From: Alphaproteobacteria bacterium
Lineage (GTDB): Bacteria; Pseudomonadota; Alphaproteobacteria; MPNO01; UBA830
Assembly: GCA_964291215.2 (NCBI GenBank)
Contig: OZ219791.1
Span: 1,792,001-1,856,000 of the forward strand
Direction of reading: 5' to 3'
DNA: 64,000 bases
The notes beneath the pieces are model-generated. The model was not told the DNA's origin. It saw nothing but the letters and a program-made list of their open reading frames with translations, and searched no databases. Position numbers and translations under genes: made by a program. Below, one piece after another: positions 1 through 64,000 of this stretch (the first letter of the stretch is position 1; the number at the start of each line of letters is the position of its first letter).

Positions 1-1168
1 CCGTTGGAATCCGGACAGTGTCGATATCCACACGGGCAGATGCGGAACAGGCAGGCAGCCGCAGCCCCATGTGCAGGTCCGGACAACGGGAGCGGCGCAA
101 TGACAGGAGCAGCGTATATGGCCAACTCTCGGGGCAGGAAGCTCTACCGCGTGACCCTTTCAGCGCAGGAGCGCCGGGATCTGAAGGCGATCGTCGACGG
201 CACCGGGGCCGCCTGGCACAGGTCCTGATGCTGAGGGGCGCTTGTCGATGCCGACATTGCGCAAGGGCTGGGCATCGGCACGGCGACGGTCGAGCGTTTG
301 CGCAAGCGCTGCGTCCTGGAGGGGCTGGACGCCGCCCTCAGCCGCAAGGAGCAGGTGAACCGTCGGCCGAAACGGCTGGACGGGGCGATGGAGGCGAAAC
401 TGGTCGCCTTGCTTGTCCCCGCCCGAGGGCTGTGGATGCTGGAGCTGCTTGCCGGCCGTCTGGTGGAGATCGTCGAGCGCATTTCGGAAGAGACGGTCAG
501 GAAGACGCTAAAAAAAGAGATCAAGCGGTGGCTGAAGCAGTACTGGTGCATTCCACCGCACCGGAGCGCACAGTTCGTGGCGGCGGATGTGCTTGACATT
601 TGTCAGCGGGACTTTGCCGGGGACGAGGTGCTGGTGTGCGAGACCAGCCGGCAGCAGACGAAGGAAACCCGCATCCCCCGTTCAGCCGGAGGTGGTCGAC
701 CATGAATATGAGCGCAACGGTACGGCCAACCTCTTCCTGGCCTTCGCGCCCAACGAGAACTGGCGCACGGTGAAAGTCACCGACCGCCGCGGGACCGGGC
801 GCACTTCATCCGGGAGCTTGCCGACGACCATTCCCCCGACAGGAAGATCGTGCTGGACAACCTGAACACGCACAGTCGCTGTATGAAGCCTTCGAGCCCG
901 AGGAGGCGGGTGCGAAAGCGGTTCGAGTTTCGCTACACGCCGAAGCATGGAAGCTGGCTCAACATGGCCGAGATCGAGATCGGCGCGCTGTCGCGGCAAT
1001 GCCTTCGGCGACGCATTCCCGACCGCGACACTATGCTGCGGGAGACGGTAGCATGGGTGGAACGGCGCAATGCGGTCGATGTCACCGTCGACTGGCGTTT
1101 CACGACGAAGGATGCTCGGACGAAACTGAAGTCACTCTATCCCTCAATCTAATAATGCCAGACTACTA
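1..1168 (+). mobile_element. IS630-family element, degenerate copy 1 (left end outside window)
   Basis: Transposase pieces in several frames (DHEYERNGTANLF, LDNLNTH, YTPKHGSWLNMAEIE, DARTKLKSLYPSI); right end ...GACTACTA; near-identical to 8040-9272. Confidence 0.9.
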
Positions 1169-1171
1169 GTT

Positions 1172-3468
1172 GTAAGCGTTCGTTCATGCGGTGATGACGA
1201 TCTGCGCCGAGATTTGTTTTGGTGATTCGGAGAAGGGGGCCGTAAATTTTTTGACGGTGCCATCAGATGGTCATGTGCATTGAGGATTTCATGCCATCAT
1301 CGGGTGCGGACGCCGCTGGCGACATGCTGCAGTCGTCGTGTCGTGATTCGGTCACCTGGAAGTCCCTGTACGATCGCGAGCGTATTCGAGCCGAGGCGGC
1401 GGAAGCCCGCACGGCGGCTGCGGAGGGTCGCTGCGAGGAGCTGCGCTTGCAGGAGGTGGAGGAGCGCAGCCGCACGAATTCCCTGAAGGCGATTTTCGAG
1501 AGCAATCGCGAGAAGCTGTCAGCTGCCCGTGCGGAGGTCAGGGAAGTTCGGCGGACGGCGAAGCAGTCTCTTGCGCTGAAGCAGGAGGTTGCGCGTCCGG
1601 GCGGGCTTCTTGCCGAGGCCGGCGCGCGGAAGCGGTCGACGGTAGTGTCGCTGTGCATGGAGAATGCCGGCCTGAAGACCGCGATGAAGGTTCTGAAGGG
1701 TCGGGGCGCTCGAGGCGGAGAACGACAAGCTTCGTTTGAACAGGTCGTCGATGTACGGACGCAAGAGCGAGAAGAGGCAGCGGGCGTCATCGAAGCGCGG
1801 CCAGCAGCGCGGCACATGGCCGCGGCCGGCGCTCGAGGAGGTGGAGGAGCGGCTGAAGGTGGCGGAGGACGCCTGCTCGTGCTGCGTTGCCAACGGTTCG
1901 CACCAGGATCATCGAGATCAAAAGCGGCGGATTGTCCGCCCGCGCCGGGGCTGTGACTGCCCCGGTTCACCGAGCGAGGTGGCGGCTGTTTCCCGGCACC
2001 GCATTCGGGTGTGGACGCATGTGCTGCACGAGCGCGTGCATGCGGCCCTTGCGCCGCGTCTAGGGGCTTTCGCCGGGAACGCCGGCCAGCGAGCCGGATT
2101 CTGCCCCTGTTCGAGCCGCTTCGGGACGCGATCCTCGCGCACCGGGGTCTGCGCCATGCCGATGCATCCAGGCCCCGAGGGAGGTCCGGAAGTCGCGCCT
2201 GGCTCCGGACATCGGTCAGCCGTGACGCGGTTCTCTCCCTCGCGCAGCGCCGAGGTCGCGGCGAAGCTGTTCGCGGACGCCCCCATGTCTGCGACCGCTA
2301 CGGTGCCTGCAAGAAGCTGGCGCGCCTGTGGTCCTTCATCATCCTGTGCTGTTGTCGGGCGCATTGTCGGCGCGACTGTCCGTACTGCGCCGGCCGCAGC
2401 TGGAGGGGTGGAAATGGATCGATCGCGGAGATCTGCCGCCTGAACACGGCTCGACTGCCTTGCTTCCGGCGGCGTTCGAGGCTGCGCAGGCGGCGCTGGA
2501 GACTGCGGTCGCCGCGCTGTTTGCAGAAGCGTCGAGGCTTCCGAAAGCGGTGCCGGAAGGCAGGCCGCTGCGCTCAACCATCGCGTGTTCGTCGACCATG
2601 GACAACAATTTCGGGGAAAGGGCTCTCAGGGGCCCGGCCAACGGGCGGAAGCCCGGCTTCGGTTCCGACAGCATGGACGGCTGTCATGTACACGGCACGG
2701 TCGCGAGGAGCGGCCTCGACGTTCTGCGCTGGCGCCTGCGCGGAGAACGGCGGCCCGGCGATCTGTCGCCCTAGTTGCCGTGAGCCCGGAGAGGCGGCGG
2801 AGATTGGCGGCGCCGCCGTGAGTGGCGAGGTCGAGTGCCGCTGCCATGGGCGCGACTTCATGGTCGCGCAGTGCTGCGACGATTACGGAGCGGACCCTAT
2901 CGCCCGCGCCTTCTGCCGCCGCCAGCCCCGAAGCTGATCACGTCGGACACCGAGCCGCCGCCCCGAAGACCCTCGACGAGCTCCACCCGCTGATACTACC
3001 TCGGATACACGCGCCTGGTCGGCGCGCAGATGCGCTACGCGGTCCATGACCGGAACAGCGAGCCGCTGCTTCTCGACCGTCGCATGGACCGCGCGCTGCA
3101 ACACCCCGCCCGTGCCCTGCGAAACCCTGGTCCCGCGCTGCGGCGTCTGCCGGATCCGCGTCGAAACAACCAGCGGCCGCTACGACCGACATGACAGAAG
3201 CCGAAGAAGGACATCTGGCCCGCTCCGCAAGGACTGGAAGCGGACCCTCAATCGCTGAACCCTGCAACCGGCACAGGATGGCGCTCAGCTCCTCCTCCGC
3301 AGCGCCGGGACAAAACCGCAACCAATGCGGAAAACACGGCATGGCGCCAGTGCCCCTCACCGCGCATCCCGGTGCACGAAACCGCTCCGGGTGACGCTGG
3401 AACTCCCTGACAAAAGCCCGTCAAACGGACGAAAATAACAACACCTCACCGCACGAACAAACGCTTAC
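1172..3468 (+). mobile_element. IS66-family element (type A), degenerate, with DUF4338-like passenger remnant
   Basis: Terminal inverted repeats GTAAGCGTTCGTTCATGCGGTGA / TCACCGCACGAACAAACGCTTAC; TnpC-like pieces (MDNNFGERALRGP..GRK..FGS); YLGYTRLVGAQMRYAVHDRN at ~2994-3055. Confidence 0.8.
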
Positions 3469-3714
3469 GCACCCGAATAACTTGTCTGCCGCCGTAGCCC
3501 ACAGGTTCCTTCCACGCGCGAAACCGTCCCGGTATCTCTCGACAGTTCCAAACGAAACCGGGCTCAGCGCTTGTCAGGGAATCGAGGCCGGTATTCGAAG
3601 CCGACCCGCAACCGGAGCAACATGCCAGCAGCCTGCGCTGACCGCGCTGTTCAGGACGCCAAAGTCAATGGTCATGTCGCGCGCGCCACGCAAGTGTGTG
3701 TCGGCCGCGCCGGT

Positions 3715-4014
3715 TCAGCGCCCGGGTCCGGCGGTCAGCACCTCATCAAGGCTCGCCGCCACCAGAACCGCCTCCGCCCAGGCCTCCAGATCGGCGGCCG
3801 ACGCGTTGCGAACCCGCTCGCGAGCCGCATCCGGCACATCACCGAAGCGCAACGCCAGTTGACGAAGAAGAAGTTCCGCCAGGGTCTGTATTCGGCCCCG
3901 TTCGATTCCCTTCTCAATTCCTTCGGCTCTTCCCTTCTCGATTCCTTCGGCTCTTCCCGTCTCGATTCCTTCGGCTCTTCCCTGTTCGATCCAGGCTTGT
4001 GCGACCGTTCCCAT
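3715..4014 (-). CDS. Putative intragenic small Rpn protein (RpnS-like), 99 aa
   Basis: In-frame ATG (MGTVAQAWIEQG) preceded by GGGAGG at SD spacing: TGGGAGGCGCTG-ATG. Confidence 0.6.
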   Translation of the reverse strand: MGTVAQAWIEQGRAEGIETGRAEGIEKGRAEGIEKGIERGRIQTLAELLLRQLALRFGDVPDAARERVRNASAADLEAWAEAVLVAASLDEVLTAGPGR

Positions 4015-4740
4015 CAGCGCCTCCCAGCGGTCCGGCTTCGTCCGGCGCAGCGACGCCTCCAGCAAAAACGGCGTCAGGTTCATGCGCTCGGCAATGTAGC
4101 GCACAATATGACGCTCGAACGCGCTTCCCGCAACCGGCCCGCCCGTCATCTCGTCGAGAAGATCGGGCGGTATCTCCTCGGCATGAACGACCCTGAGCGC
4201 CAGAAGCCCGGCCCGCACCTCGGGCGAGGCCGACAGCCGGTCTGGCGCAATCTCGCCAAGGTCGTGCACCACATAGGCGAACTCCTTGACAAGCGGCTCC
4301 AGCGCCTCGGGCGCGTCGATCATCCCCGGCACCGAGCGCGCCGCCGTCCAGCGGCCCCGGCCGTGGTAGAAGACCAGCGGGACGATCGCCGGCAGCCTGT
4401 CCCCGGCGCCGCCGCCCTCGATCTCGCGGCGCCAGATGTTGACCATGTATTTCAGGAGCTGGAGCGGCGTGTCGGCATCGACGCGGCTCTTGTGTTCGAG
4501 CAACACATAGAGGCGCGCCTCGTGGCCGCTCCTCAGCCTGACCCGGAAGAGCGCGTCGCACTGGGTCCGCGCGGCGTCCTCGTCGACGAAGCTGCCCTCG
4601 ACCGCCTCGGGCGGGGCCTCGGGGTCGAGGAGGGCGGCCACCTCCGGCGGCAGGTATTGCGCGAGCAGCGAAGCAGCGCGGGCCGGCTCGGAGACCAGCG
4701 CTCGGAACAGCGCATCGTGCGGCGTCGCCGGAAGGCTCAC
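3715..4740 (-). CDS. Rpn/YhgA-like (Transposase_31, PD-(D/E)XK) recombination-promoting nuclease
   Basis: PHDALF N-terminus, D..F / LLEHKS motifs, PAIVPLVFYHG, C-terminal GRAEGIEKG repeats; intact 341-aa ORF. Confidence 0.9.
   Translation of the reverse strand: MSLPATPHDALFRALVSEPARAASLLAQYLPPEVAALLDPEAPPEAVEGSFVDEDAARTQCDALFRVRLRSGHEARLYVLLEHKSRVDADTPLQLLKYMVNIWRREIEGGGAGDRLPAIVPLVFYHGRGRWTAARSVPGMIDAPEALEPLVKEFAYVVHDLGEIAPDRLSASPEVRAGLLALRVVHAEEIPPDLLDEMTGGPVAGSAFERHIVRYIAERMNLTPFLLEASLRRTKPDRWEALMGTVAQAWIEQGRAEGIETGRAEGIEKGRAEGIEKGIERGRIQTLAELLLRQLALRFGDVPDAARERVRNASAADLEAWAEAVLVAASLDEVLTAGPGR
3900..3985 (-). repeat. 24-bp coding tandem repeat (about 3 units) in Rpn C-terminus
   Basis: Repeated (C/T)TC(G/A)ATTCCTTCGGCTCTTCCC units encoding GRAEGIE(T/K). 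Confidence 0.85.
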
Positions 4741-4891
4741 CGGACAGGTTCTCCGGCGTCTCCGGGAGGCTCCCGAAGGACAGCTCGCTCACGGACTGGA
4801 AGAGGGTCGGCATTCGGCATGGCGGCACCCTACACTGGGCAACATCGGCTCCGCAATCGCCGGACCCTGTGGCGGGGATATGCCAGAGCCG

Positions 4892-5020
4892 TCATGACGG
4901 GCGGTAGTCCCCGAGGATATCGGCAGCAATGCTGTCGGAGACGCAGACGGCAAACCCGCGCACCGGGCCTTGCGCCAGATGCGCATAGCGCGCGGTAGTG
5001 GAAGGACTCCATGCCGCATT
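4892..5020 (-). pseudogene. C-terminal remnant of a tyrosine integrase
   Basis: TTARYAHLA...V.DSIAADIL, typical catalytic-Tyr tail; no N-terminal part. Confidence 0.55.
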
Positions 5021-5208
5021 CGGCTGATTTCCCGCATCGCGGGCGGCAATTGGCCGGGTCGAGCCAACGGGTGCACAGCGGGCATCAAGTGGATTACTCG
5101 ATTCCGGGAAGGCGCCCTGGTGAACAGGCATACAGCGGTTGAGGCGGCGAGGAGGGCGGCCGCGCTGGCAGGCATCCGGTTCGGGAAGTCCATGCGGGGG
5201 ACCGCAAC

Positions 5209-5789
5209 ATGACCGCCGGAAACGATACCGGACGAACGGCAGGTTCGGCCTCCGGCCTGGCGTCGGGGTGCCAGCGAGGGGATGCCGGAGGGGTGCTGGA
5301 GCCGGGCGCGGCGCCGCTGCTCGGGCTGATGGGAGGCGCGGTCGAGGGGCTGCGCCTGCTCGGCGGCGGTCTGGTGCTCAAGATCAAACATGGCGGCGCG
5401 GCGGTCCGGATCGACCTCGGGAATGCGGTGCGGTTCCCCGACGACGGCGGCATTTCGATCAGGCATCCGTTCGGGCTGCGAATGCCGCTGTCGGTTCGGC
5501 GCCTCCTCGACTTCTGGAACGTGGCGGGTCTTCCGGTCCCTTGGAACGGGCAGGGTCGGGGGGCACGGTTCGCGAGATCGACGGGCTGATGACGGTGCTG
5601 GCCGGGCTCGGGGCCGGCAAGACGCCGCGCGGGATCGCGGAAGACATCTGGGACGAGGAGGATGTGGCAGCGACATGGACCTCCGACAGCTGGATGCGCT
5701 CGCAGGTGCGGCGCTGGGTCCCGAAGGCAGAGGCGCTTGCCGACGGCGGCTGGCGCGAGTTCGTGCCGCGCGGCCTGGCCGGGGAGTGA
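5209..5789 (+). pseudogene. DUF2285-like (FseA-type ICE activator) DNA-binding protein, frameshifted
   Basis: C-terminal GKTPRGIAEDIW...W..DSWMRSQVRRWV.KAEALADGGWREF; split over two frames. Confidence 0.55.
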
Positions 5790-6242
5790 TCGGGAGGCGC
5801 GAAGCGCGGGTGGAGGAAACCGGCGCTCGCGCTACAGCCCATGACCTGCTTGAGGGACGCGGCGGTTCGCCCGGAAGCGCCATGCTGCAGATCGTCGGCG
5901 AGTTGCACATATACTTGGCGGTTATCCGGGTCCGGGCAGGGCTTGCCGCGCATCCCGTGGTGCAACGCCGCCACGTCGTCGCGCGCCAGCGCCGTTACCT
6001 TGAGCGCAGAAAGATCGTTTGCGTCTCCCCTTGCCCTACCCGCCGATGGCGTGGCCGGACGCCGCGTTCCCTGATCTCCTGCGCAGGCTCGACAGTTCCA
6101 CGGCTTCATAAAACAAACGTAACTGCTCACCCCCTGGTTCCGGCTTGATGTCGGGGTAGAGTAACGAACGGGTTTTCGTGGAGATTTGACACTGCAGGCC
6201 GATTCGTTTAGTGGTGGTCATCGAGAACGACGGGGACCGCCA

Positions 6243-6862
6243 GTGGGCTACTTTGGATCGAAGGCGACGAGCGGGCTGTGCCAGCTGCTTCCGGGGCTCC
6301 AGCCTCCGCATGATCTGTATGTGGAAACGCATCCGGGAGGCGGCGCGCTGATGAAGCGCAAGGCGCTGCGCTCGATCGGGATCGACCGGCGAGTGCTGGA
6401 CGGGTTCGGGTGCGACTATCCGGTGGAACTGATCCACGGCTGCGCCCACGCGTTCCTGGCCGGCCTTGCGTTCCGGGGCACGGAACTGGTCTGCAGCGAC
6501 CCCTGCAGGCGACCCGCCGGTCGAAGCGGCGATACCGCCACGACTACACCGAAGCCGACCATGTCGAACTCCTTGAACTGCTCAAGGGGCTGCCGTGTCA
6601 GGCGATGGTCTTGGGCCGCCCCTCGGCGTTGTACGACGACCTGCTGCGAGACTGGCGCCGCATCGTCGTGCAGGTGACGCCCCGGGTCCGCACCGAGGTG
6701 GTGTGGCTCGACTTCGAACCCGGGCGGATGCACTCGGCCGGCGATGTCGGGCGGAACCGCACGGACCGTCAGCGCATCAAGCGCAAGGCGGGGTACCGGA
6801 AGATGCCGCCGGGTGAGCGCCAGGCGATGCTCGCGGCGATCATGACCGTCGAGGCCGGGTGA
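6243..6862 (+). pseudogene. Dam-like (D12-class) DNA adenine methyltransferase, frameshifted
   Basis: GYFGSK, YVETHPGGGA (SAM-binding), LVCSDP (degenerate DPPY), Y.HDYTEADHVELL, LYDDLL.DWRR, RTEVVW. Confidence 0.7.
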
Positions 6863-8039
6863 TGGCGACGGGCGGCGCGCGAGGAGTTCGAAGCGGCCAA
6901 GACCGCGGCGCTGCCGGCAAGGTGCCGAAAGAGGCCGTGATCCGCGTCTTCGTCATCCTGCTCGACATCCTCATCGTCGTCCTTCTGGAGAAGACCACGC
7001 ACGAGCCGGAACTCCGGTCTGCCGCCGTCACAGACGGACAAGAGCGTGCTGGGAGCAACGGCCCGAAGCCGAACCAGCAGATGGGCGACAACCTGCGCAA
7101 GACCATCGTCGAGGAGACGGTCGCGGCCTGCGACGCCTGCGGCGCCGACGGCCCCGTCGATCGGGAGCGCCGCACGACATCGTGTTCGAGGTCGTCGAGC
7201 GCCGCGTCGACGCCGAGGAATGCCCGAAGTGCAAGGGCCGGTTCCCCGACAACATCCCGTGCAGTACGGCATCCAGGCCCTCGTCATCAACCTGCTGGTC
7301 GCCCAGATGCTGTCCCTGCGCCGTCGCGCTCGTGCAGGCGATCTCCGGCATCAAGCTCTCCGAGGACTCGGCTATGCTTTCACGATGCGTCATGGGAGGA
7401 GGCCGCCGTGGCGCACCTCCTGCAACGCCCGATGTCGATGATTTCGGATCAACGGCAAGTGGCTCCATGTCGTCGGGACGTGCAAGTTCCCGCACCGCAA
7501 GCAAGAGATCGGCCCGTGCTACAAGGGCGTCCTGGGCCTCGTACATGGCAGTGTAGCCACCAGCGGCAGCCACCTGCTGCGCGAACTGACCTTTGTCGTC
7601 GAGGCTACCGCGCGACTGATGAAGAGCCTGCTCCGCGAGGTCTGTCACAAGATCAACAAGAGCGCATCCAGGACCCTGAACGAGGCCGGGCGCAAGCGCA
7701 CCATCAGGGCGCCAGGGAACTGCCCGACATCCCGACGAAAGGAAAACGCATAGCAAACGCGCACAACCTGCACGAACGTCTCGTGAAACACGAAAACCTG
7801 CGCTTCACAGACGACCCCGATGTCAGCTTCACCAACAATGCCGAAGAACAGAAGATCAGGATGGCAAAGGTCAAGGTGTCCGGATGCTTCCGCTCCACGC
7901 AAAAGCATGGTGCCGGGGCTCAAGCTACCTCACCTCCATGGCCGCACTCGGCTACAATCATCACGTCGCCACCCGGATCGCCCTCAACGGAAAAGCCGCA
8001 GACATCATCAACGAGCACTACGACCAATCAGAACCCAAC

Positions 8040-9272
8040 TAGTAGTCCACCGGCATTGTATTGATGGTTTTTGTGGGTAGTATTCCTGTGTCGGCATCCG
8101 TTGGAATCCGGACAGTACCGATATCCAACGGGCAGATGCCGAACAGGCAGGCAGCCCCATGCGCAGGTCCGGACAACGGGCATGCCCGCAGGTCTTCGGC
8201 GCAATGACAGGAGCGTGGCCAACTCTCGGGGCAGGAAGCTCTACCGGGTGACCCTTTCAACGCAGGAGCGCCAGGATTTGAAGGCGATCGTCGACGGCAC
8301 CGGGGCCACCTGGCGCCGGGCACAGGTCCTGATGCTGAAGGGGCGCTTGTCGATGCCGACATTGCGCAAGGGCTGGGCATCGGCACGGCGACGATTGAGC
8401 GCTTGCGCAAGCGCTGCGTCCTGGAGGGGCTGGACGCCGCCCTCAGCCGCAAGGAGCAGGTGAACCGCCGGCCGAAACGGGGGCGATGGAGGCGAAGCTG
8501 ATCGCCCTGTTCGTCCCCGCCCGAGGGCTGTGCCCGCTGAAGCTGCTCGCCGGCCGTCTGGTGGAGATGGAGATTGTCGAGCGCATTTCGGAAGAGACGG
8601 TCAGGAAGACGCTAAAAAAAGAGATCAAACCGTGGCTGAAGCAGTACTGGTGCATTCCACCGCACCGGAGCGCACAGTTCGTAGTGGCAGACGTACTTGA
8701 CATTTATCAGCGGGACTTTGCCAGGGACGAGGTGCTGGAGACCAGCCGGCAGCAGGAAACCCGCATCCCCCGGTCAGCCGGAGGTGGTCGACTATGAATA
8801 TGAGCGCAACGGCACGGCCAACCTCTTCATGGCCTTTGCGCCCAACGAGAACTGGCGCACGGTGAAAGTCACCGACCGCCGCGGGACTGGGCGCACTTCA
8901 TCCGGGAGCTTGCCGACGACCATTTCCCCGACAGGAAGATCGTGCTGGACAATCTGAACACGCACAGTCCCGCATCACTATATGAAGCTTTCGAGCCCGA
9001 GGAGGCGAGGCGGGTGCGAAAGCGGTTCGAGTTTCGCTATACGCCGAAGCACGGAAGCTGGCTCAACATGGCCGAGATCGAGATCGGCGCGCTGTCGCGG
9101 CAATGCCTTCGGCGACGCATTCCCGACCGCGACACCATGCTGCGGGAGACCGTGGCGTGGGTCGAGCGCCGCAATGCGGCCGATGTCACTGTCGACTGGC
9201 GTTTCACGACGAAGGATGCCCGGACGAAACTGAAGTCACTATATCCCTCAATCCAATAATGTTAGACTACTA
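8040..9272 (+). mobile_element. IS630-family element, degenerate copy 2
   Basis: Ends TAGTAGTCCACCGGCATT / ATGTTAGACTACTA; inserted at the TA of CTAG (uninterrupted site AACTAGGGGTGAG seen at 33268 and 49281). Confidence 0.9.
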
Positions 9273-9516
9273 GGGGTGAGTAGATACCAAAAATTTATGC
9301 CATCATTACACTCGAACCACTTGGAAGGCATGGGTAGAGCTGGTATGAAATCAGCGATGGAATCTTCTATGGTCCCATCCTAGGAGCGGCTTGCATCCTC
9401 GTGGGAGTAACCGGTTTCTGCGAGGGCGGAAGTGATCTAGTTGGACCATTCTATAGGGCTGGTCGACTGGTCGAACAGACTCCGACGATGCCTTCACACT
9501 TGACGAGGTGGGTTTC

Positions 9517-10419
9517 ATGTCGCGGTTGGGTAGCTTGGATCGTCTGGAATCGGAAAGTATTCATATCATTCGGGAGGTGGCCGCGGAATTTCGCAGTCCC
9601 GTGATGCTGTATTCAATTGGGAAGGATTCGAGCGTCATGCTTCATCTGGCGCTCAAGGCGTTCGCCCCCGGCAGACTTCCGTTTCCGTTGCTGCATATCG
9701 ATACCGGATGGAAATTTCGCGAAATGATCCGGTTCCGAGACGAAACCGCTGCCCGGTTTGGCCTTGATCTCATCGTGCATGTCAACAGGGAAGGCATCGA
9801 GCGCGGTATCGGTCCGATAAGCCACGGTTCCCGGGTTCATACGGAGGTGATGAAGACGGAGGCGCTCAAGCAGGCGCTGGAGGCGTACGGTTTCGACGCA
9901 GCCCTTGGCGGAGCCCGTCGCGATGAGGAGAAATCCCGCGCCAAGGAACGGATATTTTCCTTTCGTAACGAAGCGCATCGCTGGGACCCCAGGAATCAGC
10001 GCCCGGAATTGTGGAATCTCTACAACACGCGCATCCGGCCAGGACAAAGTGTGCGCGTGTTCCCGTTGTCCAATTGGACCGAGCTCGATGTCTGGCAATA
10101 CATCCACCGCGAGGACATTCCGATTGTTCCGCTCTATTTCTCCGCTCGGCGTCCCGTCGTGGCGCGCGACGGCATGCTGATCGTGGTCGATGATGACCGT
10201 CTGCCGGTTGAACCGGCCGAGAAGCCGGTAGAAACCCGTGTGCGTTTCCGCACGCTCGGCTGCTATCCGCTGACGGGCGCGGTCGAGTCCGGAGCAATCA
10301 CGGTTCGGGATATCATCGTGGAACTCATGAAAAGCAGCGAGTCCGAACGAAAAGACCGGGCCGTCGACAACGATCAGGTGGGCTCCATGGAGAAGAAAAA
10401 GCAAGAGGGATACTTCTGA
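9517..10419 (+). CDS. cysD: Sulfate adenylyltransferase subunit 2
   Basis: [56 protein letters not shown]. Confidence 0.95.
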
Positions 10420-12329
10420 TGCCAGGCCACGCGGGTTCCGCGACCGCGTCGCCGTATGTCGAAGACTTTCTCGACAATCGGGGCAACAAGACCGAGCTGC
10501 GTTTCATCGTCTGCGGTTCCGTGGATGACGGCAAATCGACGCTGCTTGGCCGGCTGCTGCACGATTCGAGGAACGTCTTCGACGACCAGCTTTCGACCGC
10601 CGAGGCGGAAAGCCGGACTTACGGCACCCAGGGTGATGCGGTCGACCTCGCCCTCCTGATCGACGGTCTGCAGGCCGAGCGCGAGCAGGGGATCACCATC
10701 GATGTCGCCTATCGCTATTTTGAAACCGACCAGCGCAGGTTCGTTGCGATTGATGCGCCAGGCCATGAGCAATATACGCGAAACATGGCGTCTGGCGCGT
10801 CGAACGCCGACGCCGCCCTGATTCTGGTCGATGCGCGGAAGGGCATCCTACCCCAGGCTCGCCGTCACAGCTGCATTGTCTCGCTGATGGGCATTTCCCA
10901 AGCTGTTCTTGCCGTCAACAAGATGGATCTGGTCGACTACGATTCCGGGATTTTCACGTCCATTGCCGATACATACCGGTCGTTCGCGAGCGGGTTGGGA
11001 ATCGAAGAGGTCACCGCGATACCGATATCCGCGCTGACGGGCGAGAATGTCGTCGGTGCGCGAGGCGGGACTCCTTGGTACGACGGCCCGACATTGATGC
11101 AGTTTCTTGAAACTCTCAGCACGGAGGAGAAAGAACAAACGGGTGCATTTCGCCTGCCAGTTCAGTGGGTTAACCGCCCCAATTCGGAATTTCGCGGCTT
11201 CAGCGGCACTGTGGCTTCGGGCACAGTCGAACGGGGAACATCCATCGTCGTCAGCCCATCGGGCGAAACATCTGCCGTCGCGCGCATTCTTGGGCCGTCG
11301 GGCGATCTGGAACGCGCAGTGGCGGGTCAGTCGATCACGCTCGCGCTGGTCGACGATATCGACGTGAGCCGCCACGACATGATCGCGGATGGCGAGCAGC
11401 CGCCACAACTTGCTGATCAGTTCGCTGCGCATCTGATTTGGATGGATGCCCACCCCATGTTGCCGGAGCGGGCCTATCTGGCGCGTTTCGCGAGCGCGTC
11501 CGCTGTTGCCCAAATCACCGACCTTTCCCACCGGCTCAATGTCGACGGTCTGGGTCGGCTTGCTGCTCAGACGCTCGAACTCAACGAAATCGGCTATTGC
11601 AAGATATCTCTCGACCGTCCTGTGCCGTTTGATCCTTTTGACGAGAATCGGAGAACCGGCTCCTTCGTGCTTATCGATCGCTTCACCGACGCGACGGTCG
11701 GCGCGGGCATGATCCGTTTCGCACTCCGCCGGGCGAGCAATGTCGTTTGGCAGGATCTGAAGGTTGATAAAGCGACGCGCTCGCACGCTATCGGCCAGCG
11801 CCCATGCATTCTGTGGTTCACCGGACTGTCCGGTGCTGGCAAATCCACGATTGCTGACCGAGTGGAACAGAAACTCCACGCGCTCGGCAGGCACACCTAT
11901 CTGCTTGACGGCGACAACGTTCGACACGGGCTGAACAGGGATCTCGGTTTCACCGAGGGGGACCGGGTAGAGAACATCCGCCGGATTTCCGAGGTCGCCA
12001 AGCTGATGGTCGATGCCGGGTTGATCGTAATCGTTTCCTTCATATCGCCACTTCAATCCGAGCGTGAGATGGCCCGGATGAAGGTGGAAGAGACTGAATT
12101 CGTCGAAATCTTCGTCGATACGCCCGTCGAGGTTTGCGAAGCGCGTGATCCGAAGGGGCTGTACGCAAAGGCCCGCAAGGGAGACCTCGTGAATTTCACA
12201 GGCATCGACTCGCCATACGAACCACCGGAGAAACCGGAACTTCGCATCGAAACCACGAAGGTCTCCGTGGAGGAAGCGGCGGAGCAGGTGGTGGAGCTTC
12301 TGCGGAAAACACAGTCTGACGCTGGATAG
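10419..12329 (+). CDS. cysNC: Bifunctional sulfate adenylyltransferase subunit 1 / APS kinase (CysNC/NodQ)
   Basis: [33 protein letters not shown]; C-terminal [12 protein letters not shown] and [10 protein letters not shown]; start overlaps cysD stop. Confidence 0.95.
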
Positions 12330-12332
12330 GCT

Positions 12333-12545
12333 TGGCCAGTCCCCATCGACTGGTCCAGTGCGAATGTTGGTGCATGGGCGGCTTCTCCGTCAGACTGGCC
12401 GGCGGAGTCGGCCAGTCTGACATGATCGTTTCCGGGACTGAGGGTCGGTATCCCAAGCTGTTGTGCGGACGCACGACGTTGTAGTAGCGGCGCCAGGATT
12501 CGATGAGAGCCCGGGCTTCCTTCAGAGTGGAGAACATCTCTTTGT
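12333..12545 (-). mobile_element. IS3-family 3' fragment
   Basis: EMFSTLKEARALIESWRRYYNVVRPHNSLGYRP and terminal ...TGGCCA. Confidence 0.75.
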
Positions 12546-12780
12546 TCGGGTGTTCGGCTCGGCGGCGCGGGGGACGGACTTCGATCCAGACTTCAGCGAC
12601 GCGGACTTTCTGGTAGAGTTCGATCACAGGAGCGCCCTCGTAACTCTGAACCATTATTTTGACTTCGGGGACGCTTTGCGTGGCACGCTCGGCCGATCTG
12701 GTCGAAATCGGGGCGGTCCACAACCCGTGTCTGCGCGCGACCATCGACCGGTCGCGCAAACCCATCTATGCATTGTGGCG
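12543..12780 (+). pseudogene. Minimal nucleotidyltransferase (MNT) antitoxin, 5'-truncated and frameshifted
   Basis: VFGSAARGTDFDPDFSDADFLVEF (GS...DxD motif). Confidence 0.7.
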
Positions 12781-13124
12781 CTCGCGTACTGCTGGCCGAC
12801 ATTGAGCAGGCCAGTGCGGATATCGCGCACTTCATAGAAGGCGTGAGTCGCGAAGCCGATCTGCAGGACGGGTTGATCCAGGCTACAGTTGGACGCAAGT
12901 TCGAGATTATCGGTGAGGTGCTCAACCGCCTGGATGAAGACCATCGTGAAATTGTCCAACGCATTCAGCGTTTACGCCGAAACGCGGATTTCCGCAGTCT
13001 TCCAAGCCACGGCTACGATCGCGTGACCCCAGAGCGCGTATAGTCCTACGCCAGACACGATCTGCCGGAAATCCTTCGAGTCGTGCAGGTACTACTTACC
13101 GAGTTGGGGCCGCCCGAAGCATGA
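12768..13124 (+). pseudogene. HEPN/DUF86 toxin, internal stop at 13041-13043
   Basis: KFEIIGEVLNRL...FRSLPSHGYD (degenerate Rx4HxY); frame continues past the TAG (SYARHDLPEIL). Confidence 0.7.
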
Positions 13125-13220
13125 ACGGACGGTGCCTGCTCGTCCTCTGCAACCGGGTAGGAAAGCCCCGATTATGAGTGCAGGCTCGTCTCGAGACCTG
13201 CAGATCCATGCTGCAAGACG

Positions 13221-13790
13221 TCAGCGCTCACGCACGAAATGGGCGCAGATGTTGCCAAGTTCTGCCGGGCCGATTGTTTCGCCTATGACGGCGCACAGGT
13301 TGCGGGAACGGTCTGCCGGGTTATCTGCGTCCGGCGTCAGGTGCTGGCAGTCCGGGCAGGGGCCGAATTCGGCAATGCTGTGGCGCGTCTGGACGATGTC
13401 GAGCAGATGCTCGAGGTCGCGAACGAAGGATGCCCGTTCGGTTTCCGTGCACGGCGATACGGCCTCGGAAATCATGCTTAACGGATCCCGTCTAAGAACT
13501 TCGTAACCGCGTATGGTAAGGACGATCCGAACTCCGCGCCGGTCCCCGGACCGTCGCCGCCTTTCGATGAGGCCCTTGTCCTGGAGCGTCTTCAGGGTCT
13601 GCGATACCGTTCCCTTGGTGCAGTTCATGAAGTCTGCGAGGGCGCTCGGCGAGCAGCTGTGACGATTGGCTCGGGAAATGTAGCGCAACGCGATCCACTG
13701 CGCGGGATTCAGACCTTCGGCGAACTGAAGCGAGTGAGTGATCCGGCCCAGCCGGTCCACCAATTCGACAATCCTCGTATGTTCGGTCAT
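13221..13790 (-). CDS. MarR-family regulator with Cys-rich C-terminal extension
   Basis: LNPAQW.ALRY, TKGTVSQTLKTL.DKGLI, DRR.V...LT; C-terminal CPDCQH..C..C.H. Confidence 0.85.
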   Translation of the reverse strand: MTEHTRIVELVDRLGRITHSLQFAEGLNPAQWIALRYISRANRHSCSPSALADFMNCTKGTVSQTLKTLQDKGLIERRRRSGDRRGVRIVLTIRGYEVLRRDPLSMISEAVSPCTETERASFVRDLEHLLDIVQTRHSIAEFGPCPDCQHLTPDADNPADRSRNLCAVIGETIGPAELGNICAHFVRER

Positions 13791-14179
13791 ATGAGCCCGC
13801 CTTGATGTGGTTCCGGTCCGCGCGGGCCAAGGGCCCTGATCGTGCCGTCGCACCGGATGGTATCAGACCATATCGACTGGAGACAGAGCACGAAGACAGT
13901 TGCCTCCTGTAACCTTTACACATCCTGCGACCAGCCTGCGCCCACGGGTCTGGTTCCGGCAACTTCATTCTGACCGATGCCGGATTACGCCACGCCAACC
14001 GGATCGAGCGGGCCGCAACCTAGGAGTTTTTCACTACCTGCCTTGCGCGGGCCGTCGTCCGGGGCAGGGCTGAAACGGCGGGTAACGTGATACCGCCCTG
14101 GCTCCGTGCGTCGGTGCGCATGTCCGAACATGATATAGTTGCATACCGGAACCGGACAAGGCTGGCGGGAGAACACGGT

Positions 14180-15079
14180 ATGACCCTGAAGACTGTAGCG
14201 GTGATGAGCCCGGGGGACATGGGCGAGGGCATCGGGGCTTCCATTCGGGGCCAGGGGATTGACGTGATTACGGTCCTGTCCGGGCGTAGCGAAGTCACGA
14301 AAAGGCGGGCAGAACGTGCGGGCTTCCGGGAGGTTCCGGATCTCGCAACGTTGATCGTCGAAGCCGAGTTGATTCTGTCCATCATGCCGCCTGAGCAGGC
14401 GGAGCAGTTTGCCGGCGAAATTGCGGAGGCTGCGAGGGGCGTCGATTCATTGCCGGTCTTTGCAGAGATGAATGCGATTTCTCCGATGACCAGCCGGCGC
14501 ATTGCCGAACGGATGGCCACGGCTGGCGTCTCGTATATTGACGGCGGCATCATCGGTTGGGCGCCGTTCAAGGGGGAGAGCCCGACGAGACTCTATGTCT
14601 CGGGACCTCGGGCCGGATTCATGGATGCGCTGGACGGGAACGGCAAGAAGGTGATGCAGGTCGGCGACGAAATCGGTTGCGCCTCGGCGGTAAAGATGGT
14701 CTATGCGTCGATCACCAAGGGTACCGACACGCTGTTGACCGCGGCCTGCATGACCGCCGAACAGTTGGGGGTGCGGCATATTCTTGAAAAGGAATGGGCC
14801 TCGAGCCAGGCGGACGCGCTGGCGCGCATGGAACGGCGCGTACCCGCTCTTCCGGCAGACTCGGGGCGCTGGATCGGCGAGATGGAGGAAATCGCGGCGA
14901 CATATGCCGAGAGTGGGGTCACGCCGCACTTCCACAAGGGGGCAGCCGATGTCTACCGGGTGCTGGCCGCCACGCCGTTTGCCGCCGAAACTCGTGAAAC
15001 GATGGACAGAAGCCGGACGATGCGGGAGTCCGTCGAGATGTATGTTGCCCATCTTCCGGGTGCCGAAAACAGGAAATAG
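14180..15079 (+). CDS. NAD(P)-dependent oxidoreductase (6PGD-like, DUF1932 C-terminal)
   Basis: VAVMSPGDMG..IG Rossmann start, DGGIIG, ASAVKMVYASITKG, RWIGEMEEIA. Confidence 0.8.
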   Translation: MTLKTVAVMSPGDMGEGIGASIRGQGIDVITVLSGRSEVTKRRAERAGFREVPDLATLIVEAELILSIMPPEQAEQFAGEIAEAARGVDSLPVFAEMNAISPMTSRRIAERMATAGVSYIDGGIIGWAPFKGESPTRLYVSGPRAGFMDALDGNGKKVMQVGDEIGCASAVKMVYASITKGTDTLLTAACMTAEQLGVRHILEKEWASSQADALARMERRVPALPADSGRWIGEMEEIAATYAESGVTPHFHKGAADVYRVLAATPFAAETRETMDRSRTMRESVEMYVAHLPGAENRK

Positions 15080-15206
15080 CTGGCAGGCAGCCGGGCCAAT
15101 ATCTGGTCCGGTTCTCGTGGCCCGCTCCGCGGCACCCCGCCTTCAGCCCCGGCACCTGGGCCCGTCTGGACGTGTCATCGGGCAGGCACTATGGTGGAAT
15201 ACCGTC

Positions 15207-15545
15207 ATGACCGAACCTCGCGTCAAGACAACACTGTGGGTTGCCGCTCAGGTCAGGCTCTGCGACATCGTGCAGGTTCCGGTGGCGGTTGTCCGGCGTG
15301 GCGACGAGGATTCCGGTCAGGTGGTGATCAAACGGAATCGGCTCGACGGAACATTCGAGGTGTTCGTGCGAACCCTGGCCCTTTCTGGCGCTGCCGCCTG
15401 GCGCTGCGCGACCGGTGTGGAGCCTGCCGACGAAGAAACAGCGGATAGGGTTATTGGCCGGGAATCCGGCATTGATCCGGATATCTGGGTTCTTGAGATC
15501 GAAGATCCTGCTGAGCGATACGAATTCGATGCGCCCGTGATCTGA
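15207..15545 (+). CDS. DUF1491-family protein
   Basis: RVKTTLWVAA.VR, VVRRGDEDSG, DPDIWVLEIED. Confidence 0.8.
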   Translation: MTEPRVKTTLWVAAQVRLCDIVQVPVAVVRRGDEDSGQVVIKRNRLDGTFEVFVRTLALSGAAAWRCATGVEPADEETADRVIGRESGIDPDIWVLEIEDPAERYEFDAPVI

Positions 15546-15561
15546 GGACATCCTCTGTTCC

Positions 15562-17347
15562 CACGGCGATCCCACGCCAGGTTTGTTGGAAGGGTCGGTT
15601 TTGCTTGTTCAGGATGATTCGCATTTTCGCTGGCTTTTTGTGAAGCGGCGTAGTATCCGTTGTCGTGGGGGCAGCGGATTTTTTTGAGACGACTCCGGAG
15701 GGTTTTGAGCTCCGGGATGTGGTTGTGCGCCTTGCGCGGCCTGATGTCGCTGGAACCGTGTTGTTGACCGTATCTTGGTTTCAAGCAGTTTGCCGGTCGA
15801 GGTCTGCGTGTTCACCTGGCGCGGGCGGTGGATTGGTGCTGCGGGCTGGCAGACGGGCGCCCTCAGCTGCGCACCCGTTGGATTGGCTGGCGCCGCGAGG
15901 AACAGTTCAGGCGGTTGCCGGGAACAACACGAGGTTTGTTGTTCCTGGTGGTCGTTTCCGGGCCTTGCCTCGTTTGCGTTGTCGCGGATGGTGCGGCGGC
16001 GACTGGGAGGCTGCGTACGGCCATCCGTTGCTTGTTGCGGAGTCGTTTGTCTCGCCGACGAAGTTCAGCGGCACCATGTACAAGGCGGCGAGCTGGGAGT
16101 GCGTTGGCAGGAGCCATGCGCGCGCCAGCGGGCGCCATAGCGACCGGGGAGGCGAAGGCTCTTTACGTGTTTCCGCTGCGTCGTGACGTCGGCTGCGGGA
16201 TCGTTCGCCGCTTGCTGTGGCGTGGGAGTTGCGGGCGCCGCTGGTCGGCGCAGGAGTTGCGCTCGATTTATCAGCGGCGCTTTCCGGCGCGCGCAGGGGC
16301 ACCGCATCGCCTCGGTGCTGTGCGTGATGGCGCGGCTTGCGAACCGGCACGGTTGCGGCGGCGCACTACGCGATGACGCAGAAGGAGCTGGAGCAGCATG
16401 GAAGAACAGGGACAAGCCGGTCTCCACCGTGCACCGGGTGCTGCAGAACACCGACCCGGGATGGATCGAGGATGCGGCGCGCAGCCGCAGGTCGGCAACG
16501 CGGTCGACGGCAAGCGCGGCCGCACCGGCGAGGATCATTACGAGACGGTCTCGCTGGCCGGTATTCGATCCTCAACTATCACGACGGGGAGATCGCTGCC
16601 GTCCACGCCGCGACGGCGCTGGCCGTCTGCTCACCCTCGACGCGCTCCACACCACCCGCGAGGCTGATCATCGAGACCCATCGCGCGGACTGATGGTCAA
16701 GGGCAACGCACCTTCGAGAGAGCATCAACTGGAAGACCGCCAGCGCTACAACGAAAAGCCCGCGCATGGCCGCAGCGCACCATCTTCACCCCGCTGGCGA
16801 AGATGATCAACTAGCAGATCTTCCGCGTCACCCGGCGCGTCGAATTCAAGAAATCCGGAAAACGGACAACCGAATACGCCATGACCTCGGCCGAACGCGC
16901 CTCGCCGCAACAGCTGCTCGCATGGAATCGCGGACACTGGGTAGTCGAGAGCCACCATCATGTCCGCGATGCCACCTTCCGCGAAGACGACTCCATGCTC
17001 CGAACGCGCCCGCAAACAACGCGATCACCCTCGCAATCATCATCCGCAACAAACGCAAGCTGCCCAAACCCTTCAACAGCTTCGTCGACACCACTATGCC
17101 AACAAGCGCAAGCAGGTCCTGCACGCAATCACAAGACCAGGCTGACCGCGCCTCTCTCCCCGACAGAAACTGCAAGCTTTCGAGCCCGGCAACCAAGGCC
17201 TCTCGCTCGCCCCGGATACGCCGACCAATCGCGCCCCGCGCCGTAACAGCACGTCAGCAAATCTCAAAATCGCAGCCTCGAACGCGTCGACCCGCGCCGC
17301 GATCAGGACTCAGATCACATCACATCAACAAGCATGGGATCACCTTG
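15562..17347 (+). mobile_element. ISAs1-family element with N-terminal DUF4338-like domain, degenerate
   Basis: Imperfect IRs CACGGCGATCCCACGC / GCATGGGATCACCTTG; perfect 10-bp TSD CCTCTGTTCC (15552-15561, 17348-17357); pieces AVDGK, LTLDALHT, RGHWVVESHHHVRDATFRED. Confidence 0.85.
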
Positions 17348-17496
17348 CCTCTGTTCCGGACCGGGGCTGTAAACGTACCGGCTTCGCGATATAGTTGCGT
17401 GTGCTGGCCCACCTTTCCCCTTGGCCGGCTGCTGGAAGGCGCGGGGACGGAGTATCGGTCCCGTCTGTGATCGTCGATTTGGCCGGGAGATTGACA

Positions 17497-19695
17497 ATGC
17501 TGCTTTACCACGCATCCAAGGACAGGCCGGCCCATCTCGGTACCTACCCGCTCGAAGTGCTGGATCGGGACGAATCTCTCATTGAGGTCGAAGCAGCCCG
17601 CCCGCGGGTACCGCCGCCGCCCGCCTTCCGCGTTAACGGCGCGCTCGGGGCTGCCGCCGTTGGTTACCGAGATCTGTTCGGCACCTTCATTGCCGGCGGA
17701 CCGGTGGAGCAGGAAGCGCCGGTACCAAGAAGTCTCGACCGCCGGACTGTCGACATCAAGGGCTGCGCATATTTCATGGATGCGGGTCAGGTCGGGATTT
17801 GCCGTATTCCGGACAATGCGTGGCTTGAAGGGGCGGAGCCGATCGACGGACATGGTCATGCGGTGGTGGTGCTGGTCGAGCATGCGCGCCGGCCCGGGCC
17901 GGACAATCTCGCTCACGGCTGGACAGAGGGCGCGGTCGAGGCGTGCGCCGAGATGCGTGTCCTCGAAATCGCTGCCTGCCTGGCCGGCCATATTCGCCAG
18001 ATGGGTTTCGACACCCGGATCCACGTTGCGAGAGACGAGGAGCTCGACCGAGAACGGCTGGCAGTGCTCGGCGGGCTGTGCGTGCGCAGTGGCGACGGTC
18101 TCGTCAATCCTTATGTCGAGGATGGATTCACGCTGGCGGCGATTTCGACCAGCTACGAACTAGCCTGCGATCTCCCGCTGGCCGCAAGCGCCGCCGACGG
18201 GCGCAACAGGGCGTACTGGAAGGGCATCAACGGAGCTACCTCCGGTCGGGAACGCGCCTGCCGCGCAGGGCGGAAAGCCCATCAGAGCCGCTATCCGATG
18301 GAGCAGGTCAAGCGCGTGGACCGGCCGACAACGCTGATCCTCGACGACGAGGTTCCCCGGGTCCCGAAACGCGGCGCGTTCTTTGAGCGCGCGCTGCAGG
18401 GTGACCTCGGAGAGAAATCGAAGCGGGAACGCCGGCGCTTTTCGTTCAAGCACCCGCTTTCGATGAGCCAGCTTCAGGTAATCCGGTCAATGGTGCCGCA
18501 TCAGGACGGCGACACGGCCCGTGATGTCGACCAGACCGCTTATGGCGATCCCGCAGTCAACGCGCGGGCGGTCAAGGCGCTGTCTTACTTCCTCGGCTCG
18601 GATTTGACGGGAATCTGCGAGATTCCGCGTTATGCTTGGCATTCTCACAAGGAAGACGGGCGTCCAATCGAAATGTATCACCGCTATGCCGTCGTGATGC
18701 TGGTCGATCAGGGTTACGACACCATGGAAGGCGCCAGCGGCGACGACTGGATTTCGGGGGCGCAGTCAATGCGCGGTTATCTGCGCGGTGCGGAAATCGC
18801 GGGGGTTATGGGGGAGATGCTGAGAAGCCTCGGCTTTTCTTCCCGCGCGCAGACCAACGCCGACAGCGACGTGCTCCACATTCCGCTCGTTCTCTGGGCC
18901 GGCCTCGGAGAGTTGAGTCGAATCGGGGAGCTGGTTCTCAATCCGTTCGTCGGACCACGTTTCAAGTCGGTAGTGCTGACCACCGACATGCCGCTCGAGA
19001 TCGACAAGCCGATCGACTTCGGCCTTCAGTATTTCTGCAACCACTGCCACAAGTGCGATCGCGAATGCCCTTGTGATGCCATTCCGCACGGCGACAAGGT
19101 TATGTTCAACGGATACGAGATCTGGAAGCCCGATGTCGAGCGTTGCACACGCTACCGGCTCACCAACTCGAAAGGCTCAGCCTGCGGCCGTTGCATGAAG
19201 ACCTGTCCGCTGAACAAGGTCGTTGACATGGACGGCGGGCTTCTGCCGCGCATGGCGAGCTGGATGGGCGTCAACGCCATGTTCCTGAAGCCGGCACTTG
19301 TTCCGGTCGCGACGTGGCTGGACGACAGGCTCGGCAACGGCAAGAGGAACCCGGTCAAGAAATGGTGGTTCGATCACGAAATCGTCGATGGCGTCGCCAT
19401 CAACGCGCGGGCCACGAACGAGCGCGATATCGATCCTTCCAAAAAGGTCGACAAGACCGGTCAGAAGATAGCTTACTATCATGCCGACATGATGCCGGCA
19501 CCGGACCAGCCCGGGCCGTTAATGGTCGACCGCAAGGCGGCGCTCGCGGCCGGCTGCCTGGTCGAAACTCCGGACGAGGCGCGGGCGCGCGCCGCCCGTG
19601 GAGAACCGGCGCCGGCGCATTACATTCCTACCGCACCCGTTGGCGAGAATATGATCGAGGACCGGGTCGCGAGTCCCTACGCCGAGGAGGAATAG
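17497..19695 (+). CDS. rdhA: Cobalamin-dependent reductive dehalogenase, catabolic (non-respiratory) type, with duplicated N-terminal domain
   Basis: AGLGELSRIG...NPFVGPRFKSVVLTTD.PL..DKP; FCNHCHKCDRECP and C-X11-CGRCMKTCP Fe-S motifs; repeated YP(L/M)E segments; no TAT signal or rdhB seen. Confidence 0.9.
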   Translation: MLLYHASKDRPAHLGTYPLEVLDRDESLIEVEAARPRVPPPPAFRVNGALGAAAVGYRDLFGTFIAGGPVEQEAPVPRSLDRRTVDIKGCAYFMDAGQVGICRIPDNAWLEGAEPIDGHGHAVVVLVEHARRPGPDNLAHGWTEGAVEACAEMRVLEIAACLAGHIRQMGFDTRIHVARDEELDRERLAVLGGLCVRSGDGLVNPYVEDGFTLAAISTSYELACDLPLAASAADGRNRAYWKGINGATSGRERACRAGRKAHQSRYPMEQVKRVDRPTTLILDDEVPRVPKRGAFFERALQGDLGEKSKRERRRFSFKHPLSMSQLQVIRSMVPHQDGDTARDVDQTAYGDPAVNARAVKALSYFLGSDLTGICEIPRYAWHSHKEDGRPIEMYHRYAVVMLVDQGYDTMEGASGDDWISGAQSMRGYLRGAEIAGVMGEMLRSLGFSSRAQTNADSDVLHIPLVLWAGLGELSRIGELVLNPFVGPRFKSVVLTTDMPLEIDKPIDFGLQYFCNHCHKCDRECPCDAIPHGDKVMFNGYEIWKPDVERCTRYRLTNSKGSACGRCMKTCPLNKVVDMDGGLLPRMASWMGVNAMFLKPALVPVATWLDDRLGNGKRNPVKKWWFDHEIVDGVAINARATNERDIDPSKKVDKTGQKIAYYHADMMPAPDQPGPLMVDRKAALAAGCLVETPDEARARAARGEPAPAHYIPTAPVGENMIEDRVASPYAEEE

Positions 19696-19977
19696 TGCGG
19701 GTGGCGGCGCAGTTTGCCGCGAAGCGGTCAGATCGCCCGCTTTGCGTCCCGCCGGGCAATGTATGCCGCAGGGCTGACGGCCGTGGCGGCATCCCTCCGC
19801 AACCCTCCCGACCGGGGTCACGGTCGAACCGATGATCCGCGCCCGTCGGCGGCGCCAAGCCGTTGGTGCGGGTGAAAGCGGAGATTTCGGAACGCCGGTT
19901 GCTGGCTGCGAGGCCGTGACACACGCCGCCAGCCTCCGGTCGGCCCCTCGGGAGGCGGACGGAAAAAGACGTTCCGA

Positions 19978-21024
19978 TTACCTGTCGAGCGTGCTCGCGG
20001 CGAAGATCTCTTCGAGTTCCAGCCGATGTGGCGTAAGGCCCTGCTCGTGCGAATAGGCCGCGATCGTCTCCAGCACCTTGCGGTTGGCGGCGATCCCGTG
20101 GCGGACCAGCGGGGTCGCGAGCGTGTCGTCGGCATCGGGCGGCAGCAACCCGGCGTCGATATGGTAGCGGGCGTGCTCCAGTCTCTGCCGGTCGGCAAGC
20201 TGCGCGGCCTCGTCGAATGCCTTGAGGAGGCTCAGCATGACCCACGGGTGCTTTTCCGCGATTTCCCGCTTGACCACCATGCCGTGATTTATCGGATACA
20301 GCCCCGTTTTTTCGAAATAGCGCTTTCCTTCGGCGTACGGGTCGGGAAATAGCGGCCTGAAGTCTGGATGATTGTGAAGATCGGCCGTGCTGCGGTCGAT
20401 CATCGTGCCGCCAGGGATATAGAGAAGCGTGGCATCGAGATCCTCGTCGAGCAACATCTTGCCGATATTGTTCTCCTCGGGGATTCCATGAACGGTCACG
20501 CCTTCCGGCGGCTTGAACCCGGTCGATCCGCCATGGCTGGATTCCGGCGTTCTCTCCATCCAGAATTCCATGTCGCGCGGTGTTACGCCGAACTCGTGCT
20601 CCAGGATGCCGCGGGACCACAGCGCTGCCGTCTGCTGATATTCCGGCACGCCGACGCGCTTGCCCTTGAGGTCCTGCGGCCTCTCGATGCCGGTGGTCTT
20701 GCGGATGAGGATCCAGTTCTGGAAGAAAAACCGGGTCGTGAAGACGGGCAGGCCTACGAAACGATCATCGCCGCGTGCGGTAGCCATCAGCAGCGACGAG
20801 ACGGACATCTCGGCGACATCGAATTCAGCAAACTTGAGCTGGCGCCAGAACAGTTCGGAGGGATGCAGTTCAAGCAGGGTCATATCGATCCCCTCGGCGC
20901 CAACGAAACCGTCGAGGATCGGACGGGTCCGCAGGTTGGGCGTCAGGGCAACGCTCAGGCTCAACCCCCCTCTGGTTTCCTGCCGTCCAGACGCGGCGTC
21001 AGGACCGAGCTGCGGCATTCTCAT
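19978..21024 (-). CDS. 4,5-dihydroxyphthalate decarboxylase-like / periplasmic-binding-fold protein
   Basis: ELFWRQLKFAEFDVAEMS.SS, DLKGKRVGVPEYQQTAALW.RGIL, YPINH, Y.HEQGL. Confidence 0.75.
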   Translation of the reverse strand: MRMPQLGPDAASGRQETRGGLSLSVALTPNLRTRPILDGFVGAEGIDMTLLELHPSELFWRQLKFAEFDVAEMSVSSLLMATARGDDRFVGLPVFTTRFFFQNWILIRKTTGIERPQDLKGKRVGVPEYQQTAALWSRGILEHEFGVTPRDMEFWMERTPESSHGGSTGFKPPEGVTVHGIPEENNIGKMLLDEDLDATLLYIPGGTMIDRSTADLHNHPDFRPLFPDPYAEGKRYFEKTGLYPINHGMVVKREIAEKHPWVMLSLLKAFDEAAQLADRQRLEHARYHIDAGLLPPDADDTLATPLVRHGIAANRKVLETIAAYSHEQGLTPHRLELEEIFAASTLDR

Positions 21025-21084
21025 GCGTATCTCCCTGTGTCGAAGGGCTGTCGGCCTCAATTGCAGCTATGAAGTGGTGGACAA

Positions 21085-21777
21085 TCAGACGGTTGCCACT
21101 GCGACTTCTGCCTCGATCGCCTCCAGCCAGAGCTCGGGATCGAAGCCCTGCGGGCCCGGAGCGCCGTTGAACGTCATCCGTCCTTGCCGGTCGATCACGA
21201 ACAGCCGTATCGGCGCCGAGATGTAGTGGCTCTCAATCTGGTTGTCGATGCCGTCGAGCAGCATCGGCAGGCGGATGTCCTGGTTGACCTGGCAAGCCGA
21301 TGCTATTGCCGCCCGCTCGTCTTCGTTGGACGGCGTCGCGTAGATGATGTCGTCGTAGAGGTTCTGCGGTGTTTGCCAGCCATCGGACGGATGGGCCTCG
21401 CGGATATAAATTAGGAAGAACTCGACATGGTCCTGATGGAGATCGTGAATTTCATTCAGACGCACGGTCTGGTCACGAAACGGCGGTCACGTATAGGAGC
21501 CGAAGGCGAGCGCGACAGGGCGCCCCCTGAGTTTGGATAGTGTGACGAACTCTCCGGTGCGCCGCCGCTGCCGGTCAAGGCGTTCGGCGGTGAAATCCGG
21601 CGCCATGTCGCCGACCGCGGGCACTTGCGGCTCGCGACCCTTCTCGCGCGCCATCATGGTATCGAATTCGTCCTCGATCATGTCCGAGATCTCGAGCCAT
21701 GTCTTCTTGCGTTCTGCGAAGGAAATGTCACGACGGGAAGAGAAATTGCTGAAATGGGCGTATTTCTCGTTGGGCAT
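21085..21777 (-). CDS. Iodothyronine-deiodinase-like selenoprotein (Sec at UGA 21487-21489), 230 aa
   Basis: In-frame join of track ORFs: APDF...RPVALAFGSYT-U-PPF...FLIYIREAHPSDGW; hairpin CAGAC-CGUGC-GUCUG after UGA. Confidence 0.9.
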
Positions 21778-21881
21778 GCAATTGCTCCATCGTCGTTTTC
21801 GCCAAGCCCGGATGCGGTCGCGCCCGAGGAGGAGGCAGGCCGCCTTTCCCTCGGGCGTCGTGATCCGCGGTTCGCTGCCGG

Positions 21882-22349
21882 CTATCGCGACTCGTAGAAA
21901 TTCACCAGCCTGACGACATCGGCGGCTTCGATTCTGCCCAGCGGACCGTCGGCATAACTCGATATCACGACCTTGTTGTCTGGTCCGAGAACGAATTCCG
22001 ACGGCTGGATGATCTGGCGACGGTCTTCCCACCACGAACCGAGAGCGTCGGCAATGTCGCGGGTTACCCCGTAGCCTACGGGAAATCCGACCTCATCGGC
22101 GACTTCGCGGGCTTTGTCGATGGGGTCAACGCTTGCCGCGACTACCGAGGCGCCAAGCTTATCCAATTCAGCCTTCTGTTCCGAGAAACCGACCAACTGT
22201 CGGCGGCAGAACGGTCACCAGTGGCCACGGTAGAACAGAACGATCTTGTATTTGCTGTCGAGACCGCCCGGCAGATCCAGTGTTCCACCGTCGACAAGAT
22301 TTACGGTCACATCCGGAAAGGACGCGCCAATACCAAGTTTCTCCGACAT
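21882..22349 (-). CDS. Peroxiredoxin-like (AhpC/TSA fold) selenoprotein (Sec at UGA 22215-22217), 155 aa
   Basis: ATG 22349 with AAGGAG SD; LFYRGHW-U-PFCRRQL (UxxC); hairpin GCCGAC-AGUUG-GUCGGU after UGA. Confidence 0.9.
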
Positions 22350-22508
22350 GTGCACTCCTTGATTGGGAACCCGGCGACCCTACCCGCGCACTGCCACTAA
22401 TGCAAACCGCTCTGACGGCCGGGCGGCTTTGAATCTGCGCGGAAAAACGCCTGTCGCCCTGCTTCCCGAAAGGTCCTTCCGCGCGGTGTTGGCGACGGCG
22501 GGGCCCGT

Positions 22509-23639
22509 TCAGGAGGCGGCCGCAGTCGCTTCGACATCCATCTTGGCGTTTCCGAAAGCACCGATACCAAGCGCGTCGCGAAGGTCGGCCGTCTGTTCCG
22601 CCTTCCAGTCCTCGAGCGGAGCGCCGGTCGCGTCGGCAATCCTGTCGATGGCATTGAACAGGCCTACCACACCGGCCGAATCGACCAGCGCGTCGCTCCC
22701 GAGGGCGTCGACAATCGCAATCCGCGCGGCGTCAAGCCGGCTTTCGTCGGTGTCGAGCACGGCCTCGGCAAACTCGATCAACAGGTTGCCGTGGGGTATA
22801 CCGGTATCACCGGCCGCAACGCCGTCCATGATCGCCTGGTAGTCCAGTTCTGAACCAGCATGTTCTGCGCTCGCACGGAGCACTGCCACATGGCTGGTGG
22901 TTCAGTACGTACACTGGTTCAGCGCCGAGACCCTTGCCGCCAGAAGCTCGATCTGCGCGTGGGTGATGGCGCGGAACTCGCGCGTGAAATCGCGCATCTC
23001 GGAGCCCGCCAGGTACTGGGCGGCAACGACGGCGAAGAAGCTCCGCGCCTCGTCCGGGACCAGGGTAAGTGCCCGCCGTATATTGGCCTCCGGCCCGACA
23101 AAGTAGTCCGCTTCATTGGGCCCGTGCTCGTTCCACGCGATATTCGGCGCCCATGCCTGGTGCTGGCGCGCCTCCTTCGGGCGATATCGCGACGGCTCTC
23201 CGCCGCCCGGTTCGGGCAGCGTCCGCAACGGAATTCCGAGTCCTCTGGCGAAGGTGTCGATCGCCGTGGTGTGGGCCACGACGCTGACAATTTCGACGAA
23301 TTCGGTGTCGGCAATGCCGCTCGCAAGCGTGCGTTCGTACCAGCCATGGGTAAGACGGCCGGGGTCGGCCACGATCAGGTGAATCATGTCGACGCGGTTC
23401 GCAGCAAGCTCGCCCAAGCTGTCATGGACACCGCGCACTGCGAAGGGCGACAGCGCCGCCCTGATCTCCGCGCAGAACGCGCACCCGCGCGCATGCCGTG
23501 TTTCCGCCATGATCTGCACGCGTTCTTCGTCCGTGAGCCATGTTCCGGCCTTCGAGAGCCGGTCCCAGGCCTGTCGGTGGGCGTCGGCAAGGTCACCGCG
23601 TACCGGGTGCGGCGAACCCGCGTAATCCAATGTTGTCAT
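22509..23639 (-). CDS. AhpD/CMD-like selenoprotein (Sec at UGA 22902-22904), 376 aa
   Basis: ELLAARVSALNQCTY-U-TTSH (CxxUxxxH) joins two track ORFs in frame; extra CAFC motif; hairpin GUGCUC-CGUGC-GAGCGC after UGA. Confidence 0.85.
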
Positions 23640-23736
23640 TGCTCCGTCCCTGCTGTTCCGGATCCTGTCCGGGCCATCATGCAACGCCGGGTACCATCCA
23701 TCAAGCCCGAAATCCCGACCGCGGCCGACGGGCCGA

Positions 23737-24468
23737 TCATCCCGCTCGCGACGACATCACGAGTGCCAGCAGATTGGCGGCGTAGTCGGAGGCCTTGTCG
23801 GTTTCCATCAGGCGCGCGTTGGCGAGGTAGGTCTTGCAGGTGACAAGCGCCGTCCGGTCGCGTCCGGACAGCGTCTCCAAAACGACCTCGGTCGCGTCGC
23901 GCAACTGGTTGGCGGGAACGACATCGCTCACGAAACCAGCCTCGCGCGCCCTTGCGGCGTCGATCTCGCGGGTGGAATAGACCATCCATGCCGCCGCCTT
24001 TGGTTGGGTTCGGTCCATATGGGCGGAAATTGCCGCCGTCGGCGGCAGATTGTTCTTCATTTCGGGAAGCGAGAAGGTGGAATCGTCAGCCGCGATCGTG
24101 ATGTCACACACCGCTGCGGCCGCACAGCCAAAACCCGCCGCCCGGCCCTGCACCGACGCGACCACGGGAATCTCCGCGCCGCGCACTGCCTCGTAGAACC
24201 CGATGATCGGCGCAGCCAGGGCTCCGCGCATTTCGACGCCCGTCTTCGGCGTATGCTCGGGTGCGCTCTCGGGATCGCGCCCGAGGCAGAAATCGGGACC
24301 GGCAGTGCGAATCGAGATCGCATGAAGTGCGTTGTCCCGGCCAAGATCGGCGACTGTCGAGGACAACTCGTCCAGCATGTCCAGCGTCAGCATGTTGCCG
24401 CGTTCGGCGCGATAGATCGATATGCGCGCGATCTTGTCGTCTCTCGTGATGCTCAGGGTGTCGGTCAA
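23737..24468 (-). CDS. Enoyl-CoA hydratase/isomerase family protein
   Basis: DFCLGRD, PVVASVQGRAAGFG, CDITIAADD.TFSLPE; TTG start with GAGGAG SD. Confidence 0.85.
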   Translation of the reverse strand: MTDTLSITRDDKIARISIYRAERGNMLTLDMLDELSSTVADLGRDNALHAISIRTAGPDFCLGRDPESAPEHTPKTGVEMRGALAAPIIGFYEAVRGAEIPVVASVQGRAAGFGCAAAAVCDITIAADDSTFSLPEMKNNLPPTAAISAHMDRTQPKAAAWMVYSTREIDAARAREAGFVSDVVPANQLRDATEVVLETLSGRDRTALVTCKTYLANARLMETDKASDYAANLLALVMSSRAG

Positions 24469-24651
24469 TTTCGTTCTCCTCTCACCGGCTGTAACAAGTC
24501 GCGCCGTTCCTGTCGGTATCCGCATGAAACTCCTGAAGGAGAACAACCTGCCAGTATCCGTGCCGAGCGGCGACGCTGCTGGAATTCTGCCTGTGCCGGC
24601 TGTTGCGGACGTGCGACTGGCGGGTAAGCGTTTCCTGACGCCTTCAGCAGA

Positions 24652-24747
24652 TGGCGGAAAAGAGTGGGAGTCGAACCCACCAGGGACGTCTCACGCCCCT
24701 CACCGGTTTTGAAGACCGGGCGCCCCACCGGGGAACGATTCTCTTCC
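24652..24747 (-). tRNA. selC: tRNA-Sec (anticodon UCA)
   Basis: GGAAGA...CCGGT-CTTCAAA-ACCGG, long variable arm, GGTTCGACTCC T-arm, 3' GCCA; 96 nt; directly after selB. Confidence 0.97.
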
Positions 24748-24770
24748 GTGGCCCGAAACTAACCCAGAAA

Positions 24771-26696
24771 TCAGTCTTCGCCAAAGGCGTCGGCCACCGG
24801 GCGGATGACTTCGTGGGCGTCGCCGACGCGGCGTGTGAACTTGATCTTGTCGAAGAATTCGAGGACCTCGATGGCCAGGTTGCGCCCGATATTGGACGCA
24901 TCGCGAAATGCGGCGGCCGAGACCATCCCGCGTTCGTTGTCTGCGGCGACCTCCTCCGCGATTGCGCCGAGCCGGCGAAGCGTCTCGGGCAGGAAAAACC
25001 GGTTCTTGGAGATGCGGACGACAAGCCCGTGGCGCGCTGTCCGGACAAGCAGGGATCCCACCTTGCGCGAATCGCCCCCCATGTCGTGCACGATGTCGCT
25101 GAGCGGTGGTGGTCGGAGGCCGGCGGCGCTCAGGATCGTCCTGACCCTTTCCCAGTCTCTGACGTCATTGCCCTCAAGCCGCGGGCGGTGGGACGGAAGG
25201 CGCACGCCCATTCCTTCCCTGACGACATCGCCGTCGCGTGCAAGCTTCGCGCTGATCGCGGACGCGGCGTCCGCGGGCAACCGGATTCCGGTGTCAATCA
25301 GTATCCGGTTTTCGCCCGGACCGACCGTGTCCGGGGACTTTCGGTGCCAGGCAGCCAAGCGCTCGGTTACCGCCTCGCGGACGCGGCCCCATCCGGTCTC
25401 AGAAAACCCCAGCCTGCCCGTCTCGGTGGCGATCGTCACCATCTGAATTGCAGCCTCCAGCGACACCGTCTCCTCCGCGGTCAGATTGCGGGCCGCGGCA
25501 AATCGATCGAGATTGAGGCCGCTTGATGCCGCTTCGAGAAGGCCTTCGAGGGCCGCGGCATGTTCGGCGGAATCCATGATCTCCAGGAACTCCAGCCGTT
25601 CCCGCCGCGCGCGGCCGCGTGTCGGGGGATACACGTCGATGACGCGCCCGCCGCCGATCGTGCGTCGCGCCGACTGGTCGCGGATGATGAGGCCGTCGCC
25701 GCACACCGCGCCGACGGGATGATCGAGAACCAGTTGCGCCAGTGCGGTATCGCCGGGCGCGATGCCGTTCCGACCGAGCACGGCGACCCTGCCGGTGGTT
25801 TCGCTGGCGCCGATATGGGCATGGATCGGGGTCCAGTGGGCGAGGGACCGTTTTTCCGTGCCGAGCACGCTGAGCCGCATGTCGATCTTGCGAACCGCCG
25901 GAGGGACGTCTCCGGCCACGATCCAGTCGCCGCGCGCGATGCGATCCTTTCTGAGTGCGGCGCCGGCGAGATTGAGCGCGCAGCGTTGTCCGGCCCGGCC
26001 GGACGGCGCCTGGGCGTTCTGGGCGTGGATGCCGCGAATGCGCACCTCCACGCCGGCGCCTAGCACTCGCGCTTTTTCGCCGGTTGCGATGGCACCGGAA
26101 AACGCGGTTCCGGTGACCACCAGCCCGGCACCGACGACCTCGAAACTGCGGTCGACAGCGAGCCGGAAGTTGCCGTCGGCCGGTCGCGGCGGCGTGGCCC
26201 GGGCAGCCTCGACGAGGTGGGACTTCAGTTCCGGAACGCCTGAACCTGTAATCGCCGACACCGGAAACACCGCGATGCCTTCGAGAGCCGTGCCGGCGAG
26301 CAGTATCTCGATCTCCTCGAGAGCGTCATCCACCCGTTCCGGGGGCACGCGATCGATCTTGGTCAGCGCGACCGCGCCGCGGTTCACGCCGAGGAGGTCG
26401 AGAATCGCCAGATGCTCCTCGGTCTGCGGCATCGGACCGTCGTCTGCCGCCACGATCAGGAGAACGAAGTCGATTCCTGTCACGCCGCAGAGCATGTTGC
26501 GAATGAAGCGCTCATGTCCCGGAACGTCGATGAATCCGACGGTTTCGGCCCCGTCGAGCGGCAGGTACGCGAAGCCCAGATCTATGGTCAGGCTCCGCTT
26601 CTTCTCCTCGGGCAGGCGATCGGTATCGACGCCGGTCAGCGCCTTGATCAGGAGAGTCTTGCCATGATCCACATGCCCGGCCGTGGCGATGATCAC
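24771..26696 (-). CDS. selB: Selenocysteine-specific elongation factor
   Basis: IIATAGHVDHGKT, TDRLPEEKKR..TIDLGF, DVPGHERF, C-terminal winged helix GRNLAIEVLEFFD; GTG overlaps selA stop. Confidence 0.95.
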   Translation of the reverse strand: MIIATAGHVDHGKTLLIKALTGVDTDRLPEEKKRSLTIDLGFAYLPLDGAETVGFIDVPGHERFIRNMLCGVTGIDFVLLIVAADDGPMPQTEEHLAILDLLGVNRGAVALTKIDRVPPERVDDALEEIEILLAGTALEGIAVFPVSAITGSGVPELKSHLVEAARATPPRPADGNFRLAVDRSFEVVGAGLVVTGTAFSGAIATGEKARVLGAGVEVRIRGIHAQNAQAPSGRAGQRCALNLAGAALRKDRIARGDWIVAGDVPPAVRKIDMRLSVLGTEKRSLAHWTPIHAHIGASETTGRVAVLGRNGIAPGDTALAQLVLDHPVGAVCGDGLIIRDQSARRTIGGGRVIDVYPPTRGRARRERLEFLEIMDSAEHAAALEGLLEAASSGLNLDRFAAARNLTAEETVSLEAAIQMVTIATETGRLGFSETGWGRVREAVTERLAAWHRKSPDTVGPGENRILIDTGIRLPADAASAISAKLARDGDVVREGMGVRLPSHRPRLEGNDVRDWERVRTILSAAGLRPPPLSDIVHDMGGDSRKVGSLLVRTARHGLVVRISKNRFFLPETLRRLGAIAEEVAADNERGMVSAAAFRDASNIGRNLAIEVLEFFDKIKFTRRVGDAHEVIRPVADAFGED

Positions 26697-28102
26697 GGCT
26701 TCGTCTCCAGCCGCGCAAGTTGCGCCGCGAACGCGGCCTCGTCCTCGAGGCAGCGGAGGTCGAGCACGAATTCGTCGTTCCGTATCCGCCCGATGACCGG
26801 TACCGGCAGCTCGCGAAAAGCCGCAGCCAAGCGGCGGAGCGCGGAGCTGCGGCCGCGTTTTCCGGTTGTTGGCGAAATCGCAAGGCCAAGGCTGGGCACG
26901 CGCTGTTGCGGCAGCGCTCCCGAGCCGAACTGGCTCTGGCACTCCGTCACGGCGACATCAGCGCGGCCGGACAGGGCGGACGCAACCAGCGGCACCAGCC
27001 GATCGGCCAAACCGCCAAGCTCCTCGACCGGGCGCGCCAGCGCACGCAGGGTCGGCAGGCGTGCCGCGAGACGATCCGGATCGGCGTAGAGGCGAAGCGT
27101 TGCTGCGAGAGCGGCGATGGTCATCTTGTCGCAGCGCAGTGCACGTTTCATGGGGTTTCTGCGGATCTTGGCAAGCATCTCCTTCGAGCCGACGATCAGT
27201 CCGCATTGCGGTCCACCGAGAAGCTTGTCGCCGGAGAAGGTCACCACGTCGACACCCTGTTCGAGCGCCTTCGTCGGCGTGGGTTCGCGGGGCAGGCCGA
27301 ACTGCGCGAGATCGATCAGGGCGCCGCTTCCGAGGTCGGTTGCAAACGGTATTCCGGAGCGATGACAGAGTTCGGCCAGTGGTTCTTCGGGCACGCTTGC
27401 GGTGAAGCCCTCGACCACATAGTTGCTGGTGTGAACCTTCATGACGAGCCCGGTCCTGGGTCCGATCGCTGCTGCATAGTCGTCAAGATGGGTCCGGTTG
27501 GTGGTGCCGACTTCGACCAGCCGACAGCCGGCGCGAGCCATGATTTGCGGCATGCGAAAGGATCCGCCGATCTCGATAAGTTCGCCGCGCGACACCGGGA
27601 CCTCGCGACGGAGCGCAAGGCTGTTGAGAACCAGCATCACGGCCGCCGCGTTGTTGTTGACGATCGTGGCCGCTTCGGCTCCGGTGATGCGGCAGAGTTC
27701 GTCCTCGATATGCTCGTCGCGGTCGCCGCGCTTTCCCTTGTCGATCCGGTATTCGAGATTGCTGGCGCCGCGTGCTGCTGCTGCAACGGCCTCGACGGCT
27801 TCCTCGGCCAGCGCGGCGCGGCCGAGATTGGTGTGGAGAACCGTGCCGGTGAGGTTGAAGACGGGACGCAGCGACGGTACGGCGCGTTCCCGCAGGCTCT
27901 CCTCGACCTGGCGCAGGAGCGTCGCCTGGACCGGGGCCTTGCTGCCGGGTTCTGCCAGCGCGGTTCGCCACGCCCCGAGCACGTCGCGCACCGCCCGGGT
28001 GGTTTCCTGGCGTCCGAACTCTCCGACTAGTGTGTGCCCCAGGGCAAGAAGTCTGTCGACAGACGGCAGCGCCGCCATTGGTGATGGAGGATCATCTGGC
28101 AT
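26693..28102 (-). CDS. selA: L-seryl-tRNA(Sec) selenium transferase (start uncertain, 28078-28123)
   Basis: FNLTGTVLHTNLGRA, VNNNAAAV, SRGELIEIGGSFR, EVGTTNRT, FSGDKLLGGPQ. Confidence 0.95.
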   Translation of the reverse strand: MPDDPPSPMAALPSVDRLLALGHTLVGEFGRQETTRAVRDVLGAWRTALAEPGSKAPVQATLLRQVEESLRERAVPSLRPVFNLTGTVLHTNLGRAALAEEAVEAVAAAARGASNLEYRIDKGKRGDRDEHIEDELCRITGAEAATIVNNNAAAVMLVLNSLALRREVPVSRGELIEIGGSFRMPQIMARAGCRLVEVGTTNRTHLDDYAAAIGPRTGLVMKVHTSNYVVEGFTASVPEEPLAELCHRSGIPFATDLGSGALIDLAQFGLPREPTPTKALEQGVDVVTFSGDKLLGGPQCGLIVGSKEMLAKIRRNPMKRALRCDKMTIAALAATLRLYADPDRLAARLPTLRALARPVEELGGLADRLVPLVASALSGRADVAVTECQSQFGSGALPQQRVPSLGLAISPTTGKRGRSSALRRLAAAFRELPVPVIGRIRNDEFVLDLRCLEDEAAFAAQLARLETKP

Positions 28103-28406
28103 GCCGTCAGGATAGACCCTCATGACAGGAACGGGAATACAACTCGCTTCCGCGCACCGGCACGTATCTCGGCGGCGACGAGCAGAATGCCGGAAGCAGC
28201 GCGCGCCGAGACTCGGGTCGCGGAAACGATGCGTTGATGCGCCGCGGCGACTCCTGGCATCTGTTCAGTCGGGCATGGTGGATCCTAGTGGAGGGATATA
28301 AGAATTTAGCCGGAACTTCGCGGAGGGTTCAGAAGGTTTTCGACTGACGTTGGCCTCTTTCGGATGTGTCGGAAGGTGCAGGATATCCCAACTTGGAGCA
28401 TATAGA

Positions 28407-29115
28407 CCCCACTTCCAGTCTGAAGTGCAACACCCGGCCCTCATCGCAGTGAGGGCGTAGCCCGAACGGAGAGGGCCGGGTGTTACGCAAATTTTTCCCC
28501 TCTGCCCCTCTCGATTCCGCCTAGGAACAGCTTCAGTTCCTTCAACATCGAGCTTATGCAACGCCTTTGTCGGCTTCAAGCCACTATTACGCCGTCGCGC
28601 GGCATGGATCCTGCTGCACGTTGCGGCTTTGGAACGCAGATGGTCAGGGCGGTTTCACTTCAAGATTACCTCCGTCGGCGATCCCAGGACTTTCCGAGTG
28701 TTGAGCCGCACCTTCTGAACATCTTCGTTGCATGTCGCGCGAAAGTCCGTGCCCTTCGGGAAGTACTCCCGCACCAGGCCGTTGGTGTGCTCATTCAAGC
28801 CGCGCTCCCAGGAATGGAAAGGCGAAGAAGAAATCTGCGTCAAGTGCGACACGCCTGTGGTCTGCGAACTCCTTGCCGTTGTGATTGTGTGGACCAATAG
28901 CGCACCAGAGCCGAGCAGGCGGATCATGACCGAACCGACCGTGTCTTTCTGTCCACCCAGCAAGGTGTATTTCGTGGCACGAGCGACACGACAGCTCCAC
29001 TGTGAGCTTTGCCGATGATGGCTCCCAGTCGCCGATCCGTTCCTTTGCCTCCGCAGGGCGCTCGGAAATGTCCACTCGGCCAGGAATATGGCCCCGGCCA
29101 GAATGGCATCCGCCC
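28407..29115 (-). mobile_element. IS30-family element, degenerate partial copy
   Basis: Terminal CCCCACTTCCAGTCTGAAGTGCAACAC; SWERGLNEHTNGLVREYFPKGTDF. Confidence 0.85.
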
Positions 29116-30576
29116 AAATCACACCCCGGCACTGGCCGCATGAGATGAACAAATGGTACTGAGCCTGCAACTGTGCCATACGAAACTCTCACCCTGTTCA
29201 TCAGGGCAACCAAAACCCACAGCACCGCAGACGGCAAACCCGTCCACCGGCTCGTGCTTTCTCAACGCATCGGCCGACAAGGTCAGGCAGCGCACGCTGC
29301 CTCGGCACCAACTATCCGGTGGCGCGCAAGAACTGGAAGGAGGTTGCCGCCGAAGCGCTGGCCGCCCGCCGCTGTTCGAAGCCGCGTGCAGGCCGCAGCC
29401 GAGGACATCGTCAACAGGGGCCCGGAGGTTCCGCGCCGACGCTCCGGAGGAAGACGCACGCAAATTGCGACCGTCAACCTCGACAGCCTCGAGAACCCGC
29501 GCTCGGTCGGCTGGCCTGTACCTCGAGGCGCGGTCTCGGCTTCACGACCTCGGCATCACGGGCCGCGAGTGCGCTGATCGTCGCTAGGATGATCCGCCAG
29601 CGAGCGCTGGCTGCGCGATGACAGCGTGACCGCGGAGCTTCGATCTGGAGGGCAAGGCGCGCAAGACGCTGTACCGCATCGGCGACCTGCGTCACCGGAC
29701 CGCCATCCGGAAAGAACTGTTCAACCACGAGCGCGCGCTGCATCCCCGACACCATCGCCTTTTACGACCTCACCAATGTTCACGGCCGCGCCGACGGCAA
29801 GCTGCCCCGCTTCGGGCGCTCGAAGCGCAATGATTGCCCCACGCTTGCGCGGCGCGGGCTTTCGGCGCAGTTGCGAGGTCTTGCGGGGCAACGTGAGCGA
29901 ACCCGGTACGCTGGAGGACGCGCTGTCGAGGCTGGAGGCGGCCCGGCGGCGAAGCCGACGGCAGTCATGGACGCCGGCACCGAGGCGAACATCGCGTGGC
30001 GAGCACGGCTGGATCGCGGGCGGCGCCGCCCGAGGGTGGGCCCGAGGCTGATCACCAACCACGAGGTGCAGGCGCCTTGCCAGCAAGGATGGCGCGGCTC
30101 TACGTGGTCAGCGAGAGCAGGAAGAGGGCGAGGACGCCATTCCTGACCGCAGGGCTTCGAGGCGGCAAAGCTCCACCTCCAAGGGCCGGCGCCACGACAA
30201 GGTGCTGGAGAGCGGTCTCAGGCAGCGCTTCTCCACCGTCGTCCGGCACTACGAGATCACCGTCGAGAAGGCCGGCGCCAACGCAACGGCCGTGCGCTTC
30301 AGCCACAGACGACAAGACAACGCGGGCGCCTGCGCACCAGCGACCGGGATATCGAGACCGTCCTCAGGACATGGATCACGGATATCGAGGCCACCTTCCG
30401 TTCATTGAAATCCGAGCTCGGATTGCGCCCGGCCAGCGCATCGCCGCCCACCTGTTGATCGCCGTGCTCGCCGCGGTGCATCTGATCCCCGCGCGGGGCA
30501 TCGACAAGTGCCGGACATCAATCCGCGAGAGCATGCGGAACCAGGGTCACCACGCGCCTGCGCGCATTTTTTGATC

Positions 30577-31806
30577 GGTACTGTAACTTGATGTCTGGAA
30601 ATTTGTCTGAGGTTTGCGCTTTGAGGCGTTTCACTGGGGGGCTAGCCCCCCAGTGAAACGCGGCGCCATCGTGCTATCCCATGGAGTTGTAAAACCTTCA
30701 TGGAGGAAGCGAATGGACCTGCGACACACTACGACGATTGAGGCCGTTTTGGAACATCTGATCGCAAACGGAGCAACGGATCTGGGGCGGATCTTTGGTC
30801 AACTCTTCGAGCTTGCGATGCAAATCGAGCGCGAGCAGCACTTGAAAGCGGGCCACCGGACACCGGAACGACAGGGCTATGCCAACGGCTACAAACGGAT
30901 CGACACCCCCACTGTTACCGTTCAGGTGCCAAACGGTCACGGGGACGACCCCCCCAGTCGCTTGAACGCGGCCAGCGATCTTCTCGCGCCGTAGCCGAGA
31001 TGTACATCAAGGGTGTTTCCACGCGGCAGGATGTAATGCGCGAGTTCGGGAGCCTGTCCTCTTCTCAGGTCAGCCGGGCCACCAGGTTGCTCGATGAAGA
31101 ACTCGCCGCGCAACCGGCCCCTTGGGCTGATGAAATACCTGATCCTGGATGCGCGCTACGAAAAAGCCCGCCATGACGGCGTTGTGCGCGATGTCGCGGT
31201 ACTCTCGGCCATTGGAATAGGGGCTGCAGGCACGTTCTGGGGCTCTCTGTGGCGCTCTCCGAGGCCGAGGTCCATTGGAGAGCCTTCCTGGAAAGCTTGC
31301 TAGCCCTGCATGGTACGACCTTCATCGTCTCGGATGCCGGGCTGAAAGCGGCACGACGCGCGGTGCTGGGCGCGGCGACATGGCAGCGCTGCCAATTCCA
31401 CCTGGCACAAAACGCCGTGCACCGAACAACGACATCAGGAAACGTATTGGAAAACAGCTCAGAGCCATGCGTCCTTACTCCAAACCGCCGAGGCTGAACT
31501 GGGCACCCTCGTGGCCAGCGACAAGCATCCGGGCTTCCTGGCTGGAAAAGAATGCGGGGCTCGCTGTCTTCACCTTGCCCGATGCTTACCACAAGCGTAT
31601 GCGAACCTCAAACGGCATCGAGCGACCGATCCAGCAAGAGCTCAAGCGGCGCACCTCCAAAGTCAGGGTCTTTCCGAACCTCGCCTCGTCGGAGCGCCTC
31701 TCAACCGCGGTCCTCATCGACGAAAAATGGGAAACCGAAACCAAGATCAAATGGGAACAGCTCGATCAGCTTCACGACAATTTCCAGACATCAGGTTGCG
31801 TAATCC
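30577..31806 (+). mobile_element. IS256-family element, degenerate
   Basis: IRs sharing the TGATGTCTGGAAATT core; pieces YANGYK, GVSTR, YLILDARYEKAR, WQRCQFHL, RTSNGIER..QE.KRR. Confidence 0.85.
30626..30661. repeat. Perfect 36-bp palindrome in IS256 leader
   Basis: GCGTTTCACTGGGGGGCT|AGCCCCCCAGTGAAACGC. Confidence 0.9.
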
Positions 31807-31810
31807 ATTG

Positions 31811-33287
31811 GTAACTGCTCACCCCCTGGTTTCGGCTTGATGTCGGGGTAGAGCAACGAACGGGTTTTCGTGGAGATTTGACACTGCAGGCCGATTCGTT
31901 TAGTGGTGGTAATCGAGAACGATGGGGACCGCCAGTGGGCTACTTTGGATCGAAGGCGACGAGCGGGCTGTGCCAGCTGCTTCCGGGGCTCCAGCCCCCG
32001 CATGATCTGTATGTGGAAACGCATCTCGGAGGCGGCGCGCTGATGAAGCGCAAGGCCGGGTGATGGCGACGGGCGGCGCGCGAGGAGTTCGAAGCGGCCA
32101 AGATCGCGGCGCTGCCGGCAAGGTGGCGGAAGAGGCCGTGATCCGCGTCCTCCTGCTCGACATCATCATCGTCGTCCTTCTGGAGAAGACTACGCACGAG
32201 CCGGAACTCCGGTCTGCCGCCGTCACAGACGGACAAGGACGAGAGCGTGCCGGAAGCAACGGCAAGGGCCCGAAGCCGAACCGGCAGATGGGCGACAACC
32301 TGCGCAAGACCATCGTCGAGGAGACGGTCGCGGCCTGCGACGCCTGCGGCGCTGACATCGACGGCCCCGTCGATCGGGAGCGCCGCACGACATCGTGTTC
32401 GAGGTCGTCGAGCGCCGCGCCGAGGAATGCCCGAAGTGCAAGGCCCGGGGCCGGTTCCCCGACAACATCCCGTGCAGTACGGCATCGGCATCCAGGCCCT
32501 CGTCATCAACCTGCTGGTCGCCCAGATGCTGTCCCTGCGCCGTCGCGTTCGTGCAGGCGATCTCCGGCATCAAGCTCTCCGAGGCCTCGGCTATGCTTTC
32601 ACGATGCGTCATGGGAGGAGGCCGCCGTGGCGTACCTCCTGCAACGCCCGATGTCGATGATTTCGGATCAACAGCAAGTGGTTTCATGTCGTGGGACCCT
32701 GACGTGCAAGTTCCCGCACCGCAAGCGCGGGCAAGAGATCGGCCCGTGCTACAAGGACGTCCTGGGCCTCGTACATGGGCCAGTGTAGCCACCTGCTGCG
32801 CGAACTGACCTTTGTCGTCGAGGCTACCGCGCGACTGATGAAGAGCCTGCTCCGCGAGGTCTGCCACAAGGTCAACAAGAGCGCATCCAAAACCCTGAAC
32901 GACGCCGGGCGCAAGCGCTACCGCACCATCAGGGCGCCAGGGAACTGCCCGACATCCCGACGAAAGGAAAACGTGGACGCAAGTCCGACGCGCACAACCT
33001 GCACGAACGTCTCGTGAAACACGAAAACCTGCGCTTCACAGACGACCCCAACGTCAGCTTCACCAACAATGCCGGAGAACAGAAAATCAGGATGGCAAAG
33101 GTCAAGGTGTCCGGATGCTTCCGCTCCACGCAAAAGCATGGTGCCGGAGCTCAAGCTACCTCACCTCCATGGCCGCACTCGGCTACAACCCACTCGTCGC
33201 CACCCAGATCGCCCTCGACGGGAAAGCCGCAGACATCATCAACGAGCACTACGACCAATCAGAACCCAACTAGGGGTGAGTAGATAC
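31811..33287 (+). mobile_element. IS66-family element (type B) copy 2, methylase mostly deleted
   Basis: Same ends as 6119-9287; perfect 8-bp TSD ATCCATTG at 31803-31810 and 33288-33295. Confidence 0.9.
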
Positions 33288-33637
33288 ATCCATTGATCGT
33301 CAACCGACAGGATACGCACCGCCGAGGTCGCCAAAATCTCCTCGGCGGCTGGTGTCGAACCCGCCGCACCAGGAGCCGCCTCACAAGCTGACAGAATTCA
33401 ACGGAATGTAGTGCCATGTTGAAATTGGCCGACAAAAAATTTCGTTATATCAACGTGATAAAAATTCCAGGCCGCAAAAAGTGCCAACTTGGGGTCAGTG
33501 TTCGATTATGTGGTGGCGCTCCTTGATGGGGCGGATCGAACGAGTTGCTACCGGCACCAAATCCGGTTATGCCTGACAGGCATGGCGGTAGGCGGAACGG
33601 GACACGTAACCGGGCCGTGATTCGAGGAACGGAGGAT

Positions 33638-35275
33638 GTGCCCTTGCCCAGGATGACGACCGGCGAGGCGGTGGCAAAGTCACTGGTTGCCCATGGCGTC
33701 GAGACGATTTTCGGTATTCCCGGCGCCCACATGTATGATTTCACCGACGCGATCGCGCGCGAGGAGGGGCTCGACTTCATCGTCACCCGCCATGAACAGG
33801 GGGCGGGATACATGGCGTTCGGCTACGCAAAATCGACCGGCCGGACCGGCGTCTATACGGTCGTTCCCGGGCCGGGCATGCTCAATTCCTCGGCAGCGCT
33901 TTGCACGGCCTATGGCGCGAACACGCCGGTGCTGTGCATAACCGGGAACATCATGACCCATTTGTTGGGCCGTGGACGCGGACAGCTTCACGAGCTGCCC
34001 GACCAGCTCGCCACTATGCGGTCGATTACCGGATGGGCCGAGCGCATAGACCATCCGACGGAGGCACCGCAGCGCGTTGCAGACGCATTTCGGAGGATGG
34101 GTGCCGGGCGTGTCTTCCCCACGGCTCTCGAGGCGCCTTGGGACGTTTTCGGGATGTCGGCGATCGTGGATCTTGACGTCGACCGGTCACTTCCCGCCCC
34201 ACCCGAGCCCGATCCGGACCGGATTGCCGAAGCCGCAACCCTGATCGCCGAGGCGGAGAATCCACTGATCGTGGTTGGGGCCGGCGCATACGGCGCGGCG
34301 GAGGAGGTTCTTGAACTTGCCGAAATGCTGCAGGCTCCCGTGACCGCCCAAAGGAGCGGCAAGGGCGTCGTCAGCAACGACCATCCGCTCGGCCTGCTGT
34401 CCGCCGCCGCGTACGAATACTGGCCGCGATGCGACGTTCTGGTCGGAATCGGCAGCCGCCTTGAGTTGGCCTACATGCGCTGGAGCTGGCAACCGAAGGG
34501 CCTCAGGACCGTCAGAATCGACATCGATCCGACTGAAATGGTGCGGGTGAAACCCGATGTCGGAATCGTCTCGGACGCGAAGGCCGGTGTGGCGGCGCTC
34601 ATCGACGCGCTCGGCAAGCGCATCGGCAGGCGGAACTCGCGGGCCGACGAGTTCCAGGGTTTCACGGAGACCGCAACCCGTGCGCTGGCGGGTGTCACGC
34701 CCCAGATTTCCTATCTGAATGCGATCCGCGACGTTCTTCCCCGGGACGGGTTCTTCGTCGAGGAAGTCAGCCAGATGGGGTTTACGGCGCGCGTTGGCTT
34801 TCCCGTTTACGAGCCGCGCCAATACGTGACGTGCGGCTACCAGGACAATCTCGGATACGGGTTTCATACGGCGCTCGGCGTCAAGATTGCCAATCCGGAC
34901 AGGTGCGTCGTCTGCGTGACCGGCGACGGGGGGTTCATGTTCGGGGTCCAGGAACTGGCCACGGCCGTCCAGCACGGCGTCAATCTCGTGACCGTGATCG
35001 TCAACAACAGCTCCTTCGGCAACGTCCGGCGCGATCAGATGACGCGGTTCGACGGGCGGCTTTTAGGCGCGGATCTGGTCAATCCCGATTTCGTGAAGAT
35101 GGCGGAGAGCTTCGGCGCCAAGGGTGTCCGGGTCGATGACCCCCGGTCGCTCGGGGCGGCAATCGCCGAAGGGTTCGGCGAAAGCGGGCCGGTGATCATC
35201 GAAATCCCGGTCGAACCCGGCAGCGAGACCTCACCCTGGCCCTTCGTTCACCCACCGCCGCCGGCCGGCGGGTAG
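33638..35275 (+). CDS. Thiamine-diphosphate-dependent enzyme (acetolactate-synthase-like superfamily)
   Basis: [28 protein letters not shown]...N ThDP-binding motif, [12 protein letters not shown]. Confidence 0.85.
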
Positions 35276-35472
35276 GCTGCGGACTTCCGGTCGCGCGGCG
35301 GCTGTTCGCCGATGTCGTCGGCGTCCCCGACGGGCGGGCGTCCTGGCCGGCGTGCACGGCTTCGGCCGGGCGCGGTGTGCGGACCGGCGAGGGCGGTGGC
35401 GAACGGGTATCTGGTCGATTTGCCTCTACCGGCATGTTACCTATGGAGTATCGCAGAGACCGGAGAGTGGTC

Positions 35473-36786
35473 ATGGATGGGCAGACGACATCGACACGGC
35501 TCGCATACCAGTCCGGATTCGGCAACGAGTTCGCCACAGAAGCGTTGTCCGGAACCCTTCCCGACGGGCGCAACTCCCCGCAGCAGGTGCGGCACGGCCT
35601 CTATGCCGAGCAATTGAGCGGCACGGCGTTTACGCAGCCCCGGTCCGAAAACCGGCGGAGCTGGATGTACCGCATCCAGCCGTCGGCGAAGCATGGCAGC
35701 TTCCGGCGCATCGACAACGGGATGTGGCGGACCCCGGCGTTCAGCGAGGGCGTGCTCTCGCCCCAGCAGATGCGCTGGGACCCGTTTCCGATCCCCGACG
35801 GCGACATCGATTTGATTGCCGGCATGCATACGATAGGCGGGAACGGCGATGCAGGTGCGCAGGCCGGAATCGGGATTCACGTCTATACCGCGACGGTCTC
35901 GATGAAAAACCGGTATTTCTGCAATGCAGATGGCGAGATGCTGTTCGTGCCCCAGCAGGGCGCACTTCGTCTGATGACCGAGATGGGAGTGATCGAGGCG
36001 TTACCCAACGAGATCGTCATCGTCCCGCGAGGCGTCAAGTTCCGGGCGGATCTCCCGGACGGATTGTCGCGCGGTTACGTGTGCGAGAATTTCGGCGCCG
36101 CGCTGCGCTTGCCCGATCTCGGCCCGATCGGTTCGAACGGGCTTGCCAATCCGCGCGATTTCCTTGTGCCGGTCGCGTCCTTCGAGGATGTCGAGGGGCA
36201 GTTCGAACTCGTCTTCAAGTTTGGCGGCAATCTGTGGGCGACCGATATCGCCCATTCTCCTCTCGATGTCGTGGCCTGGCACGGAAACCTCTCTCCCTGC
36301 AAGTACGGCCTCGCGAAGTTCATGGCCATCGGAACGATCAGCTTCGACCATCCCGATCCGTCGATCTTCACGGTACTGACCTCTCCCTCCGGGCCGGCTG
36401 GTCTGGCCAATGTCGATTTCGTGATCTTCCCGCCGCGCTGGCTCGTAGCCGAGGACACGTTCCGGCCGCCCTGGTATCACCGCAACGTCATGAGCGAATT
36501 CATGGGCCTGATTTTCGGCCAGTATGACGCCAAACCCGAGGGTTTCCTGCCGGGCGGCGCAAGCCTGCACAACTGCATGTCGGCGCACGGCCCGGATGTC
36601 GATGCCTACCGGCGGGCGACGGAGACCGATCTCGAGCCCGTATACATCCCGAACACAATGGCCTTCATGTTCGAGACCAGATATCCGATACGCCTTACCG
36701 ACTGGGCTGTCGGCAGCTCTCAGATCCAGGAAGCCTACGCGGACTGCTGGCAGACTCTCTCGAGAAACTTCACGGGAACGTCATGA
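35473..36786 (+). CDS. hmgA: Homogentisate 1,2-dioxygenase
   Basis: [59 protein letters not shown]. Confidence 0.95.
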
Positions 36787-38108
36787 TGCCGCAGTTGAAC
36801 GAGACCCACGATCCCGCACTTGCCAGCTGGGTCGACAGCGCCAATCAGCCGGACTGCGATTATCCGGTCCAGAACCTGCCGTTCGGCATCTATGGCGATC
36901 CGAAGACGGGGCGCGGCAAGGTCGGCGTGGCGATCGGCGACCGCATTTTCGATGTGGCGGCCGCCAACGCTCGCGGACTTCTCGGTGGTACCGCGGATCC
37001 GGCAGGGATGGCGTGCGACGCGGATACGCTGAATCCGCTCCTGGTTTTGGGCGGGCATCACTGGTCCGCGCTGCGGGCCGGACTCTCGCGGGCGCTCAGG
37101 TCCGGCACGGAGGAGGGCAGGCTGGCCGAGGCCGAGGCCGACGATCTCCTTGTCCTGATGGCCGATGTCGAGATGCGCCTGCCGGCCCACATCGGCGACT
37201 TCACGGACTTCTATTCGTCGATCCATCACGCCACCAATGTCGGCAGGATGCTGAGACCCGACAATCCGCTGATGCCGAACTACAAGTATATTCCTGTCGC
37301 CTATCATGGCCGGGCCTCCTCGGTCGCGTTGAGCGGGCAAGTCTGCCGGCGCCCCGTCGGGCAATTCCGGCCGGGCGATGCTGCCGAACCGTCATTTGGC
37401 CCGTCGCGGGCGCTGGACTTTGAAACCGAGATCGGAGTCTATGTCGGGCCGGGCAACCCGCTCGGCCAACCGATATCGATCGACGAAGCCGAGGATCACC
37501 TGTTCGGGTTGTGCATCCTGAATGACTGGTCTGCGCGCGACATCCAAGGCTGGGAATACCAGCCTCTCGGACCGTTCCTGGCCAAGAGCTTCGCCTCGCA
37601 CGTTTCGCCCTGGGTGGTCACGCTCGAGGCTCTGGCTCCGTTCCGCTGTCCCGCGCCCGCGCGTCCGGATGGCGATCCGTCGCCGTTGCCCTACCTGTCG
37701 TCTGATGCGAACGAGAAGGAAGGCGGATTCGACATCCAGATAGCGGTCTCGCTCGCGTCGGCGCGGATGTGCGCTGACGGAATTCCGCCGATTGATATCG
37801 CCTTGACGAACATGCAGAATCTCTACTGGACGATCTTCCAGATGCTGGCGCATCACGCGTCGAACGGGTGCAATATGCGTCCAGGCGACCTGATCGGAAC
37901 GGGCACGATTTCAGGGCCGACCGAACAGGCTCTGGGCAGCATCCTCGAGATCACCAAACGCGGATCGCAGCCGCTTAGCCTGCCGACCGGGGAGGAACGG
38001 AGATTCCTCGAAGACGGAGACGAGTTGATCATGCAGGCATGGTGCGAGGGCGACGGCCGGCGGCGGATCGGTTTCGGCGAATGCCGCGCGGTGATCGAAG
38101 GTCCGTAG
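36783..38108 (+). CDS. fahA: Fumarylacetoacetase
   Basis: [55 protein letters not shown]. Confidence 0.95.
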
Positions 38109-38236
38109 GCGCGCAGGCGCTGCGTCCAGGGTTCCCGAATGGTCCGACCTCCTTCACGCGAGTGCGTCGCCTTGACCGGTTGGTGGGACGGTGCCGGAAC
38201 CCGCAGCTGCTGGCTGGCTGAATTCCGGGCTGAGAG

Positions 38237-38800
38237 ATGAAGCCGACGGCGGTGCCTGCGCGGCGCGAGAACGAAGAACCGGTGGACTGGTCGCGGGTCG
38301 TGTTCGACCGCCTGGTCGATGCCGGAGTCTCTCTGTTTGCCTATGTTCCCGATGCCGGCAACGCCGAAATCGTGCGGCTGGCCGAAGAGCACAACGCGTC
38401 CCACGCGATTCTTCTTTCGAGCGAGCAGGAGGGGGTCGCGCTGTGCTGCGGGGCCGACCTTGTTGGCGGCCGCGGGGTTCTTCTGATGCAGTCCTCGGGT
38501 GTCGGCAATTGCCCGAACATGTTGTCGCTGATCAAGGCCGGGAGCTTCCCGCTGCTCATGATCGTGACCATGCGCGGCGACTACGGCGAACAGAATCCGT
38601 GGCAGTATCCTATGGGCCAGGCCGTGGAGCCGGTGCTTGGCGCGATGGGAGTTCAGACCATTCGTGTCGAGAATCGGCGCGACCTCGAGGGCGCGGTCGA
38701 TTCGGCACTTTCGGCTGTGTTCAAGGCGGGGCAGTGCGTTGCGCTTGTCCTTTCGCAGAAATTTCTCGGCGCCAAGGACTTCGACATCGCAACCGCGTGA
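38237..38800 (+). CDS. Sulfopyruvate/phosphonopyruvate decarboxylase alpha-subunit-like protein
   Basis: YVPDAG, EQEGVAL..GA.L.G, LMQSSGVGN, MRGDYGEQNPWQ. Confidence 0.75.
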   Translation: MKPTAVPARRENEEPVDWSRVVFDRLVDAGVSLFAYVPDAGNAEIVRLAEEHNASHAILLSSEQEGVALCCGADLVGGRGVLLMQSSGVGNCPNMLSLIKAGSFPLLMIVTMRGDYGEQNPWQYPMGQAVEPVLGAMGVQTIRVENRRDLEGAVDSALSAVFKAGQCVALVLSQKFLGAKDFDIATA

Positions 38801-38882
38801 TGACCACTGGCCGCATGCTGCTTGCCCTCAGGCAGGCGGCGGAGCTGCGGGTTTTGTCGACTGGTGCTGACCATCCGTGTCC

Positions 38883-39416
38883 CTACCGTGGTGCCGGCGG
38901 ATCCCAGCCGCTTCCGGCGGCGCTCAGAAGGATTTTCGCGCAGGCTTCTGAGTCCGAACCTGGTTCATGGTGGTTGAGCGAGATGTTCAGGTGCCGGCAA
39001 ACGTTCGGGAGCTTGGTCGGGCGGATGCCAAAAATGGACCGAGTCACCTGCACCGTACAGACGAAACCCTGTCGTGGCTGGGCCAGTCCGTAATGCTCGC
39101 AGCAGGCATGGAGCACCTTGCGGTCAAACTGCGTGTTGTGCGCCGCAAGAAAGTCCACATCGGACAGTTCGGGATACAGATCCGCCCAGACCTCCGCGAA
39201 GGTCGATTTGTCCCGCACATCCTTCCACCTGAGGCCATGGATATGGGTAAACGCGAACTCCCTGTTCGGCGGCCGAATCAGGCGAGTTCGCTGCGCCACG
39301 ATTCTGCCCTGGCGCACGATCGAGACTCCAACTGCGCACGCGCTGTCGGAAAAGTGGTTCGCGGTTTCGAAATCGATGGCCGCGAAGTCGTAACTGATGG
39401 TTCGTGCCGTTCGCAT
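38883..39416 (-). CDS. DEDDh 3'-5' exonuclease (DnaQ-like)
   Basis: AIDFETAN, IHG, AHNTQFD, CT, HH...SDSEAC. Confidence 0.85.
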   Translation of the reverse strand: MRTARTISYDFAAIDFETANHFSDSACAVGVSIVRQGRIVAQRTRLIRPPNREFAFTHIHGLRWKDVRDKSTFAEVWADLYPELSDVDFLAAHNTQFDRKVLHACCEHYGLAQPRQGFVCTVQVTRSIFGIRPTKLPNVCRHLNISLNHHEPGSDSEACAKILLSAAGSGWDPPAPR

Positions 39417-39530
39417 CATCGGATTGTGTTGGAAGAACTCGCGCGTTTCAAGGTGTCCTGAACCTTCTGTCGCTTGCGTCGGCCAAATTACCGAAAGCCG
39501 CGGTGCGCTGGCGCAGCCGGAGGCGGAGAA

Positions 39531-40826
39531 TCAGTCGGGGTGGATTCTCTCGCCGTGCGCGGTGAGGTCGAGCCCTTCGATTTCGTCCTCTTCGCTTATC
39601 CGGAGGCCGATGATGCCGCCGATGGCCTTGATGATGATCCAACTGATCACCAGCGACCAAACGACGGTAACAACTAGGCCGAACGCCTGTGCGCCGAGTT
39701 GCTTGCCCATGGTCATTCCGTCGCCCAGCCCCATGCCGCCCAGAGCGGCTGCGCCGAAGAAGGAGGTCAGCAGGATGCCGAGCGCACCGCCGACGCCATG
39801 CACGGCAAACACGTCGAGCGAATCGTCGATCTTGATCTTCTGCTTGATGAAGCTGACGGCCCAGAAGCACACGGAGCCGGCAAGGAAGCCGAATACCAGC
39901 CCGCCGATCGGGCCGACAAAACCCGATCCCGGGGTTATGGTCGCCAGCCCGGCGACCATTCCGGTGACGATCCCGACCAGGCTCGGCTTGCCGTATTTCA
40001 CCCATTCAATGCCGGCCCAGACGATTGAGGCGGTCGCAGCCGATATGTGGGTCACGAGCAGCGCCATGCCTGCGCCGCCATCGGCGGCGAGTGCGGATCC
40101 GCCGTTGAAACCGAACCAGCCGACCCACAGCATCGCCGCGCCCATCATCGTGAGCCCGGGATGATGCGGAGGTTGCACGTCGCCCGGAAAGCCGCGCCGG
40201 CCGCCGAGAACATGGGCGATCACCAGCGCCGAGACGCCCGCCGTGACGTGGACCACGAGCCCGCCGGCAAAATCCTTGACGCCGAGATCGGCCAGCCAGC
40301 CGCCACCCCAGATCCAGTGGCAGACTGGGGCATAGACCAGGATGAGCCAGACCGCGCTGAACCAGAGCACGGCCGAAAACTTGATGCGTTCGACATAGGC
40401 GCCGACGATCAGCGCCGGCGTTATGACCGCAAACGTCATCTGGAAAGCGACGAAGACGCTTTCCGGAATCGATCCTGACAACGTTCCGGCTTCCATGCCC
40501 GACAGCAGAAATCTGCCGAGGCCGCCGATCCAGCGATTGGCGGCTCCGCCGTCGGCGAAGGACAGGCTGTATCCGACGACAATCCACAGAACCGACATCA
40601 GACACGCGATGGCGAAGCACTGCATCAGCACCGAGAGCAGGTTTCGCGCACGCACCAGGCCGCCATAGAAGAGCGCCAGCCCGGGCAGCGTCATGAACAG
40701 CACCAGGGCCGTCGAGGTCAGGATCCATGCCGTGTTGCCCGAATTGAGCGCGTCGGCGGTCTGCGCCATGGCCCGGCTTGGAAACGCCGCGATGAGAGCA
40801 AGAATTGGAAGGACGATCCTGTTCAT
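39531..40826 (-). CDS. amtB: Ammonium transporter
   Basis: LVLFMTLPGLALFYGGL, FQMTFAVIT, DFAGGLVVH, LWVGWFGFNGGS, DDSLDVFAVHGVGG. Confidence 0.95.
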   Translation of the reverse strand: MNRIVLPILALIAAFPSRAMAQTADALNSGNTAWILTSTALVLFMTLPGLALFYGGLVRARNLLSVLMQCFAIACLMSVLWIVVGYSLSFADGGAANRWIGGLGRFLLSGMEAGTLSGSIPESVFVAFQMTFAVITPALIVGAYVERIKFSAVLWFSAVWLILVYAPVCHWIWGGGWLADLGVKDFAGGLVVHVTAGVSALVIAHVLGGRRGFPGDVQPPHHPGLTMMGAAMLWVGWFGFNGGSALAADGGAGMALLVTHISAATASIVWAGIEWVKYGKPSLVGIVTGMVAGLATITPGSGFVGPIGGLVFGFLAGSVCFWAVSFIKQKIKIDDSLDVFAVHGVGGALGILLTSFFGAAALGGMGLGDGMTMGKQLGAQAFGLVVTVVWSLVISWIIIKAIGGIIGLRISEEDEIEGLDLTAHGERIHPD

Positions 40827-40889
40827 GGCACGTGTTCCCTGTCTTGATTCGTCATGCTGCCCCGAACTGCGCAGGCAGCGGCGCCCGTC

Positions 40890-41297
40890 CTAGGACCGGC
40901 TCTCCGCTGCGGCCTCGACTCTGGCCCGGGCGATCGACAGCTCGTTTTCGGCCCGTTGACGCACTGCGTCGTCTTCCGCTTCGCCGAGGGCCTCACGCGC
41001 TGCGGTTACACGCTGTTCGGCTGCCGCGAGATCTATGTCGTCGGAATCCACGGCCTCTTCCGCGAGCACCGTGCAGCGGTCGCCGGCAACCTCGGAAAAC
41101 CCGCTTGCGACGAAAATCTGCCTGACAACGGCCCCGCCGCCATGAATGTCGATGGTGCCGGGGCGAAGCGCCGAGATCAGGGGCGCATGTCCCTCCAGCA
41201 CGCCGAAATCTCCGTCCGCTCCGGGCACGACGACCATCTCGACTTCCTCGGACACCAAGAGCCGTTCCGGTGACACCAGTTCGAACAAAAGTGGCAT
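40890..41297 (-). CDS. atpC: ATP synthase F1 epsilon subunit
   Basis: FELVSPER, VPGADGDFGVL.GHAP; operon position. Confidence 0.95.
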   Translation of the reverse strand: MPLLFELVSPERLLVSEEVEMVVVPGADGDFGVLEGHAPLISALRPGTIDIHGGGAVVRQIFVASGFSEVAGDRCTVLAEEAVDSDDIDLAAAEQRVTAAREALGEAEDDAVRQRAENELSIARARVEAAAESRS

Positions 41298-41334
41298 GCT
41301 TGGTCTCCTGGCAGTTGCTCGCGACGCTTGCCGG

Positions 41335-43684
<2,350 letters not shown>

Positions 43685-43717
43685 GTGCGCCGCTTTCCGG
43701 TGATTGCGCCGGAAGGC

Positions 43718-45253
43718 TCAGGCAGCCGCGAACTGCTTGGCGTAATCGCCAAGGATCTCGCGAAGCTTGGCTTCGGTGGACTTGGAGAGTTCCTGTTCGT
43801 CGCGAATAGTAGCCAGCACGTCGCCGTGGCTGGCCCGCATTTCCGAGAGGAAGCCCTGCTCGAACCGCGAGATGTCGCCGACGCCGATGATGTCGAGATA
43901 GCCGTTGACGCCCGCGAAAATCGCCACCACCTGCTCCTCGATGGGGACTGGTTCGTATTGCGGCTGCTTGAGCAGCTCGGTCAGGCGTTCGCCGCGGCTC
44001 AGCAGGCGCTGGGTAGCGGCGTCGAGGTCGGAGGCAAACTGCGCGAACGCCGCCATCTCGCGGTACTGCGCGAGTTCCAGCTTGATCGAGCCCGCCACCT
44101 GCTTCATCGCCTTGATCTGGGCTGCCGATCCGACCCGGCTCACCGAAATCCCGACATTCACCGCAGGACGGACGCCGGAGTAGAATAGGTCGGTCTCGAG
44201 GAATATCTGGCCGTCAGTGATCGAGATCACGTTGGTCGGAATGTAGGCCGAGACGTCTCCGGCCTGGGTCTCAATGACGGGGAGAGCGGTCAGCGACCCT
44301 CCGCCATTGTCGGTATTCATCTTCGCCGCCCGCTCGAGGAGCCGTGAATGGAGATAGAAGACATCGCCCGGAAACGCCTCGCGGCCCGGTGGACGTCGCA
44401 GCAGCAGCGACATCTGTCGGTAGGCGATCGCCTGCTTGGAGAGATCGTCATAGATGATCAGGGCGTGCATGCTGTTGTCGCGGAAATACTCGCCGATCGT
44501 GCAGCCGCTGTAGGGGGCCAGGAACTGCAGCGGGGCCGGCTCCGAAGCCGTTGCCGCAACGACGACCGTGTAGTCCATCGCGCCCGCCTCTTCGAGCGAC
44601 TTGACGATCTGCGCCACCGTCGAGCGCTTCTGGCCGATGGCGACATAGATGCAGAACAGTTGGCGGTTGGCGTCGCCGTCGTCGAACGCCTTCTTCTGAT
44701 TGATGATGGTGTCGACGGCTATCGCCGTCTTGCCGGTTTGGCGATCGCCGATGATCAGTTCGCGCTGTCCGCGGCCGATTGGAATCAGGCTGTCGATGGC
44801 CTTGAGGCCGGTCTGCATGGGCTCGTGCACCGATTGCCGCGGGATGATGCCTGGCGCCTTCACATCGACGCGGCGCCGTTCCTCGGCGTCTATGGCGCCC
44901 TTGCCGTCGATCGGTTCGCCGAGCGCGTCGACGACGCGGCCGAGCATGCCCTTGCCGACCGGCACGTCGACGATCGAACCGGTTCGCTTGACCGTGTCTC
45001 CCTCGCGGATGCCGGCGTCGGAGCCGAAGATCACGACGCCAACATTGTCGGACTCGAGATTGAGCGCCATGCCCCGGATGCCGCCGGGGAACTCGACCAT
45101 CTCGCCGGCCTGCACGCTGTCGAGACCGTATACACGGGCAATGCCGTCGCCGACCGACAGGACTTCGCCGACCTCGGAAACCTCTGCCTCGGTCCCGAAA
45201 TTCGCGATCTGATCCTTGAGTATCGAAGAAATCTCCGCGGCGCGGATATCCAT
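43718..45253 (-). CDS. atpA: ATP synthase F1 alpha subunit
   Basis: [31 protein letters not shown]. Confidence 0.98.
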
Positions 45254-45813
45254 CACGCTGTTCCCTTCAGTGAGAATTCAAGCCGTTGCAGTTTGGTCTG
45301 AAGCGACGAATCAACCATGCGCGAGCCGATCTTGACGATCATGCCGCCGAGAATGCCCTCGTCGACGCGCGCATCGATCGCGATACTGGCGCCCATTGCG
45401 CTGCGCAACTCGTCCTCGAGGGCGGTGCGTTGGACTTCCGTCAGCGGCTGCGCGGTCGTGACCTCGGCCGTCAGCTCGTTGCGTCGCGCCGCCAGCAGTT
45501 CGCGATAGGCCGCGCACATGCCGTCGAGCGCGAACAGGCGGCGGTTGCGCGCCACCGTGCCGACGAAACGCTGCACTAGGTCACCGGTCCCGGCCCTCTC
45601 GAGAACAGCGCCGATGGCGGCAGCCTGAGCCTCGCGCCGGATGACCGGACTCGAGACGAGCCGGCGCAGGTCCGCCGATTCGGCGAGCATCCCGCGAATT
45701 GCGGCGAGGTTGTCCGCGACGATGTCGAGTTCCTTGCGTTCTTCGGCAAGATCGAAAAGTGCGGCTGCGTAACGCGCAGCAACGCCCGGAACGCCTGGCG
45801 ATGTGGTCGACAC
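45253..45813 (-). CDS. atpH: ATP synthase F1 delta subunit
   Basis: [27 protein letters not shown]. Confidence 0.95.
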
Positions 45814-46072
45814 TTGCTAACCCCGAAATTTCGGTTGGAAGGCGTTCAAGGCCTGAATAGCGGCTCGCGCGGGCATCTGGCGCTTCGCGAGCCATCCCGC
45901 GGCAGCCTTCGGAAAGGGCGGCATTAGGTAGCACGGAGGGCGGCGAGTTGCAACACTCCGGAGACCCTCGGGAAAAGGCCGTGGAAGTCCGGCCGCCGCC
46001 GGCCTGCTGCGCCCGCCGCCCGTCGTTCTGGCGCCGCCGGCGCCCGGCAGTAGCCTGCCTCCGGCACGCGCG

Positions 46073-46873
46073 TCAGACGGCCTTGACGGAGACCGAAACC
46101 TCCAGCGTCTCGTCGGCCGTGTCGCCGGCGCGCATCCCCCGCACCGGCGACGCCGAATCGTAGTCGAGCCCCACAGCGACGACGACATGGCGTTCGGACG
46201 ATGGCATGCCATTCGCCACGTCGAACCCGACCCAGCCCGTCTATCCATGCCTCGGCCCACGCGTGGCCGGCGTCGAAGGATCCGGCATGATCGCCGTTAT
46301 GGAGGTGTCCGAGGACATAGCGGGCCGGAACGCCGGCCTGGCGGGCGCAACCGATGAACATGTGCGTATGGTCCTGGCAGACGCCCTTGCCTTCGGCAAA
46401 TGATTCTGCTGCTGTCGAGTGGGCGTGGGTGACGCCGAGCTGATAGCGCACCCGCTCGCGGATGGCGGCCATGAGGCGGTCCAGCCCGCTGCGGCGGTCG
46501 GCGGAGAGCCGCGCATCAAAGCCGGCCGTGAAGTCGATCATTGCCGCATCGGGTGAGGTGCGCACCGACTGGCGCAGGAATACGGCGAGCGGCAGGTCGC
46601 TGCCGGCCGCGGACGTGGCGCCGTTGGGGTTCGTGGTCATGACCTCGCCTGCGGCGGTGATCACGATGCAGTCGGACGACCGGTCCAGGGTCAGCAGGTT
46701 GCAGGCGTTGCCGAATCCGTCGGTCCACGAGTTCAATTCGCCGCGGCTGTCGATGGTCCTGTCGAGGATGCTCTGGCCGGACCGGTTTGCGGCGTGAGCC
46801 GCAGCAGCTGCGCCAGGAATGCCGGCGCAACTGCATAGCGGTAGGTCGTGCGGTGAGAAATCCGGATGCGCAT
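46073..46873 (-). pseudogene. Transglutaminase-like protein, frameshifted
   Basis: MRIRISHRTTY.Y, GVCQDHTH, PARYV.G, HAWAEAW; at least two frame changes. Confidence 0.8.
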
Positions 46874-47226
46874 TGCAGGATCGCCGCGTCATCATGAAAT
46901 CGCGCGAGAACCGCTGTCCGATCTCGGCGTTTCCGTCGATGAACTCCACGAGGAATTCGTGCAGGCCGTCATTGAAGATCTGTTCCATGCGCGCGAACTT
47001 GAGCGATGCATGCCGGAGCCCGGCAAGACGGCGCTCCACCGATCGCGGGTTCCCCGGGGCCTCGAAGGTGGCGATCAGGCGATCGTAGCAGGCGCGGAGC
47101 GACTGCGGCAGCTCGGCGTTGAGAATCACCAACTTGGCGACGCGGAAGGCGGTCACACGGTCGCGATACCCAAGTCGGGACTTTTTGCGGCCTGGAATTT
47201 TTATCACGTTGCGCGATTTTTTTGTC

Positions 47227-48436
47227 CCCCCGTTCCATAGTGAAGTGCAACACATGATGGGCTGTGGCCATGTGTTTTTAGACGCATGATGTTGCGGAGC
47301 TGTCCAGCAGCGGCGAGAGTTCCTGTACAAGATGGAGGGAGCTTGTTCATGTCCAAAGGCTACCGTCACCTACGAAGAGCGATGCCAGATTGAGGCAGAA
47401 AAGCGGTCTTTCACAAGGTGCGATTGCTCGGCAGCTGGGCCGATCAACAATTTTCCGGGAGATCAAGCGCAACACCGGGGGACGGGGTTACCGTCACAAG
47501 CAGGCGCAAAGGATGGCAGAAACGCAGGGCAGCCTCGTCTGTTTCCTGGCGGTTGATGCCTCGGGTTGAGGCTCAGAAAAAGCTGCGGGAGGGCCCCGAG
47601 CAGATCAGCGGCCGTTTTCGACTGGAAGGCCGTGGGTCGGCAACGGATCTATGATCGCATTCATGAAAATCGGAGAGCTGGGGGCGCCTTGTGGAAGAAG
47701 CTTCGGCGGCGCGGCAAGAAGCCGAACTGGAAGGGCGGATGCCATTCCGGCCGGGTCCTGTGGACATTTCCGAGCGCCCTGCGGAGGCAAAGGAACGGAT
47801 CGGCGACTGGGAGCCATCATCGGCAAAGCTCACAGTGGAGCTGTCGTGTCGCTCGTGCCACGAAATACACCTTGCTGGGTGGACAGAAAGACACGGTCGG
47901 TATGATCCGCCTGCTCGGCTCTGGTGCGCTATTGGTCCACACAATCACAACGGCAAGGAGTTCGCAGACCACAGGCGTGTCGCACTTGACGCAGATTTCT
48001 TTTTCGCCTTTCCATTCTTGGGAGCGCGGCTTGAATGAGCACACCAACGGCCTGGTGCGGGAGTACTTCCCGAAGGGCACGGACTTTCGCGCGACATGCA
48101 ACGAAGATGTTCGGAAGTTACAGGATCGGCTCAACACTCGGAAAGTCTTGGGATCGCCGACGGAGGTAATCTTGAAGTGAAACCGCCCTGACCATCTGCG
48201 CCATGTTCCAAAGCCGCAACGTGCAGCAGGGTCCATGCCGCGCGACGGGGAAATAGTGGCTTGAAGCCGACAAAGGCGTTGCATAAGCTCGATGTTGAAG
48301 GAACTGAAGCTGTTCCCAAGCGGAATCGAGAGGGGCAGAGGGGAAAAATTTGCGCAACACCCGGCCCTCATCGCAGTGAGGGCGTAGCCCGAACGGAGAT
48401 GAGGGCCGGGTGTTGCACTTCAGACTGGAAGTGGGG
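47227..48436 (+). mobile_element. IS30-family element, full length but degenerate
   Basis: 27-bp IRs CCCCCGTTCCATAGTGAAGTGCAACAC / GTGTTGCACTTCAGACTGGAAGTGGGG; TYEERCQI, SWERGLNEHTNG. Confidence 0.9.
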
Positions 48437-49060
48437 AATCTATTTTGGCGAGAATCCTTAGTCGACCTCATCCGCCAGTCAGGAGGACTCCGCGTCCTTT
48501 CCCGTTTCCCGGTTATAGACGCGGTCCTTGACATTCAAGGGTCGCTTCATCCTGCCTGTCCTCCTCACCTTCCGGTCTTTCACTGCTGATCTGTCCCGGA
48601 TTGCCGCCGTCTGTACCCCGGGGAACCCGATGCGTGTTCCTCAGTTCTTCCGCATCGACACTGGCCATCGGGTAGCAACCTTGGCGTTCACCGTCTATCC
48701 CACAAATCAGCTTCGTGTGGGTGGGGAATTTCGGGGCTTCCCGTTCGCTTTCGCCCTCCGGTTTGCTCGCCGCCCTGGCTGACCGAACCGGCTGGACACT
48801 GAGTTCCAGCCAGCCCACGACGGCTTCCTACGTCCCAGCTCGCTGGTCCAGGGTCGCCCCTGAACCAATGCTACGGCGCCAAACTGAGAATTGCGGGACT
48901 TTCACCCGCAAGATCAGCAGCTAGACTCGCTGCACGCTTGCCGCTCCCCAACGCTTCGCCTGACGCCTCACGACGCATGGTTCACGGAGGAAGTGGTGGT
49001 TAGCCTCTCTTCCTGCCGGGACTTGCACCCGACCACATTCCACCAGTTTGCCTGGCGCAC
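48437..49060 (-). ncRNA. Group II intron 5' fragment (domain I region), no RT ORF or domain V seen
   Basis: Begins GTGCGCCAGGCA...GGGTGCAAGTCCC exactly where IS66-B homology stops (49061); non-coding, stem-rich; truncated by IS30. Confidence 0.7.
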
Positions 49061-49300
49061 CCGACGTCAGCTTCACCAACAATGCCGGAGAACAGAAAAT
49101 CAGGATGGCAAAGGTCAAGGTGTCCGGATGCTTCCGCTCCACGCAAAAGCATGGTGCCGGGGCTCAAGCTACCTCACCTCCATGGCCGCACTCGGCTACA
49201 ACCCACTCGTCGCCACCCAGATCGCCCTCGACGGAAAAGCCGCAGACATCATCAACGAGCACTACGACCAATCAGAACCCAACTAGGGGTGAGTAGATAC
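49061..49300 (+). mobile_element. IS66 type B right-end fragment
   Basis: Near-identical to 33050-33287 including terminal GGGGTGAGTAGATAC. Confidence 0.9.
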
Positions 49301-49367
49301 CCTCCATGAAGGTTTTACAACTCCATGGGATAGCACGATGGCGCCGCGTTTCACTGGGGGGCTAGCC

Positions 49368-50275
49368 CTGCCGTGTAGACATAAATCTACCAAGCAATGG
49401 TTTTGGCGATGCCCGCCGCGCCTACCATGTTGGCGGGATTTTGGGCGCGGTCTGGCTGTTGTCGCCGGCTTGAGCGGCGAGCGCGGGTGCAGCGGCTCGG
49501 GTAGCAAAAGACCCACTGGACAACTCCGGCGCGAAGAGTCGCGGCATGGCACAGTCACAGATCCAGTCCACGCGCGGCGGAGCCCCGGGTTGCCGCGATT
49601 CTGGCGCGGGAGCGGTTTGGCAGCCGCCACGCGTTCGGCCGCCGTCTGTGCGAGGATTCAGGGACCGGCGGGGCCGTTTGCCGGTTGCCTGAAGGCTCTG
49701 GAGGCGCGCTCGGGAGCAATTGTCCTTCCACCGCCGCGGGCGGTGCGCCCGTCGCTTCTGGAGACGCCGATAGCGCCTGCGGAGGGAGTTCTGGACCGGC
49801 TTTCGGAGGTTTGAGATTGCGGCACGCGCGCCGGGTGTGGAACACGCTGATGGCATCCGCGTGACGATGTTTGCCGGCTGCGCTATCTCGTTGGCTCCGA
49901 GCATGGTCTTTTGGGCGCCGCGGGGTTTTCTGCCGCTGTCGGCGCGCGACCGGGGGTGGGACGAAGCGCAGCGGCGGGACAATCTTGACCGGGTTCTGAG
50001 CCGTTTCCTGATCCGGCCGGGTGTTGCCAACCTTGCCAGCCATGTGCTGGGGCGTGTTCTGCGGCGTCTGCCGGGGGACTTCGAGGCGCGTTACGGTTTT
50101 CAGCCGTGACTTGTCGAGACGTTTCTTGAGGATCAGGGAGCGTGCCTGCGCGCGGCGAACTTTGTGCGCATTGGCGCGACGGCGGGGCGCGGCCGTCAGG
50201 ATCGCGAGAACCGCGGCCGGTGAATTCATGTACGCGCTGTGCCAGCGGCGGCGTCTGGGGGTTACAGCCCGGTGG
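49368..50275 (+). mobile_element. DUF4338-containing (IS4-like) transposase 5' remnant
   Basis: ARDR.GWDEAQRRDNLDRV.SRFLIRPGV.NLASHVLG...RRLPGDFEARYG; begins inside a copy of the IS256 leader palindrome (49301-49368). Confidence 0.6.
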
Positions 50276-50415
50276 CAATGACGAGAGCGGGTATGCGCAT
50301 GGGAACCCCTGTCCGTGAAAGGGAACCTCCGGCCGCCCGGAGGGCGCCGGAGGAAAGAAGGCCCCGGCCGCGCGAAGCGGCCGGGGCCCGGGAACGCGGA
50401 TGTTCCGGGAGCAGG

Positions 50416-52155
50416 CTACTCTGCCGGCGCCTGTATCCTCGTCGAGAATGCGCCGGCAGCGCTCCCGTTCGGGAAATGGGTGTTGAAGGCGCCCATGTAG
50501 CCGGCCGGGCGCCCCACGCCGTCCTGGCTGAAGGGGTTACCCTGCCAACTGCCGGGCTTGTCGAAGGCGGTGCTGCCGCTGGAACCCGTGGCCAAGCCCT
50601 CGGCATCGAAGCTGACATGCTTTGTCTGCGCGAGCTTGACGCTCCACTTCTCGTCGACGGCATTCCCCTTGAAGTTGTCGATCTTTCCTTCTATTTTGGG
50701 ATCATTCCCGAACTTGGCGTTGAGCGTCACATCCGCCGTGAACCGTGCGGTCTTCTGCCCCGTGTGCTCGCCGGCGGTGTAGAGCTTCAGCGCCGACAGG
50801 CCAAAGGCTTCGCCCTTGTAGGTGGCAGTGTTCGGGAGAGTGGTGCTCTTGCCGTAGTCTCCGCGATAGCGGGCAGGGCTGTTTGCCATGACACTGATCC
50901 CGGTGGTTTCGCCGGTTCCATACAGCCAGTACCCGTAGCGGACATAGGCATTCCACGTCGTGTAGTGGGAGTTCCTCGGCGTAATCCAGTAGTAGCGATA
51001 CGAGCCCGCGTAGCCATCGTCGAATTCGTCGGCCGCCTTGAAGAACAGCTTGCCGGTCAGCTTGCCGCCCGGGGCATTGCATGTGCCCTGGCAATACAGC
51101 GTCCCCTTGACCCCCTTGTAATACTGGTCCCCGGAGATGTCGGTGGGATACGCCGTCAGGCCCGTTCCGCTCGAGTTGGTGAGTGCGGACAGGGGCATCC
51201 CGGCAAGGGGCAGGACATCGACATCCATGTTGTCGGTGCCGAAGGCCTTCTTCACGAGCATCCCATCCTTGGCGGCAATCTGCTCCCAGGTCATGACGCC
51301 GGCCGGGAGTTCGCCATCGTCATACTTGTGATAGAACATGGATCTCAGATCGGCGGTAGTCCCCCCGGTGGGGGTGGTGGCGATGACCTTCCTCGGCGGC
51401 ATAGGGGCCCCGGAGAGGGTGTCTGTCGGCCTCCGATTGTACAGATTCATGCCGCCTTTGCCATCGTAACCGCCGGTGCGGGTCGAGCCGGAGCGAGCTG
51501 TGTCCCTAGGCGACAAGCTATTAAGCATCCGCCTCGCGGGCCTTGACGACGTAGCGTTGTCGAAGCCAGCGGTAGCGAGGGTTTCGCCAGCGCGGTCCTT
51601 GAGCTCCGCCTCGGTATCCATCCTTGAGAAATAGTCTCCGATCGTGCCGGCCCCGGTCAGGGTCTTCTCGATGGCCTTGATCTCCGCTTTCACTGTTTCG
51701 ATCTGACCCGTGACCACCTTCTTCTGCGCCGCAAGGCCGGTCGTGCCGGCCGGCAGGGCGTTCAGGTCCGTCAGCGCCTTCTCGGCCGCCGTCAGCGCCG
51801 TCTTGGCGTCCGCCAGCGCCTTGTCGGCCGCCGCCTTCGCGGCCGCCACGAGCGCGGCGTTGGTCCGGACCACCGAGCTGTCGCCGCCTGTATAGTAGAG
51901 TTGCCGAGCGAATTGGGGCGGCTCGACCGCCTTCTTGACCGCGGCCAGCTGATCTTCCGCTGTCTTCCTGGCCGTCATCGCCGCCGTCTCGGCTGCCGCG
52001 GCGGCGTCGTAGGCCGCCTGCGCCTTCTGGGCGTCCGTCATCTCCATCTGCTGGTTGCCCATCGCGACCGGCTTCTTCGACCCGCCACCGCAGCCCGCGA
52101 GCGCCAGACCCGCAGCGGCCAGCGCCGCCAAGGTCACATATTTCATAATTCCCAT
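50416..52155 (-). CDS. Surface lipoprotein with C-terminal TbpB-like beta-barrel
   Basis: GGAGGAG SD; lipobox LAGC then GGGS; Ala/Lys coiled coil; ATYKG.A.G, FTADVTLNAKF, IEGKIDNF, G.F...F.NGSAAGAF; intact. Confidence 0.75.
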   Translation of the reverse strand: MGIMKYVTLAALAAAGLALAGCGGGSKKPVAMGNQQMEMTDAQKAQAAYDAAAAAETAAMTARKTAEDQLAAVKKAVEPPQFARQLYYTGGDSSVVRTNAALVAAAKAAADKALADAKTALTAAEKALTDLNALPAGTTGLAAQKKVVTGQIETVKAEIKAIEKTLTGAGTIGDYFSRMDTEAELKDRAGETLATAGFDNATSSRPARRMLNSLSPRDTARSGSTRTGGYDGKGGMNLYNRRPTDTLSGAPMPPRKVIATTPTGGTTADLRSMFYHKYDDGELPAGVMTWEQIAAKDGMLVKKAFGTDNMDVDVLPLAGMPLSALTNSSGTGLTAYPTDISGDQYYKGVKGTLYCQGTCNAPGGKLTGKLFFKAADEFDDGYAGSYRYYWITPRNSHYTTWNAYVRYGYWLYGTGETTGISVMANSPARYRGDYGKSTTLPNTATYKGEAFGLSALKLYTAGEHTGQKTARFTADVTLNAKFGNDPKIEGKIDNFKGNAVDEKWSVKLAQTKHVSFDAEGLATGSSGSTAFDKPGSWQGNPFSQDGVGRPAGYMGAFNTHFPNGSAAGAFSTRIQAPAE

Positions 52156-52206
52156 CGAACTTTTCTCCTCCCCCGTTCCATAGTGAAGTGGGGCCTTAGG
52201 TTGTGG

Positions 52207-52354
52207 ACGATTACGCAACCTGATGTCTGGAAATTGTCGTGAATCTCTCAGTCATCGAGCTGTTCATTTGATGTATGCCTTGGTTTCGGTTTCCCACCCC
52301 CGTTCCATAGTGAAGTGCAACACATGATGGGCTGTGACCATGTGTTTTTAGACG
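52207..52354. mobile_element. IS256 right-end fragment (52207-52296) abutting IS30 left-end fragment (52297-52354)
   Basis: Matches reverse complement of ~31720-31803 and the first ~58 nt of 47227. Confidence 0.8.
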
Positions 52355-52559
52355 ATGGATGAGGAGGGCGGGTGTCAGAACCCGCCGGGGGGGGGGGCTT
52401 GCCATGGAGTGGCTTCCGACGCAGCGCGGGCGTGAACCATCCCGCTCCATAGGCTTGAATGCCAGGGAACGAATGCTCGCCGAGGGCCGTGCGACCCCGG
52501 TTGTCTGAGGTGTAAAGAGCTTCGGTCCTGAAGCAACGGCACCCGACGGCGTGGCGTGA

Positions 52560-52830
52560 GCCGCCGTGTTCCCGTCGAAGCAGGTCAGGGAAGTGGTGCG
52601 CCTGCGTGGCCGGCTCCCTGACCGAGAGGTTTGCGCTCAGGCGACGGGATATCTTCCCAAGGTCATCCGCCGATACAGTCCAGCGTCCGAATCGGGGGGG
52701 GGGGGGGGGGGGGGTACGAAGGTCGCGCGCGCGTGAGGCACTCACGTTGTAGCCGAACGACCACGGCAGTCTGCGCATCACAACATCCCCTGATGTCTCG
52801 GTCATGCCTTCAACCTCCCGTACAACAGGT
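52560..52830 (-). pseudogene. Arm-DNA-binding N-terminus of a tyrosine integrase, remnant
   Basis: LP..FGYNVSAS and, in another frame, RRMTLGRYP. Confidence 0.4.
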
Positions 52831-52937
52831 TTGCGGCCACATGCGCCGACCACAATCCTGCCATATCGCATGTACGTATAGCTCGCACAGCAGCCGAGTG
52901 CAACCCCGTCATGTGGGAACGTACTACGATCCCACGC

Positions 52938-53484
52938 TAGTAGTACACCGGCATTGTATTGATGGTTTTTGTGGGTAGTATTTTCGTGTCGGCGTTCGTT
53001 GGAATCCGGACAGTGCCGATACGGGCAAGATGCCGAACAGGCAGGCAGCCGCAGCGCCATGCGCAGGTCCGGACAACGGGCATGCCCGCAGGTCTTTGGG
53101 GCAATGACAGGAGCGGCGCATATGGCCAACTCTCAGGGCAGGAAACTCTACCGGGTGACCCTTTCGGCGCAGGAGCGCCGGGATCTGAAGGCGATGGCAC
53201 CGGGGCTGCCTGGCGCCGGGCACAGGTCCTGATGCTGAGGGGGCGCTTGTCGATGCCGACATTGCGCTGGGCATCGGCACGGCGACGGTTGAGCGCTTGC
53301 GCAAGCGCTGCGGGGGCTGGACGCCGCCCGCAAGGAGCAGGTGAACCGCCGGCCGAAACGGGGGCGATGGAGGCGAAGCTGGTCTCGTCCCCGCCCGAGG
53401 GCTGTGGACGCTGCTTGCCGGCCGTCTGGTGGAGATCGTCGAGCGCATTTCGGAAGAAACGGTCAGGAAGACGCTAAAAAAAGA
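52938..53484 (+). mobile_element. IS630-family copy 3, 3'-truncated by IS30
   Basis: Left end CTAGTAGTACACCGGCATTG; homologous to 8040-8620. Confidence 0.9.
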
Positions 53485-53486
53485 GG

Positions 53487-54657
53487 CCCCCGTTCCATAG
53501 TGAAGTGCAACACATGATGGGCTGTGGCCATGTGTTTTTAGACGCATGATGTTGCGGAGCTGTCCAGCAGCGGCGAGAGTTCCTGTACAAGATGGAGGGA
53601 GCTTGTTCATGTCCAAAGGCTACCGTCACCTACGAAGAGCGATGCCAGATTGAGGCAGAAAAGCGGTCTTTCACAAGGTGCGATTGCTCGGCAGCTGGGC
53701 CGATCAACAATTTTCCGGGAGATCAAGCGCAACACCGGGGGACGGGGTTACCGTCACAAGCAGGCGCAAAGGATGGCAGAAACGCAGGGCAGCCTCGTCT
53801 GTTTCCTGGCGGTTGACGCCTCGGGTTGAAGCTCAGAAAAAGCTGCGGGAGGGCCCCGAGCAGCGGCTGTTTTCGACTGGAAGGCCGTGAACGGATCCAT
53901 GATCGCCGAAGATCGGAGAGCTGGGGGCGTCTTGAAGCTTCGGCGGCGCGGCAAGAAGCCGAACTGGAAGGGCGGATGCCATTCCGGCCGGGTGGACATT
54001 TCCGAGCGCCCTGCGGAGGCAAGGGAACGGATCGGCGACTGGGAGCCATCATCGGCAAAGCTCACAGTGGAGCTGTCGTGTCGCTCGTGCCACGAAATAC
54101 ACCTTGCTGGGTGAACAGAAAGACACGGTTGGTATGATCCGCCTGCTCGGCTCTGGTGCGCTATTGGTCCACACAATCACAACGGCAAGGAGTTCGCAGA
54201 CCACAGGCGTGTCGCACTTGACGCAGATTTCTTCTTCGCCTTTCCATTCCTGGGAGCGCGGCTTGAATGAGCACACCAACGGCCTGGTGCGGGAGTACTT
54301 CCCGAAGGGCACGGACTTTCGCGCGACATGCAACGAAGATGTTCAGAAGGTGCAGCTCAACATTCGGAAAGTCCTGGGATCGCCGACGGAGGTAATCTTG
54401 AAGTGAAACCGCCCTGACCATCTGCGTTCCGCAGCCGCAACGTGCAGCAGGGTCCATGCCGCGCGACGGCGGAATAGTGGCTTGAAGCCGACAAAGGTGT
54501 TGCATAAGCTCGATGTTGAAGGGACTGAAGCTGTTCCCAGGCGGAATCGAGAGGGGCAGAGGGGAAAAATTTGCGCAACACCCGGCCCTCATCTCCGTTC
54601 GGGCTACGCCCTCACTGCGATGAGGGCCGGGTGTTGCACTTCAGACTGGAAGTGGGG
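53487..54657 (+). mobile_element. IS30-family element, degenerate, direct repeat of 47227-48436
   Basis: Same IRs and near-identical sequence. Confidence 0.9.
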
Positions 54658-57010
54658 TCTTATTTCAACATGGCGCTACATCCTGTTGAATTCTGTCAGC
54701 TTGTGAGGCGGCTCCTCGTGCGGCGGGTTCGACACCAGCTGCCGAGGAGATTTCGGCAACCTCGGCGGCGCGTGTCCTGTCGGTTGACGATCAATGCGCG
54801 CAGGCGCGTGGTGACCCTGGTTCCGCATGCTCTCGCGGATTGATGTCCGGCACTTGTCGATGCCCCGCGCGGGGATCAGATGCACCGCGGCGAGCACGGC
54901 GATCAACAGGTGGGCGGCGATGCGCTGGCCGGGCGCAATCCGGGCTCGGATTTCAATGAACGGAAGGTGGCCTCGATATCCGTGTCCCGAGGATGGTCTC
55001 GATATCCTGGTCGCTGGTGCGCAGGCGCCCGCGTTGTCTTGTCGTCTGTGGCTGAAGGCAGTTGCGTTGGCGCCGGCCTTCTCGACAGTGATCTCGTAGT
55101 GCCGGGCGACGGTGGAGAAGCGCTGCTCGAGACCGCTCTCCGGCACCTCGTCGTGGCGCCAGCCCTTGGCCGAGAGGTGAGGCTTTGCCGCCTCGAAGCC
55201 CTGCGGCCAGGAATGGCGTCCTCGGCCCTCTTCCTGCTCTCGCTGACCACGCCGCGCCATCCTCGCTGGCAAGGCGCCTGCACCTCGTGGTTGGTGATCA
55301 GCCTCGGGCCCACCCTCGGGCGGCGCCGCCCGCGATCCAGCCGTGCTCGCCACGCGATGTTCGCCTCGGTGCCGGCGTCCATGACTACCGTCGGCTTTGC
55401 CGCCGGGCCCGCCTGCAGCCTCAACAGCGCATCCTCCAGCGTACCGGGTTCGCTCACGTTGCCCGGCAAGACCTCGCAACTGCGCCGAAAGCCCGCGCCG
55501 CGCAAGCGTGGGGCAATCATTGCGCTTCGAGCGCCCGAAGCGGGGGAGATTGCCGTCGGCGCGGCCGTGAACATTGGTGAGATCGTAAAAGGCGATGGTG
55601 TCGGGGATGCAGCGCGCGCTCGCGGTTGAACAGCTCCTTCCAGATGGCGGCCCGGTGGCACAGGTCGCCGATGCGGTACAGCGTCTTGCGCGCCTTGCCC
55701 TCCAGATCCGGAAGCTCCGCGGTCGCGCTGTCATCGCGCAGCCGGCGCTTGCTGGCAGATCATCCTGGCGACGATCAGCGCACTCGTGATGCCGAGGTCG
55801 TGAAGCCGAGATCGCGCCTCGAGGCACAGGCCAGCCGACCGAGCGCGGGTTCTCGAGGCTGTCGAGGTTGACGGTCGCAATTTGCGTGCGTCTTCCTCCA
55901 GAGCGTCGGCGCGGAACCTCCGGGCCCTTGTTGACGATGTTCTCGGCTGCGGCCTGCACGCGGCTTCGAACAGCGGCGGGCGGCCAGCGCTTCGGCGGCA
56001 ACCTCCTTCCAGTTCTTGCGCGCCACCGGATAGTTGGTGCCGAGGCAGCGTGCGCTGCCTGACCTTGTCGGCCGATGCGTTGAGAAAGCACGGGCCGGTG
56101 GACAGGTTTGCCGTCTGCGGTGCTGAGGGTTTTTGGTTGCCCTGATGAACATGTTGTCTGGAGCCTTTTGTGTTGACGAGGCTCCGGATATACCGGGTTT
56201 GGCAGCGGGGTCGAGCGAATCGGCAATATCCTGGTACCACAGCGGCCATCCCGGATAGAAAATCACAGATATAGTAGGCAAGGTCACAAAATGCCAACAT
56301 ACGGTATATCGAGCGGGGCTGCCGCATAAATTTCTCTCTCAACTGACGCAAAAAGTGCCAACTTGGGGATAGATCCTGTGATAGGCGCGGAATGCGCTCA
56401 GCGACCGCAGCACCGCGTCCCACTGGTAGTAGTCGACCGCTCCGCCGACCCTGTCGTACATCGGCAGCAGGACATGGTACTTGGAATCGAGGAGCCGGGC
56501 CGTGTTGTCCGCGCGTTCGATGTCGAAACCGGCTTGCATGAACCGCATCGCCTCGTCCTGGAGCATCGTTCCGGCGGCCACGCCTCGAAACAGGTGCGAA
56601 CGCTACTTGATCCAGTCGAAGAACCGGCGGCGGTTGTTCGGCAGCAGCACGGTCTCGTCGCCAGCCTGCAGCTCGAACCAGGTGGCGTTGATGATCTCGA
56701 ACATCTTCGTGGTTATCGAACCCCGCAGCGCGCGCGTTTTCGCGCATCGCATTGAAGCTCGAGACGATACTCATCGGGCTGCCGGTGTCGAACGTCAGCT
56801 AGTGCAGAACCGCTCGGCCGGCATCGCCGGCGTCGGAAGCGATCTCGTTCGTGCCCGCGACCTCGAGCGCCGACCCCCAGGCCAGTTCCTGCGCCGCGGC
56901 CGGCTGCGGAATCAGGGCCATGCGGTCCGCCATGTCGAGAATGCGCGTCATGTTCTCCGCGCGCTCCGAATAGCGCGCCATCCAGTAGAGCTGGTCCGCG
57001 ACCCGACTCA

Positions 57011-58449
57011 GCATGGCGCCGTCGCACCGCGGCCGTCCTGGAGCACCTAGGTGTCCTTGCTGCCGCCACCTTGCGAGGAGTTCACGACTAGGGATCCCTC
57101 CCTGAGTGCGACGCGGGTCAGCCCTCCGGCCACGACGCATATCTCCTCGCCATAGAGCACGAAGGGCCTGAGGTCGACGTGACGCGGCGCGATTCCCGAA
57201 TTGGCGAAGGTCGGACAGGTCGAGAGGGCAAGGGTCGGCTGGGCGATGAAATTCGCCGGATCGGCGAGGATGCGCGCACGGTACCTGTCGCGATCTTCCC
57301 GCGTGCTCGCCGGGCCGACAAGCATGCCGTAGCCGCCCGAACCTTGGACCTCCTTGACCACGAGCTCGTCGAGATGGCCCAGCGCGTAGGCACGGTCTTC
57401 GCGCCGTCGCAGCATGTATGTAGGCACGTTCTCGAGCAGCGGCGCCTCGTCAAGATAGAAGCGGATGATCTCGGGCACGTACAGGTAGATCGACTTGTCG
57501 TCGGCGACCCCGTTGCCCAGCGCGTTGGCGAGCGTGACGCTGCCCGAACGGTACGCTGACAGGAGGCCGGGCACCCCCAGAATCGAATCGGCGCGGGACG
57601 CCAGCGGATCGAGGAAGTCGTCATCTGTCCTGCGGTAGATCACGTCGACCCGCTGCGGCCCCTCGGTGGTGTGCATGTGCACGCCCCCGTCGGCGACGAA
57701 CAGGTCGGACGCCTCGACAAGCTCGATGCCCATCGTGTCAGCGAGGTAGGCATGCTCGAAATACGCGCCGTTATACGAGCCGGGCGTCAGCAGCACGACC
57801 GTCGGGTCCCCGGTTGCGGACGGCGCTACATGGCGAGGGCTGCGCAGCAACTCGTCGGGATAATGGTCGACGGGGGCGATCGCGTGTTCGGCGAACAGGT
57901 CTGGAAAGAGGCGCATCATCACGGCGCGGTTCTCGAGCATGTAGGACACGCCTGACGGCGTTCTCAGGTCGTCCTCGAGCACGTAGAACTCATCCGTGCC
58001 GACGCGCACGATGTCGATGCCGGCAATGTGGATGTAGATTCCGCCGGGCACGTCGAAACGGTGCATCCGGATCTGGTAGCAGGGGTTGTTGAACATGAGA
58101 TCGGCCGGTATGCGGCCCGTGTGCACGATCTCGGCATCGTGATAGAGGTCGTGCAGGAAAATGTTGAGCGTGCGCACGCGCTGGACCAGGCCGCGCGCCA
58201 GCGGGTCCCATTCCGCCGCCGTGAAGACGCGCGGGATGACGTCGAAGGGGATCGGCGTTCGCTGGCGTCCTCCTGGCCATGGGCGAGAAAGTTGATGCCG
58301 AGGCGGCGGAAGAGGATCTCCGCCTCGAACGAGCGGCGCACGAGCTGGCCCTCGGGCAGGCTGCGAAGGCACGCCGCGACGCTGGCATAGGCGTCCCGGG
58401 TGCGCCCGTCGCCGGATGTCATCCCGTCAAAGGCGGGAACGGCGGGCAT
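57011..58449 (-). pseudogene. Circularly permuted type-2 ATP-grasp protein, frameshift near 58260 and TAG in KDTW
   Basis: PFDVIPR, VLED.LRTPSGVSY, VDVIYRR.DD, GSGGYGM, PRHVDLRPF, VVNSSQGGGSKDT*VL. Confidence 0.85.
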
Positions 58450-58565
58450 TGGTCACAGGAGGTCTGAACATCCCGGAAAACGCGGCCGTCCGGGCCGCCA
58501 GCTTCGCGCGGGCGGCATACGCCATATCCGCTGGCGGCAGAAACCCGCCATGCACCGCGGCGTGC

Positions 58566-60791
58566 CTACAGGAAGCTGTAGGGATCGACATCGATATCGA
58601 CGCGCACGCCCGGCGGCGGCTGCGATTCGAAAATCCATCGCCGAAGCAACTTCTGGATGCTGACGTTTTTCCGGGCGCGCAGCAGGAGGCGCCGGCGGTG
58701 GCGGCCGCGAATGAGCGCCACCGGTGCCGGCGCCGGCCCCAGAACGGTCACGCCGGCGCTGCGTGGCGCCGACTGCCCGAGGCGTGCGGCCGTCTCGTCG
58801 ACCCGATCCTCCCGGGGTCCGTGCACGATCACCGCGGCGAGGCGGCCGTAGGGCGGCATGCCGGACTCCCGCCGCGCCCGGGCCTCGACGCCGATGAACC
58901 GGTCGCGGTCGCTGGCCACCAGCGCTTCCATCACCGGGTGCTCGGGTTGCCAGGTCTGGATGAGGACCCGGCCCGGCCGTTCGGCGCGGCCGGCCCGGCC
59001 GCCAACCTGATGGAGCACCTGATAGGTGCGTTCGGCAGCCCGAAGGTCACCGCCGGAGAGCCCGAGATCGGCATCGACCGCGCCGACGAGGGTGAGGTGC
59101 GGGAAATGAAACCCCTTGGCCATGATCTGGGTGCCGATCAGGATGTCGATCTCCCGATCGTGCATGCGGCGCACGAACCCGCGCGCGTCCTGGCCCTGCC
59201 GCAGCGTGTCGCTCGACATGACCTCGGACCGGGATTCGGGAAACCGCCGCCTGACTTCCTCCTCGAGGCGCTCGACGCCGGGTCCCACCGCGGCGAACAT
59301 GTCCGTCTCGCCGCATTCTGGACAGGCGCGGGGCGGCGGCGCCTCATGTCCGCAATGGTGGCACTGGAGGCGCCGGCTGCTGCGGTGTTCGACCAGCCAG
59401 GCGGTGCAGTTCGGACAGCCGAACCGGTGCCCGCAACTGCGGCATAGCGTCAGCGGCGCATAGCCCCTGCGGTTGAGGAACAGCATCACCTGTTCGCCGG
59501 CCGACAGGGTATCGCGCACGGCGCTGGACAGGGTCGGCGAGATCCAGGTCCGGGTCTCGAGGACTTCGTGGCGCATGTCTATGGCCGCGACCGCGGGAAG
59601 GCGGGCACCGCCGTGGCGGGCGGGAAGCTCCAGGCGGTGGTAACGTCCGCGCTCCACGTTGTCGAAGGTCTCGATCGACGGGGTCGCGGAGGCGAGAACC
59701 ACGGGAAAGCGGCCGATGCGGCCGCGGACGACGGCCATGTCGCGCGCGTTGTAGATGACCCCGTCTTCCTGCTTGTAGCTCGGATCGTGCTCTTCGTCGA
59801 TGACGATGAGGCCGAGATTCGGGAACGGCAGCAGCAGGGCCGAACGCGCCCCGACGACGAGCTGCGCCTTGCCGCGGAGCACCGCCCGCCAATTGCGCCG
59901 GCGCACCGAATCGGGGATGCCGGAGTGCCAGACCGCGGGCGGCGCGCCGAACCGGGTCTCGAAGCGCGACATCCATTCGGCGGCAAAGGCGATCTCCGGC
60001 AGCAGCACGAGGACCTGGCGGCCGCTGGCGACGGCAGCTGCGACGGCCTCGAGATAGACCTCCGTCTTTCCCGATCCGGTGACACCGTCGAGAAGGGAGA
60101 CGGAAAAGCCGCTGCCGATCCTCTCCGTCAGCCCGGCGGCTGCAGAGCGCTGGGCGTCGGATAGCGGGGGACCGGGCCGGGCCGGGTCGATGGCCGGCGC
60201 CGCGCCGCTGTCGCCGGACACCGTGGCGCGGCGCAGAAGCGCCGCCGTGGCCAGGCCGCGGACGACCGCCGGCGAGACCGCGGCCGCCTCGACGATTTCG
60301 GCGAGGGTCGCGGTGTCGCGGTCCGCGAGGGTGCGAATCACGCGCCGCCGCGCCGCGGTCATGCGCAGGCCGCCGGGAAGCGCGTCGCCGTCGGGCGACA
60401 CGCCGCCGGCAAGCATCCACGCGGCAATCGTCCTCGGTGCCGCGAGGGCGCCGCGAACGCTCATCGCCATGCGCAGCACGGCGCCGATCGGGGCCAGGGT
60501 GTAGTCGGCGATCCAGGCGATGAACTCGCGCGCGGCCGCCGGCATCGGCGGGCTGTCGAGCACCCGCGAGATCGGGCGGAGCCGTTCGCGGTCGACGGCG
60601 CCGCTTCCCGGCCCCCAGACGACACCGGTCATCCGGCGCGGGCCGAGCGGAACCTCGACGAAGGTGCCCGGCGCGGGGTCGAATCCCGGCGGTGTGGCAT
60701 AGTCGTACGGTGCGGTAAGGGCCAGCGGCAGGAGAACGGCGACCACATCCTGTTGGGCCGTCCGGTTGCCGGTGGAAACGGGCTGGTCCAT
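58566..60791 (-). CDS. priA: Primosomal protein N'
   Basis: LLDGVTGSGKTEVY, DEEHD.SYKQ, SATPS, four CxxC pairs, QVGGRAGR, DVDPYSFL. Confidence 0.97.
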   Translation of the reverse strand: MDQPVSTGNRTAQQDVVAVLLPLALTAPYDYATPPGFDPAPGTFVEVPLGPRRMTGVVWGPGSGAVDRERLRPISRVLDSPPMPAAAREFIAWIADYTLAPIGAVLRMAMSVRGALAAPRTIAAWMLAGGVSPDGDALPGGLRMTAARRRVIRTLADRDTATLAEIVEAAAVSPAVVRGLATAALLRRATVSGDSGAAPAIDPARPGPPLSDAQRSAAAGLTERIGSGFSVSLLDGVTGSGKTEVYLEAVAAAVASGRQVLVLLPEIAFAAEWMSRFETRFGAPPAVWHSGIPDSVRRRNWRAVLRGKAQLVVGARSALLLPFPNLGLIVIDEEHDPSYKQEDGVIYNARDMAVVRGRIGRFPVVLASATPSIETFDNVERGRYHRLELPARHGGARLPAVAAIDMRHEVLETRTWISPTLSSAVRDTLSAGEQVMLFLNRRGYAPLTLCRSCGHRFGCPNCTAWLVEHRSSRRLQCHHCGHEAPPPRACPECGETDMFAAVGPGVERLEEEVRRRFPESRSEVMSSDTLRQGQDARGFVRRMHDREIDILIGTQIMAKGFHFPHLTLVGAVDADLGLSGGDLRAAERTYQVLHQVGGRAGRAERPGRVLIQTWQPEHPVMEALVASDRDRFIGVEARARRESGMPPYGRLAAVIVHGPREDRVDETAARLGQSAPRSAGVTVLGPAPAPVALIRGRHRRRLLLRARKNVSIQKLLRRWIFESQPPPGVRVDIDVDPYSFL

Positions 60792-60879
60792 CGTCTAGAC
60801 TCTACTTCAGCCGTCCGGGATCGCCAACCGGCCGTCCGGCGGGCGCGTCGACGGAACGGACAGGGGCCGGAGCAGGTTC

Positions 60880-61536
60880 ATGAAGTTTTTCGTGGATTCG
60901 GCGGACGCCGCCGAAATCCGGGATCTTGCCGCAACCGGCCTGGTTGACGGCGTGACCACCAACCCTTCGCTGATCGCGAAGTCGGGGCGCCCGTTCCTCG
61001 ATGTCATCGCCGAGATCTGCGCCATCGTCGGCGGGCCGGTGAGTGCCGAGGTTGCGGCGACCGACCACGAAACGATGATGGCCGAGGGGCGGAAGCTCGC
61101 CGGGCTGGCGCCCAACGTCGCGGTCAAGGTGCCGCTGACGCCGGACGGGCTCAGGACCTGCAAGGCGCTTTCCGACGAAGGCGTTACCGTCAACGTGACC
61201 CTGTGTTTCTCGGCCGGACAGGCGCTTCTGGCCGCCAAGGCGGGGGCCGCCTTCGTTTCGCCGTTTGCCGGCCGCCTCGACGATATCGGGCATGACGGCC
61301 TGGCGCTGATCCGCGACATCTGCGCCATCTATGCAAATTACGACGATCTCCGCACCAGCGTGCTGGCGGCATCGGTGCGCGGCCCCGCGCACGTGATCGA
61401 GGCGGCGAGGGCTGGCGCCCATGTCACGACGGTGCCGCCGGGCGTACTGCGTCAGCTGTTTCGGCATCCGCTGACCGATGCCGGGCTGGAAGCGTTCCTG
61501 GCGGACTGGCGGAAAACCGGCCAGTCGATCCTGTGA
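60880..61536 (+). CDS. tal: Transaldolase / fructose-6-phosphate aldolase family
   Basis: [40 protein letters not shown]. Confidence 0.9.
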
Positions 61537-61543
61537 GCCTGCC

Positions 61544-62257
61544 GTGATCAACGACGCTCCAGGTCAGGCCGCGGCGCCGGAAGGGAACCAGTTCTCGCCC
61601 GAGGCGGTGCTCGACTGGCTGCGCCGCAATCCCGATTTCCTGAGCGACAATCCCGAGGTGCTGGCGACGCTTGCGCCGCCGCAGCGCCGCTTCGGCGACG
61701 GCGTCGTCGACATGCAGAAATTCATGCTCGACCGGCTGCAGACGAGATTCTCGGTCCTTCAGCGGCGCGAGCAGCAGATCATGTCGGCCGCCGACGACAA
61801 CGCCGATCGCCAGGCGAGGATACTTCAGGCCGCGCTCGAGCTCGTTGCGGCGGCGGATATCGATGCCCTTGCCGGTTTCCTGCGGTCGAATCTGCCGGAG
61901 ACACTCGACCTGGAGGCTGCCGCCTTCTGCGTCGAGGACGGTCCCGGGCCGCGGTGGCCCGCCGGGACCCGCGTTCTCGCCGCTAAACGGATACGGTACC
62001 TCATGGGGACGAGGCAGCAGGTCGTGCTGAAGTCCGCCTACAAGGCGAAACCGGATGTGTTCGGAGACGCGTCGGCGCGCATCGGGTCTGTCGCCTATCT
62101 GCGGCTTCGCCCCGACGCCGCCGGGCGGCGGATGATGGTGGCGCTCGGGGCTGGCAGCGCGGATGGTTTCACGACGGACCAGTCCACGGATCTCCTGTGC
62201 TTCCTTGCTGACATTCTCGACATACGGCTGGAGCAATGCCGGGAAGACCGGAGCTAG
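61544..62257 (+). CDS. DUF484-family protein
   Basis: V.DWLRRNPDFL, F...Q.TDLL.FLA; conserved position upstream of xerC. Confidence 0.8.
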   Translation: MINDAPGQAAAPEGNQFSPEAVLDWLRRNPDFLSDNPEVLATLAPPQRRFGDGVVDMQKFMLDRLQTRFSVLQRREQQIMSAADDNADRQARILQAALELVAAADIDALAGFLRSNLPETLDLEAAAFCVEDGPGPRWPAGTRVLAAKRIRYLMGTRQQVVLKSAYKAKPDVFGDASARIGSVAYLRLRPDAAGRRMMVALGAGSADGFTTDQSTDLLCFLADILDIRLEQCREDRS

Positions 62258-63192
62258 TCGAATTTTTCGCGGCGCCGGACCTTCTTCCGGCGCTGGACGC
62301 CTGGCGCACATGGCTCGCGGCCGAGCGGAGGATGTCGCCGCATTCCATCGACGGATATAGCCGCGACATCGCTTCGTTTCTTGAATTCCTCCGCGAGCAT
62401 CTGGGAGAGTGCGCAGGCGTGGCGGCGCTGGCGGCACTCGGCGTTCCGGATTTCCGGGCATGGCTGACGAGCCGTGCCGACAGCGGGCTTTCGCGTACGT
62501 CGACCGCGCGCGCGCTGTCGGCGGTGCGCAACCTGTTCCGCTATCTCGAGCGCACCGGCCGCGCGGTCAATCCGGCCCTGGCATCCGTGCGGACCCCGCG
62601 GACCGGACGCGGCATCCCCAAGGCGCTGAGCGAGACCGACGCCGTCGACCTGCTTCGCCGCGCCGCCGAGGTCGCGCCGCAACCCTGGATCGGCGCCCGC
62701 GACGTCGCCGTGCTCACACTGCTCTACGGGTGCGGGCTGCGCATCGACGAAGCGCTGGGTCTCGACCAGCGTGATGTTCCCGACGGCGATGTCATGGTGA
62801 TCACCGGAAAGGGAGGCAAGCAACGCGTCGTGCCGGTGCTTCCCGTGGTCGCCGACGCTATGCGGGTGTACCGCAAGGCCTGCCCGTTTCCGGACGAGGC
62901 AGACCGGCCGTTGTTCTACGGCGCCCGCGGCGGCCGGCTGAACGCGGGCGTCGTGCAGCGCGCCATGCGCACCCTGCGCGCTGATCTCGGGTTGCCGGAA
63001 AGCGTCACGCCGCATGCGCTGCGCCACAGTTTCGCGACCCACCTGCTGGCAGGCGGCGGCGATCTGCGCACGATCCAGGAACTGCTCGGCCACGCCTCGC
63101 TGTCAACTACCCAGCGCTATACCGAAGTCGATACCGCGCGCCTTACCGAGGTGTACGACCGCTCGCATCCGCGTGCGGTGGGCAGACGATAG
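62236..63192 (+). CDS. xerC: Tyrosine recombinase XerC
   Basis: LYGCGLRIDE, GKGGKQRVVP, TPHALRHSFATHLL, LGHASLSTTQRYT. Confidence 0.92.
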   Translation: MPGRPELVEFFAAPDLLPALDAWRTWLAAERRMSPHSIDGYSRDIASFLEFLREHLGECAGVAALAALGVPDFRAWLTSRADSGLSRTSTARALSAVRNLFRYLERTGRAVNPALASVRTPRTGRGIPKALSETDAVDLLRRAAEVAPQPWIGARDVAVLTLLYGCGLRIDEALGLDQRDVPDGDVMVITGKGGKQRVVPVLPVVADAMRVYRKACPFPDEADRPLFYGARGGRLNAGVVQRAMRTLRADLGLPESVTPHALRHSFATHLLAGGGDLRTIQELLGHASLSTTQRYTEVDTARLTEVYDRSHPRAVGRR

Positions 63193-63512
63193 GTACCTGC
63201 CGGCGTTCCTCGCGTATTCCGGCCATGTCCGCCGTGCCCTTCGGATGACCCTGTCCGAGATCCCGTATCGTCGACGGACCCGTACATGGCACATGCGAAT
63301 GCGGGCGCGCGGGATACCGCCGACTGCACTCGTTCGAACGTTGCAGGCCGGTTTCTCCGCATTCGATCTCGGACCGCCATATGGGCATGGAGTATTGGCC
63401 TTGCATTCAAAAGGCCGAAGATGGCCTATTGAAATCGAATTAGGGGCCGGTTATGGCCTTTAAAGTGTGATTTCGTGGCATAAACGGTCACAAATTACCG
63501 TTCGGGGGAAAT

Positions 63513-63844
63513 ATGAAGGCATCACGCCAGATCGAAATCGAAATAGGATTCCGCATGGCAAGATTGCGGCTGCCCCGCAACGTGACGCAATCCATGTTGG
63601 CAGAAGATGCCGGGATCGGTTTACGCACGTTGCGGCGTCTCGAGTCCGGTGAACCCTCGACACCTTCCTGCGGGTCGCCCTGGCGCTGGACCTCAGCGAT
63701 GCGATCCTCGGTGCGATACCGAGAGCTCAGATGCGCCTGATCGAGCGTATCTCGCGGATCGGTTCTGAGCGCCGGCAGGTACGTCCGCTGCCGGAGCGAG
63801 ATATGGGCCGGATCTGGATGTGGGGCGATGATCCGGACGGCTGA
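63513..63844 (+). pseudogene. XRE-family HTH regulator, frameshifted
   Basis: RNVTQSMLAEDAGIGLRTLRRLESG; continues in another frame (TFLRVALALDL). Confidence 0.6.
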
Positions 63845-64000
63845 GGCAAACATCATCCTGCATAGTGAACTCTCCGGGGCAGCATCCCGACCCCGGACGC
63901 CCGGTCGGAATTCCGCGGATCATCGGCTGAATTGCCTGGCCAGTCAACTCGTCGTCGGGACAACACCGGCAGCTGATGCTCACGGGTATCCGTGTGTCGT

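What the first reader, a model, noticed from the sequence alone, without database searches (positions are those of the whole stretch)
21085..21777. Bacterial iodothyronine-deiodinase-like selenoprotein
Readthrough gives FGSYT-U-PPF and YIREAHPSDGW, closely matching the eukaryotic deiodinase signatures (FGSxT-U-PPF, YIxEAHxSDGW). It has a charged N-terminus instead of a membrane anchor. Bacterial members are known from computational selenoproteome surveys, but to my knowledge their substrates are unresolved. Lying about 1.4 kb from rdhA gives a functional clue.
Basis: partly seen in the sequence, partly recalled or inferred. Interest (0 to 1): 0.7.

Follow-up and report, generated by a model that had tools for sequence, protein, structure and literature searches.

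The report
Bacterial deiodinase-like selenoprotein, optional operon member
This is a real gene for a predicted selenium-containing bacterial relative of the animal thyroid-hormone deiodinases, a family predicted since 2005 whose substrate is still untested; it sits near a dehalogenase gene in only one bacterial lineage and is often missing there, so that neighbour is a weak clue.

Summary
Observation confirmed. The minus-strand ORF 21777-21085 reads through TGA97 into a 230-aa PF00837 protein (85.9 bits, cut-off 27). TGA is kept in 156 of 160 homologous loci, a SECIS stem covaries, selA/selB/tRNA-Sec/selD are present, and the top structural matches are mouse Dio2 and Dio3. It is the third of three selenoprotein genes (AhpD-like CxxU, Prx-like UxxC, this). 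It keeps the deiodinase catalytic core but lacks the membrane anchor, His219, Cys168/Cys239 and the Arg275/Glu259 clamp, so it is not a thyroid-hormone deiodinase. The rdhA clue is weak but not empty: the NpRdhA-like neighbour lies in an aromatic-catabolism block, but the adjacency is one clade in one family, 7 of 13 such blocks lack this gene, and 1 of 75 other genome loci has an RdhA-like neighbour. All 22 of 22 relatives carrying it do encode an NpRdhA-like enzyme somewhere (11 of 19 without). New lead: 21 of 89 long homologs are fused to AhpD-like domains, pointing to the upstream AhpD-like selenoprotein as reductant. This scan found the family before on other DNA. New member of a known kind; interest 0.33.

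The parts
21085..21777 (-). Deiodinase-like selenoprotein gene, 230 aa, Sec97; Trx/Prx fold with the deiodinase omega-loop insertion; soluble helical N-terminus
   Evidence: (pLDDT 96.4)
21487..21489 (-). In-frame UGA (Sec97), aligned to Sec170 of mouse Dio3 and to Cys in natural homologs such as P0006
   Evidence: 156 of 160 TGA
21449..21481 (-). Predicted bacterial SECIS: stem CAGAC/GUCUG with apical loop CGUGC starting 20 nt after the UGA
   Evidence: five stem pairs kept in 96-100 of 101 homologs, with compensatory changes
21882..22349 (-). Prx-like (AhpC/TSA) selenoprotein gene, HW-U-PFC (UxxC), UGA at 22217-22215
   Evidence: (PF00578 70.3 bits)
22509..23639 (-). AhpD-related CxxU selenoprotein gene (NF041238), CTY-U-T, UGA at 22904-22902; candidate reductant
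   Evidence: (457 bits, cut-off 175)
23737..24483 (-). Enoyl-CoA hydratase family gene (start approximate); in this position only here and in the nearest relative
24652..24747 (-). tRNA-Sec (selC)
   Evidence: RF01852 75.6 bits
24771..26696 (-). selB (start approximate)
   Evidence: TIGR00475 342 bits on a part of the ORF
26693..28123 (-). selA
   Evidence: TIGR00474 565 bits
19978..21018 (-). 4,5-dihydroxyphthalate decarboxylase-like gene (NMT1/SBP fold), 66 bp downstream, same strand
   Evidence: (9jp7 E 3.1e-55)
17395..19695 (+). NpRdhA-like catabolic reductive dehalogenase, convergent; keeps Y462/K524/R588/S458 (NpRdhA Y426/K488/R552/S422); true start probably about 35 codons inside the ORF
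   Evidence: (4ras E 4.6e-195)

Best explanation
The gene encodes a predicted soluble selenoenzyme of the prokaryotic deiodinase-like family that likely removes iodine or bromine from a small halogenated phenol by deiodinase-type chemistry and would be recycled by the AhpD-like selenoprotein two genes upstream. Shown: the in-frame UGA, the covarying SECIS-like stem, the Sec machinery, the deiodinase fold and core residues, and the place as an optional third gene of a selenoprotein row. Inferred: (1) SelB/tRNA-Sec insert Sec97. (2) The selenolate halogen-bonds to and abstracts X+ from a phenol held by His129 (Dio3 His202), with Thr96/Ser94/Glu127/Tyr124 anchoring the loop and passing the proton, and water standing in for the missing His219. 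(3) Without Arg275/Glu259 and the anchor, the substrate is not a thyroid hormone. (4) The oxidised Sec is re-reduced through the conserved bacterial Cys162 and/or the AhpD-like CxxU protein. The nearness to rdhA is inherited synteny of one family's chromosome block, in which selenoprotein genes and selAB lie beside an aromatic-catabolism cluster; RdhA does not need this gene.
For: Fold: AlphaFold model pLDDT 96.4. Foldseek ranks Dio2 9h48 and Dio3 4tr3 first (E 4.9e-13, 1.2e-12); VIA gives Z 20.4 and 19.4 over 174 and 171 residues, rmsd 2.9 and 2.6, while ResA-type proteins align about 135 residues. Residues, mapped and counted in 109 homologs: S167 109/109, T169 108, Y197 108, E200 109, H202 109, W207 104, R225 109, R260 107. 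Their roles come from passages of PMC12025243, PMC7506546 and PMC9141512; human DIO1 H174A (= His219) stays active. Cys162 is kept in 108 of 109. Reductant: 21 of 89 long homologs carry an AhpD-like domain; whole Cys forms have CxxC (P0222, P0239, P0242 DIO-AhpD; P0207, P0256 the reverse order), and 12 end at C-F/Y-Y as if cut at a UGA. AhpD restores oxidised peroxidases (PMC10460364, abstract start only). Context: Prx-like gene beside 19 and selA beside 16 of 80 GTDB loci. Dispensable for RdhA: 7 of 13 blocks lack it, though all 7 genomes have selA.
Against: No activity is shown for this protein, and I found none in print for a bacterial member. The authors who found the family suggested a general redox role (PMC1088965). 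The VIA Z for the deiodinases (20.4, 19.4) is about tied with ResA-type thioredoxins (19.1) and near AhpE (18.5). The conserved Y/E/H/W may only anchor the loop (PMC7506546). AhpD partners are typical of peroxide reductases. The fusions belong to another branch (NF038285-type, motif GN[FY]TCGP). Their AhpD part has no significant pairwise BLAST match to the window's AhpD-like protein and only a weak profile match (E 0.0015 among 11 sequences; P0242 hits NF041238 at E 1.4e-6). Other fusions (TPR, EF-hand, hydrolases) and varied neighbourhoods name no halogenated substrate. The distance from Cys162 to Sec97 could not be measured. An AhpD-like CxxU homolog lies beside only 3 of 80 GTDB loci.
Confidence: 0.4

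Rival explanations
1. The protein is a general selenol oxidoreductase (peroxide, hypohalous acid or disulfide reductase) working with the Prx-like and AhpD-like selenoproteins in oxidative-stress defence, and does no carbon-halogen chemistry.
For: It sits with two redox selenoproteins and selAB. It is fused to AhpD-like domains in relatives. Its fold is close to ResA, AhpE and Bcp, with a PF00578 AhpC-TSA hit of 33.4 bits. It has lost the iodothyronine clamp. PMC1088965 and PMC13188914 read such proteins and clusters as redox-related.
Against: The deiodinase-specific insertion and its E/H/W/R residues are nearly invariant, which a plain peroxidase does not need. The Pro of the PxxxTxxC motif (recalled) is absent (Leu90). 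A Prx-like selenoprotein is already next door and is the more constant gene of the block.
Confidence: 0.38
2. The protein is a dedicated partner of the B12 dehalogenase in one halo-aromatic catabolic pathway, for example stripping iodine where RdhA strips bromine or chlorine, upstream of the decarboxylase and LigAB ring cleavage.
For: It is co-oriented 66 bp upstream of a 4,5-dihydroxyphthalate decarboxylase-like gene. The family block holds RdhA, CHMI, FAA hydrolase, LigAB, a glyoxalase-family gene and aldolase II. The RdhA keeps the halophenol-binding residues. The adjacency holds across two genera at about 73% identity. All 22 of 22 DIO-bearing relatives have an NpRdhA-like gene, against 11 of 19 others; so do 28 of 50 further DIO-bearing genomes, against 18 of 200 in the class. 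A second, separate adjacency to a short RdhA-like gene exists (L054; G025 at 11 kb).
Against: One clade, so one event. It is absent from 7 of 13 blocks, and in 6 of those genomes PF00837 is not found at all (77-98% complete). Only 1 of 75 other GTDB loci has any RdhA-like gene. In the class sample 17 of 18 RdhA genomes lack a PF00837 match over the cut-off, and the one strong UGA form (G170) has no NpRdhA-like gene. Only 1 of the 19 genomes with the more distant DIOs has one. No RdhA match among 89 long homologs. selA itself lies 12-28 kb from this rdhA in 9 relatives, which explains the neighbourhood. Kin are not independent: 4 of the 8 double-negative relatives are one genus.
Confidence: 0.15
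3. The UGA is a true stop: a pseudogene, or two short ORFs as gene callers annotate it.
For: Databases hold mostly the 126-130 aa C-terminal half. The SECIS region alone folds no better than shuffles (z 0.82 and -0.09).
Against: TGA in 156 of 160 loci at the catalytic position. Cys in natural full-length homologs. Stem covariation at silent codon positions. The same CGUGC loop follows the UGA of two other selenoprotein-like genes of this genome. The Sec machinery is complete.
Confidence: 0.02

Closest known systems
Prokaryotic deiodinase-like selenoproteins (PF00837; Zhang, Fomenko and Gladyshev 2005, PMC1088965; listed in PMC2398784, PMC9312934, PMC13188914)
   Same: PF00837 domain, in-frame UGA aligned to Cys homologs, bacterial SECIS, mostly marine alphaproteobacterial hosts among the named relatives, function predicted only.
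   Different: The 2022 and 2026 review tables give a UxxC motif for their example, while this protein has UPPF like animal enzymes (the 2008 table gives no motif). I found neither the AhpD-Prx-DIO row beside rdhA nor the DIO-AhpD fusions in the passages read; the Prx-like/AhpD-like pairing itself is reported.
Mouse iodothyronine deiodinases Dio2 and Dio3 (PDB 9H48, 4TR3/4TR4)
   Same: Trx/Prx fold with omega-loop; S167, T169, U170, P171-P172, Y197, E200, H202, W207, R225, R260, G276-P277 kept; top sequence and structure matches.
   Different: No transmembrane anchor; C168 is Tyr, H219 is Pro (or Thr by the HMMER alignment), C239 is Leu; R275, E259, D211 and R176 are not kept; it has a bacterial Cys162 and Arg101 instead; bacterial SECIS inside the ORF.
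NCBIfam NF038285 deiodinase_rel (347-position model)
   Same: The C-terminal domain matches (160 bits, E 9.8e-47); members of that branch carry the AhpD-like fusions.
   Different: Below the cut-off of 250; lacks the roughly 160-position N-terminal part; motif GSYTUPP rather than GN[FY]TCGP.
NpRdhA, catabolic reductive dehalogenase of Nitratireductor pacificus (PDB 4RAS, 6ZXU; PMC7565698) - for the neighbour
   Same: Full-length match (E 4.6e-195); Y426, K488, R552, S422 and M423 equivalents kept.
   Different: A419 is Gly; substrate untested; the passages read mention no selenoprotein partner.

Membership tests
Prokaryotic deiodinase-like selenoprotein (PF00837) | PF00837 match above the gathering score, spanning the UGA | tested here: met
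   85.9 bits against 27, residues 56-215
Prokaryotic deiodinase-like selenoprotein (PF00837) | Conserved in-frame UGA aligned to Cys/Sec of homologs | tested here: met
   (156 of 160 TGA, 2 Cys)
Prokaryotic deiodinase-like selenoprotein (PF00837) | Bacterial SECIS just 3' of the UGA (small apical loop with G) | tested here: met
   91 of 101 homologs fold such a loop; 68 share CGUGC at 20 nt; no shuffle control for this count; covariation; folding energy alone is not significant
Prokaryotic deiodinase-like selenoprotein (PF00837) | Host has selA, selB, selC, selD | tested here: met
Prokaryotic deiodinase-like selenoprotein (PF00837) | Sec actually incorporated | not testable with these tools
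   needs 75Se labelling or mass spectrometry
Animal iodothyronine deiodinase (DIO1-3) | Trx fold with omega-loop; S-x-T-U core; Tyr197/Glu200/His202/Trp207 | tested here: met
Animal iodothyronine deiodinase (DIO1-3) | N-terminal membrane anchor | tested here: not met
   best hydropathy 0.81; 20 of the first 52 residues charged
Animal iodothyronine deiodinase (DIO1-3) | His219 of the proton relay; distal Cys239 (all isoenzymes) and proximal Cys168 (DIO1, DIO3) | tested here: not met
   Pro149 (109 of 109) or Thr148; Leu170; Tyr95. By sequence alignment; residue-level structural alignment was not available
Animal iodothyronine deiodinase (DIO1-3) | Arg275 (Lys in Dio2) and Glu259 for the amino-acid end of the hormone | tested here: not met
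   Pro207 and Ile190; both columns variable among homologs
Animal iodothyronine deiodinase (DIO1-3) | Deiodination of T4, T3 or rT3 | not testable with these tools
   needs an enzyme assay
Animal iodothyronine deiodinase (DIO1-3) | Homodimer | not tested
   no complex prediction was run
NCBIfam NF038285 deiodinase_rel | Score at or above 250 bits over the 347-position model | tested here: not met
   160.1 bits, profile positions 162-334 only
Peroxiredoxin | PxxxT/SxxC motif (recalled) | tested here: not met
   L90...S94-Y-T-U97; Ser present, Pro absent
Peroxiredoxin | Catalytic Arg facing the peroxidatic residue (recalled) | tested here: inconclusive
   Arg191 (107 of 109) and Arg101 (109 of 109) are conserved, but model coordinates could not be inspected
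Hypothetical deiodinase-RdhA dehalogenation module | Adjacency repeated across independent lineages | tested here: not met
   one clade, plus one separate short-RdhA case in 75 other loci
Hypothetical deiodinase-RdhA dehalogenation module | Genes kept or lost together | tested here: not met
   7 of 13 blocks keep rdhA, and their genomes selA, without this gene
Hypothetical deiodinase-RdhA dehalogenation module | Genome-level co-occurrence | tested here: inconclusive
   22 of 22 against 11 of 19 in relatives; 28 of 50; overlap 1 in the class sample; not corrected for kinship

The most novel reading that the evidence does not exclude
In this marine alphaproteobacterial family a selenium deiodinase, recycled by an AhpD-like selenoprotein, and a B12 reductive dehalogenase feed the same halo-aromatic catabolic cluster (decarboxylase, LigAB, CHMI, FAA hydrolase). 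It would be the first bacterial selenol dehalogenase with a defined substrate and reductant, and a model for the ancestral chemistry of animal deiodinases.
Probability: 0.15. Interest if true: 0.8.

Novelty: new member of a known kind. Interest (0 to 1): 0.33.

Why it matters
The family has been predicted for twenty years with no substrate found in my searches. This member is soluble, models with high confidence, has natural Cys homologs for easy expression, and comes with two concrete leads. One is an AhpD-like reductant, supported by fusions in both orders in another branch. The other is a halophenol substrate class, suggested by the retained His/Glu core, the lost amino-acid clamp and the neighbouring catabolic block. 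A positive assay would show Se-based aromatic dehalogenation in bacteria and bear on the origin of thyroid-hormone deiodinases and on marine iodine and bromine cycling. As a discovery it is ordinary: another routinely split member of a listed family.

Tried and rejected
rdhA adjacency as a conserved module: rejected as lineage-limited and optional. SECIS by folding energy alone: not significant; only covariation supports it. Pairwise BLAST of fusion AhpD domains against the window's AhpD-like protein: no significant match. RdhA-like part in long homologs: none among 89. Promoter and terminator scan of 19600-28400: 0 promoter-like and 4 terminator-like sites, against 1.2 and 5.9 in shuffles, so uninformative on co-transcription. 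Sequencing runs: no RNA holder listed. Further hidden selenoproteins among 11 recurrent neighbour clusters: none recognised in up to 6 members each; several clusters were off-strand ORFs. The ESM Atlas look-alike search was not obtained, so language-model neighbours are unknown. No complex prediction was run. Haft and Tolstoy 2025 (PMC12013261) is not held and may discuss these neighbourhoods or fusions. No supplements were read. DNA of the fusion proteins was not available, so their C-F-Y ends being UGA truncations is inferred. The MarR query in my tblastn scripts was off-frame and its hits were not used. L085 was labelled as in the RdhA block in the tree although its contig is too short to show it (6 of the 7 rows are shown in the block).

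Full report
Observation. The region 21085-21777 holds a minus-strand ORF from ATG 21777 with one internal TGA at codon 97. Pfam PF00837 scores 85.9 bits (cut-off 27) over residues 56-215. phmmer finds mouse Dio3 (4tr3, E 2.6e-17) and Dio2 (9h48, E 1e-14), with codon 97 on the catalytic Sec position. There is no membrane anchor: the best 19-residue hydropathy is 0.81, 20 of the first 52 residues are charged, and 2 of 109 aligned homologs have a hydrophobic N-terminal stretch. It is the only PF00837 match in this 99% complete genome.

Is the UGA selenocysteine? Of 160 homologous loci (the best 80 of 432 in GTDB and the best 80 of at least 531 in metagenomes), 156 have TGA at this codon, 2 have Cys, 1 TAA and 1 TGG. 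Against eight chosen homologs the protein is conserved, with many synonymous differences, on both sides of the UGA. A hairpin CAGAC-CGUGC-GUCUG has its loop 20 nt after the UGA. Its folding energy alone does not beat shuffles (z 0.82 and -0.09). However, 91 of 101 non-redundant TGA homologs fold a small G-containing loop there, 68 with the same loop at the same distance, and the five stem pairs are kept in 96-100 of 101. At the pair joining the first base of codon 104 to the silent third base of Arg106 the types are G-C 70, A-U 13, U-A 8, G-U 6, U-G 3; the pair at codons 103/107 behaves likewise. These are counts of sequences, not independent events. The same loop follows the UGA of the AhpD-like gene upstream and of a DsbA-like gene on the other contig (that scan gave 14 hits, about 10 of them apparently chance). 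selA, selB and tRNA-Sec are in the window and selD is elsewhere. I put Sec insertion at about 0.97; it remains a prediction.

Local anatomy. On the minus strand the order is selA, selB, selC, an enoyl-CoA hydratase, an AhpD-related CxxU selenoprotein (NF041238, 457 bits), a Prx-like UxxC selenoprotein, this gene, and a 4,5-dihydroxyphthalate decarboxylase-like gene (9jp7, E 3e-55). Gaps among the last four are 159, 104 and 66 bp. Facing them is an NpRdhA-like enzyme (4ras, E 4.6e-195), 1390 bp from this gene. By my numbering of the alignment it keeps the equivalents of Y426, K488, R552 and S422, which PMC7565698 (passages) names as proton donor and phenol binders.

Is the rdhA neighbour a clue? 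In the 80 GTDB loci, an NpRdhA-like gene faces the DIO gene in 5, all at 73-95% identity to the query. Of the other 75 (894 kb; 32 with at least 5 kb on both sides) one has a short RdhA-like gene (L054), while a Prx-like gene occurs in 19 and selA in 16 of 80. On a FastTree of 109 proteins the block-associated DIOs are one starred clade (one of its 7 rows is too short to show the block). I fetched 19 rdhA regions and one DIO region from relatives. In the window's family the block is [CoxMSL-like, amidohydrolase], AhpD-U, Prx-U, optional DIO, [thiolase, glyoxalase, aldolase II], decarboxylase-like, facing ketopantoate reductase-like, rdhA, CHMI, then FAA hydrolase and LigAB. Among 13 family genomes where the spot is visible, 6 have the DIO gene (G000, G001, G003, G004, G016, G019) and 7 do not (G002, G006, G007, G011, G012, G021, G022); G005, G015 and G024 were set aside because contigs end there. 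All 7 have selA. Six have no PF00837 match at all (77-98% complete) and G021 has two copies elsewhere. In 9 relatives from two families selA lies 12-28 kb from this rdhA, so the neighbourhood is an old block in which selenium genes and rdhA happen to be linked. In this genome the LigAB/FAA half lies about 67 kb away. Against my reading: all 22 of 22 PF00837-positive genomes among 41 relatives have an NpRdhA-like gene (E below 1e-100), against 11 of 19 negatives. So do 28 of 50 further DIO-bearing genomes (50 of the 80 were searched): 27 of the first 31 in rank order but 1 of the last 19. In 200 other genomes of the class, 18 have the RdhA, 4 have PF00837 over the cut-off, and 1 has both, with a weak UGA-less form. 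The co-occurrence therefore follows lineage and is not corrected for kinship.

Active site. The AlphaFold model from 109 sequences has pLDDT 96.4. Dio2 and Dio3 rank first by Foldseek and by VIA (Z 20.4, rmsd 2.9, 174 aligned; Z 19.4, rmsd 2.6, 171 aligned). ResA-type proteins follow closely (Z 19.1, 137 aligned). Mapping mouse Dio3 numbers from the alignment and counting in 109 homologs: kept are S167 (109), T169 (108), Y197 (108), E200 (109), H202 (109), W207 (104), R225 (109) and R260 (107). Not kept are C168 (Tyr/Phe/Trp), H219 (Pro 109), C239, R275, E259, D211 and R176. Passages of PMC12025243, PMC7506546 and PMC9141512 assign Sec to halogen bonding, His202 to the phenol, S/T/E/Y/H219 to proton relay or loop anchoring, Arg275/Glu259 to the amino-acid end, and Cys168/239 to resolution; human DIO1 H174A stays active. 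So the halogen-abstraction core is present, while hormone recognition and the animal recycling route are not. Cys162, the only Cys, is kept in 108 of 109 and is my candidate resolving residue (inference; distance not measured).

Reductant lead. Searches for longer homologs (34 hits) and of cluster representatives (3353 at E up to 1e-10, best 150 listed) gave 89 proteins of 330 aa or more. A profile built from six of them finds an AhpD-like domain in 21, those six included. P0222, P0239 and P0242 are whole DIO-AhpD fusions with CxxC, P0207 and P0256 have the reverse order, and 12 stop at C-F/Y-Y, as expected if cut at a CxxU codon. AhpD proteins restore oxidised peroxidases (PMC10460364, abstract start in the listing only). 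The fusions belong to the NF038285 branch and are only distantly related to the window's AhpD-like protein, so this is a family-level hint. None of the 89 matches the RdhA.

What is known. PMC1088965 (passages) reported Sec and Cys deiodinase-like proteins in the Sargasso Sea data in 2005 and suggested a redox function other than hormone metabolism. PMC2398784 (passages) counted 22 in the GOS data. PMC9312934 and PMC13188914 (passages; sections 8 and 9 of the latter) list the family; the 2026 review names it among selenoproteins identified almost entirely by bioinformatics and notes Prx-like/AhpD-like clustering. Searches showed no biochemical study of a bacterial member and no link to RdhA. 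Haft and Tolstoy 2025 was not held, the 2014 Dio3 structure paper was seen only through the papers above, and no supplements were read. Earlier notes of this scan describe the same family in other genomes, two of them beside RdhA-like genes and judged lineage-limited; these are unchecked AI notes and not evidence.

Verdict. It works like a deiodinase catalytic domain and is a member of the prokaryotic deiodinase-like selenoprotein family. It is not a member of animal DIO1-3 or of NF038285 by the tests above. Most likely mechanism (0.40): Sec-based reductive dehalogenation of a small iodo- or bromophenol, with AhpD-like recycling, independent of RdhA. Close rival (0.38): a general peroxide, hypohalite or disulfide reductase. 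Dedicated partner of RdhA: 0.15. True stop: 0.02. New member of a known kind; interest 0.33, or 0.8 if the joint selenium/B12 pathway were true.

Noticed in passing
P0222, P0239, P0242, P0207, P0256, P0177, P0140-P0151: Natural fusions of the deiodinase-like domain with AhpD-like domains, in both orders; 12 end at C-F/Y-Y, and 7 of these lack the part before the DIO Sec position, suggesting double selenoproteins. Not seen in the review passages read.
   Followed up: partly
window 22509-23639 and 21882-22349 (-): Two further UGA-split selenoprotein genes (NF041238 AhpD-related CxxU; Prx-like UxxC), each with a SECIS-like hairpin. The Prx-like gene is a more constant neighbour of rdhA in this family than the deiodinase-like gene.
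   Followed up: yes
G000:C1:1608989 (+): Probable DsbA-like selenoprotein (family name recalled; FTDYV-U-PWC) with the same CGUGC loop 20 nt after its TGA, 2.4 kb from a paralog of the decarboxylase-like gene.
   Followed up: no
L194-L204, L211: Family-wide block joining an NpRdhA-like enzyme with ketopantoate reductase-like, CHMI, FAA hydrolase, LigAB and a dihydroxyphthalate decarboxylase-like gene: a candidate halo-hydroxybenzoate catabolic cluster. In another family of the order the rdhA follows a CoxL-like molybdoenzyme gene (L207-L210).
   Followed up: partly
G000:C2:2813030-2814301 and C2:2425197-2425739: Two more RdhA-like genes in this genome, a roughly 485-aa frame at 52% and a roughly 400-aa frame at 33% identity.
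   Followed up: no
L054:1805-2887; L213:2005-2742: A short RdhA-like gene directly upstream of a DIO gene (L054) and 11 kb from its sister DIO in G025: a second, separate adjacency.
   Followed up: partly
window 12463-13043 (+): Nucleotidyltransferase plus HepT-like ribonuclease pair, like an MNT-HEPN toxin-antitoxin module.
   Followed up: no
window 9508-12329 (+): cysD and fused cysN-cysC (sulfate/selenate activation) about 9 kb from the selenoprotein row.
   Followed up: no
window 15600-17300 and 28200-33400: Stretches that look by eye like broken transposase genes, upstream of rdhA and of selA; two fragments gave no Pfam hit. They may mark the rearrangement that moved LigAB/FAA about 67 kb away.
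   Followed up: no
G040, G018: Some relatives carry three or four UGA-type deiodinase-like paralogs, two of them adjacent in G040.
   Followed up: no
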